A DNA stretch of 32,000 nucleotides from the NCBI GenBank assembly GCA_003858585.1, contig RQZE01000007.1, positions 90,001 through 122,000 of the forward strand. The letters run 5' to 3'. A program made the translations under genes and the position numbers. Below, one piece after another: positions 1 through 32,000 of the stretch (positions are counted from its first letter, which is position 1; each line of letters starts with the position of its first letter). The notes under the pieces were generated by a model. The model ran no database searches. It saw only the letters and a program-made list of their open reading frames with translations, and had not been told where the DNA came from. Origin of the DNA: Erysipelotrichaceae bacterium OH741_COT-311. GTDB taxonomy: Bacteria; Bacillota_I; Bacilli_A; Erysipelotrichales; Erysipelotrichaceae.

Positions 1-2
1 TA

Positions 3-230
3 CTTGTTGAGTATTCCACTGTAGATATCAACATTAGCAGTGAAATACAAATCATTAAAAATCCTTCCTTTGGAAATCAATTAAAAACAGCATTTATTGA
101 ATCTTTTAACGGCTTTATCAACTTTATACAAGATGGTATTATTTGGATTGTATTAAAACTTCCATATATCATACTATTAGCAATAGCTATCTTTATCGTT
201 CGTATGATTGCAAAGAAAAAGAAAAAATAG
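3..230 (+). CDS. 3' end of a CDS cut by the window edge; C-terminal membrane anchor (tentatively DUF4349-like tail)
   Basis: Frame 3 is open from the window start to TAG at 228-230. It reads ...FNGFINFIQDGIIWIVLKLPYIILLAIAIFIVRMIAKKKKK*, a hydrophobic helix followed by a poly-Lys stop-transfer. Family assignment is from memory of similar tails only. Confidence 0.5.
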   Translation, partial: LVEYSTVDINISSEIQIIKNPSFGNQLKTAFIESFNGFINFIQDGIIWIVLKLPYIILLAIAIFIVRMIAKKKKK

Positions 231-311
231 GTTATGTGTAAATCAATTCATTTGATATCTATACTTAAAAAAAGCTATAATGAATATATAGGAAATACAA
301 GGAGGTAACCT

Positions 312-680
312 ATGGGTAAATTTGTCATCATTACAACTAAGACTGGTCTTAAATTTAATTTAAAAGCCACAAATGGTGAAGTTATCGCAACATCTCAAGT
401 ATATTCTAATGAACTATCTTGCAGAAAAGGTATTGCTAGTGTCATTAAAAATGCACCTATTGCTCCAGTGGAAAATCAAACTGTTGAAAACTTTAAAAAA
501 ACAGGATCTCCTAAATTTGAAGTATACACAGACAAATCTCAAGAATTTAGATTCCGTTTAAAAGCACGTAATGGTCAAATAATTGCAGTAAGTGAAGGTT
601 ATAAATCGCTGAAAAGTTGCTTAAATGGTGTAGAATCTGTTGCCAAAAATGCAGTAGATGCAAAAATTGAAAAAGCGTAA
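312..680 (+). CDS. YegP/DUF1508 (UPF0339) family protein, two tandem DUF1508 repeats
   Basis: 122-aa ORF with AGGAGG at 300-305. Internal duplication: KFNLKATNGEVIATSQVYSNELSCRKGIASV versus RFRLKARNGQIIAVSEGYKSLKSCLNGVESV, typical of the YegP fold. Confidence 0.8.
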   Translation: MGKFVIITTKTGLKFNLKATNGEVIATSQVYSNELSCRKGIASVIKNAPIAPVENQTVENFKKTGSPKFEVYTDKSQEFRFRLKARNGQIIAVSEGYKSLKSCLNGVESVAKNAVDAKIEKA

Positions 681-683
681 ATA

Positions 684-708
684 AAAAATGCACATTATGT
701 GCATTTTA
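684..708. terminator. Bidirectional rho-independent terminator between convergent genes
   Basis: Hairpin aaaaATGCACA-tta-TGTGCATtttt (stem 688-694 / 698-704), with A-run and T-run on either side. Confidence 0.6.
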
Positions 709-987
709 TTTTTGTTTAATAATTAAGGTTACAAATACTTCTGAATCTTCTAAGAATTCAGCATTAATATATTGATTACCATCAAACTGCAATAATTTTC
801 CAGGAACCAATTCATCCACAAACGCATCATCAATATATACACTAACTCTACCCTTTACAACAGTAAATGTAATAAGTGCTTCCGGATGATTGTGTTTTAA
901 AATTTTATCACCTTTTTTTGCAACTTTTTTTACAACTCTAAAACTTTTTTCTTGAACAATTAAACCTGCTTCACTTTTAACTTGCAT
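706..987 (-). CDS. Small cupin-domain protein
   Basis: KHNHPEALITFTVVKGRVSV... fits the cupin HxH...E motif. I place the start at ATG 987 (MQVKSE...), which has AAGGAG upstream and sits right after the stop of the upstream gene (989-991), rather than the track start at 1026. Confidence 0.75.
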   Translation of the reverse strand: MQVKSEAGLIVQEKSFRVVKKVAKKGDKILKHNHPEALITFTVVKGRVSVYIDDAFVDELVPGKLLQFDGNQYINAEFLEDSEVFVTLIIKQK

Positions 988-988
988 A

Positions 989-2533
989 TTATTTTTTCTC
1001 CTTTTGAAGTTGTACAAAGAGTTCAAACTCTTTTTGTAAGCATTCTATTGAAAACCCTGTTCTTTCCGAAATCATCTTAACCGTAGCGATTTCTTTCATA
1101 ATAGCAAACATCGGTGTTTTCATCATAGCGAATTTCTCGGACTTTGAAATCATATAATCTTTTAAATTGGGATATTTCTTTAATAACACAGACAATTTTG
1201 TATCCGGTTTTAAAACGATGATATCTTCATCATTCTTAGATACTGTTTCTTCTTTTACATCTTCTACTTCTTTTACTTGGCTTTCATTTGACTCCCAATC
1301 CAATAATGTACGACTACCTTCTAGTGCACGTATACGGCTACAATCTTGCATCATTTCCATTACACCCTTAAAGTTACCTTGCTCATCTCTTACCGCAACA
1401 TAAAGAATATAGATAAAGACACCAGGCTTATTAATCCAAAAATCAATACGGTCTTTTTCACCACTACGGAATTTACTAATAATTTCTTCTACCACAGACA
1501 CAGAACTTGATGGATGACAATTTTGAACTTTACGACCAATTACACCTTTACTTCTTGGAAATACTCGATGTTTCGTATCACTATAGAAGGCTACTAAATC
1601 ATGTTCATCAACATAAGAAATATCTACCGGTAAATGTTGAAATAAAAGATTAATTTGATTCAAACTCATTACGCCCTGTTTTACATTCATCGGTGTATCT
1701 TCATTCCAAGATCCCATTTGATATTTCGCTAATAATTTTGATAATTCATCTTTAAATCCATCCGTAACTTCTTCTTTTACTTCTTTCACTTGATGATGAT
1801 TAACAAAGTCAGATGTTGCTTCAATTAAACAATAACCAATCTCACGGTCTCCAGAAGCCATTTCAACAAATTCCTCTTCATTTAACATTTCAAGTGAAGT
1901 TGGAAATAAGATGGTTTCTTCTTTATTCATTAAATCAAAAATATATTCTTTAAACACTTCATATTGAGGTTTTACTTTTTCATAGTCAAATTCTTGTTTT
2001 ACAATTTCTGTTAAAGCAGAGATTTTATCTCTAACATCATTATCAAATAACCACATCGTTGTTGTTGGTCGATCAAATCCTTTATGTTCCAATGCTGTAT
2101 AAAGTTGGTTCTGTTTACGACTTAAATGTATTTTCCATTTATTTAACTTCTCAAAATGCTCATCCCATTGATTTTTAATATATGGTTTTTCAAATAATTG
2201 ATCAATTCCCTTAATCACATCTCTAATCGCATTGTTTTCTTCGATATAATTTCGAATTGGATGACCCTTTGGAAGCGAGTTTTCTTCCTCTATTAAAACT
2301 CCATCATAAATCGCTAACATTTCTTCAAGATTTTCTTTGATACATTCATCATCAACTTTTTCCTGAAAATATTGCTCAATATAAGCAAGCTCAGCTGGAG
2401 TAAGTGTACCTATATGTGCCTTCATTTGGGCATTTGCCATATCTAATGGAATTTCTCCCTTTGCATAGGCTTCTTTAATTTTGAATGCTTCTTGTAGTTT
2501 TGCTTCATCAAAATTATGTATATACTCTTTCAT
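989..2533 (-). CDS. DUF438 family protein (hemerythrin-like / PAS, with a DUF1858-like C-terminus)
   Basis: 514-aa ORF with AGGAGAG RBS. The N-terminus MKEYIHNFDEAKLQ...GTLTPAELAYIEQ and the central PAS-like block (VAFYSDTKHRVFPRSKGVIGRKVQNCHP) are typical of DUF438 proteins. The C-terminal LKKYPNLKDYM...MKTPMFAIM resembles DUF1858. Confidence 0.75.
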   Translation of the reverse strand: MKEYIHNFDEAKLQEAFKIKEAYAKGEIPLDMANAQMKAHIGTLTPAELAYIEQYFQEKVDDECIKENLEEMLAIYDGVLIEEENSLPKGHPIRNYIEENNAIRDVIKGIDQLFEKPYIKNQWDEHFEKLNKWKIHLSRKQNQLYTALEHKGFDRPTTTMWLFDNDVRDKISALTEIVKQEFDYEKVKPQYEVFKEYIFDLMNKEETILFPTSLEMLNEEEFVEMASGDREIGYCLIEATSDFVNHHQVKEVKEEVTDGFKDELSKLLAKYQMGSWNEDTPMNVKQGVMSLNQINLLFQHLPVDISYVDEHDLVAFYSDTKHRVFPRSKGVIGRKVQNCHPSSSVSVVEEIISKFRSGEKDRIDFWINKPGVFIYILYVAVRDEQGNFKGVMEMMQDCSRIRALEGSRTLLDWESNESQVKEVEDVKEETVSKNDEDIIVLKPDTKLSVLLKKYPNLKDYMISKSEKFAMMKTPMFAIMKEIATVKMISERTGFSIECLQKEFELFVQLQKEKK

Positions 2534-2623
2534 ATACTCTCCTATCTATCATAAAAAATAATTCATTATTCTTTATGACTAAAATTATAATACATCTCCC
2601 TGTTTTTTATTGTATTTACTATC

Positions 2624-2647
2624 TAAAAAAATAGACAAATGTCTATT
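2624..2647 (-). terminator. Rho-independent terminator of the 4-gene operon
   Basis: Stem ATAGACA (2631-2637) / TGTCTAT (2640-2646) with a 2-nt loop. A T-run follows on the minus strand (plus-strand A-run 2625-2630), immediately after the AMP-ligase stop. Confidence 0.6.
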
Positions 2648-4102
2648 TTATTGTTTTAAACGTACATCCAATCGATCCAAGATAACATCAATACGGTTTA
2701 TCTGTTCATGTCTTTTTAATTTTTGATTCATTTCATGGATAAAAGTATGGTAATCATAAGTTTCCTCTTTTACAAATAAGATTGCATTCAAGTTTTGATT
2801 TTCAACATAAAACTTAGCACTTGTAATCAAATTACAATGCTGTTTCAGTATCTCTTCTAATTCATCAGGATAAATATTTTCACCTTTATCAGTTAAAAGC
2901 ACCGCTTTCTTTCTTCCCTTAATGTAAAGATGTCCACGTTGATCAATATAGCCTAAATCTCCGGTAAGAAAATAGCCTTCCTCATTAAACGCTTCTTTTG
3001 TAGCATTCAAATTATTCATATAACCCAAAAATACACAATCTCCTTTTACAGCCAATTCTCCTACTCCATCTTTATCCGGTTGAATCACTTTAACATCAAT
3101 ATCTTCAAAGACAACACCTTCACTATTAAAGTTTTCTTGATTAGCATATTCAATGGCAAAGGAAGAAGCCGTTTCCGATAAAGCATAAGCACACAAAAAA
3201 GAAATACCTGCATCTAAATACGCTTGTTTAATTGATGAATCCATGGATGATCCTCCACAAAATAAATACTTAATACAGCCTCCAAACACACTTGGAAGTA
3301 ATGCATTATTTTGGTGAACTGCTTGATACATTTTCTTATAAATAAGTGGAACGGAACAAAATACGGTTGGTTTTACTTCTAACAACTCCTTAGGAATATG
3401 ATCAATATGACTACATAAATAAAGTTGCATACCTGAAATCAAAGAATAATAAAAATTATAGATACCCCCATAAGTATGATGCAACGGTAAAAATAAATAA
3501 CAACGATCTGTCCTATCCATTGGAGCTCGTTTCTTTAAGGAAGGATAACCGGCAAATATATTTTTTTCACTTAACATAACCGCCTTCGGTAAAGAAGAAG
3601 TCCCTGAAGTAAAGACCACTTTAATACAAGCATTTGGATCACGATAATCAAAATCTAAAAATGGTTTTTGTAAAGATTTTCCTAACGCAATAAGCTTTTC
3701 TATTTCATTCATAGATATAAATGTTACATTTGGAAAAGAGGAAGAAACCTCATCCATTATCTTTTGTTTCTCAGATTCATAGATAACCAATGAAACATCT
3801 AAAAAGGAAACAATGTTTTGAATATCTTTAGCGTTACTTTCTTTACTAACACCAATACTTGTACCTACAAAACCAGCTATCGCTACATCAAAAACCATCC
3901 ATGTATAAGAATTAGCACCAAATAACACAATATTTTTATCTTGATACCCTTGATGAAGCAATCCATACGCAACATTATTTACATCTTCTATAAATCTTTT
4001 AAAGGTATAGGGTATATAGACATCTTTTTCTTTTTCATAGATAAAATTGTGATGACTCCATTTTTGATAATCATCCAATAGTATATCTTTAAAGTGATAC
4101 AT
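2648..4102 (-). CDS. AMP-dependent synthetase/ligase (acyl-CoA synthetase-like adenylating enzyme)
   Basis: ANL motifs TSGTSSLPKAV (A3), YALSETAS (A5), LTGDLGY (A7) and KGRKKAVLLTDKGENIYPDELE (A8). AAGGAG RBS; 14-nt overlap with the upstream gene. Confidence 0.85.
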   Translation of the reverse strand: MYHFKDILLDDYQKWSHHNFIYEKEKDVYIPYTFKRFIEDVNNVAYGLLHQGYQDKNIVLFGANSYTWMVFDVAIAGFVGTSIGVSKESNAKDIQNIVSFLDVSLVIYESEKQKIMDEVSSSFPNVTFISMNEIEKLIALGKSLQKPFLDFDYRDPNACIKVVFTSGTSSLPKAVMLSEKNIFAGYPSLKKRAPMDRTDRCYLFLPLHHTYGGIYNFYYSLISGMQLYLCSHIDHIPKELLEVKPTVFCSVPLIYKKMYQAVHQNNALLPSVFGGCIKYLFCGGSSMDSSIKQAYLDAGISFLCAYALSETASSFAIEYANQENFNSEGVVFEDIDVKVIQPDKDGVGELAVKGDCVFLGYMNNLNATKEAFNEEGYFLTGDLGYIDQRGHLYIKGRKKAVLLTDKGENIYPDELEEILKQHCNLITSAKFYVENQNLNAILFVKEETYDYHTFIHEMNQKLKRHEQINRIDVILDRLDVRLKQ

Positions 4103-5165
4103 CTTTTATCTCCTTTTGTAACAATACATATTCATAACGTTCTTCAATCAACTCATCCATATACGTTTGCGTGATTTTACCTTCTTTTTGTAAAGCCCCA
4201 ATACTTGTAACTTGCTTATGCTTTAATGTCTCTACAATACTCTGGACAATAGCCTTCCCTAATCCTTGATGACTTGCATCAACCCCCATATACAACATGA
4301 CATATTCCTTTGGTTTACGTTTTATATTAAAAATACGAATTAAATTTTTAAAATTTAAACGATATACCAAGTTATGATAATTAGGAACACTAATATAAAA
4401 ACCAACTGCTTCGTTTCGATAATACACCATCTTAACCATACTTAAATCAATAATCTTTTTATACAAGGAAAAATATTCTTGAAAATCTTTTGCACTAATT
4501 TCCTTATAAACAGGAAAATCTTTATAGAGATTACGAATTAAATGATATAACTGCAATGTAACTTTATCCCAATCTTCCATTTTTGGACTACAAATTTTAT
4601 AGCCTTCCATTATCTTTTCTTGATAACGATCTACATATTTTTTACTTTGAAACATCTGATTTACACGATAATACTTAGAAGATGTATAACGCTCATAAAC
4701 CTGATAATCATGTTTTAAAAACATTGCATAATAATATTCTTTGTTATAAGGCTCCCCCGTATAAGGAAGCTTATCAAATCGATTCACTTTTAAACGATAG
4801 GTTAACCAAAAAGACGCATCTACCGGTCCAACTATTTTTCGATATCCAAGAAGTTTTGCTTGTAAATCTATTTGTTCAAATAAAAAATCACTCACTTCAT
4901 CATTTTCTATACACTCAAAAAAACCTAAATATAGAATTTCATCTTTAGGATATTTCGTAAAAACAAAACGAGCAACAACTTCTTTATTTTGATAGACTAG
5001 ATATTTCTTTAATTGAAAATACTTACTAAAGGGATGTTGATCAAGCAATAATTGTTTTACTTCCATATCATTTTGCATATTTGTATCTTTGCTATACAAA
5101 CAATTGGCAAATCCGATAAAGTCTTTGATATACTTTTTCTGATGTTGAAATTCTATTAGCTCCAT
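4089..5165 (-). CDS. GNAT-family acyltransferase-like protein (358 aa, extended N-terminal region)
   Basis: C-terminal acyl-CoA-binding motif Q-x-x-G-x-A (HQGLGKAIVQS) preceded by a beta-strand-like YMGVDAS. The RBS is embedded in the end of the upstream gene. Confidence 0.55.
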   Translation of the reverse strand: MELIEFQHQKKYIKDFIGFANCLYSKDTNMQNDMEVKQLLLDQHPFSKYFQLKKYLVYQNKEVVARFVFTKYPKDEILYLGFFECIENDEVSDFLFEQIDLQAKLLGYRKIVGPVDASFWLTYRLKVNRFDKLPYTGEPYNKEYYYAMFLKHDYQVYERYTSSKYYRVNQMFQSKKYVDRYQEKIMEGYKICSPKMEDWDKVTLQLYHLIRNLYKDFPVYKEISAKDFQEYFSLYKKIIDLSMVKMVYYRNEAVGFYISVPNYHNLVYRLNFKNLIRIFNIKRKPKEYVMLYMGVDASHQGLGKAIVQSIVETLKHKQVTSIGALQKEGKITQTYMDELIEERYEYVLLQKEIKDVSL

Positions 5166-5168
5166 ACC

Positions 5169-7508
5169 TTAACTCCTAGCCATAATTTTAACAATACCAT
5201 TTTTAGAATCTAACGCTACATAATCTCCATCTTTTAATACTTCCATAACTCCTTCTACTGCAACAATAGCGGGAATCTTTAACTCTCTTGAAATAATCGC
5301 AGTATGTGATAACAAAGAACCTTTTTCTACAATAATCCCCTTACACTGTGTTAATAAAAATACCCAGCCAGGATCGGTCATCCTAGCCACAATGATTTTA
5401 TCTTTTACATCGACCTCTTTACCCGGTTCTACCACAACCACACACCCCTCTACATCTTTGGCATAGTTTGCCTGTCCATACAAGTAATCCACCTCTTTAG
5501 AAACTACATGACTATGTATGGATTTAAAGGTCTTTGAAACATGTAAATCCGTCAAGATTAATCGAGAATACGATGGTAGTTGTTTATAGCGCTCATACAT
5601 GTCTTTTCGCTGTTGTATGATGTGTTTCTTATCTTCTTGGTTTGTAATTAAATCAAACATTTCCTGCAAAGATAAATAAAAGATGTCTTCTTTTTTTTCA
5701 ATGATATTTAACGCTTGTAATTTTTGTGCAAAAGATAAACAAATAGCACGTACCATTCCAAATATACGTGTACGATTTAATCTTGATTTCTCACGATTTT
5801 CAATACCTAAAAGTGCTCTTTTTACAAACATTCCTTTAGGCTTACTTACTTCTTGTATTGCTAATTGTTTTTCTAATGCATATAACTTATCCATATCTTT
5901 ACAATAGTCTTCTATCTTTTCATCCAATAGCTTCGGATTTACTTTAAACGTAACACTTTCTAACTTTAATTCTTCGATACATCGATCGCCATATAAAGCT
6001 AAGTACTCTTGATAATGGGAAAAGAAATCTACATGTTGTTCATGTTTCAAAATAGCTAATTTAACTAAAGATTGAATAGGCTTTAAACTTTCTATCTGAC
6101 TAATACCTGAAATAAACGAAACAACTTTTTCATTGTATTGATCCGGATATTTTTTCTTTAAACGTCTCTTTAATAAACCCGTGAAAATAAACGCATACAT
6201 ATCATTTAAAAGGGTAATATCCCAACACTCAAGTAACTGTTCTTTAATATCATCAAACAATACTTTTAACTCCGCTAAAGATAACTTTTCTAAATTTTGT
6301 TTTTGAAACGATTGATATATAGTTTGAAACGTTGTATCCAACTTCTTCATTGCCTTTGGTGTTTTGAATAATTCATATAGAAAATGAAAATATGTCTTAG
6401 CTTTACTTATCCATGGTAACTGTAAATCCTTTAAAGGATAATCCTTACTCTTTACACCCAACATTTCCTGCCAAACAGATATGATTTTATGACTCATCGG
6501 TAAAAACTGTAATAGTTTATACCAATTATGAATTTGATAGTACATACGCCCATTCATACTGCTCACCATATTAGAATAGACATCATTAAACTTTTCACTA
6601 AGTTTATCATCTTTCAATACACGTTTAGATACCCCTTTAAAAACATCGGTATAAATCAAACGAGCAAAGCTATCCGTTAAAGGAAGAGAAATACCCGGAT
6701 AACTTTCAACGATATTACTATTATCTAGAATATAAATGGTTTCATCAGATATAGAAGTAATTGGTCGAGCTTGTAAGATGTATAATTGATTTTCTTTAAA
6801 ACAAAATTCAACATCAACATACTTCAACTTTAATGCCTCTTTAATTCTCTTTATCTCATGAATGATTTTTAAAATCATATCTTTCTCTAAAAGATCTTCA
6901 AAACCATCATAGTAATATACCTGATCATAAAGATTGTAATAATAAGAAGTCGTTTCCACCCTATCTAAAACAACATCATCTCCAAGTCCTTTTGCAACCG
7001 TAATAACTGCTTCATTTAAAATACCAATAGGATTAGAAGAAAAACAAATACCTGAATATTCAGCATCAATCATCGTCTGAATTATCACATGCATTTTCAC
7101 GTTTCTTACATCAATCTCTTTTAACATCATATACTCAAGGGCTTTTACACTGTAAAGCGATTGTAGACACTGGATGATAAAAGTTTCAATATCGTTAGGA
7201 TCAACATTTAAAAAAGATTCAAATACTCCTGCAAAACTATCACTTTTTCCATCTTCGACATTACAACTTGAACGCACCGCTACCTTTTGATATAGAACAT
7301 CTATAGGCTTAGCTTTATAACAATCTAAAAGATGTTCTTTTAACAAAGTACTCCATACATTTAAATCTGGATGCTTTTCAGCCACAAAACGTTTAAGATC
7401 TTCTTGTAAAACCTCTTGATTCTGTATCACTTCATCAAAATCAACCACAACAAAGCTAGGTATGCAAATCCCTGCTTGTTGCATTGCTTGTAAATGATAG
7501 TGCTTCAT
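5169..7508 (-). CDS. PEP-utilizing enzyme family protein (PPDK_N ATP-grasp domain + C-terminal swivel phospho-His domain; PEP synthase / rifampin-phosphotransferase-like architecture)
   Basis: N-terminal VRSSCNVEDGKSDSFAGVFESFLNV matches the PEP/pyruvate-binding ATP-grasp signature. C-terminal MTDPGWVFLLTQCKGIIVEKGSLLSHTAIISRELKIPAIV matches the mobile His domain. Confidence 0.85.
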   Translation of the reverse strand: MKHYHLQAMQQAGICIPSFVVVDFDEVIQNQEVLQEDLKRFVAEKHPDLNVWSTLLKEHLLDCYKAKPIDVLYQKVAVRSSCNVEDGKSDSFAGVFESFLNVDPNDIETFIIQCLQSLYSVKALEYMMLKEIDVRNVKMHVIIQTMIDAEYSGICFSSNPIGILNEAVITVAKGLGDDVVLDRVETTSYYYNLYDQVYYYDGFEDLLEKDMILKIIHEIKRIKEALKLKYVDVEFCFKENQLYILQARPITSISDETIYILDNSNIVESYPGISLPLTDSFARLIYTDVFKGVSKRVLKDDKLSEKFNDVYSNMVSSMNGRMYYQIHNWYKLLQFLPMSHKIISVWQEMLGVKSKDYPLKDLQLPWISKAKTYFHFLYELFKTPKAMKKLDTTFQTIYQSFQKQNLEKLSLAELKVLFDDIKEQLLECWDITLLNDMYAFIFTGLLKRRLKKKYPDQYNEKVVSFISGISQIESLKPIQSLVKLAILKHEQHVDFFSHYQEYLALYGDRCIEELKLESVTFKVNPKLLDEKIEDYCKDMDKLYALEKQLAIQEVSKPKGMFVKRALLGIENREKSRLNRTRIFGMVRAICLSFAQKLQALNIIEKKEDIFYLSLQEMFDLITNQEDKKHIIQQRKDMYERYKQLPSYSRLILTDLHVSKTFKSIHSHVVSKEVDYLYGQANYAKDVEGCVVVVEPGKEVDVKDKIIVARMTDPGWVFLLTQCKGIIVEKGSLLSHTAIISRELKIPAIVAVEGVMEVLKDGDYVALDSKNGIVKIMARS

Positions 7509-8407
7509 TATATTTTACCTCTAAGTAAAAAGATAACCACCGTTAATAACATCATTGTTTCTTGAATATACGTATAAGTCTCTACTTTCATAACGATACG
7601 ATAACGATTTGGATTACGGTAATATTCTACAAACTTGTACGTCATCCATGAGACTAACAAGACAAATAAACCAACCATAATCTTATTTAAATTCCATACT
7701 AAAATAATATTGGTTACAATATCAACAATCGTTAAAATCAATACCAGAATAATCATCTTTTTATAACCAAATAACTTAGAATAGGTTACATACTCTGTTT
7801 CTTCTTGTGGTGCTCTAATTTTGCGACTTAACTCCCATATCAACGATGGAAAATACAAAGTGAATGCTACTAAACATGTCGTAAGTGAAAACGGATGTAG
7901 TTGATACTTGATACAAGTAAAAGATATGACATAAATATTTACAAATATTTGAACTGGATTATGTGTAATTAAAGCCAATGGTAAACTTGATTGTATTTTA
8001 TTTTTCTTAAAAAACCACTTACTCATTAAATACCCATAGATATGTAATACCACAAAGAATATAAAATTATTCATGTACATAGCGTTTAATATTACTGATA
8101 CGAGTAATACCATGGAACATACAAGAATTAAATCCGATTTTTTTACCTTACCACTTGGTAAAGGACGCTCTTTAAACAAGCGTTTGTCTAATTCATAATC
8201 TTTAAAATCATCTGCAATTCTAAGCCACATATAAAACGCAAAAATGGTATATGCCCCTATTAGCTCTTGCAACCCAATATGAAAGCTAGTGATACCATAG
8301 TTTAATAACACTAAAAAGTAAATTTCATTAAATACAATAAGACCTAAAAATAGTCTAGGTATAATAGGAAACATGATGGAAAAATAACAGTGCAATCGTT
8401 TAAGCAT
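7508..8407 (-). CDS. Polytopic membrane protein, UbiA-type prenyltransferase-like
   Basis: About 8 hydrophobic segments. Asp-rich loop RIADDFKDYELDKR resembles the first UbiA D-x-x-D-x-x-x-D motif. Its TAA stop overlaps the ATG of the next gene by 1 nt (TAATG). Confidence 0.6.
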   Translation of the reverse strand: MLKRLHCYFSIMFPIIPRLFLGLIVFNEIYFLVLLNYGITSFHIGLQELIGAYTIFAFYMWLRIADDFKDYELDKRLFKERPLPSGKVKKSDLILVCSMVLLVSVILNAMYMNNFIFFVVLHIYGYLMSKWFFKKNKIQSSLPLALITHNPVQIFVNIYVISFTCIKYQLHPFSLTTCLVAFTLYFPSLIWELSRKIRAPQEETEYVTYSKLFGYKKMIILVLILTIVDIVTNIILVWNLNKIMVGLFVLLVSWMTYKFVEYYRNPNRYRIVMKVETYTYIQETMMLLTVVIFLLRGKI

Positions 8408-8493
8408 ATATGTATTTCACTTTCTATTTTGATTGTAGCTACCTAATTATCATTATAGCATGTATTTTATAAAGCATTAAAAATTGGAAAATA

Positions 8494-8525
8494 AAAGTGA
8501 CTACCACCTAAGTAGTACTCACTTT
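8494..8525 (-). terminator. Probable terminator after the CoADR-fusion gene
   Basis: Stem AAAGTGA(8494-8500)...TCACTTT(8519-8525) with inner CTAC/GTAG pairing and a 3-nt bulge. T-rich on the minus strand afterwards. Confidence 0.45.
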
Positions 8526-8531
8526 TACATA

Positions 8532-10964
8532 TTAAATAAATAAATTCATATTAGAATTGTCACTATCATGTAACATCGTCGCAACTCCGCCAATTTCTAC
8601 TCCATCAATAAGCTCTTCTTTTGTGATTCCCATTACATCCATAGACATTTGACAAGCTACAATTTTAACCCCATTCGCTATTGCTTCTTGGATTAATTCT
8701 TCTAATGAAGAAACACCTTTCTTCTTCATTACTTGTTTCATCATTAATGAACCGGCACCTGCAAAATTCATCTTTGATAAACCTAGCTTACGACTTCCCT
8801 TAGGCATCATAAAACCAAACATATTAGAAATCATGTCCTTTTTAACATTTATTTTTTCATGTTTTCTTAAAATATTTAGACCCCAAAACGTAAAAAACAT
8901 ATTTACTTTATTTCCCATAGCCAATGCACCATTTGCAATAATAAAGGCTGCCATAGCTTTATCTAAATCTCCATCAAAAACAATCATTGTTTTTTCTTTA
9001 CCCGCAGTTGTACACGTCACATGATTACAAGCACTTTTCTTCAAAAGTTCCACTTCCCAAATACCCTTTGTTTCTTTTCTTGAAAGCAACTCATTTCCGG
9101 TATTTAGGCACCAACTTTCAATGTCTCTTGCAAAACCCGGGTCACTGGATTTTACGTGTAGAATTTCTCCATCTTTAAGTTCCGCCATCTTTTTACCAAC
9201 ATTAACAATCGGTCCCGGACAACACAAACCGCAAAGATCAATCGAAGTTACCTTTGTTTCTTCCTTAGCAACAAGTTTATCTTGTTCAATAGGCATACTC
9301 TTTACTTCTTGTGATTTAAGTTCGTTATAAGACTTAAAACCACCAATTAAATTACGTACTTTATACCCCTTTTGTTTTAAAATGCGTTCTGCTAGATACC
9401 CTCTTAATCCAACTGCACAATAAACAACAATTTCACTATTCTTATCTAACTTTGTATATTCTTTTCTTAGTTTTGTTAAAGGAATGCATACCGCATTATC
9501 CACAATACCATTGGCTGTTTCAGCATCTTCACGAACATCAACCAATACATATTGATCTTTTTTATTTTGCCATTCCTCATACGTAATCGGATTTGTTAAC
9601 CCTTCAAAAATATTGGTTGCATAGTAACCAACCATATTTACCGGATCTTTCGCTGATGAAAATGGTGGAGCATAAGCAAGTTCTAACTTTGTTAAATCAT
9701 AGATTGTTGCTTTAAAGTGCATACTTGTAGCAATCGTATCAATACGTTTATCTACACCATCATAACCTACAATTTGAGCCCCCAATACTCTTCCATCACT
9801 TAACGAAAACACAAGTTTCAATGTCATAGACAAAGCATTGGGATAATAACCTGCATGTGACATTGGATGTATCATCGCAATACCATAATCTTTCCATAAA
9901 GTTAAATTACGATTCTTTAAGCTCTTTTCATTTTCTCCTGTTGCTGCAACCGTTAAATCAAAAACTTTTACAATACTTGTTCCAATTGCTCCATCAAATG
10001 TTTCTTCTTTTTTACCCAAGATGTTTGCGGCAACAGCTCTTCCCTGTTTATTAGCAATCCCAGCCAGTGGAATCATCGTCTTTAAGTCATTTACTTTATT
10101 TGTTACTTCAATCATATCTCCTACTGCATAAATATCAGGATTGCTTGTTTGCATCTTCTCATTTACAATCACACCACCTCTTGCATTTAAAGCAATGCTT
10201 GTATCCTTTAAAAAGGCAGTATTTGGTCTTACACCAATCGAAAGTAAAATCATATCCGTATCTAACGTTGTACCATCTGTAAGTAACACTTGCTTCCCTT
10301 GATTTACAATCGCCTTTAAACCTGTCTTTACACGTAAATCCACTTGATGTTTTGTAACATGATTCTCTACAAGCTTAGCCATATCCTTATCTAATGGAGC
10401 TAAAATTTGATCGGCAAATTCTACAAGAGTAACCGAAATTCCACGATGGGCTAAGTTTTCTGCCATTTCAATCCCAATAAAACCACCGCCGGCAACCACC
10501 GCTTTTTTAGGTTGATGTTCTTGAATAAAATGATAAATCTTATCCGTATCCGGGATATTCCATAAAGTAAAGACATTTTCATTTTCTAAGCCTTCCATCG
10601 CCGGAACAAACGGATAAGAACCTGTTGAAAGTAATAACGCATCATAAGTTTCTTCATACTCTTGATTCTTTTTGTGATCTTTAATAATTACTTTTTTATT
10701 TACTTCATCAATACGAATTACTTCACTAAAATTTCGTATTTCCACTCCATATTTACCTTCAATAGATTGAATATTCGATACAAACAATGCGTCACGTTGT
10801 TTAATGGTATTTCCTATATAATACGGTAATCCACAGTTTGCAAAGGATACATACTCCCCTTTTTCAAGCAAAAGAATTTGGGCATCTTCATCCAATCTGC
10901 GTAATCTTGATATGGCAGTTGCTCCACCTGCAACTCCACCGACAACAATAATTTTTTTAGCCAT
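8532..10964 (-). CDS. CoA-disulfide/persulfide reductase fused to rhodanese, TusA-like and DsrE/DsrF-like domains (810 aa)
   Basis: GxGxxG (VVGGVAGG) and redox Cys in SFANCGLPYY (CoADR/NPSR signature). Rhodanese loop VVYCAVGLRGY. TusA motif CGLCCPGPIV. C-terminal DsrE-like block ...GVKIVACQMSMDVMG. GGAGGAG RBS; the start overlaps the arsR-family stop by 8 nt. Confidence 0.85.
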   Translation of the reverse strand: MAKKIIVVGGVAGGATAISRLRRLDEDAQILLLEKGEYVSFANCGLPYYIGNTIKQRDALFVSNIQSIEGKYGVEIRNFSEVIRIDEVNKKVIIKDHKKNQEYEETYDALLLSTGSYPFVPAMEGLENENVFTLWNIPDTDKIYHFIQEHQPKKAVVAGGGFIGIEMAENLAHRGISVTLVEFADQILAPLDKDMAKLVENHVTKHQVDLRVKTGLKAIVNQGKQVLLTDGTTLDTDMILLSIGVRPNTAFLKDTSIALNARGGVIVNEKMQTSNPDIYAVGDMIEVTNKVNDLKTMIPLAGIANKQGRAVAANILGKKEETFDGAIGTSIVKVFDLTVAATGENEKSLKNRNLTLWKDYGIAMIHPMSHAGYYPNALSMTLKLVFSLSDGRVLGAQIVGYDGVDKRIDTIATSMHFKATIYDLTKLELAYAPPFSSAKDPVNMVGYYATNIFEGLTNPITYEEWQNKKDQYVLVDVREDAETANGIVDNAVCIPLTKLRKEYTKLDKNSEIVVYCAVGLRGYLAERILKQKGYKVRNLIGGFKSYNELKSQEVKSMPIEQDKLVAKEETKVTSIDLCGLCCPGPIVNVGKKMAELKDGEILHVKSSDPGFARDIESWCLNTGNELLSRKETKGIWEVELLKKSACNHVTCTTAGKEKTMIVFDGDLDKAMAAFIIANGALAMGNKVNMFFTFWGLNILRKHEKINVKKDMISNMFGFMMPKGSRKLGLSKMNFAGAGSLMMKQVMKKKGVSSLEELIQEAIANGVKIVACQMSMDVMGITKEELIDGVEIGGVATMLHDSDNSNMNLFI

Positions 10965-11244
10965 GTTTCTCCTCCATATACAAAGCTCTAACTATTTTTT
11001 TTACAGTTTCATCTTTTAAAAAGTAATATACATTCTGTCCATCTTTTCGATAACCCAGAATATTTAATGATCGAAGTTTCGCCAAATGCTGACTGACACA
11101 AGATTGAGTTACTTCCATACAATTTGTAAAATACGTAACATTAGCCTCATCAATATTCATTAACTTTGTAATCAAACAAAGTCTTACCGGATTAGCAATT
11201 GCTTTTAAAAGTTCGGCTTTCTTAATCAATTCTTCTCTTTCCAT
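10957..11244 (-). CDS. ArsR/SmtB-family winged-helix transcriptional regulator
   Basis: 95 aa. LLKAIANPVRLCLITKL and ...TQSCVSQHLAKLRSLNILGYRKDGQNVYY fit the ArsR HTH and wing. Three Cys residues (23, 42, 49). Confidence 0.85.
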   Translation of the reverse strand: MEREELIKKAELLKAIANPVRLCLITKLMNIDEANVTYFTNCMEVTQSCVSQHLAKLRSLNILGYRKDGQNVYYFLKDETVKKIVRALYMEEKHG

Positions 11245-11260
11245 TTTATTACTCTCCTTT

Positions 11261-11288
11261 ATATTATTATATTCGAATATTATAATAT
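11261..11288. promoter_or_regulatory. 28-bp near-perfect palindrome: candidate ArsR-family operator overlapping the arsR-CoADR promoter
   Basis: ATATTATTATAT-TCGA-ATATTATAATAT: 12-nt arms with 11/12 complementary. It overlaps a minus-strand promoter, TTGATA (11293-11288), 16-nt spacer, TATAAT (11271-11266). Confidence 0.55.
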
Positions 11289-11330
11289 ATCAATCTATTT
11301 GCTTGTTTTATTTTTACAAGATATATATCG

Positions 11331-11339
11331 TGCTATAAT
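11331..11339 (+). promoter_or_regulatory. Extended -10 promoter element (TGcTATAAT) for the ABC transporter operon
   Basis: TGCTATAAT lies 33 nt upstream of ATG 11372, with a TTTACA-like -35 upstream. Confidence 0.45.
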
Positions 11340-11371
11340 TTTCCTAACAAACCATTGAAAGGACAATCATT

Positions 11372-12469
11372 ATGTTTTTAGCACTCAAAGAAATAAAAAA
11401 AGAAAAAGGACGATTTCTATTAATCATCAGCATTGTAGTACTCATTAGTTATTTAGTTTATTTTTTACTGGGTTTAGCCTACGGACTAGCATTGGACAAT
11501 ACCACTGCCATCTATCGACTACAAGCTAAAAAAATAATCTTAGCGGATGGTTCCAATAAAAACATTCAATCCTCTTTAATTGAATTAGAAACCCTGCAAC
11601 AGGAACTAAAAGGATTAGATTACTCCTTGATAAACCTAGGACGTTCATCTGCCTATATCAATGGTCAAAAAGATGATCGACATACAATTTCCCTTGTCAT
11701 TATAGGTAGTGAAAGCAATGCCAAGATTGCTCCTACCATTCTAGAAGGCAGAGCAGTAATGCAGGATAATGAAGCTGTAGCCAGTATCTCTTTAAAACAT
11801 GAAAAAGACTTAGCTATTGGAGATACCATAAAAATTGCTATGAATGAAAAAGAATTTAAAGTGGTCGGATTTACCTCTGAAGCAAAATATAACACTTCAT
11901 CTGTAATTTATACCGACTTGGAAAATGCCTCTGCTGCTTCTATGATTTTCAAAGCTGATGATACTAAAGAACCTATTAAAATTTTAAAACGTGTATCAGC
12001 AGCTGTCATTCATACCGATGAACCCATAACATTAACATCAAACTTAGAAATTATTAGTATTCAGGACTTTATTAATAGTATTCCTGGATACCAAGCCCAA
12101 ATTCTAACTTTTGGACTTATGATTATCTTTCTAGTTTTAATCTCTTCCATTGTATTAGGTGTCTTTTTATACATTATTACCATTCAAAAAAAACAAACAT
12201 TCGGTATCATGAAAGTACAAGGGATTTCAAGTTCCTACATTTCAAAATCAGTGTTATTACAAACCCTTATTGTAAGTGTTAGTGGATTGTTCATAGGCAT
12301 TTCATTGACCTATATTACACAATTATTCTTGCCCGTTCGTGTGCCATTTAAAATTGATCTTTTATTTATAATCGCAATCACCTTACTAATGATTTTTACA
12401 ACCATTCTTGGTGCCTTATTCTCAGTAAAAAGTGTTGCCAAAGTAGATCCATTAGAAGTATTGAACTAG
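11372..12469 (+). CDS. ABC transporter permease, FtsX/MacB-like (4 TM with a large extracytoplasmic loop)
   Basis: N-terminal TM helix, about 200-aa loop, then three C-terminal TM helices with the FtsX-like block QKKQTFGIMKVQGISSSYI. Confidence 0.85.
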   Translation: MFLALKEIKKEKGRFLLIISIVVLISYLVYFLLGLAYGLALDNTTAIYRLQAKKIILADGSNKNIQSSLIELETLQQELKGLDYSLINLGRSSAYINGQKDDRHTISLVIIGSESNAKIAPTILEGRAVMQDNEAVASISLKHEKDLAIGDTIKIAMNEKEFKVVGFTSEAKYNTSSVIYTDLENASAASMIFKADDTKEPIKILKRVSAAVIHTDEPITLTSNLEIISIQDFINSIPGYQAQILTFGLMIIFLVLISSIVLGVFLYIITIQKKQTFGIMKVQGISSSYISKSVLLQTLIVSVSGLFIGISLTYITQLFLPVRVPFKIDLLFIIAITLLMIFTTILGALFSVKSVAKVDPLEVLN

Positions 12470-12480
12470 GAGGAAACAAG

Positions 12481-13152
12481 ATGGAAATTATGAAATTTGA
12501 ACAAGTCTATAAAAATTTTATAGATAACGGCGAAACAATACAAGCTTTAAAAGAAACAAGCTTCACATTACATGCCGGTGAACTTGTAGCAATCATTGGA
12601 CCAAGTGGTTCCGGTAAATCTACTTTATTAACCATGATGGGTGGTTTACAACGTCCTACCGGAGGCAAAATAACGTTCAAAGGTCAAGCACTTGATACCA
12701 TGGATGAAGATAAACGCAATATACTTAGATTTGATGAAATCGGATTTATTCTTCAAGCATCCAACCTAGTTCCTTACCTTACTATCGAAGAACAGTTTCA
12801 GCTTGTTGACAAATTCGAAAAACGCAAATATGATAAAGCAAAAAGTGAAGAATTGATGAAGAAAATGGACATTTTAAAACGTCGCAATCAATATCCATCT
12901 GATTTATCAGGTGGAGAGCGTCAAAGAGCAGCTATTTGTAGAGCCTTATATACCAATCCCTCTTTACTTCTAGCTGATGAACCTACCGCAAGTTTAGACT
13001 CTAAGAAAGCAATGGATGTTATTAAGCTCATGCAAGAAATTACAAGAAATTCCAATCGTACCACAGTCCTTGTAACCCATGATGACCGTTTATTAGATTA
13101 TTGTGATCGAGTCTTTAAGATTGTCGATGGCATACTAACACAAGAGCGTTAA
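12481..13152 (+). CDS. ABC transporter ATP-binding protein
   Basis: Walker A GPSGSGKST, signature LSGGERQR, Walker B LLLADEPT, H-loop VTHD. AGGAGGA RBS. Confidence 0.9.
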   Translation: MEIMKFEQVYKNFIDNGETIQALKETSFTLHAGELVAIIGPSGSGKSTLLTMMGGLQRPTGGKITFKGQALDTMDEDKRNILRFDEIGFILQASNLVPYLTIEEQFQLVDKFEKRKYDKAKSEELMKKMDILKRRNQYPSDLSGGERQRAAICRALYTNPSLLLADEPTASLDSKKAMDVIKLMQEITRNSNRTTVLVTHDDRLLDYCDRVFKIVDGILTQER

Positions 13153-13153
13153 T

Positions 13154-13519
13154 ATGAGACTATGGCATGAAGATTTAATCTCAAAATTGCCCTACCAACA
13201 ATTACTAGGTCAACATCGAGAATGTTGTGCTTTAAGAGGCAATGGATGGAAGAAAAAACACGCAACAGTAAACTATGTTTTTCAACATCCTTTTTATAAA
13301 CTTTATCAATATCATAAAAAAGTAATGGAAGAAATGAAACTTAGAGGCTACCAACCAGATAACATATGGATGAATCCTTTATATCGTGGAAAACAATGTG
13401 CATCCTTGCAAAGCATCCAAGAATTTTCACAAACCTATCCTATTTATCCGGAGCATAATCAACATTACAAGCTAGAGTGTTTAAATAATTTAAAAGAAAA
13501 AGGAATCGTTATAAAATGA
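13154..13519 (+). CDS. TIGR02328-type / pyrimidine-dimer DNA glycosylase (T4 DenV)-like small protein
   Basis: MRLWHEDLISKLPYQQLLGQHRECCALRG... matches my recollection of the conserved N-terminus of this family (L..L....L...RE as in T4 endonuclease V). The ATG lies 1 nt after the ABC ATPase stop. Confidence 0.6.
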   Translation: MRLWHEDLISKLPYQQLLGQHRECCALRGNGWKKKHATVNYVFQHPFYKLYQYHKKVMEEMKLRGYQPDNIWMNPLYRGKQCASLQSIQEFSQTYPIYPEHNQHYKLECLNNLKEKGIVIK

Positions 13520-13521
13520 AA

Positions 13522-13549
13522 AGAGAAATCCTATGATTTCTCTTTTTTA
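13522..13549. terminator. Bidirectional rho-independent terminator
   Basis: AGAGAAATC (13522-13530) - ctat - GATTTCTCT (13535-13543), followed by TTTTT. Confidence 0.65.
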
Positions 13550-15907
13550 TGGCTTTAATATCAATTTTGAACCAACTACTTCCTCTTGGAAGGATTGTTT
13601 TGTATAAGTTCCATCTACCCAATTTTTAATTTGATTTTTATAATACTTAGACATAAAGTGTCCACTTTGACCCGGACCAACAATATGGTAAGCTCCATTA
13701 TCCATAAAATCATAGACAAAGCGCCAACTTGCTCCATGATCTACAATACCTGTTTCATTTTGACTTGCAGCCTGCACTGTAATTTTAGAACCACTAATTG
13801 AATGTGTCTTTGGATTTAATATATACGCCAAAATTGGTGATGCTGCTGATAAGCTATTCTTAAATAATAATTTATGTCCATTGCCCCATTTCCAAGCCTG
13901 AACATTCGTTCCATACTTTTGTTTTAAGGTTGAAATCGTTTCTTTGAAACTAATTGTCAGCACCTCTTTAATACCACCTTGTTTAAGAAAGACTTCTAAT
14001 GATTCATTATGGAAAGCTTTTCGTAACAGTTCATCCGTATAATGTTCTTTATGTGGCATAAAGTGATACACGTACTCATCCATCCAAGAACGATACGTTA
14101 CTTCTCTTAGTTTCATCATCCATGTATGAAAAATTAACGGAGCTGCAAGATCTTTATCATCTTGTAAATTCCAATGTTCTAAAATGGCAATAACTTCTTG
14201 TTCTTCTTCAGAAGCATTGGTATGTTTTAGCATATCTTTTAAAAACTCACGAGCATACAAATTTTCTACATCCATTTGTAATGCTTGCATATCTTGATAT
14301 GTAAACCGTTTAGCTTCACTTAACACTTCATCAATACGTTGTTTACGATAAGGTTGTGCCCAAACATTAGAAACAAAATACGGATAGTCAGGGGTTGTAT
14401 TCGTATTGGCAGTAGCGATAAATCCACTTTCGGGATTTTCAATCTTTGGAAGATGTTCAAACGGAATATATCCACTCCATGCATATTCACTTAAATAACC
14501 TGGTACCGGTAAAACTCCATTTCCCTTCTTTCTAATTGGAATAATTCCATTCGCTTTAAATGCAATATTTCCCTTTTGATCTGCAAAAACAAAGTTTTGA
14601 GCTGGTACTTTAAATTCTTCTAAACCTTTCTCAAATTCTTGCCAATTACTTGCCTTATTAATCATTAAAATTGCTTCTAACTCTTTGGTTGCTTCAAACG
14701 CTGTCCAACGCATAGAAAATAATGAATCTGTTTCAAGCGCTTTTGTTTCTTTTGTTTCAGGATGTTTTACTTGTAATAAATCATTGATAATAGGTCCATT
14801 CTTAGTATAAATAACTTCAAAAGAAACAGGATCTTTTCCTTTTACCTTAAGTTTATAATCTTTTACATCTGCTTGATAATATGAACCATCATATTCAAAT
14901 TCATACTTGTTATCTGGATTTTGTTTTTCAATATATAAGTCTTGTACATCTGGGCCATAATTTGTTACACCCCAAGCAACTTCTTCATTATGTCCCAAGA
15001 TAATCCCAGGAATACCTGCAAAAATTACCCCCGAGACATGTAGTGTTGGTGCTTGTAACGTCATTTGATACCAAATAGATGGAGTTGATAAAGATAGATG
15101 TGGATCATCCGCTAATAAAGGCTTGCCTGATTCTGTCTTTAAACCGGAAACAACCCAGTTATTACTTCCATTATCTAGATGAGGCGTTTGATATGTCATC
15201 GCCTTTTGATCAATGCGAAGCATTGCTTGTTGATTGTAACGAATAATTTCATCAATATCATCATCTTGCTCAATCGCGATGCTATTCATTTCTTTAAACA
15301 CAGTTTCCCCAAGCGTATTTAATGTCCAGTTATTGAAGGCTTGATAACTCCAATGTCCCCCTAAATCATAAGCCATGTATTTACCAATTGTTAAAGAATC
15401 AATCGGTGTCCAAGGTTCCGGCTTATAACCTAAAAGTAAAAATTCATACGGCAAACGATGATTCTTAATCGCATAATCAATGTATGCATTAACACCATCA
15501 GCATAATCTTGCAACACTTGTTTAGCTTCTGGACTATAAATCTCATAAGAGTTTTCTGCTGCCATACGTAATGAAAAAATCAAAAACTTTTTATCATTTT
15601 CAAGTGCCACTTCCCCAAAGATTTCTGACAATCTACCTGATGCTTGTCTTCTTGCTAAGTCCATTTGAAATAAGCGATCTTGAGCTTGTATAAACCCTTG
15701 AGCTTTATATAAATCACTTTCATTTTGTGCAATAATTGTAGGAACACCTTTTTGATCACGAATCACTTCAACTGTATCAATTAAACCGATAAGTTGCATT
15801 TGACCTTTTGTTTTTGGAAGAGAACGTTGTAATAATAAAGTAAGTCCTGTAACTGCAATTACAGATAAAACAATAAAACCAATCAGCAATCGTTTCAATA
15901 TCTTCAT
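13547..15907 (-). CDS. Penicillin acylase / penicillin amidase family Ntn-hydrolase (membrane-anchored or secreted)
   Basis: 786 aa. N-terminal hydrophobic signal/anchor. LFQMDLARR block, and the beta-subunit N-terminal nucleophile context DNGSNNWVVSG typical of the S45 family. Confidence 0.85.
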   Translation of the reverse strand: MKILKRLLIGFIVLSVIAVTGLTLLLQRSLPKTKGQMQLIGLIDTVEVIRDQKGVPTIIAQNESDLYKAQGFIQAQDRLFQMDLARRQASGRLSEIFGEVALENDKKFLIFSLRMAAENSYEIYSPEAKQVLQDYADGVNAYIDYAIKNHRLPYEFLLLGYKPEPWTPIDSLTIGKYMAYDLGGHWSYQAFNNWTLNTLGETVFKEMNSIAIEQDDDIDEIIRYNQQAMLRIDQKAMTYQTPHLDNGSNNWVVSGLKTESGKPLLADDPHLSLSTPSIWYQMTLQAPTLHVSGVIFAGIPGIILGHNEEVAWGVTNYGPDVQDLYIEKQNPDNKYEFEYDGSYYQADVKDYKLKVKGKDPVSFEVIYTKNGPIINDLLQVKHPETKETKALETDSLFSMRWTAFEATKELEAILMINKASNWQEFEKGLEEFKVPAQNFVFADQKGNIAFKANGIIPIRKKGNGVLPVPGYLSEYAWSGYIPFEHLPKIENPESGFIATANTNTTPDYPYFVSNVWAQPYRKQRIDEVLSEAKRFTYQDMQALQMDVENLYAREFLKDMLKHTNASEEEQEVIAILEHWNLQDDKDLAAPLIFHTWMMKLREVTYRSWMDEYVYHFMPHKEHYTDELLRKAFHNESLEVFLKQGGIKEVLTISFKETISTLKQKYGTNVQAWKWGNGHKLLFKNSLSAASPILAYILNPKTHSISGSKITVQAASQNETGIVDHGASWRFVYDFMDNGAYHIVGPGQSGHFMSKYYKNQIKNWVDGTYTKQSFQEEVVGSKLILKP

Positions 15908-16042
15908 AAATTTTCTCCTATAAGCCGAATTATAAATATTCTATTTTCTAAAAGCAAGTTTTATTATTTTCGATGACATTCAAATTCTGTATTTTAGCAT
16001 TCAATGCTATAATGATTAGGTCAAAAGAATAGGGAGGCAGTT

Positions 16043-16630
16043 ATGAAAATTTTATTTATAAGACATGGAGAGACAGACTGGAATAAACAATGTAAAGTAC
16101 AAGGAGTAACCGATATTCCGTTAAATCAACATGGTATTGAAACTTCTACACGACAAGGTCATAAACTCAATGCCTTTAATATCGTTGCTGCCTACAGCAG
16201 TCAATTATCAAGAGCCTATCACACAGGTTGTTTAATGCTAGCACACTCTAAACATAAACACTTAACGATTCACACAGATAAACGCATTATGGAACGTTCA
16301 TTTGGGAAATTAGAGGGATATACATTTCAACAATACTATGATTCCCTAAACGGTGAATTAGGTAAAACCGTAGAAAGAGAAGAACAGGTTCATAAACGTA
16401 TTCGTAATTTCTTATTGGAGTGCTATGAAAAACATCAACATGAGACCATCGTTGTAGTAAGTCATGGCGGATGTATCAAACATTTCTTACATTTTGAAAA
16501 ACTCATCCCTACTAAAGAAATTATATTTAGTGATGAGCAATATAAAAAATACCGTCATATTCCCAACAACTCCATTCACGAACTTGAATATAACGGTACT
16601 CATTTTACGTTATTAAACTTTAATCTTTAA
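16043..16630 (+). CDS. Histidine phosphatase (phosphoglycerate mutase) family protein
   Basis: RHGETDWN catalytic motif at the N-terminus and a later SHGG motif. GGGAGG RBS. TGCTATAAT extended -10 at 16005-16013. Confidence 0.85.
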   Translation: MKILFIRHGETDWNKQCKVQGVTDIPLNQHGIETSTRQGHKLNAFNIVAAYSSQLSRAYHTGCLMLAHSKHKHLTIHTDKRIMERSFGKLEGYTFQQYYDSLNGELGKTVEREEQVHKRIRNFLLECYEKHQHETIVVVSHGGCIKHFLHFEKLIPTKEIIFSDEQYKKYRHIPNNSIHELEYNGTHFTLLNFNL

Positions 16631-16653
16631 GTACTATCATTAGTACTTTTTAT
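16630..16653 (+). terminator. Rho-independent terminator of the phosphatase gene
   Basis: AGTACTA (16630-16636) - tcat - TAGTACT (16641-16647), then TTTTTATTT. Overlaps the nrdF stop. Confidence 0.55.
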
Positions 16654-17615
16654 TTCGGCATCCACTTAATATAATCTTCATCATCCATTGCCTCTACTGC
16701 CCCAAGTAAATAACCATTTCCAACTTGCGAGAAGAAATCATGATTACTTGTTCCTGTAGAAATACCATTCATAACAATTGGATCTACATCTTCAGCTGTA
16801 TCCGGAAACAATGGATCGAAACCTAAGTTTGCCAATGCCTTATTCGCATTATAACGAATAAACACCTTTACCTTTTCACTCCAACCTACTTTATCATAAA
16901 TTTCTTGTGTAAACTTTGTTTCATTTGTATACAAATCAAAAATTGTTTCAAACACCCAATTCTTTAATTCTTCTTGTTCTTGTTCACTCAGTTGATTATA
17001 ACCTAATTGAAACTTATAACCGATGTATGTTCCATGTACAGATTCATCTCTTAAAATAAGCTTAATAATTTCAGCAACATTAGCTAATTTATTATTTCCA
17101 AGATACCACAATGGTGCATAAAACCCGGAATAAAATAAGAAAGACTCTAACATAACACTAATTGCTTTACGTTGTAAGGCAGAACCATGCTGATATACTT
17201 CATTAATACGTTTAGCCTTCCATTGTAATAATTCATTCGAATTAACCCAAGAAAAAATCTCTTCAATTTCAGCCTTAGTATTTAACGTACTGAAAATCGA
17301 TGAATAACTTTTTGCATGTACAGATTCCATAAATTGAATATTATTTAATACAGCCTCTTCATGTTGACTACGAACATCTTTACGAATCGCATCCACACCA
17401 TCTTGTGATTGAAGGGTATCCAACAATGTTAAACCACCAAATACCTTCGCAACCATATCTTGTTCAATTGCGGATAATGTTCTCCAATCATCTAAATCAT
17501 TTGACAATGGAATACGTGTATCCAACCAAAATTGTTCTGTCAGTTTTTCCCAAGTTAACTTATCAATCATATCTTCAATATTATTCCAGTTAACCGCAAT
17601 ATAATTATCACTCAT
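16650..17615 (-). CDS. nrdF: Ribonucleotide reductase class Ib beta subunit
   Basis: 321 aa. Di-metal ligand blocks (MESVHAKSYS, RDESVHG) and radical Tyr context (SFLFYSGFY). Position directly after nrdE. Confidence 0.95.
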   Translation of the reverse strand: MSDNYIAVNWNNIEDMIDKLTWEKLTEQFWLDTRIPLSNDLDDWRTLSAIEQDMVAKVFGGLTLLDTLQSQDGVDAIRKDVRSQHEEAVLNNIQFMESVHAKSYSSIFSTLNTKAEIEEIFSWVNSNELLQWKAKRINEVYQHGSALQRKAISVMLESFLFYSGFYAPLWYLGNNKLANVAEIIKLILRDESVHGTYIGYKFQLGYNQLSEQEQEELKNWVFETIFDLYTNETKFTQEIYDKVGWSEKVKVFIRYNANKALANLGFDPLFPDTAEDVDPIVMNGISTGTSNHDFFSQVGNGYLLGAVEAMDDEDYIKWMPK

Positions 17616-17627
17616 TGTTACACCACC

Positions 17628-19805
17628 TTAAATTGAACAGCTTTCACAAGCATTACTACCAATTTCATCATTGTTCTCTGTAAAAGTACGAACATAATAA
17701 ATAGACTTAATTCCTTTGCGCCAAGCATAATTTCTTAATATATTTAAATCTCTTGTGGTAAGTTTACTTGTACGATTGTTTTTCCACTCATATAAGCCTA
17801 CAGGCAAATCACTACGCATAAATAGTGTTAAACTCATACCTTGATCAATGTGCTTTTGAGCAGCCGCATAGACATCAATCACCTTACGCATATCAATATC
17901 ATACGCAGACTTATAATATGGCATTGTTTCATTTGATAAGTAAGGAGCAGGATAGTAGGTCTTACCTGTCTTTTTCTCTTGACGCTCTTCAATGAGTCTT
18001 GTAATTGGATGTAAACTTGCACTTGTCTCATTTACATAGCTAATTGAACCCGTTGGAGCAATCGCCATACGGTTTTGATGATATAAACCATACGTCTTAA
18101 CCTCTTGTTTTAACGCTTCCCAATCACTTGAGGTTGGAACTTTAATATTCTTAAACAAGTCATTTACTTTGCTAGACTTAATTACAAAATTCTCCTGAAT
18201 ATACTTATCAAAATACTCTCCTGTATAATATTTTGATTTTTCAAAATTCACAAATGTTTTATTTCGTTCTTTTGCAATCTTGTTACTTGCTTTTAACGTA
18301 TAATAATTTAACACTCTAAAATAAACATCGGTAAACTCTAATGACTCTTCATCCCCATACTCCATTTGATTTAACGCAAAGAAGGTATGAAGACCCATTG
18401 CCCCTAATCCAATCGTATGTGCAGATTCATTGCCATGTTTTACAGGCAATACAGCATTGATACTTGAACTATCCGTAACAAAAGTCAACGCTCTAACCGC
18501 AATTTCCACCGACTTTTCAAAATCCGGTGACTTCATAAGATTAACAATATTTGTTGAGCCAAGATTACAACTAATATCCGTTCCTAACACTTCATATTCT
18601 TGGGCATCATTAATGATAGATGGCGTTTGTACCTGTAAGATTTCCGAACATAAATTACTCATAATAATTTTTCCATCAATTGGATTTGTTCTATTAGCAG
18701 TATCAATATTAACGATATACGGATAACCAGATTCTTGTTGTAATTTACTAATTTCATTCTCTAAATCACGAGCACGAATCTTTGATTTTTTTATCTCCGG
18801 ATTATTCACCATCTTGTCATATTCTTTTGTAATATCAACGTAAGAAAATGGCACATGATATACACGCTGTACATCATATGGACTAAATAAATACATCATA
18901 TCATCATTTTTCACCAATTCATAAAACTTATCCGGCACAATTAAACCCAATGATAACGTTTTTACACGTATTTTTTCATCCGCATTTTCTTTTTTTGTTG
19001 ACAAAAATGATACGATATCCGGATGAAAGACATTTAAATAGACTGCCCCTGCTCCATTACGCTGTCCTAACTGATTGGAATAACTAAAACTATCTTCTAA
19101 CAGTTTCATAACCGGAACAACACCGCTCGATGCATTTTCTATCTTCTTAATAGGATCTCCAGCAGCACGAATATTCGATAAAGTAACCCCTACACCTCCA
19201 CCAATTCTTGAAAGTTGTAATGCAGAGTTAATTGTTCTACCAATACTATTCATATCATCTGTTGCTTGAATCAAGAAACAAGAAACAAACTCCCCACGAC
19301 GTTTACGCCCTGCATTTAAAAATGTTGGTGTTGCAGGTTGATAGCGTTGAGTAATTAATTCTTCTGCAAGATCTTCCGCAAATTTTTCATCTCCATTTGC
19401 CAGATATAATGCATTAAATACAATACGATCTTCAAAACGCTCTAAATAACGTTGATTATCATTCGTTTTAAGGGCATATTGCTTATAAAATTTAAAGGCA
19501 GCCATAAATGACTTAAAACGGAATTTCTTCTCATATGTTTTTTGTAGTAAATACTTTACAAAGTTACGATCATATTTTTCTATAAATTCTCGTTCAATGA
19601 AATCATTATCCATTAAATAATCTAACTTCTCATCAAGCGTATAGAAAAATACCGTATCTGGATTGACATGTTCTAAGAAAAAAGCACGCACTGCTTCCTT
19701 ATCCTTATGCAAAGGAATCTTACCATCAACCGGACGATTCAATTCGTTGTTTAGTTCAAAGTATGTCACATTCTGTGACTTTACCACTTGTTTTGGGTTA
19801 TCCAA
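17628..19805 (-). CDS. nrdE: Ribonucleotide reductase class Ib alpha subunit
   Basis: 725 aa. NLCSEI active-site block, C-terminal redox pair CESC, and a class Ib-type N-terminus. Confidence 0.95.
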   Translation of the reverse strand: MDNPKQVVKSQNVTYFELNNELNRPVDGKIPLHKDKEAVRAFFLEHVNPDTVFFYTLDEKLDYLMDNDFIEREFIEKYDRNFVKYLLQKTYEKKFRFKSFMAAFKFYKQYALKTNDNQRYLERFEDRIVFNALYLANGDEKFAEDLAEELITQRYQPATPTFLNAGRKRRGEFVSCFLIQATDDMNSIGRTINSALQLSRIGGGVGVTLSNIRAAGDPIKKIENASSGVVPVMKLLEDSFSYSNQLGQRNGAGAVYLNVFHPDIVSFLSTKKENADEKIRVKTLSLGLIVPDKFYELVKNDDMMYLFSPYDVQRVYHVPFSYVDITKEYDKMVNNPEIKKSKIRARDLENEISKLQQESGYPYIVNIDTANRTNPIDGKIIMSNLCSEILQVQTPSIINDAQEYEVLGTDISCNLGSTNIVNLMKSPDFEKSVEIAVRALTFVTDSSSINAVLPVKHGNESAHTIGLGAMGLHTFFALNQMEYGDEESLEFTDVYFRVLNYYTLKASNKIAKERNKTFVNFEKSKYYTGEYFDKYIQENFVIKSSKVNDLFKNIKVPTSSDWEALKQEVKTYGLYHQNRMAIAPTGSISYVNETSASLHPITRLIEERQEKKTGKTYYPAPYLSNETMPYYKSAYDIDMRKVIDVYAAAQKHIDQGMSLTLFMRSDLPVGLYEWKNNRTSKLTTRDLNILRNYAWRKGIKSIYYVRTFTENNDEIGSNACESCSI

Positions 19806-20163
19806 TTTTATTCACCTCATCTTTTATTCTATCTACATCATAATCACTTCCATGAAATTCAAAACAATGAAGTAATGGAACATGATACTTCTTCGCTAAA
19901 TCTTTGGCAGAAAAACAAAATAAATCATTAAAGTTACGATTACCACTACCACACACTCCACGTAAATACTGTATATTATTACCAAAATCAACAAATTGAT
20001 CCATGATACAGGTAACTTGATAATCATACGTTGGCACAATCATAATGTATGGTTCATTCATTTCAAATTTCTCACTTAAGCGACTAATTTCAATCGCATC
20101 TGCCTGTAATTTCTTAATAAATTTTCTCGTTTGTCCTGTTAAGGACATATATACTACTTTCAT
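19798..20163 (-). CDS. nrdI: Flavodoxin-like class Ib RNR activator NrdI
   Basis: 121 aa. VYMSLTGQTRKF N-terminus and GSGNRNF motif. 8-nt overlap with nrdE. Confidence 0.9.
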   Translation of the reverse strand: MKVVYMSLTGQTRKFIKKLQADAIEISRLSEKFEMNEPYIMIVPTYDYQVTCIMDQFVDFGNNIQYLRGVCGSGNRNFNDLFCFSAKDLAKKYHVPLLHCFEFHGSDYDVDRIKDEVNKIG

Positions 20164-20208
20164 AGTTCCTCACTTATAGTACTTATAAAAAAGTGAAGCG
20201 TTAACTTC

Positions 20209-20439
20209 TTACTTCACAATTTGATCTAACATATCTGGTCTAAACCCAGTAAAGGCATCATAACCATCTGCCACAATCACAGGAAGTGATTGGAAACCTA
20301 AACTCAATACCTCTTGTAAAGCATCCTTAGATGTCTCTACATCTCTTTCTTCAAAATCAACGTTGTGTTCTTTCAAAAACTTTTTCGTGAAATTACACTG
20401 CATACAATTTGATTTAGAATACACAATTATTTTTTTCAT
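20209..20439 (-). CDS. nrdH: Glutaredoxin-like protein NrdH
   Basis: CMQC redox motif and SLPVI motif. I prefer ATG 20439 (MKKIIVY, with GAGGGTGG 6 nt upstream) over the GTG start at 20448 in the ORF track. Confidence 0.85.
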   Translation of the reverse strand: MKKIIVYSKSNCMQCNFTKKFLKEHNVDFEERDVETSKDALQEVLSLGFQSLPVIVADGYDAFTGFRPDMLDQIVK

Positions 20440-20644
20440 TTTTACCACCCTCTATTTCATCACATGTACCATATTACAATATGTAAATGTTACATGCAAG
20501 AACAATAAAAAAATGTAAAGAAATATTTTTTTATATAAAAATGTTTCATAATTTTATTATTATTTATTTTTATTGCTTAAAAAAATAAACGATACATCCT
20601 TCTATCTTTCATTTACTTTTATCTATAATATTTCACTACTTGTA

Positions 20645-21121
20645 TTATTTACCAGAAAATTTTTTAAAGAAGTCATCAAACTCCTTATACTCCTCCGGTT
20701 GATACACATAAGCTAGAAATTTCTCATCATTTCCCTCTAACGTTGCAAATTGTGTATAGCCTGCCATCAAGCCACCTTGATGAAAGATTGTATACATACC
20801 TGTTGAAATTTTAGCCTTTTTAATTCCATCTTTTCTAAAAAAAGTTGCCTCACTACAGCCTTCTAATTCCGGTGTAGTTTGCACTAGGGCAATACTCATA
20901 TCACTAGAACGATAACCGATGATTAAACTTGTATATTCATAGGTTGTTTTACGAGCAATGATGTAATTGCTATTTTTAATATTTAAACCATAGCCATAAA
21001 TAACTTTCCAAGTATTTCCATCCTCAACAACACTATTAAATAAGATACGCAACTTATTTTTATTGTTGTTTGAACGCTCAATATCCCATTCTTTTTTCTT
21101 TCCAAAACCAAATAAACCCAT
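20645..21121 (-). CDS. Hypothetical protein (158 aa), no family recognised
   Basis: Long ORF with an AGGAGAAA RBS-like sequence upstream and its own intergenic regions on both sides. No motif that I can name. Confidence 0.55.
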   Translation of the reverse strand: MGLFGFGKKKEWDIERSNNNKNKLRILFNSVVEDGNTWKVIYGYGLNIKNSNYIIARKTTYEYTSLIIGYRSSDMSIALVQTTPELEGCSEATFFRKDGIKKAKISTGMYTIFHQGGLMAGYTQFATLEGNDEKFLAYVYQPEEYKEFDDFFKKFSGK

Positions 21122-21297
21122 AATATTTCTCCTTTTCCATTATTTATATGTCCTATATATGCTATTTATATTATACATCATTCTAACTTATTTATTAAAT
21201 ACAACCGTTATTTCATTCATATAAACTCTATAAAGTTCATAAAATTTATCTTTTTTGTTGACAAGATGCTCATATCCTTATAGGATTAATAGGTAAA

Positions 21298-21320
21298 AAT
21301 ATGAAAATCATTTTCATATT
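21298..21320. promoter_or_regulatory. Perfect 23-bp palindrome, Fur-family (Zur-like) 7-1-7 box
   Basis: AATATGAAAAT-C-ATTTTCATATT has perfect arms. The core TGAAAATCATTTTCA has the 7-1-7 Fur/Zur/PerR box geometry. It lies just downstream of TTGACA (21258-21263) and a weak -10, and 36 nt upstream of the Pht-like gene. Confidence 0.6.
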
Positions 21321-21355
21321 GTGAATTGATATAGTTATAGAAAGGTAAAACAAAT

Positions 21356-23560
21356 ATGCGCAAATTGAAATTTAATAGCCTAATTCTTTTAACATTTATA
21401 CTTATTTTAACTTCATGTGGTCAAAAGAAAACAACATCTACCGCTTCACAAACACAACCAAAAGCAGTAGAAAACACACAATCCAAAGAAACCCAAGAAG
21501 TAAAAAATGAAACGAACGAAACCAAAGAAACTACAAAAGAAACTACAGGAAAGAAACCGGATGTTACAGGTTCTATCGCAAGTTATTACCAACATGGAGA
21601 TCATTGGCACATTACTTTAAGTAATGGAGATACTATGGTTACTTCAAAAGATCCTAGAAAGATTTTTCCAAAAGAAGCTTTCTTAAATGCAACAGAAGCC
21701 ACAGAAGTAATCACTACACAAACAAGTAGTAAAAGTGGTAAAACAATAGTATCTTGGTATAAACATGGTGATCATTGGCACCTAGTTTATAGCGATGGTT
21801 CAGAAGGAGTATCTTATACAGATCCATCTTCATCATCAAACACTTCTAACCATACAAGTGAACCTTCTGTTCATACAGAAAATGAAGTACGACCTATTGT
21901 TCATAAGTCGGAGCTATTCGATAAAGTTATCGATCATAAAGATCATATCCATGTATGGGTAAATAATGTAGAATATGTACTTTCAAGAGAACTCTATGAT
22001 ACCTTTGTACGTGAAAAGAAATTTGATGAAGTACGTGCTAGAGGATTAGATGGTCTATATTACGATCAAATTCAAAGCAAACAATTAAAAGAAGAAGTAG
22101 AATACATTGCTAAAGCATATGGAGTAAAATTGGAAGCAATTCGTGTCAGTGACAGTTATTTTAGCTTCAATGATCCTTCACATGAATATGACCCTACACA
22201 TATTCATCCATTCTTTGTATCACGCAAGCTTTTCTATATTCCAGAAAAAACAGGTATTCCTGAACTGGATTTCGAAAATGAACTAATCAGTGTAGCACAT
22301 CGCAGCCAAATACCAGTACCCAACATGATTGTAAGAGATCATCGATTTGTCTTACCTCATGGTAGTCATGAACACTATGTTAATATCCTTACTGATGGTT
22401 ACGATGCATACATGCAAAACAAAAAACCTTCATTAAGTGGTCCTTATGTACAAGGAGAGCTTAACGAACAATCAGTTTTAGACAAAGTAAATCAATTAAA
22501 AAAATCCGTTAATGAAACGTATCCGAATCGTCTTGAAAACCGTAGAGTTATGCGTCTTTTAGAAGAATTTGAATATTTGCTACAAGAATTAAAAGCAAAT
22601 TCAACACAAGGATATTTAAACATTTTACAAAAATTTGAAGATCTTTATATCACAAAACAAGGAACAGATATTATTGTTGATGATAGTGATACAGAAACCG
22701 TAAAATTGTATCAAGATTTGCTACAAACTATTTCATTAAAAGATGAGCGTTTCTTTCAAAAATTATTCCTTGATAAACAAACCTTAATTGCTGAAATCAA
22801 TGACAACTCTACCAATAAAGAAAAGCTTTATGAATATACATATAAATTAAAAGAATATGAACGTTTCGATGGAAGGGTTACAATTGTTGGCTTAGGTTAC
22901 GTTCAATATTTAGTCGAACACTTTGAAAAACCTAACATCGCACCTAGTCTAAAAGATGAAATTGCGACACTATTAAATGAAGTTACAGATAAGTTCTTCT
23001 TTAAAATGGATTCCCATGTAGCAACATTTGTCGATCTAAATATTAAATTAAATAAAAATTTAAAATTAGAAGAAGAGTATATCATTAACGATTTTAGTGC
23101 ATATCCTAATTATTTCAAATTTACAACAGCAAACTATCGAAGCCGTATCGAAAGTTTTGTAAAAGAAATGGAAAATTTATTGCTTCCTATTGAACTTCCG
23201 GACACTTCTAAATTACCTAACGATTTTATGGGCGATATAAAAGCGGAAAAGGTAACGGAAGAAATAAAAGTACCATCTACATCGGATTCTACTGATGATA
23301 CAAGTATTACTCCTTCATCTACATTAGAAGAAGCACTAAAACCAACAGAAGAAGGAAATCCTTCTACCGAAGTAACCGAAGATGCAGAAGAAAAAAATCC
23401 AGAAAGTGAATCAACAGATGTTCCAGAAACAGCTGTTGAAGAAACAAACACGAATACAGAAACAGAAATCTTGCCACCTTCTAGTGATACAGAAGAAACA
23501 CTAGACACGATGAATAACTCTTTACCGGCAGATGATAGCATAACACAACCTACCGAATAA
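21356..23560 (+). CDS. Histidine-triad (Pht-like) surface lipoprotein with an acidic Thr/Glu/Ser-rich C-terminal tail
   Basis: Signal peptide plus lipobox LILTSC. HxxHxH triads: HGDHWH (twice), HKDHIH, HGSHEH. Low-complexity tail PSTSDSTDDTSITPSS...TEETLD. Confidence 0.8.
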   Translation: MRKLKFNSLILLTFILILTSCGQKKTTSTASQTQPKAVENTQSKETQEVKNETNETKETTKETTGKKPDVTGSIASYYQHGDHWHITLSNGDTMVTSKDPRKIFPKEAFLNATEATEVITTQTSSKSGKTIVSWYKHGDHWHLVYSDGSEGVSYTDPSSSSNTSNHTSEPSVHTENEVRPIVHKSELFDKVIDHKDHIHVWVNNVEYVLSRELYDTFVREKKFDEVRARGLDGLYYDQIQSKQLKEEVEYIAKAYGVKLEAIRVSDSYFSFNDPSHEYDPTHIHPFFVSRKLFYIPEKTGIPELDFENELISVAHRSQIPVPNMIVRDHRFVLPHGSHEHYVNILTDGYDAYMQNKKPSLSGPYVQGELNEQSVLDKVNQLKKSVNETYPNRLENRRVMRLLEEFEYLLQELKANSTQGYLNILQKFEDLYITKQGTDIIVDDSDTETVKLYQDLLQTISLKDERFFQKLFLDKQTLIAEINDNSTNKEKLYEYTYKLKEYERFDGRVTIVGLGYVQYLVEHFEKPNIAPSLKDEIATLLNEVTDKFFFKMDSHVATFVDLNIKLNKNLKLEEEYIINDFSAYPNYFKFTTANYRSRIESFVKEMENLLLPIELPDTSKLPNDFMGDIKAEKVTEEIKVPSTSDSTDDTSITPSSTLEEALKPTEEGNPSTEVTEDAEEKNPESESTDVPETAVEETNTNTETEILPPSSDTEETLDTMNNSLPADDSITQPTE

Positions 23561-23684
23561 TCTAAGAAAAGCTGTTACACGACAGCTTTTACTTCTTTCA
23601 TAAAACAAATTCTCTAACACAAAAAAATTTTTAAAATAAAATATGATAAATTATTACTAGAAATATAAAAGAAAGGACATGTAT

Positions 23685-25034
23685 ATGCAAAAAGTGGATA
23701 ATCTCATTATAGGATTTGGAAAAGCAGGAAAAACACTAGCTGCTTATTTGGGAAAACAAGGACAAAAAACTGTTTTAGTTGAACGTTCTAACACCATGTA
23801 TGGAGGAACATGTATCAACGTTGGATGTATTCCTTCTAAAAAACTGTCATTAAATGCTCATCGTAAACAATTTAACCAAGAAGCACAAGACACTTATTAC
23901 TTACAATCTGTAAAAGAAAAAAAGAACTTAGTATCGTTATTAAACAAAGCCAATTACAGCAAATTAGGTACTATTGAACAAGTTGAAATCGTAGATGGAA
24001 CAGCTAGCTTTCTGGATGAACATACAATTCTTGTTACTCATAATAACGAAGAAAAAACATTTAAAGCTGACCGTATTTTTATCAATACAGGATCAACACC
24101 ATTTATTCCTAAGATTGAAGGATTAACAATTTCAAATCACATCTTAACAAGTGATGAATTGATGGATTTAGAAGTATTACCAAAACAACTAACCATCATT
24201 GGTGGAGGATTTATCGGATTAGAGTTTGCAAAAACGTATGCAGAATATGGTAGTCAAGTAACTATTTTAGATACGTCTTCGAAGTTTTTAGAACGTGAAG
24301 ATGAAGATGTCGCTTTAGAGGTATTGAAAAGTTTACAAGAACTTGGAATTACTTTGATTTTAAATGCTAAAGTCTTACACGTAGAAGAAGCAGAAACAAC
24401 TACAATTACGTATGAAGTAAATGGTGAAAAATTACAAATACAACAAGATTACATTTTAGTTTCGACAGGAAGAAGACCAAATATCAAAGCTTTAAATCTT
24501 GAAAATGCCGGAGTAGCCCTCACAGAAAGAGGAAGCATTGTTGTTAATGAATTTCTTCAAACAAATAAAGAGCATATCTTCGCTATGGGTGATGTAAATG
24601 GAGGCTTAAACTTTACTTATATCTCTTTAGATGACTTTAGAATTGTACGAAATTTCTTACAAGGAAATACTTCTTATTCCACAAAAGATAGATCCGTTAT
24701 TCCTACTTCAGTTTTCTTAAATCCAACACTATCAAAAGTAGGATTAACAGAAAAAGAGGCTTTAAGCAAAGGATATGATATTCAAGTATTTAAATTACCA
24801 GTAAGCATGATCCCAAAAGCAAAAATCATTGGTAATCAAACCGGACTATATAAAGCTATTGTAGATCGTAAAACAAATAAAATATTAGGAGCTACCATCT
24901 TTGCCGAAGAATCACATGAAGTTATTAATATCATCGCTACAGCCATGAAACTGAATGCTGATTACACGGTGTTAAAAGAACAAATCTTTACACACCCTAC
25001 GATGGCAGAAGCTTTAAACGATTTATTTCAATAA
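23685..25034 (+). CDS. Class I pyridine nucleotide-disulfide oxidoreductase (RclA/YkgC-like; dihydrolipoamide dehydrogenase/mercuric reductase superfamily)
   Basis: FAD GxGxxG (IGFGKAG), redox-active GGTCINVGCIPSK, NAD-binding IIGGGFIGLEF, and C-terminal HPTMAE interface motif. Start at ATG 23685 (GAAAGGA 7 nt upstream); the track start at 23679 is also possible. Confidence 0.85.
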   Translation: MQKVDNLIIGFGKAGKTLAAYLGKQGQKTVLVERSNTMYGGTCINVGCIPSKKLSLNAHRKQFNQEAQDTYYLQSVKEKKNLVSLLNKANYSKLGTIEQVEIVDGTASFLDEHTILVTHNNEEKTFKADRIFINTGSTPFIPKIEGLTISNHILTSDELMDLEVLPKQLTIIGGGFIGLEFAKTYAEYGSQVTILDTSSKFLEREDEDVALEVLKSLQELGITLILNAKVLHVEEAETTTITYEVNGEKLQIQQDYILVSTGRRPNIKALNLENAGVALTERGSIVVNEFLQTNKEHIFAMGDVNGGLNFTYISLDDFRIVRNFLQGNTSYSTKDRSVIPTSVFLNPTLSKVGLTEKEALSKGYDIQVFKLPVSMIPKAKIIGNQTGLYKAIVDRKTNKILGATIFAEESHEVINIIATAMKLNADYTVLKEQIFTHPTMAEALNDLFQ

Positions 25035-25046
25035 AGAATAACAAAA

Positions 25047-25085
25047 AAAGACATTTGTTCAACAGAACAGATGTCTTTTATTATT
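25047..25085 (+). terminator. Rho-independent terminator
   Basis: AAAGACATTTGTTC-aaca-GAACAGATGTCTTT hairpin (25047-25078), followed by a T-rich run. Confidence 0.7.
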
Positions 25086-25169
25086 TTAATCATTAACAAA
25101 GTTTTAAACTTTATTGATTAACAACACTACCGTCTCGACGTGTTAATGATTGTCCAAACTTTTAATCGC

Positions 25170-26207
25170 TTATTGTTCTAATGAGTCAAAAAGCATATTG
25201 GCGACAATATTAAAACCTGCGGCAGATGAAAATTGTGAAAACCTATTACCTTTATACCATTCATCTTGACTAATATTAGTATTTACAATCCAATATTCTA
25301 CTTCTGAAATAAATTGTTCTAAATTATAATTCTTATTTTGTTTTTTCAATTGCAAAATTATATATTTATTTATTGCTGAAACGCCTATTGTTCCCTGAAT
25401 AACTGAATTATTAATGGATTCTTCTTTGAATAAATTAGGCCACTTAAATTTTACTGCATCCCAAATTTTTAAATATATACCCTTTATATCATTAATAATT
25501 TCATTCAACTCTTTATCATTTTTCCAATCAATTCCAATAATATTATACTTGTTCAAATAACTTATTAACATTTGAATACTTTTCACAAAAGAATTAAGAC
25601 TTATTGTTTCATTTGAATTTCTAGTTGGATTGCCTTCCAACAGTATCCTGTTATACCATAATGAATTTCTATCACTATTAAGATTAATTGCTAACTCAAC
25701 TGCTAAAAATTCTTTTTTAGCAATTGTCAAATCACTAGATGAAGTATTATTTCTATTAATTTTATTCTTCAAAACATATGCAAGAGAAGTATCCACTTTT
25801 CTTGATGTTTTATTAATCGTAATAAAAGTATCTACTTCCAATGCCTCACTTGGTTTTTCAAGAATTACAACCGATAATTCACAATCTTTTATATCATTAT
25901 ATTTATCCGGATTATTTTCCTTTAGTTTTTTAAAAGCTTCTACCCTATGTTGACCATCAACAATATTAAGCGTTGTATCATTTGTAACTTCTTCGTCTGT
26001 AGCACATATAATTGAAGTAGGCAAATAAAATGGATTCTCTTTCAAATATTGTACAATATTTGAAACATGATTTTCGTTTACTCGCCTTTGATAACCAGTA
26101 AATTTAATATTATCAAATGTTCTAACCTTAGTATTTCTAACTAACCAATCTACAGTTTTAATATCATTTATGATTTTGCAGCCACATTCTTGTTTTATAG
26201 TTTTCAT
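25170..26207 (-). CDS. DGQHR-domain protein (DndB-like, ParB/sulfiredoxin-fold)
   Basis: 345 aa. FTGYQRRVNENHVSNIVQYL..., then LNIVDGQHRVEAF (literal DGQHR motif), then FITINKTSRKVDTSLAY. This order is typical of the DGQHR/DndB family. Confidence 0.8.
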   Translation of the reverse strand: MKTIKQECGCKIINDIKTVDWLVRNTKVRTFDNIKFTGYQRRVNENHVSNIVQYLKENPFYLPTSIICATDEEVTNDTTLNIVDGQHRVEAFKKLKENNPDKYNDIKDCELSVVILEKPSEALEVDTFITINKTSRKVDTSLAYVLKNKINRNNTSSSDLTIAKKEFLAVELAINLNSDRNSLWYNRILLEGNPTRNSNETISLNSFVKSIQMLISYLNKYNIIGIDWKNDKELNEIINDIKGIYLKIWDAVKFKWPNLFKEESINNSVIQGTIGVSAINKYIILQLKKQNKNYNLEQFISEVEYWIVNTNISQDEWYKGNRFSQFSSAAGFNIVANMLFDSLEQ

Positions 26208-26211
26208 GATT

Positions 26212-26649
26212 CTATTCCTCTTCTTTCGTAATATTATCTTTTCTTAAATAAGATAAAGCTTTGATGGTTGTATTAAAAATGTCCTTTTCTATTTCTTGTT
26301 TTTCTTGGTCTAAAAGATCAAACTCCTCAGGATCATAAGCTTTATCACGCACTTGTTTTATTAAGTATCCTAATAGAATATCTTCATCTTCAAATTCATA
26401 AAGCAGCTTCGCTATCGCACAGAATTTTCGTAACTTAGAACCGTCAATTTCTTTTTTATAACTTTCAATTTCTTTTTTATAACTTTCAATTTCTTTTTTA
26501 TAACTTTCAATTTGTTCATTAGGTTCAATGTTAATTTTTTCTTTTTTATAACTTTCAATTTGTTCATTAGGTTCAATGTTAATTTTTTCTTTTTTATAAC
26601 TTTCAATTTGTTCATTAGGTTCAATGTTAATTCTTCGCCTAAAATTATT
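26212..26649 (-). other. -1-frame open continuation of the RelA/SpoT-like gene (145 codons, no ATG/TTG of its own), ending 4 nt before the DGQHR ATG
   Basis: Minus-strand frame with codon starts congruent to 0 mod 3 is open from just after TGA TGA (26655-26650) to TAG (26214-26212). It reads NNFRRRINIEPNEQIESYKKEK(INIEPNEQIESYKKEK)INIEPNEQIESYKKE(IESYKKE)x2 IDGSKLRKFCAIAKLLYEFEDEDILLGYLIKQVRDKAYDPEEFDLLDQEKQEIEKDIFNTTIKALSYLRKDNITKEEE*. This explains the otherwise ORF-less gap 26208-26411. Confidence 0.6.
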
Positions 26650-27350
26650 TCATCATTTTGTAACTCTGATAATGTATATTTGAAAAATAATTCTTGCTTA
26701 ATTTCTTTCAATTCAACACTAAAAGAATATAGCCTATTTAATTGTGTATCTGCTCCATCCAAAATGTGATAAAGTCCTTCCACCATATCCTTTTTTAGTT
26801 TTGCACGGGAATCATATACTCTACTTTTATAAATTGTACTATGTTCAACTTCACCCCATACATCATTTAATAATGATTTAACTTGAACTTCAAATGAAAA
26901 TTTCTCATCTAGTTCCTTGTATTTACATGCAATCTTATATATTTCATGACCATTTTTTTGTTTGGTATTTGGGAATTCTTCAATTTCTATACAATCCATT
27001 TCTTTCAAATGTTTTATTAGCTCTTCAAATATGTTTTTTTCATCTTCTTTAAAATAGCAATTCAGTCTAAAGCCTATTAAATCAGGTAACTTCTCGCAAA
27101 CTATTCTTTGAATTTCTTTATTATTACTAGTCTTAATTCCCCATTGATTTATATAGTCTTTTCTTTCTAATTTCTCTCTTAAACTCTCCTCACTTTTTAT
27201 TCGTGAATTAACCTCTTTTGATACCTTCTTTCTCGCTAATTTTTTTATATAGTCCTTTAAAATTTTTTCTATATCAATTCGTTTTCTTTGAAGCTCATTT
27301 TGAAACTCTATATCTATAAAAGCATTCATTATTTCATCAACTACAATCAT
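26412..27350 (-). CDS. RelA/SpoT-homologue (RSH) synthetase-like nucleotidyltransferase, small alarmone synthetase/toxSAS-like; 0-frame ORF ending in a repeat-encoded Lys-rich tail (probably frameshifted)
   Basis: All four RSH synthetase blocks occur in order: SRIKSEESLREKLERK (RxKxxxSxxxK), DLIGFRLNCYF (DxxGxR), NGHEIYKIACKY, and FEVQVKSLLNDVWGEVEHSTIYK (ExQxR/K-T/S...W....H...YK). Compare B. subtilis YjbM: GRVKPVASILEKARRK / DIAGLRIMCQF / EIQIRTLAMNFWATIEHSLNYK. AAGGAG RBS 7 nt upstream of the ATG. Confidence 0.8.
   Translation of the reverse strand: MIVVDEIMNAFIDIEFQNELQRKRIDIEKILKDYIKKLARKKVSKEVNSRIKSEESLREKLERKDYINQWGIKTSNNKEIQRIVCEKLPDLIGFRLNCYFKEDEKNIFEELIKHLKEMDCIEIEEFPNTKQKNGHEIYKIACKYKELDEKFSFEVQVKSLLNDVWGEVEHSTIYKSRVYDSRAKLKKDMVEGLYHILDGADTQLNRLYSFSVELKEIKQELFFKYTLSELQNDEIILGEELTLNLMNKLKVIKKKKLTLNLMNKLKVIKKKKLTLNLMNKLKVIKKKLKVIKKKLKVIKKKLTVLSYENSVR
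26445..26632. repeat. Compound perfect tandem repeat: 3 x 21 bp (26445-26507) followed by 2.6 x 48 bp (26508-26632)
   Basis: 21-bp unit CAATTTCTTTTTTATAACTTT. The 48-bp unit is the same unit with a 27-bp insert (CAATTT|GTTCATTAGGTTCAATGTTAATTTTTT|CTTTTTTATAACTTT). Copies are identical by eye, and both unit lengths are multiples of 3. Confidence 0.95.
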
Positions 27351-27383
27351 CGTTATCTCCTTTTAAAATATATAATGTATTAT

Positions 27384-28982
27384 TCATATTAGGAATAGCA
27401 TATTAAAATTTCTCAAAGCATTCAAAATAGCTTCTTCCTTTTCAATTGAACACTGTGGAACTCTCCGGTTATCGTTCTTTGAAATATTATAGTGTTCCCT
27501 AGCTTCTAAACCATGCTTTTTCTTAACTTGTGCAATGTACAGAGTAGATACTTTAAACCCAAACTTTTCCAAAACATAGTTTTGAATTTGTTTATATGTT
27601 ACCTTACTTTCAGCGCTTGTTAAATCCATATCATCCATCGGAAGTTCTACACTAATATATTTCTTAGAATCAAGTTTGGAAAGCAACACAATGGTTTCCA
27701 CATGACTGGTAAATGGAAACATATCTACAGGCTGTACATCTTCTACCTTGTAGTTTAACTCTTCAAAGACTTTACAATCTCTTGCAAGTGTTGAAGGATC
27801 ACAAGAAACATATACCACCTTTTTTGGCTTCATAGCGACAACAGTATCAATCGCCTCTTTCGATAATCCCTTCCGTGGCGGATCAACTACCACAATATCA
27901 ATCTTATCTTTCTTAAGCAACTCTTTACTTACTACTCCGGCATCCCCACATAGAAACTCAATATTCTCAATACCATTCATCTTGGCATTGTACTTTGCAT
28001 CTTTTACCGCATCTTCTACAATTTCAATTCCATACACATACTTTGCCTTCAGTGCCAAAAACATCCCTATCGTACCTGTTCCACAATATAAATCAACACA
28101 TATATCAGCGTCACTAACATTACACTGTTTAATAGCTTGACGATATAATTTAACTGTCTGTATCGGATTAATTTGATAAAAAGATTTGCTTGATATTTTA
28201 AACTTTAAACCATCCAATTCATCAATAATATAATCTTGATTCCATAATAGTTTTTCTTCTTCTCCCATAATAACATTATCTTTACGAGAATTGATATTTA
28301 GTATTACAGATTTAATTTCTTTAAATTTTCTAGTTACATCCTCTACAATTTCTTTTAAATGTATTTCTTCCTTTACAATAAAAACAAGCATAATTTCATT
28401 GGTCGTAAAGCCATGTTTAATCAAGATATGCTTTATTTTTTTGCTTTCTTTACATCCCTTTAATAGCTCTTTTAAATATTGAATAATCGCATTGGATAAA
28501 TCACTTTGTACCATACAGTAATCAAAAGAAACAATGTCATTACTATGATTACGATAAAATCCCATCCTTAATTCATCTTCATACTGTAGTGGAACTTGGA
28601 CCTTATTACGATACTTATATGGCTCTTCCATACCAATAACATCTTTAACCTCAACATCCATTTTCCCAATGGTTCTAAAGCAATCTTGTACTCGTTTTTT
28701 CTTTAAAATCAATTGATATTCATAACGAATATGTCCATATTGACAACCTCCACATTTTCCATTTACACTACACAAAGGCACAATACGATACTCAGAGGCT
28801 TGTTTTAACTCTAGCACTTTACCAAAAGCATGATTCTTTTTTACAGATAGAATTTTTACAAGTGCTACTTCTCCTATTAATAAATCTTTTACATAAACAG
28901 TAAAAGAACCTTCTTTACAAACTCCAAAGGCATCATAGGTAACATCTATACACTCTAATAATAATTCTTCATTCTTTTTCAT
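27384..28982 (-). CDS. 23S rRNA (uracil-C5)-methyltransferase, RumA/RlmD/RlmCD family, with a non-canonical 95-aa C-terminal extension
   Basis: N-terminal TRAM domain. Fe-S cysteines CSVNGKCGGCQ plus a later C. SAM motif DLYCGTGTIG. Catalytic VVDPPRKG and YVSCDPSTLARD. The family normally ends near MFPFTSHVETIVLLSK, but here the frame continues for 95 more residues. Start set at ATG 28982 (MKKNEE...) rather than the TTG at 28997. Confidence 0.9.
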   Translation of the reverse strand: MKKNEELLLECIDVTYDAFGVCKEGSFTVYVKDLLIGEVALVKILSVKKNHAFGKVLELKQASEYRIVPLCSVNGKCGGCQYGHIRYEYQLILKKKRVQDCFRTIGKMDVEVKDVIGMEEPYKYRNKVQVPLQYEDELRMGFYRNHSNDIVSFDYCMVQSDLSNAIIQYLKELLKGCKESKKIKHILIKHGFTTNEIMLVFIVKEEIHLKEIVEDVTRKFKEIKSVILNINSRKDNVIMGEEEKLLWNQDYIIDELDGLKFKISSKSFYQINPIQTVKLYRQAIKQCNVSDADICVDLYCGTGTIGMFLALKAKYVYGIEIVEDAVKDAKYNAKMNGIENIEFLCGDAGVVSKELLKKDKIDIVVVDPPRKGLSKEAIDTVVAMKPKKVVYVSCDPSTLARDCKVFEELNYKVEDVQPVDMFPFTSHVETIVLLSKLDSKKYISVELPMDDMDLTSAESKVTYKQIQNYVLEKFGFKVSTLYIAQVKKKHGLEAREHYNISKNDNRRVPQCSIEKEEAILNALRNFNMLFLI

Positions 28983-28999
28983 ACTTGTATTATACAAAA

Positions 29000-29024
29000 A
29001 TAAAACTTCAATATGAAGTTTTAT
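29000..29024 (-). terminator. Rho-independent terminator after the gat operon / membrane-protein gene
   Basis: Perfect 11-bp stem ATAAAACTTCA / TGAAGTTTTAT with a 3-nt loop. T-run on the minus strand (plus-strand A-run 28996-29000). Confidence 0.65.
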
Positions 29025-29035
29025 TTCTTATTTCC

Positions 29036-29701
29036 TTATGGATTTGTTGTGGTAGACTCTTCTGTCTCTTGTCCTTGTACTTCTAAGTCCGTAGGCTCTG
29101 TTGCCTTTTGTTTCTTCTTGTTTTCACGCTCTAAAACATCATCACGTAATTGTTGTGCTAATTCCGGATCTAATGCTTTCGATACAACTTGTGAATGTTC
29201 TTTTTCCATACTAGAATTCTTATTTGTAATAACATAAATAAAGTTTTCTTCTGTATTTTTATCTTGGTTATAAGCATGAATTTCTATGTCATACATTTCT
29301 TTTCCATCATGCTGTGTAAAATATGTATTGACATCCAAGATACTTATAACATCTTGATATGCACTTTTTGACATATCCATCACTTGTTGTTCACTACTTG
29401 CATCACTAACATCAACATATACTCGTAATGTAGCCGTCTTAAGACTTACATCTACACTATCTACATTACTTTGACCTTTAATTTTTGTTGATATTTCTTT
29501 TAACTGCTCGCTTGTAATCGCAGGATTTAAATCATTTTTAAAACGATCACCTAAAATAGGTTTCCCTGTAGACATAGATGCTTGAATCAAAATAACTCCT
29601 AAGATAATAAAAGGTATCAATATAATTAAAATACCAACGAAGATAAAGATACGTACTTTACTTCTTCGCATTTTTGGTTTACTTTTTTTCGTTTGCGACA
29701 T
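29036..29701 (-). CDS. Hypothetical single-pass membrane protein with a basic N-terminus and acidic C-terminus
   Basis: 221 aa. KSKPKMRRSKVR, then TM helix IFIFVGILIILIPFIILGVILI. GGGAGTG RBS. No family recognised. Confidence 0.6.
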   Translation of the reverse strand: MSQTKKSKPKMRRSKVRIFIFVGILIILIPFIILGVILIQASMSTGKPILGDRFKNDLNPAITSEQLKEISTKIKGQSNVDSVDVSLKTATLRVYVDVSDASSEQQVMDMSKSAYQDVISILDVNTYFTQHDGKEMYDIEIHAYNQDKNTEENFIYVITNKNSSMEKEHSQVVSKALDPELAQQLRDDVLERENKKKQKATEPTDLEVQGQETEESTTTNP

Positions 29702-29755
29702 ATCATCACTCCCAACATTATTATTTTATCAAGATTTTAATCATTTTAAAAGTAG

Positions 29756-31180
29756 TTATCGCTTAGCAATTTCTTGTAAGACTAGTGCATTTGTCATAGC
29801 CGGATTTGCTTGCCCTTTACTTTTCTTCATCACTTGACCAACTAAAAAGCCAATTGCACGATCTTTACCATTTTTATAATCCGTAATCGACTGTTGATTT
29901 TCATCTAACACTTCATTAATCATGGCTAAAATACTTGCTTCATCACTCACTTGTTTCATACCTTTTTCTTTTACAATGACTTCCGGATCTTTTCCTTGAA
30001 CCATTAGTTCAAACACTTCTTTCGCTTGTTTTCCGGATATCGTCTTATCTTCAATCATATTAACCAACTTAGCTAATGAAACACTTGGTATGCAAGTTGT
30101 CTGAATGGTTAAATTATTCTTTGACAATATGGCTTGTAAATCACCAATTACCCAGTTTGCCGCAAGCTTAGGATTCTTACAAGTCTTCATAACTTCTTGA
30201 TAATATTCACCCAATTCTTTATTATCAATCAATAGCATCGCATCATATTCACTTAAGCCATAATCCTTCATAAAACGTTCTTTACGAGCATTCGGTAATT
30301 CACCTAAATGATTTGTAATTTCTTCAATCCATTTAGGATCTAACTGTATTGGTAAAATATTTGGTTCAGGAAAGAACTTATAATCCACAGAACCCTCTTT
30401 TTTACGCATTAATACAGTTGTTTTAGTTGTCTCATCATAACGTCTTGTAGCCTGTTCAATTACTCCACCTGCATCTAAAATATCCTTTTGACGCTTAATT
30501 TCATAATCAATCGCTTTTTCAACATTACTAATAGAATTCAAGTTCTTAATTTCATTTTTAACTCCAAAAACACTAGATCCTTTTGGCTTTAATGAAACGT
30601 TTACATCACAACGAAGCGATCCTTCTTCCATCTTTACATCACTAACACCAAGATAATATAATGTTTGTCTTAATGCCTCTACATAAGCAGCAGCTTCTTT
30701 CCCACTTGTCATATCCGGCTCTGATACAATTTCTATTAATGGAGTTCCTGCACGATTATAATCAATTAAAGTAACTTCATCTAAATGATATTGTTTTGCT
30801 GTATCTTCTTCCATATGAATACGATTAATTCCGATGCGCTTACTTTGTCCATCTACATGAATAGTTATATATCCATGTCTTCCTAATGGATGAAACTGTT
30901 GTGTAATTTGAAAACCCTTTGGCAGATCTGAATAATAATAATTTTTACGATCAAACTTCACTAAAGAATCAATTTCTAAATGCAATGCAATACAAGCTTG
31001 AAGCGCCTTTTTAACAGCCTCTTTATTCACTGTCGGAAGTGTTCCTGGATGTCCTAAATCAATTTCATTGACACAAGTATTTGCTTGTTTTCCAAAAGAA
31101 GTTAAACCAGCTGAAAACATCTTAGATTTTGTTTTTAATTCACAGTGAATCTCAATCCCAATCACTACATCGTATTCCAT
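29756..31180 (-). CDS. gatB: Asp-tRNA(Asn)/Glu-tRNA(Gln) amidotransferase subunit B
   Basis: 474 aa. N-terminus YDVVIGIEIHCELKTKSKMFS, LGHPGTLP, and a C-terminal GatB/YqeY domain (GFLVGQVMKKSKGQANP). Confidence 0.97.
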   Translation of the reverse strand: MEYDVVIGIEIHCELKTKSKMFSAGLTSFGKQANTCVNEIDLGHPGTLPTVNKEAVKKALQACIALHLEIDSLVKFDRKNYYYSDLPKGFQITQQFHPLGRHGYITIHVDGQSKRIGINRIHMEEDTAKQYHLDEVTLIDYNRAGTPLIEIVSEPDMTSGKEAAAYVEALRQTLYYLGVSDVKMEEGSLRCDVNVSLKPKGSSVFGVKNEIKNLNSISNVEKAIDYEIKRQKDILDAGGVIEQATRRYDETTKTTVLMRKKEGSVDYKFFPEPNILPIQLDPKWIEEITNHLGELPNARKERFMKDYGLSEYDAMLLIDNKELGEYYQEVMKTCKNPKLAANWVIGDLQAILSKNNLTIQTTCIPSVSLAKLVNMIEDKTISGKQAKEVFELMVQGKDPEVIVKEKGMKQVSDEASILAMINEVLDENQQSITDYKNGKDRAIGFLVGQVMKKSKGQANPAMTNALVLQEIAKR

Positions 31181-32000
31181 TATTTAACCTCCTTATAAGC
31201 ATCTTTTAAACCAGTAATTTCTTCAATCACACTTCCTATTGAAAACATATCCACTTCTTTAAACGCATTTGCTGTAATATTAACACCTACCGGTAAATGT
31301 TGATGAATATATCCCATTGGTAATGTCATAGAAGGATAACCAGAAAAGTTTGCAAAAACCATGTGATTTTCTGCAACTAAATCTTCTTCTACATGTTTGG
31401 CTAGTACATCTGCAATTTTAGGGGCAGCAGCATTACTCGCTGGAGCAATCAAAACATCCGCATCCTTTAAGTAGCTTGAAATTTCTTCAACAATCATACG
31501 ACGTACACGTTGTGCCTGTTTTAAATATTTCTCTTGATTCTCTTCAAACAATGCATAAGAACCAATTACAAAACGTTTACGTATACTGCTACTTAATCCT
31601 TGACTACGTGTATTACACATAATCTCAAATGTATCACTACCTTCTTGTTTATTACCAAAACGAATTCCATCTAGATTAGAATGATTCGCTGTAGCTTCAC
31701 AATTGGCAATCACATGATACGTAGGTAAAATAGCCTTCATTAATTCTTCATTAAAGGTCACTTCTTTAACAATAGCACCTTTCGTCTTTAATCCATCAAT
31801 AACACGTTGAAATAATGCAAGTGTTTCTTCATTATTCATGTGATTCAAAACATTTTTAAAGACAATCACTTTTTTACCTGTAATGTCGCTATTTATTAAT
31901 TTAGAATACTCAGGTACTTCTCTTTGACTACTGGTAGCATCCATTGGATCATAACCGGCTAACACCTCAAGAGCAAGAGCAGCATCCTTAACATTTCTTG
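31180..32000 (-). CDS. gatA: Glu-tRNA(Gln) amidotransferase subunit A (3' part; the 5' end lies beyond the window)
   Basis: The frame stays open to the window edge (...RNVKDAALALEVLAGYDPMDATS...), typical of the amidase-signature-family GatA C-terminal half. Its TAA overlaps the gatB ATG (TAATG). Confidence 0.95.
   Translation of the reverse strand, partial: RNVKDAALALEVLAGYDPMDATSSQREVPEYSKLINSDITGKKVIVFKNVLNHMNNEETLALFQRVIDGLKTKGAIVKEVTFNEELMKAILPTYHVIANCEATANHSNLDGIRFGNKQEGSDTFEIMCNTRSQGLSSSIRKRFVIGSYALFEENQEKYLKQAQRVRRMIVEEISSYLKDADVLIAPASNAAAPKIADVLAKHVEEDLVAENHMVFANFSGYPSMTLPMGYIHQHLPVGVNITANAFKEVDMFSIGSVIEEITGLKDAYKEVK

Follow-up and report, generated by a model that had tools for sequence, protein, structure and literature searches.

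A RelA/SpoT-like enzyme and a ParB-fold DGQHR protein form a co-inherited mobile cassette that may act as a conflict module

Why does a gene for a RelA/SpoT-like (RSH) synthetase lie directly upstream of a gene for a DGQHR-domain protein, and what might the two products do together? toxSAS toxin-antitoxin and defence systems built on such enzymes are established (PMC7229694, Jimmy et al. 2020; PMC9712102, Zhang et al. 2022). We analyzed the pair in a 32,000-nucleotide stretch of an Erysipelotrichaceae genome (henceforth the window) and compared it with related loci from reference genomes and metagenomes.

Results

Layout of the locus and state of the window allele

The order on the minus strand is rumA, a 33-nt gap containing AAAGGAG, the RSH-like gene with its ATG at 27350, and the DGQHR gene. 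The rumA ORF (27384..28997, 537 aa) comprises the core (27696..28997) of the 23S rRNA U1939 methyltransferase RumA (RlmD), which matches TIGR00479 (405 bits, aa 21-434) as well as PF05958, and a replaced 3' end (27384..27707) that encodes a tail of ~95 aa (LSKLDSKKYISVELPMDDMDLTSAESK...) with homology to a related locus, L115, from position 27707. The authentic 5' part of the RSH-like gene (26637..27350, minus strand, aa 1-238) matches PF04607, is 97% identical to P0122, an intact 368-aa relative, and encodes N-terminal helices and a complete catalytic domain of the small alarmone synthetase (SAS) type. It is followed by a rearranged segment (26444..26632) of perfect 48-bp (x3) and 21-bp (x3.3) tandem repeats, and by the 3' part of the gene in another frame (26212..26443). 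Three-frame translation of this 3' part matches the C-termini of P0122 and of the L115 protein; it codes for the remaining helical C-terminal domain and an acidic tail, and its TAG stop lies at 26212-26214. The DGQHR gene (25170..26207, minus strand) is intact and encodes 345 aa; its ATG at 26207 lies 4 nt past the last RSH stop (26212). The gene borders and the tight packing described in the first-pass annotation were confirmed on the sequence. So was the strong terminator near the oxidoreductase gene, a bidirectional hairpin at 25046..25079 (15-bp stem, then a T-run) common to the cassette and the convergent oxidoreductase gene. The contrast in G+C content is real but less marked than the initial spot counts implied, with 26% in each of the two genes versus 31-32% in rumA, the oxidoreductase gene and the whole window.

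The low-G+C islet between rumA and the oxidoreductase gene (25120..27707) is 96.5% identical to L115 (6533-9088) and L116, and its ends coincide exactly with the borders of this homology (25120 and 27707). In these closest relatives (L115), the cassette is cargo of an integrative and conjugative element (ICE), just upstream of the conjugation module, and the element targets rumA. L115 carries three paralogous junction ORFs with the rumA C-terminal motif HVE..LL, and on plasmid pAPRE01 a serine recombinase and a MobQ relaxase adjoin a homologue of the rumA tail. The aberrant 3' end noted earlier for rumA is explained by the integration of an element, whose junction ORF it represents. Judged from these homologies, the window locus is a 2.6-kb decayed remnant (junction plus cassette) of a rumA-targeting conjugative element. 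The element would have left the junction and the cassette at rumA, and the enzyme gene would have been broken afterwards.

Compared with the 96.5%-identical intact allele in L115, ~106 nt encoding 'DYTNFFELIKYIKDSEKCVDRYLGKKLLTETYNKEK' were exchanged for two extra 48-bp copies (net -10 nt), and two further 21-bp units were inserted (+42 nt). The alignment contains changes of -7, -3 and +42 nt, and the net gain of 32 nt shifts the RSH frame. Both repeat arrays were reported as 100% matches by Tandem Repeats Finder. By this comparison, a repeat-mediated rearrangement broke the RSH gene of the window; its DGQHR neighbour is still intact. The earlier reading of a frameshift captured the loss of frame but not its nature, which involves repeat-mediated replacement and insertion.

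The enzyme retains the RSH catalytic motifs but has an unusual G-loop

A PF04607 (RelA_SpoT) search bore out the proposed enzyme family (E=2.9e-14, 53.8 bits versus the 27-bit cutoff, aa 49-177), and ten distant DGQHR-linked partners also scored above threshold (36-47 bits). Together with the catalytic motifs, this score assigns the enzyme to the RSH synthetase superfamily. The motifs SRIKS..S..EK..RK, DLIGFR, FEVQVKS and WGEVEH..IYK are kept across 34 homologues, in which R50, K52, D90, G93, E154, Q156, K158, E167, E169, H170, Y174 and K175 are invariant or nearly so. RxKxxxS, DxxGxR (with the catalytic Asp), ExQ(I/V)(R/K) (with the catalytic Glu) and H..YK are all present and align to RelP/RelQ. 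The initial statement that every RSH block is present holds for the catalytic motifs (DLIGFR, FEVQVKS) but fails at the G-loop, which is four residues shorter than in RelP/RelQ. In HMMER alignments the acceptor-stacking G-loop Tyr (GYxSxH) is absent, with NG----H facing NGYRSLH in RelP, and members of the family have H, R, N, F or K directly after NG. This Tyr-less loop suggests that the chemistry of the enzyme may be different or its activity low.

A model of P0122 aa 1-210 matched RelP/RelQ (Foldseek E=5e-8) ahead of FaRel, CapRel and FaRel2 (E ~2e-4); the nearest solved relatives are non-toxic housekeeping enzymes. The C-terminal domain is helical and fast-evolving, and all 34 members end in an acidic tail (~43 aa, mean net charge -10) that is short, variable and poorly conserved. 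The closest unpaired RSH relatives (Christensenellaceae, ~450 aa) occur in housekeeping contexts.

The partner is a ParB-fold protein related to DndB

The literal DGQHR motif and the flanking YQR and INK blocks recognized by the first-pass annotation are present and invariant across homologues, as GYQR, IVDGQHR and TINKT..KVDTSLAY. They correspond to three invariant ParB-type boxes, GYQR, DGQHR (D84-G85-Q86-H87-R88) and E..F.TINK. Of the DGQHR/DndB profiles, TIGR03187 matched with 101.2 bits (cutoff 58.85 bits) and PF14072 (DndB) with 48 bits (cutoff 29), but TIGR03233 did not match. The AlphaFold model (pLDDT 89.5) consists of a ParB/sulfiredoxin (Srx)-fold N-domain and a DndB-type helical C-domain. 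Foldseek matched it to ParB-N (5k5d), PadC (6ryk), ParB (7bm8), KorB (8qa9) and sulfiredoxin (3cyi) with probabilities of 0.9-1.0 and E-values of 2e-3 to 0.1, and a PHROG search gave a ParB-like match (1e-11). The family is about neutral overall (mean pI 7.2), and PF03235 is annotated on many homologues.

We considered four more specific identities for the partner and rejected each. It is not a DndB equivalog, given the lack of a TIGR03233 match and a TIGR04172 score of 59.5 bits against a 450-bit cutoff. Nor is it DpdB of the Dpd system (NF041060, 57 bits versus a 300-bit cutoff; a partial PADLOC DpdB match of 56 bits). A YejK/NdpA-like protein is rejected because the sole Pfam/NCBIfam matches are DndB/DGQHR models and the fold is ParB/Srx. 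A DUF262-nuclease of the GmrSD/SspE/DndI type would carry a fused DUF1524/HNH nuclease, and Pfam and NCBIfam profiles, the model and Foldseek revealed no nuclease domain in the 345-aa protein.

The two genes are inherited together

The proposal that the two genes form a two-component unit was borne out across genomes. The DGQHR gene lies directly downstream in 17/18 full-length enzyme relatives from reference genomes, and a RelA/SpoT-domain gene lies directly upstream of 43/45 related DGQHR genes from metagenomes (22/22 and 21/23). Beyond the family the link fades: more distant DGQHR proteins have an upstream RSH gene in 1/15 and 0/11 cases. Altogether the two families are neighbours in 60/63 informative loci from Clostridia, Erysipelotrichaceae, Streptococcus, Campylobacter and unbinned metagenomes, with variable flanks and no third conserved gene among the loci compared. 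In most listed loci the stop and start overlap by 1 or 4 nt or lie no more than 15 nt apart. The two proteins co-diverge (mirror-tree/Mantel r=0.96, a value reached by 0/2000 permutations), and identities of 28-80% among members exclude adjacency as an artefact of one clonal element. The family is small: in a set of 1.8 billion representatives it forms ~100 clusters when grouped at 50% identity. Its hosts are gut and oral Firmicutes and Campylobacter concisus, and it occurs on conjugative elements.

The pair is an obligate, translationally coupled, co-evolving two-gene cassette, and we are highly confident that the two genes are passed on together as a mobile module with some function. A small alarmone synthetase with a housekeeping role, placed by chance beside a DndB-like regulator would account for the closeness to RelP/RelQ in sequence and fold and for the housekeeping flanks at many loci. 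The adjacency despite variable flanks, the gene overlap and the co-divergence argue against such an accident, which we regard as highly improbable.

Genomic contexts point to mobility, defence and DNA modification

The cassette travels on mobile elements, often beside restriction or defence genes. Its integration hot spots are rumA and guaA, and its neighbours elsewhere include SIR2_2, NERD-helicase, SNF2+NOV_C, BglII-like and HNH nucleases, Panacea and GmrSD_N. Many flanks consist of ordinary housekeeping genes, and DNA methylases account for ~5/131 flanking proteins. A plain addiction (toxin-antitoxin) module that stabilizes the conjugative element or islet, and has no role in phage defence, would fit the position of the cassette as ICE cargo, its survival as a remnant once the element was lost and its translationally coupled two-gene layout. 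The mechanism would be the same as in the explanation that we prefer (see below) and the biological role alone would differ; the repeated siting by restriction-modification, SIR2, NERD/SNF2 helicase and GmrSD genes and in dnd clusters speaks against a role confined to addiction, which we judge improbable.

In some cassettes a Dcm methylase gene immediately precedes the enzyme gene, accompanied by a MutH/Sau3AI-like gene, and in three (L045, L052, L055) the Dcm gene overlaps the enzyme start. In a distant branch the pair is embedded in dnd phosphorothioation clusters (L060-L067, L071, L072, L074, L084), with the order dndC-dndD-dndE-RSH-DGQHR-dndA, and the DGQHR protein takes the place of the regulator DndB. 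These arrangements tie the module to DNA modification. There are no dnd genes in the window, most cassettes have none nearby, and most, including the window copy and its ICE-borne parent, lack nearby modification genes of any kind.

These contexts bear on whether the enzyme is a signal synthase and its partner the receptor. The NTP pocket of the DGQHR protein would then read a pyrophosphorylated nucleotide made by the enzyme, and the protein would alter its DNA binding and so tune the expression or activity of the dnd or dcm genes or of the element, with no toxicity. The substitution for DndB in the distant branch and the overlapping Dcm genes favour this, and so do the invariant ParB-pocket residues and the proximity of the enzyme to the alarmone synthetases RelP/RelQ. 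DndB itself is a dimeric DNA binder and transcriptional autoregulator (PMC4507180), and its autoregulation is called ATP-modulated in the title of a 2019 paper cited in PMC11662687. However, the many cassettes without modification genes would have no obvious regulatory target, and conflict modules more typically show this combination of mobility, patchy distribution, a two-gene layout and frequent loss of one partner by decay. It also counts against this reading that we know of no ParB-fold protein that binds (p)ppNpp; on balance we find it doubtful.

Comparison with known systems

PADLOC matched the pair to no known system and gave no match for the enzyme, and the literature that we searched contains no description of an RSH-DGQHR pairing, in keeping with the first impression that it was undescribed. 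The pair resembles toxSAS systems (FaRel, FaRel2, PhRel, PhRel2, CapRel) in its stand-alone RelA/SpoT synthetase domain, often in an overlapping bicistronic mobile cassette, in its retained catalytic Asp, Glu, Arg and Lys motifs and, for CapRel, in the C-terminal extension that follows the catalytic domain. It differs in that the partner is a 345-aa DGQHR/ParB-fold protein and not a Panacea/PAD1, ATfaRel2, SAH or pseudo-ZBD antitoxin, the enzyme gene precedes that of the partner, the short G-loop lacks the essential Tyr, and the nearest solved structures are RelP/RelQ. CapRel and Pag1B (Y129) need this Tyr to be active (bioRxiv 10.64898/2026.04.06.716658).

A 2026 preprint describes PANGU type I, which consists of the YejK-like nucleoid protein Pag1A and the GRel toxSAS Pag1B; GRel, whose catalytic domain is inactive in isolation, is activated by the DNA-clamping YejK-like protein via an acidic C-terminal DNA-mimic domain (bioRxiv 10.64898/2026.04.06.716658). 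By analogy, PANGU may be a close functional counterpart of the RSH-DGQHR pair: both are operons of a DNA-binding protein and an RSH enzyme with a non-catalytic acidic C-terminal part, both occur in defence islands, and DNA-state sensing answered by a nucleotide pyrophosphokinase is the logic that we propose here. The differences lie in the partner fold (YejK/NdpA there, ParB/Srx DGQHR here), in the G-loop Tyr kept by Pag1B and missing here, and in the acidic part, which here is a short tail.

On the partner side, SspE, DndI and GmrSD use ParB/DUF262 domains as NTPase sensors to switch the nucleases attached to them (PMC11662687, PMC12065111). The DGQHR protein shares with DndB and with SspE, DndI, GmrSD and BrxU a DGxxR nucleotide-binding motif on a ParB fold followed by a helical domain, an association with DNA modification (the distant pairs lie within dndCDE/dndA clusters) and, as proposed, a sensor-plus-effector logic, but instead of a fused nuclease the presumed effector is an RSH enzyme encoded by its own gene. 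The pair could be a trans-acting counterpart of SspE, DndI and GmrSD, in which a ParB-fold NTPase reads DNA modification or integrity and controls a pyrophosphokinase. The DNA state read would be a phosphorothioate or m5C mark, or the lack of such marks on DNA that is invading or damaged, and no nuclease would be switched on. The short Tyr-less G-loop would then point to a non-canonical acceptor, either the 3' end of a nucleic acid or a nucleotide that is neither GTP nor GDP. We rate this as rather unlikely.

Discussion

Patterns of decay bear on the direction in which the DGQHR protein would control the enzyme. In four loci (the window, L017, L018 and L049) the RSH gene is broken or deleted beside a full-length DGQHR gene, and among the loci surveyed none has an intact RSH gene with a broken DGQHR gene; this asymmetry comprises four loci only, and sequencing errors can produce apparent frameshifts in draft assemblies. 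Such an asymmetry is expected if the enzyme is costly and the DGQHR protein its neutralizer. The catalytic domain by itself is not obviously lethal, since the window isolate tolerates an ORF that has this domain in full and a scrambled C-terminus.

Following the PANGU type I precedent, control could instead be by activation. The DGQHR protein would be parked on chromosomal DNA and, when freed by DNA degradation or alteration during infection, would bind the C-terminal domain and acidic, DNA-mimicking tail of an inert enzyme and switch it on. The acidic tail of every RSH member, the DNA-binding fold of the partner and the tolerance of a catalytic domain without its native C-terminus are consistent with this. 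Yet the partner is not YejK-like and is roughly neutral in charge, the acidic part is no folded domain, and loss of either gene should be equally harmless, contrary to the four-to-zero pattern of decay. We regard activation as unlikely.

The explanation that we prefer, tentatively and at somewhat less than an even chance, is a mobile sensor-effector conflict module of the toxSAS type with the DGQHR protein as inhibitory controller. The RSH protein would be the effector, combining the SAS catalytic domain, the helical C-terminal domain and the strongly acidic tail. Once unleashed, it would move pyrophosphate from ATP to its presumed substrate, a nucleotide or a nucleic-acid 3'-OH, and growth would arrest. 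The DGQHR protein would be the cognate controller, with a ParB-fold NTP-binding domain and a DndB-type helical DNA-binding domain, and translational coupling would ensure that it is made whenever the enzyme is made. Most likely it would keep the enzyme inactive and autoregulate the operon while reading the state of the DNA. The presumed trigger for release would be phage attack, an abnormal DNA-modification state or loss of the element. We infer a toxic enzyme that is held back by inhibition and not turned on by activation.

Several observations weigh against a conflict module. The nearest solved relatives of the enzyme are the housekeeping RelP/RelQ, its closest unpaired relatives also occur in housekeeping contexts, PADLOC did not match it, its G-loop lacks the Tyr and many flanks are housekeeping genes; a DGQHR protein in the place of DndB within dnd clusters would fit a purely regulatory role.

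RelA/SpoT-type enzymes have lately become known as immune effectors (CapRel, FaRel2, PANGU), and each new partner has revealed a new mode of sensing infection. A ParB-fold DndB-like partner would connect RSH effectors with immunity based on DNA modification, a large field in which ParB/DUF262 domains are recognized as NTP-driven sensors of modified DNA. The pairs in dnd clusters and behind Dcm methylases lead to the testable idea that sensing of the DNA state feeds into nucleotide signalling or a halt in translation. With its non-canonical G-loop, the enzyme might also use a new substrate. Were the pair a trans-acting counterpart of SspE, DndI and GmrSD, it would represent abortive infection coupled to DNA modification, a new pyrophosphorylation chemistry and an unrecognized accessory arm of some dnd clusters. 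For the window genome, the locus is merely the decayed footprint of an element once present at rumA; in host-associated microbiota more widely, the cassette may influence gene flow and phage susceptibility.

Pairing and distribution of the two genes

On the minus strand of the window, genes for a RelA/SpoT-like (RSH) enzyme and a DndB-like, ParB-fold protein (DGQHR) follow rumA (28997..27384). A 33-nt gap holding AAAGGAG precedes the first RSH open reading frame (ORF), which encodes 312 aa (27350..26412). The RSH continuation, in another frame, ends at 26212, and the 345-aa DGQHR ORF (26207..25170) begins 4 nt past this end. These positions confirm the packed, co-directional arrangement described in the first-pass annotation, including the ATG at 27350. 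A 15-bp hairpin terminator (25046-25079) separates the DGQHR ORF from a convergent pyridine-nucleotide-disulphide oxidoreductase gene. The G+C content is 26% in each cassette gene versus 31-32% in the neighbours and the whole window, and GenBank contains an exact match (RRC92174.1, Erysipelotrichaceae bacterium OH741_COT-311). The window gave zero matches in Rfam and tRNA scans and thus offers no RNA-antitoxin candidate and no tRNA attachment site. Elsewhere in the window (21356-23560, plus strand), the translation predicts a 734-aa lipoprotein with repeated HGDHWH / HxxHxH motifs, like streptococcal histidine-triad proteins, and a low-complexity acidic Thr/Glu-rich C-terminal tail.

The enzyme profile, run against a single genome of each species, recovered 27 loci, 18 of them with full-length relatives. 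A DGQHR ORF lies immediately downstream in 17 of these 18, and across the tabulated loci the two genes mostly overlap by 1 or 4 nt or are separated by ≤15 nt. For the reverse test, metagenomes and viral contigs were searched with the DGQHR profile. An RSH-like ORF was found directly upstream of all 22 close DGQHR genes with sufficient upstream DNA and of 21 out of 23 intermediate ones, and upstream of 1/15 and 0/11 in two sets of more distant DGQHR proteins. Ten of ten distant upstream partners that were checked independently pass the Pfam RelA_SpoT threshold. The two proteins also co-diverge: across 51 pairs, their pairwise distances have a correlation of r=0.96, a value reached in 0 of 2000 permutations. 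By three independent counts, the pairing exceeds chance, and the two families, seen side by side at one locus in the first-pass annotation, are recurrent neighbours. All-against-all clustering of the flanks yielded no third conserved gene.

The family is small, with 128 of 1.84 billion representatives at E<=1e-30, ~95 of which are full-length. Hosts include Lachnospiraceae, Oscillospiraceae, Christensenellales, Erysipelotrichaceae, Streptococcus mitis and Campylobacter. A candidate distant pair from Deltaproteobacteria (L026) was rejected, as the 341-aa ORF after its small RSH gene is DNA polymerase III delta'. RSH relatives of ~450 aa in Christensenellaceae (L019-L025) were placed outside the cassette family; they lack DGQHR and are flanked by a WYL regulator, NAD synthase, ThrRS or other housekeeping genes. 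This paralogue is the nearest DGQHR-less relative, and three loci (L019, L020 and L025; e.g. L019 7602-13308) conserve the row WYL/WCX regulator, NAD synthase, RSH and threonyl-tRNA synthetase. The paralogue resembles a housekeeping alarmone synthetase that bears a C-terminal extension.

Features of the two proteins

The first RSH ORF passes the Pfam RelA_SpoT model (53.8 bits, cutoff 27) and the DGQHR ORF passes TIGR03187 (101 bits, cutoff 58.85) as well as Pfam DndB, in agreement with the motif-based assignments of the first-pass annotation. The enzyme is catalytically equipped. Across 34 aligned homologues, the invariant residues are R50, K52, K60, R63, D90, G93, Q131, N133, G134, K139, E154, Q156, K158, W165, E167-H170 and K175. 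The synthetase motifs are thus retained, but HMMER alignments show that the G-loop is 4 residues shorter than that of RelP and lacks the acceptor-stacking tyrosine (NG----H versus NGYRSLH). For this reason the acceptor should not be presumed to be GTP/GDP or tRNA A76. We built an AlphaFold model (pLDDT 87.8) on P0122, an intact 368-aa homologue that is 97% identical to the window protein. Residues 1-210 adopt a small-alarmone-synthetase fold, for which the top Foldseek matches are RelP and RelQ (E=5e-8), with FaRel, CapRel and FaRel2 ranking below (~2e-4). Residues 214-354 are modelled as a helical domain without any structural match, and the chain ends in a tail of ~43 residues whose acidity is common to all members (mean net charge -10). 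The structure 9UFP of PANGU, which combines a YejK-like protein with the toxic synthetase GRel in its type I form, was not among the PDB sequence matches.

The DGQHR model (pLDDT 89.5) comprises an N-terminal ParB/sulfiredoxin fold followed by a helical C-terminal domain. The N-terminal domain matches ParB-N 5k5d, PadC, KorB and Srx with structural probabilities of 0.9-1.0, and a PHROGs search returned 'ParB-like' (1e-11); a PDB sequence search with the DGQHR profile found nothing. The nucleotide pocket is conserved: GYQR, DGQHR and E..F.TINK, the nucleotide-binding boxes of the ParB superfamily (PMC12065111), are invariant across homologues. Mean identity in DGQHR falls from 65% in the ParB core to 39-42% in the last third, and in RSH from 50% in the catalytic core to 21-35% in the C-terminal domain and tail. 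Judging from these alignments, the fast-evolving regions of both proteins are candidates for a mutual interface or a trigger-recognition surface.

The window allele and its mobile element

The closest intact alleles (P0122 and P0001) are at L115, a locus on an integrative and conjugative element (ICE) with the RSH gene at 6890-7996, and at L116, with 96.5% identity over 2.58 kb. Relative to L115, the window RSH gene has lost ~106 nt that encode the initial helices of its C-terminal domain; a 48-bp unit, present in two additional copies, takes their place (net -10 nt), and a 21-bp unit has likewise gained two copies (+42 nt). In total the gene is 32 nt longer and therefore frameshifted; neither the catalytic domain (aa 1-238) nor the DGQHR gene is affected. 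The rearrangement may be an assembly artefact of perfect repeats. The window cassette is a decayed remnant and a poor starting allele. Two other unusual copies were seen. On a 2735-bp metagenome contig, a deletion fuses ~225 N-terminal aa of RSH in frame to ~240 C-terminal aa of DGQHR (P0034, 464 aa), which is another decayed form of the cassette. In Streptococcus mitis SK569 (L017 2907-3986), the RSH gene is split into three ORFs next to a complete DGQHR gene. The RSH gene is unbroken on a metagenomic contig that shares the downstream genes (L032 2058-3161), and the breaks in L017 may be genuine or sequencing errors.

The cassette is mobile. The intact copies in the closest relatives are carried as cargo by a conjugative element, and DUF6017, DUF3801, TraG/VirD4, Maff2, TrbL_2 and PrgI genes follow them. 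The window shares exactly 25120-27707 with this element, and the left border lies inside rumA. The 'aberrant tail' of rumA (~95 aa; 27384-27707) is an element junction ORF that gives rumA a replacement 3' end. The alternative of a frameshift or faulty annotation was rejected, as the tail is 96% identical to the ICE junction ORF and has paralogues there. L115 encodes three such paralogous ORFs (2152-2382, 6503-6775 and 9087-9377), one on either side of the cassette, all with the RumA C-terminal motif HVE..LL, which in the rumA tail is followed by KLD..K.ISVEL..D..DLTSAESKATY... The three copies delimit separate cargo modules, and a homologue on the Anaerococcus plasmid pAPRE01 adjoins a serine recombinase and a MobQ relaxase. 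The paralogous junction ORFs suggest tandem accretion of elements at rumA. The simplest reading is that modules accreted in tandem at a rumA hot spot and that the conjugative part was then lost, which would have left the 2.6-kb cassette islet. Cassette copies also follow rumA in L002 and L032-L034, and guaA in L001 and L003.

Genomic neighbourhoods

Defence and DNA-modification genes recur around the cassette. Most of the 131 flanking proteins in the close group are ordinary; 5 are C5 DNA methylases, and others include MutH/Sau3AI-like, HTH and ResIII proteins. In L045, L052 and L055, a Dcm (C5 cytosine) methylase ORF overlaps the RSH start, suggesting co-transcription, with a MutH-like gene close by (L045 159-3808). 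In L031, the order is Dcm, MutH-like gene, the pair and a 965-aa SIR2_2 protein (1592-4375). Two separate sub-branches have a C5 methylase and a MutH/Sau3AI-like protein encoded directly before the cassette. Other upstream neighbours are a NERD-helicase (L040 and L005), an SNF2 helicase then NOV_C (L050; NOV_C 3750-4694), and a NOV_C/DUF3427 protein (L109; 6695-7690), with a GmrSD_N protein downstream in the last case; L108 has BglII-like and HNH nucleases and a Panacea protein. A NOV_C (NO VEIN C-terminal) protein is directly upstream in two unrelated loci, L050 and L109.

In a distant branch, the pair lies inside a phosphorothioation cluster (L060-L067, L071, L084; also L072, L074, L066), with partial evidence in L043, L061 and L070. 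The order is HTH, dndC, dndD, dndE, RSH (551 aa), DGQHR (363 aa), dndA, a NERD/UvrD helicase and a 553-aa protein. The HTH gene before dndC is RstR/Cro-like. In L060-L067, L071 and L084, the helicase after dndA is a 1034-aa NERD + UvrD-like protein (e.g. L062 8247-13011) and canonical dndB is absent. The helicase and the 553-aa protein, which has no family match, may carry out restriction in this form of the dnd system. We also retain a non-toxic alternative, which fits the branches linked to dnd and dcm: RSH would be a signal synthase and DGQHR a receptor regulating DNA modification.

Proposed mechanism and relation to known systems

Toxic small alarmone synthetases (toxSAS) arrest growth through the synthesis of (pp)pApp or (p)ppGpp or through pyrophosphorylation of tRNA 3' ends, and they can also protect against phages (PMC7229694, PMC11782079, PMC9712102). 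DndB is dimeric, binds DNA and regulates its own expression (PMC4507180), and the ParB/DUF262 domains of SspE, DndI and GmrSD sense DNA modification as NTPases and control the nuclease attached to them (PMC11662687, PMC12065111). The obligate pairing, mobility and defence contexts partly support the defence or toxin-antitoxin-like interpretation of the first-pass annotation. The RSH enzyme would be the effector and the DGQHR protein its DNA/NTP-sensing controller. The direction of control is an inference. We favour inhibition, as by an antitoxin, because the downstream DGQHR gene is translationally coupled to the RSH gene and because decayed loci have a broken RSH gene beside an intact DGQHR gene: among those with both genes fully inside the contig, this holds for the window locus, L017, L018 and L049, and the reverse for none. 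These four loci are a thin set, and activation therefore remains a serious rival. PANGU type I works through a YejK-like protein that sits on DNA: once freed from degraded DNA, it activates GRel through the acidic C-terminal DNA-mimic domain of the latter (bioRxiv 10.64898/2026.04.06.716658). The acidic tail of every RSH member fits such activation by DGQHR, whereas the coupling and the RSH-only decay favour inhibition. It seems unlikely that the cassette is a sensor of DNA-modification state driving a new pyrophosphorylation chemistry.

In its predicted working mode, the cassette is nearest to toxSAS modules and PANGU type I, and its DGQHR partner most resembles DndB and the DUF262 sensors. 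However, this partner is not one of the anti-toxSAS domains Panacea, PAD1 or SAH, is not YejK-like, carries no fused nuclease, unlike the DUF262 sensors, and matches neither the DndB nor the DpdB equivalog model, scoring far under the DpdB and dnd-associated cutoffs. The enzyme differs from RelP in lacking the G-loop tyrosine. In a PADLOC v2 scan of both proteins, there was no model for the cassette and no known system was detected, as the first-pass annotation had anticipated; the only matches were one to GajB at chance level for RSH and a weak, partial one to DpdB for DGQHR. In the full-text literature, whose coverage leaves out most subscription journals, we found no paper linking a RelA/SpoT-domain protein with a DGQHR/DndB protein. 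We classify the cassette among the two-gene conflict modules with an RSH effector, with a partner pairing that is previously unreported as far as the literature covered.

Follow-up and report, generated by a model that had tools for sequence, protein, structure and literature searches.

A second open frame beyond the annotated stop

The window (the whole 32 000-nt stretch of DNA that was analysed) contains a RelA/SpoT-domain gene whose coding sequence appears to carry on, in a second frame, past its annotated stop. The question raised is whether the two frames are joined by programmed -1 frameshifting, toggled by a phase switch, or are the remains of a broken gene. The annotated ORF, EII25_05070 (26412..27350, minus strand), encodes 312 aa and ends at TAG 26414-26412; its product is 100% identical to NCBI RRC92174.1 (Erysipelotrichaceae bacterium OH741_COT-311). 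Codons 1-239 correspond to the ancestral RelA/SpoT-type protein, with the Pfam domain at aa 49-177, and codons 240-312 are an out-of-frame Leu/Lys-rich tail that is read from repeat arrays. On the same strand, the -1 frame (26212..26649) is open for 145 codons (26649..26215) and stops at TAG 26214-26212, 4 nt ahead of the ATG of the next gene at 26207, with GAAGAGGAA inside it. Every sequence feature listed in the first-pass annotation could be reproduced. Its statement that GTG is the sole start codon in the -1 frame also held, although this codon lies 46 codons from the end and not about 40.

As a baseline for the length of the -1 frame, we used the off-frame stop frequency in the 14 long genes of the window: 0.10 stops per codon, with a longest open off-frame run of 71 codons. 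An open run of 145 codons has P ~2e-7, or ~3e-5 when repeated codons are discounted, and is far beyond chance. From 26631 downstream, the -1 frame is the ancestral frame and encodes orthologue residues 276-368 plus duplicated units. The peptide is homologous to the C-terminal domain of intact relatives, and in every one of these the homologue is fused in one frame to a RelA/SpoT domain. The proposal that the -1 frame is the true continuation of the gene is thus borne out.

Orthologues are encoded in one frame

A protein search with the conceptual fused query returned ~40 proteins of 355-395 aa that cover 87-100% of it in one frame. In the orthologue alignment, a segment DYTNFF...YNKEK that is absent from the window is present in all, and each has one copy of INIEPNEQIESYKKE. 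The cluster of near-identical proteins has 26 members; 14 of the 15 members listed have 368 aa, and the remaining one has 380 aa, differing solely by an upstream start. The protein cluster of the rearranged allele, by comparison, has one member. A profile of the C-terminal domain found 82 representatives among 1.84 billion proteins, most of them ~370-400 aa with the domain at ~190-380 in one polypeptide, and the shorter ones mostly fragments. The helical C-terminal domain appears to lack detectable relatives outside the synthetase family. Each of 13 intact loci examined is a single ORF encoding 367-395 aa. The orthologue comparison that the first-pass annotation had suggested as a test of programmed frameshifting therefore went against that idea, with one continuous frame throughout.

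We also searched for further copies of the rearranged allele. No contig was on record for an exact match to the 312-aa product, and the deletion junction and the novel duplication junction each had 0 matches in JGI metagenome contigs, a search run with no positive control with the intact allele. A protein search with the 0-frame tail for other rearranged assemblies scored nothing, the Lys-rich low-complexity words having probably saturated the candidates.

Three lesions relative to an intact allele

An intact 368-codon allele, with single repeat units and 106 extra nt relative to the window, is found on a Logan contig (SRR25035300; L025). Its flanks differ from those of the window at 2 of 731 nt on the left and 3 of 787 nt on the right (99.7% identical on both sides). 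A further locus (L001), with flanks ~98.6-98.9% identical to the window, is also intact at 368 codons and gives the same lesion pattern; Lactococcus pLLNCDO702C is another source of an intact allele. Against L025, three changes mark the window: a deletion of 106 nt, and two additional copies each of a 48-nt and a 21-nt unit.

The deletion junction, GGCGAAGA/ATTAAC, is at 26631..26632 (minus strand). There, GGCGAAGA is joined to ATTAACATTG, with GGCGAAGAATTAACATTGAACC spanning the join, whereas the intact L025-type sequence at this site is GGCGAAGATTATACTAAC... The 106 nt missing from the window begin at the third base of codon D240, extend through codon K275 and encode DYTNFFELIKYIKDSEKCVDRYLGKKLLTETYNKEK. 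Because 106 = 3 x 35 + 1, the deletion is the frame-breaking lesion. It also takes out 36 conserved codons (aa 240-275), which include the invariant F244 and six residues conserved in at least 90% of sequences (Y241, F245, G263, L266, L267 and K273); in an AlphaFold model this segment forms helices 238-250 and 254-266, with pLDDT ~95. The 48-nt unit, which encodes INIEPNEQIESYKKEK in the ancestral frame, forms a tandem array of 3.0 copies at 26490..26632, and the 21-nt unit, which encodes IESYKKE in the same frame, an array of 3.3 copies at 26444..26513; both arrays are on the minus strand and 100% identical between copies, and intact alleles have one copy of each unit.

A 1-nt deletion or homopolymer error had been offered earlier as a competing explanation. 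The frame break is indeed where that explanation put it (GAAGA/ATTAAC, 26636-26626), but the actual lesion is the 106-nt deletion accompanied by tandem duplications that add 96 nt and 42 nt. The sequence 5' of GAAGAATTAAC is unique and not itself a repeat copy, and adjoins DYTNFF... in all relatives. With one A restored, the protein would still be without the 36 conserved residues. Transcriptional slippage usually needs A runs of at least roughly nine; the A runs here are at most A6, interrupted by G, and we rejected this candidate as well.

It is likely, in our judgement, that a recent, strain-specific slippage rearrangement produced this allele and left a pseudogene or a truncated product of an accessory gene. 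The ancestral gene encoded a protein of ~368 aa in which a RelA/SpoT domain resembling small alarmone synthetases precedes a helical C-terminal domain specific to the family. Errors of the slipped-strand or template-switching kind, in AT-rich sequence with many short imperfect direct repeats, would have deleted 106 nt and triplicated the 48-nt and the 21-nt units. Candidate substrates in the intact allele are TATAATAAAGAAAAAATTAAC and TATAAAAAAGAAATTGAC, which are 48 nt apart, and AAATTGA, which is repeated at 21-nt spacing. As a result of the 3n+1 deletion, ribosomes would leave the ancestral frame at codon 240 and terminate at 26412, and the ancestral C-terminal coding sequence would persist untranslated as the long open -1 frame. 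The presumed loss of normal function would include translational coupling to the downstream DGQHR gene.

Two findings are those expected of a disrupted gene: near-identical relatives (L025 and L001) have an intact single-frame allele, and the lesion both shifts the frame and removes conserved residues. The allele is like other products of slipped-strand or template-switch pseudogenisation in that short imperfect direct repeats flank a deletion and perfect duplications within AT-rich DNA, and in that it is private, with intact near-identical relatives. It differs in that three events in ~250 nt are more complex than the typical single slippage. Gene disruption by an indel is in itself ordinary. 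The 312-aa protein keeps the whole catalytic domain, and to call its gene a 'pseudogene', if the word is taken to mean loss of all function, may be too strong.

The slippery heptamers are a repeated Lys-Lys-Glu site

All five of the A_AAA_AAG heptamers reported in the first-pass annotation fit X_XXY_YYZ in the 0 frame (phase 2) and lie ahead of its stop. On the minus strand, they lie at 26589..26595, where the ancestral frame reads AAA AAA G(AA) for Lys-Lys-Glu; at 26541..26547, 26493..26499 and 26472..26478, which are repeat copies of the same Lys-Lys-Glu site; and at 26451..26457, the counterpart of the single site in intact alleles. The five are one Lys-Lys-Glu triplet (AAA AAA GAA) multiplied by the duplications, and are a by-product of the amplified units. 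The homologous AAAAAAG occurs once per intact allele, in phase 0 and outside the slippery phase (L001, L002 and L025), and is absent from distant family members. The heptamers appear in phase only because the 0 frame of the window is displaced by one base.

As a motif, the heptamers are within chance: the window has 34 copies of AAAAAAG against 26 +/- 5 expected. A further in-phase A_AAA_AAG at 26796-26790, in the catalytic half of the gene, is kept in L001 and L025 with no change of frame; such heptamers are background in a Lys-rich gene of 31% GC. No stimulatory structure follows the heptamers: the RNA 3' of them folded no better than shuffled sequences, with minimum free energies of -1.1 kcal/mol (z = +0.26) and -6.2 kcal/mol (z = +1.25). 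On reading the sequence 10-14 nt upstream (AAAUUGAAAGUUAU), there was no Shine-Dalgarno-like element. The tRNA-Lys repertoire influences how shifty AAG is, but there are no tRNA genes in the window.

Weighing the alternatives

In dnaX-type programmed -1 frameshifting, a slip at one of the five heptamers would yield the two-domain protein at full length together with the short product. Few bacterial heptamers are as slippery as A_AAA_AAG (E. coli dnaX), and the locus shares with dnaX this heptamer, its correct phase to the translated frame and an open -1 frame downstream, which a slip at any of the five would enter before the 0-frame stop. However, the two-frame layout is not conserved in any orthologue; intact alleles of 99.7% identity have just one heptamer, which is not in the slippery phase; there is neither a downstream hairpin nor an upstream Shine-Dalgarno-like stimulator; and the conserved heptamer at 26796-26790 leaves the frame of L001 and L025 unchanged. 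The break is explained by the 106-nt deletion, and a trans-frame product (~44 kDa, against ~36 kDa for the short one) would be padded with 13 to ~60 junk residues while still missing the 36 conserved ones. We regard programmed frameshifting as very improbable. Some trans-frame product may be made, since A_AAA_AAG is intrinsically shifty in some bacteria, but it would be surprising if spontaneous slippage at the five heptamers made the lesion leaky. A phase-variable (contingency) switch, in which repeat number toggles the C-terminal domain on and off, had also been suggested, and perfect tandem repeats within the coding region of a probable conflict-system gene would suit it. Nevertheless, the 48- and 21-nt units are multiples of 3, so that a change of copy number cannot restore the frame; the break is an irreversible deletion of unique sequence, with no homopolymer tract at it; and close relatives show no length polymorphism, with 368 aa in all but one of the listed cluster members. 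A switch of this kind is hardly credible here.

It is unusual for three lesions to fall within 250 nt when the allele is otherwise 99.7% identical, and this could reflect a problem of library or assembly instead of biology. The genome would then really be of the L025 type, and the changes would stem from library PCR or from short-read assembly of an AT-rich low-complexity repeat. The OH741 assembly (RQZE00000000) is a draft made from Illumina reads with A5-miseq (PMC6557473). The rearranged allele is known from this one assembly, its one-member protein cluster standing against 26 members for the intact form; its differences from L025 are all clustered within 250 nt; and perfect tandem arrays of 143 and 70 nt are a type of sequence that assemblers handle badly. 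Against this, three novel junctions, GCGAAGAATTAACATT, AAAAAAGAAAAAATTAAC and AAAAAAGAAATTGAAAG, are absent from the intact allele, so mis-joined error-free reads cannot yield them. Assemblers usually collapse and seldom expand tandem repeats, and copy number, the most error-prone part, leaves the frame unaffected, the break being at the deletion junction. An artefact is accordingly unlikely. The 312-aa product could also be a neo-functional enzyme, an active and deregulated synthetase under selection: its catalytic domain and invariant residues are untouched, and N-terminal fragments are kept in other lineages too (to aa 242 in L006-L008 and to ~aa 221 in L011). Yet there is no sign of selection: what is left of the C-terminal coding sequence is identical to that of L025, so that too little time has passed since the event for selection to be judged. 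The recurrent independent disruptions in the family, some inside the catalytic domain (in the S. mitis SK569 synthetase gene, a 1-nt and a 23-nt deletion), look like decay and not innovation. We consider a new function improbable.

With disruption by slippage as the preferred reading, the main value of the locus is a caution. A frameshift in a Lys-rich, AT-rich gene automatically yields in-phase A_AAA_AAG from AAA AAA GAA, and an open alternative frame with slippery heptamers is therefore no evidence of recoding unless the layout is common to orthologues. The annotation of EII25_05070 should mark the gene as disrupted, because the ancestral product is 368 aa.

Enzyme class

The protein matches RelA_SpoT (PF04607) at aa 49-177 with 53.8 bits against a gathering cut-off of 27. 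Foldseek matched its N-terminal ~210 residues to RelP and RelQ (E 4e-8 to 1e-6), the best match being 6fgj (E 4e-8, TM 0.68 normalised to target), and sequence searches found 3l9d and 6fgk (E ~1e-6). D90, E154 and Q156 do not vary among 51 sequences; from general knowledge of RelSeq and RelQ, we take these to have catalytic roles. RelQ and RelP (SAS1/SAS2) are thus the best matches in both fold and sequence, with the D (DLIGFR) and E/Q (FEVQVKS) motifs invariant in the family. The family differs from them in that identity is only 16-22%, in an added ~185-aa helical C-terminal domain, in a His (NGHEIYK) for the Tyr of the GYRSYH segment, and in the constant pairing of its gene with a DGQHR gene. 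In the alignment, the G-loop is unlike that of (p)ppGpp synthetases, and any assignment of acceptor specificity is putative.

The analogy with CapRel drawn in the first-pass annotation did not hold up. CapRel (the tRNA pyrophosphokinase of 7ztb, a fused toxSAS-antitoxin) is, as a single polypeptide, similar in length, with an RSH domain and then a C-terminal domain, and likewise occurs in mobile or defence-type DNA. Its fold match, however, is weak (E 5.6e-4, TM 0.28, rmsd 16 Å), against 3e-4 for FaRel2 and 4e-8 for RelP, and the catalytic part had no sequence matches to CapRel or FaRel; it is much nearer to RelP and RelQ. A CapRel-type C-terminal pseudo-zinc-finger antitoxin/sensor domain was also rejected: searched by profile and by model, the C-terminal domain had a best PDB sequence match at E 0.5, a best Foldseek match at E 1.9 and no Pfam match, and resembles no solved structure. 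Moreover, natural alleles truncated at the C-terminus occur in several lineages, which would be unexpected if this were an autoinhibitory antitoxin domain.

The DGQHR partner

The downstream gene (25170..26207, minus strand) is intact and encodes a 345-aa DGQHR/DndB-like (ParB-fold) protein. It is a conserved partner, normally coupled to the upstream gene through the 4-nt stop/start spacer. The protein scores 101.2 bits against the TIGR03187 DGQHR domain model (cut-off 58.85), and the motif is readable at IVDGQHRVEAF. As well as passing TIGR03187, it matches Pfam DndB and PADLOC DpdB, but its scores do not come near the equivalog cut-offs set for DndB-type and DpdB proteins; in addition, an RSH enzyme is the partner here, and the neighbourhood contains no dnd or dpd genes.

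Together with its DGQHR neighbour, the synthetase gene makes up a mobile cassette of two genes that is conserved. A literature search for RSH enzymes paired with DGQHR/DndB proteins found nothing relevant, and such an absence is no proof of novelty. Tentatively, the cassette may be an undescribed two-gene conflict module of a synthetase-like enzyme and a DGQHR/ParB-fold protein, with repeated inactivation of the synthetase reflecting its cost or toxicity; we put this forward as a possibility that is less likely than not. It may merit testing as a candidate phage-defence or toxin-type module, for which the catalogued natural knock-out alleles would be useful controls. The synthetase gene has been independently inactivated in the window, in S. 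mitis SK569 and in L006-L008, L009 and L011. On the conflict-module reading, the cassette would move between Firmicutes of the mouth and gut, Campylobacter and the dairy plasmids of lactococci.

The -1 frame encodes the C-terminal domain of the synthetase

The 0-frame synthetase ORF (27350..26412, minus strand; 312 aa) ends at a TAG at 26414-26412. Its product matches NCBI RRC92174.1 (EII25_05070) with 100% identity; that record comes from Erysipelotrichaceae bacterium OH741_COT-311, a canine oral isolate whose genome was sequenced by Illumina and assembled with A5-miseq (PMC6557473). Residues 49-177 of the product match Pfam RelA_SpoT (53.8 bits; gathering score 27). The overlapping -1 frame has 145 open codons (26649..26215, minus strand) and ends at a TAG at 26214-26212, which 4 nt separate from the ATG (26207) of the downstream DGQHR/DndB-like gene. 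In 14 long genes of the window, off-frame stops occur at 0.10 per codon and the longest open off-frame run is 71 codons; a run of 145 codons is thus far beyond chance (P ~2e-7).

We joined the two frames conceptually and used the fusion as the query in a protein search. This returned 118 proteins, ~40 of which (355-395 aa) span 87-100% of the fused query as one polypeptide. In the alignment, the -1 peptide (IDGSKLRKFCAIAKLLYEFEDEDILLGYLIKQVRDKAYDPEEF...) corresponds to the C-terminal part that is conserved across the synthetase family, which bears out the suggestion in the first-pass annotation that this frame is the real continuation of the gene. A profile of the C-terminal domain (~185 residues) picked out 82 proteins among 1.84 billion cluster representatives. 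The majority are ~370-400 aa long with the domain at approximately residues 190-380, so fusion in one frame is the rule; the shorter matches are mostly fragments.

A deletion and two tandem duplications disrupt the gene

Intact alleles from close relatives are found on an ENA metagenome contig (L001), with flanks ~98.6-98.9% identical to the window, and a Logan contig (L025; SRR25035300), with 2 mismatches in 731 nt of the left flank and 3 in 787 nt of the right. In both, the synthetase gene is intact (368 codons) and the DGQHR gene comes next. Compared with these alleles, the window has lost 106 nt, from the third base of the D240 codon through the K275 codon, leaving the junction of GGCGAAGA with ATTAAC between 26632 and 26631 (minus strand). 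As 106 = 3x35+1, the downstream frame is displaced and could be restored by a -1 shift. The window also has two additional copies of a 48-nt unit and two of a 21-nt unit, which Tandem Repeats Finder reports as perfect arrays of 3.0 copies (26490-26632, minus strand) and 3.3 copies (26444-26513, minus strand), respectively. Both unit lengths are multiples of three, so these duplications are frame-neutral. At the protein level, INIEPNEQIESYKKE(K) and IESYKKE are each present three times compared to once in the orthologues, and a 36-residue segment found in every aligned orthologue (DYTNFFELIKYIKDSEKCVDRYLGKKLLTETYNKEK in the closest ones) is missing. Of the 26 proteins in the near-identical cluster, 15 are listed: 14 of these have 368 aa, and the other reaches 380 aa by way of an upstream start. 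The arrays are therefore private to OH741_COT-311 rather than a population-level variable-number repeat.

The frame break had been placed correctly, at what is now seen to be the deletion breakpoint. What had been read there as a first repeat junction, one nt shorter than later copies, is this breakpoint itself: the sequence upstream is unique rather than a repeat copy, and in all relatives it is directly followed by DYTNFF. The missing segment includes Y241, F244 (invariant), F245, G263, L266, L267 and K273, all conserved in a 51-sequence family alignment, and comprises two helices (238-250 and 254-266; block pLDDT 94-97) in an AlphaFold model of an intact orthologue (mean pLDDT 86.9). Because this conserved helical segment is gone, frame repair, whether by an added base or by ribosomal slippage, would not rebuild the normal protein, and the proposal of a one-nucleotide error is not supported.

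Alternative explanations

The five AAAAAAG heptamers that had suggested recoding are real and sit at the coordinates first given for them; relative to the 0 frame, all five have the X_XXY_YYZ phase. However, the motif is not unusual in the window (34 copies versus 26 +/- 5 expected). Intact alleles have it once, as the codons AAA AAA GAA (Lys-Lys-Glu of ESYKKE) in phase 0, the non-slippery phase. There are five copies here because this single site sits inside both amplified units, and they appear in phase only because translation in the window runs one base out of the ancestral frame. In more distant orthologues the heptamer is not conserved, the corresponding residues being YKRE, YKNK, YKER or YEEV. 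We found no stimulatory structure 3' of the heptamers (MFE -1.1 and -6.2 kcal/mol; z = +0.26 and +1.25 versus shuffles) and no Shine-Dalgarno-like element upstream. With single-frame orthologues and 36 residues missing as well, programmed frameshifting is very improbable. Phase variation, the other switching model that had been raised, is scarcely credible given repeat units that are multiples of three and a deletion that is irreversible. A sixth in-phase A_AAA_AAG (26796-26790, minus strand), at the K-K-D codons of AKLKKDM in the conserved half of the gene, is kept in both intact alleles with no frame change, and serves as a natural negative control for the heptamer argument.

The rearranged allele is seen in one draft assembly only, as an assembly or library artefact would be, but its three junction sequences are absent from the intact allele and could not arise by mis-joining correct reads; we consider an artefact unlikely. 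That the truncated enzyme has gained a new function is quite improbable, there being no evidence in its favour. Most probably, the locus is an ordinary accessory gene recently disrupted by indels.

Origin and consequences of the lesions

In the intact allele, there is a 48-nt distance between the imperfect repeats TATAATAAAGAAAAAATTAAC and TATAAAAAAGAAATTGAC, and a 21-nt distance between copies of AAATTGA. Slipped-strand mispairing may have acted on these sequences; where amplified 48-nt units meet (…TATAAAAAAGAAAAAATTAAC…), the sequence combines parts of TATAATAAAGAAAAAATTAAC and TATAAAAAAGAAATTGAC, as predicted by slippage or unequal exchange. Microhomology is minimal at the deletion, where GAAGA now abuts ATTAAC. 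The three changes fall within ~250 nt, the rest of the allele is 99.7% identical, and the stranded C-terminal coding sequence has zero differences from L025; the events, or one complex event, are therefore recent. The expected product would retain the catalytic domain within its 312 aa, end in 73 junk residues and lack the C-terminal domain. Translation in the 0 frame would stop 204 nt short of the DGQHR start, in contrast to the conserved 4-nt TAGAATCATG spacing, which probably weakens translational coupling.

Other lineages have also suffered independent damage to the synthetase gene. In Streptococcus mitis SK569 (L022 2900-4000), an A run has lost 1 nt and a further 23 nt are missing inside the catalytic domain. 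The DGQHR gene is lost in an S. mitis MAG (breakpoint at ~aa 221) and in L006-L008 (breakpoint at aa 242), whilst in L009 synthetase aa 1-217 are fused in frame to DGQHR aa ~77-345. Natural C-terminally truncated copies in several lineages disfavour a simple autoinhibitory-antitoxin model.

Relationship to known synthetases

The best Foldseek match of the N-terminal ~210 residues is RelP (6fgj; E 4e-8, TM 0.68 normalised to target), followed by RelQ, 2be3 and 3l9d, and the same region matches housekeeping small alarmone synthetases by sequence at E ~1e-6. FaRel2, a toxSAS (3e-4), and CapRel (7ztb; 5.6e-4, rmsd 16 A) match much more weakly. The C-terminal domain has no match in Pfam, among PDB sequences (best E 0.5) or among PDB folds (best E 1.9), so the earlier CapRel analogy is unsupported as a statement of membership. 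The 51-sequence alignment shows no variation in the D (DLIGFR) and E/Q (FEVQVKS) motifs. At residues 128-140 (26931-26969, minus strand), NGHEIYK aligns with the GYRSYH stretch of small alarmone synthetases, with His for Tyr and Lys for His, which hints that the acceptor substrate may be other than GDP/GTP.

A conserved two-gene cassette

What remains of potential interest is only the conserved synthetase-DGQHR cassette (25170-27350, minus strand; also L001, L002-L005, L010, L012-L023, L025 and L026). The two genes adjoin in every intact locus examined with downstream sequence available. A synthetase of ~370 aa and a DGQHR/DndB-like protein of 345 aa, with a 4-nt stop/start spacer, recur in distant taxa: Streptococcus, Christensenellales, Campylobacter, Acutalibacteraceae, Dorea and Lachnospiraceae, and Bacillus salitolerans. 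A 368-aa synthetase of the near-identical cluster, examined at the protein level, is annotated from a Mogibacterium sp. (WP_455052579.1). The pair is also carried by the Lactococcus dairy plasmid pLLNCDO702C, where an abortive-infection gene, an IS6 transposase and two cytosine (C5-)methyltransferase genes are found nearby. The pair is not a named system in PADLOC v2, nor did we find a description in the literature searched.

In the window, the cassette extends over ~25140-27700, its left end falling inside a ~90-aa C-terminal extension of an rlmD/RumA-like methyltransferase ORF (28997..27384, minus strand; 537 aa versus 449 aa in Streptococcus locus L002). These final ~90 residues (VLLSKLDSKKYISVELPMDD...NFNMLFLI; 27384-27700, minus strand) have homologues elsewhere: in L006, a free-standing 99-aa ORF located upstream of the cassette, and in L002, degraded sequence. 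The left end thus seems to fall within, or be joined to, the 3' end of rlmD, which may be a hot spot for integration. In L005, a Streptococcus-type contig, rlmD is replaced by a large serine recombinase (3060-4814; Resolvase, Recombinase and Zn_ribbon_recom domains) directly upstream of the cassette, suggesting that this same site received an integrative element.
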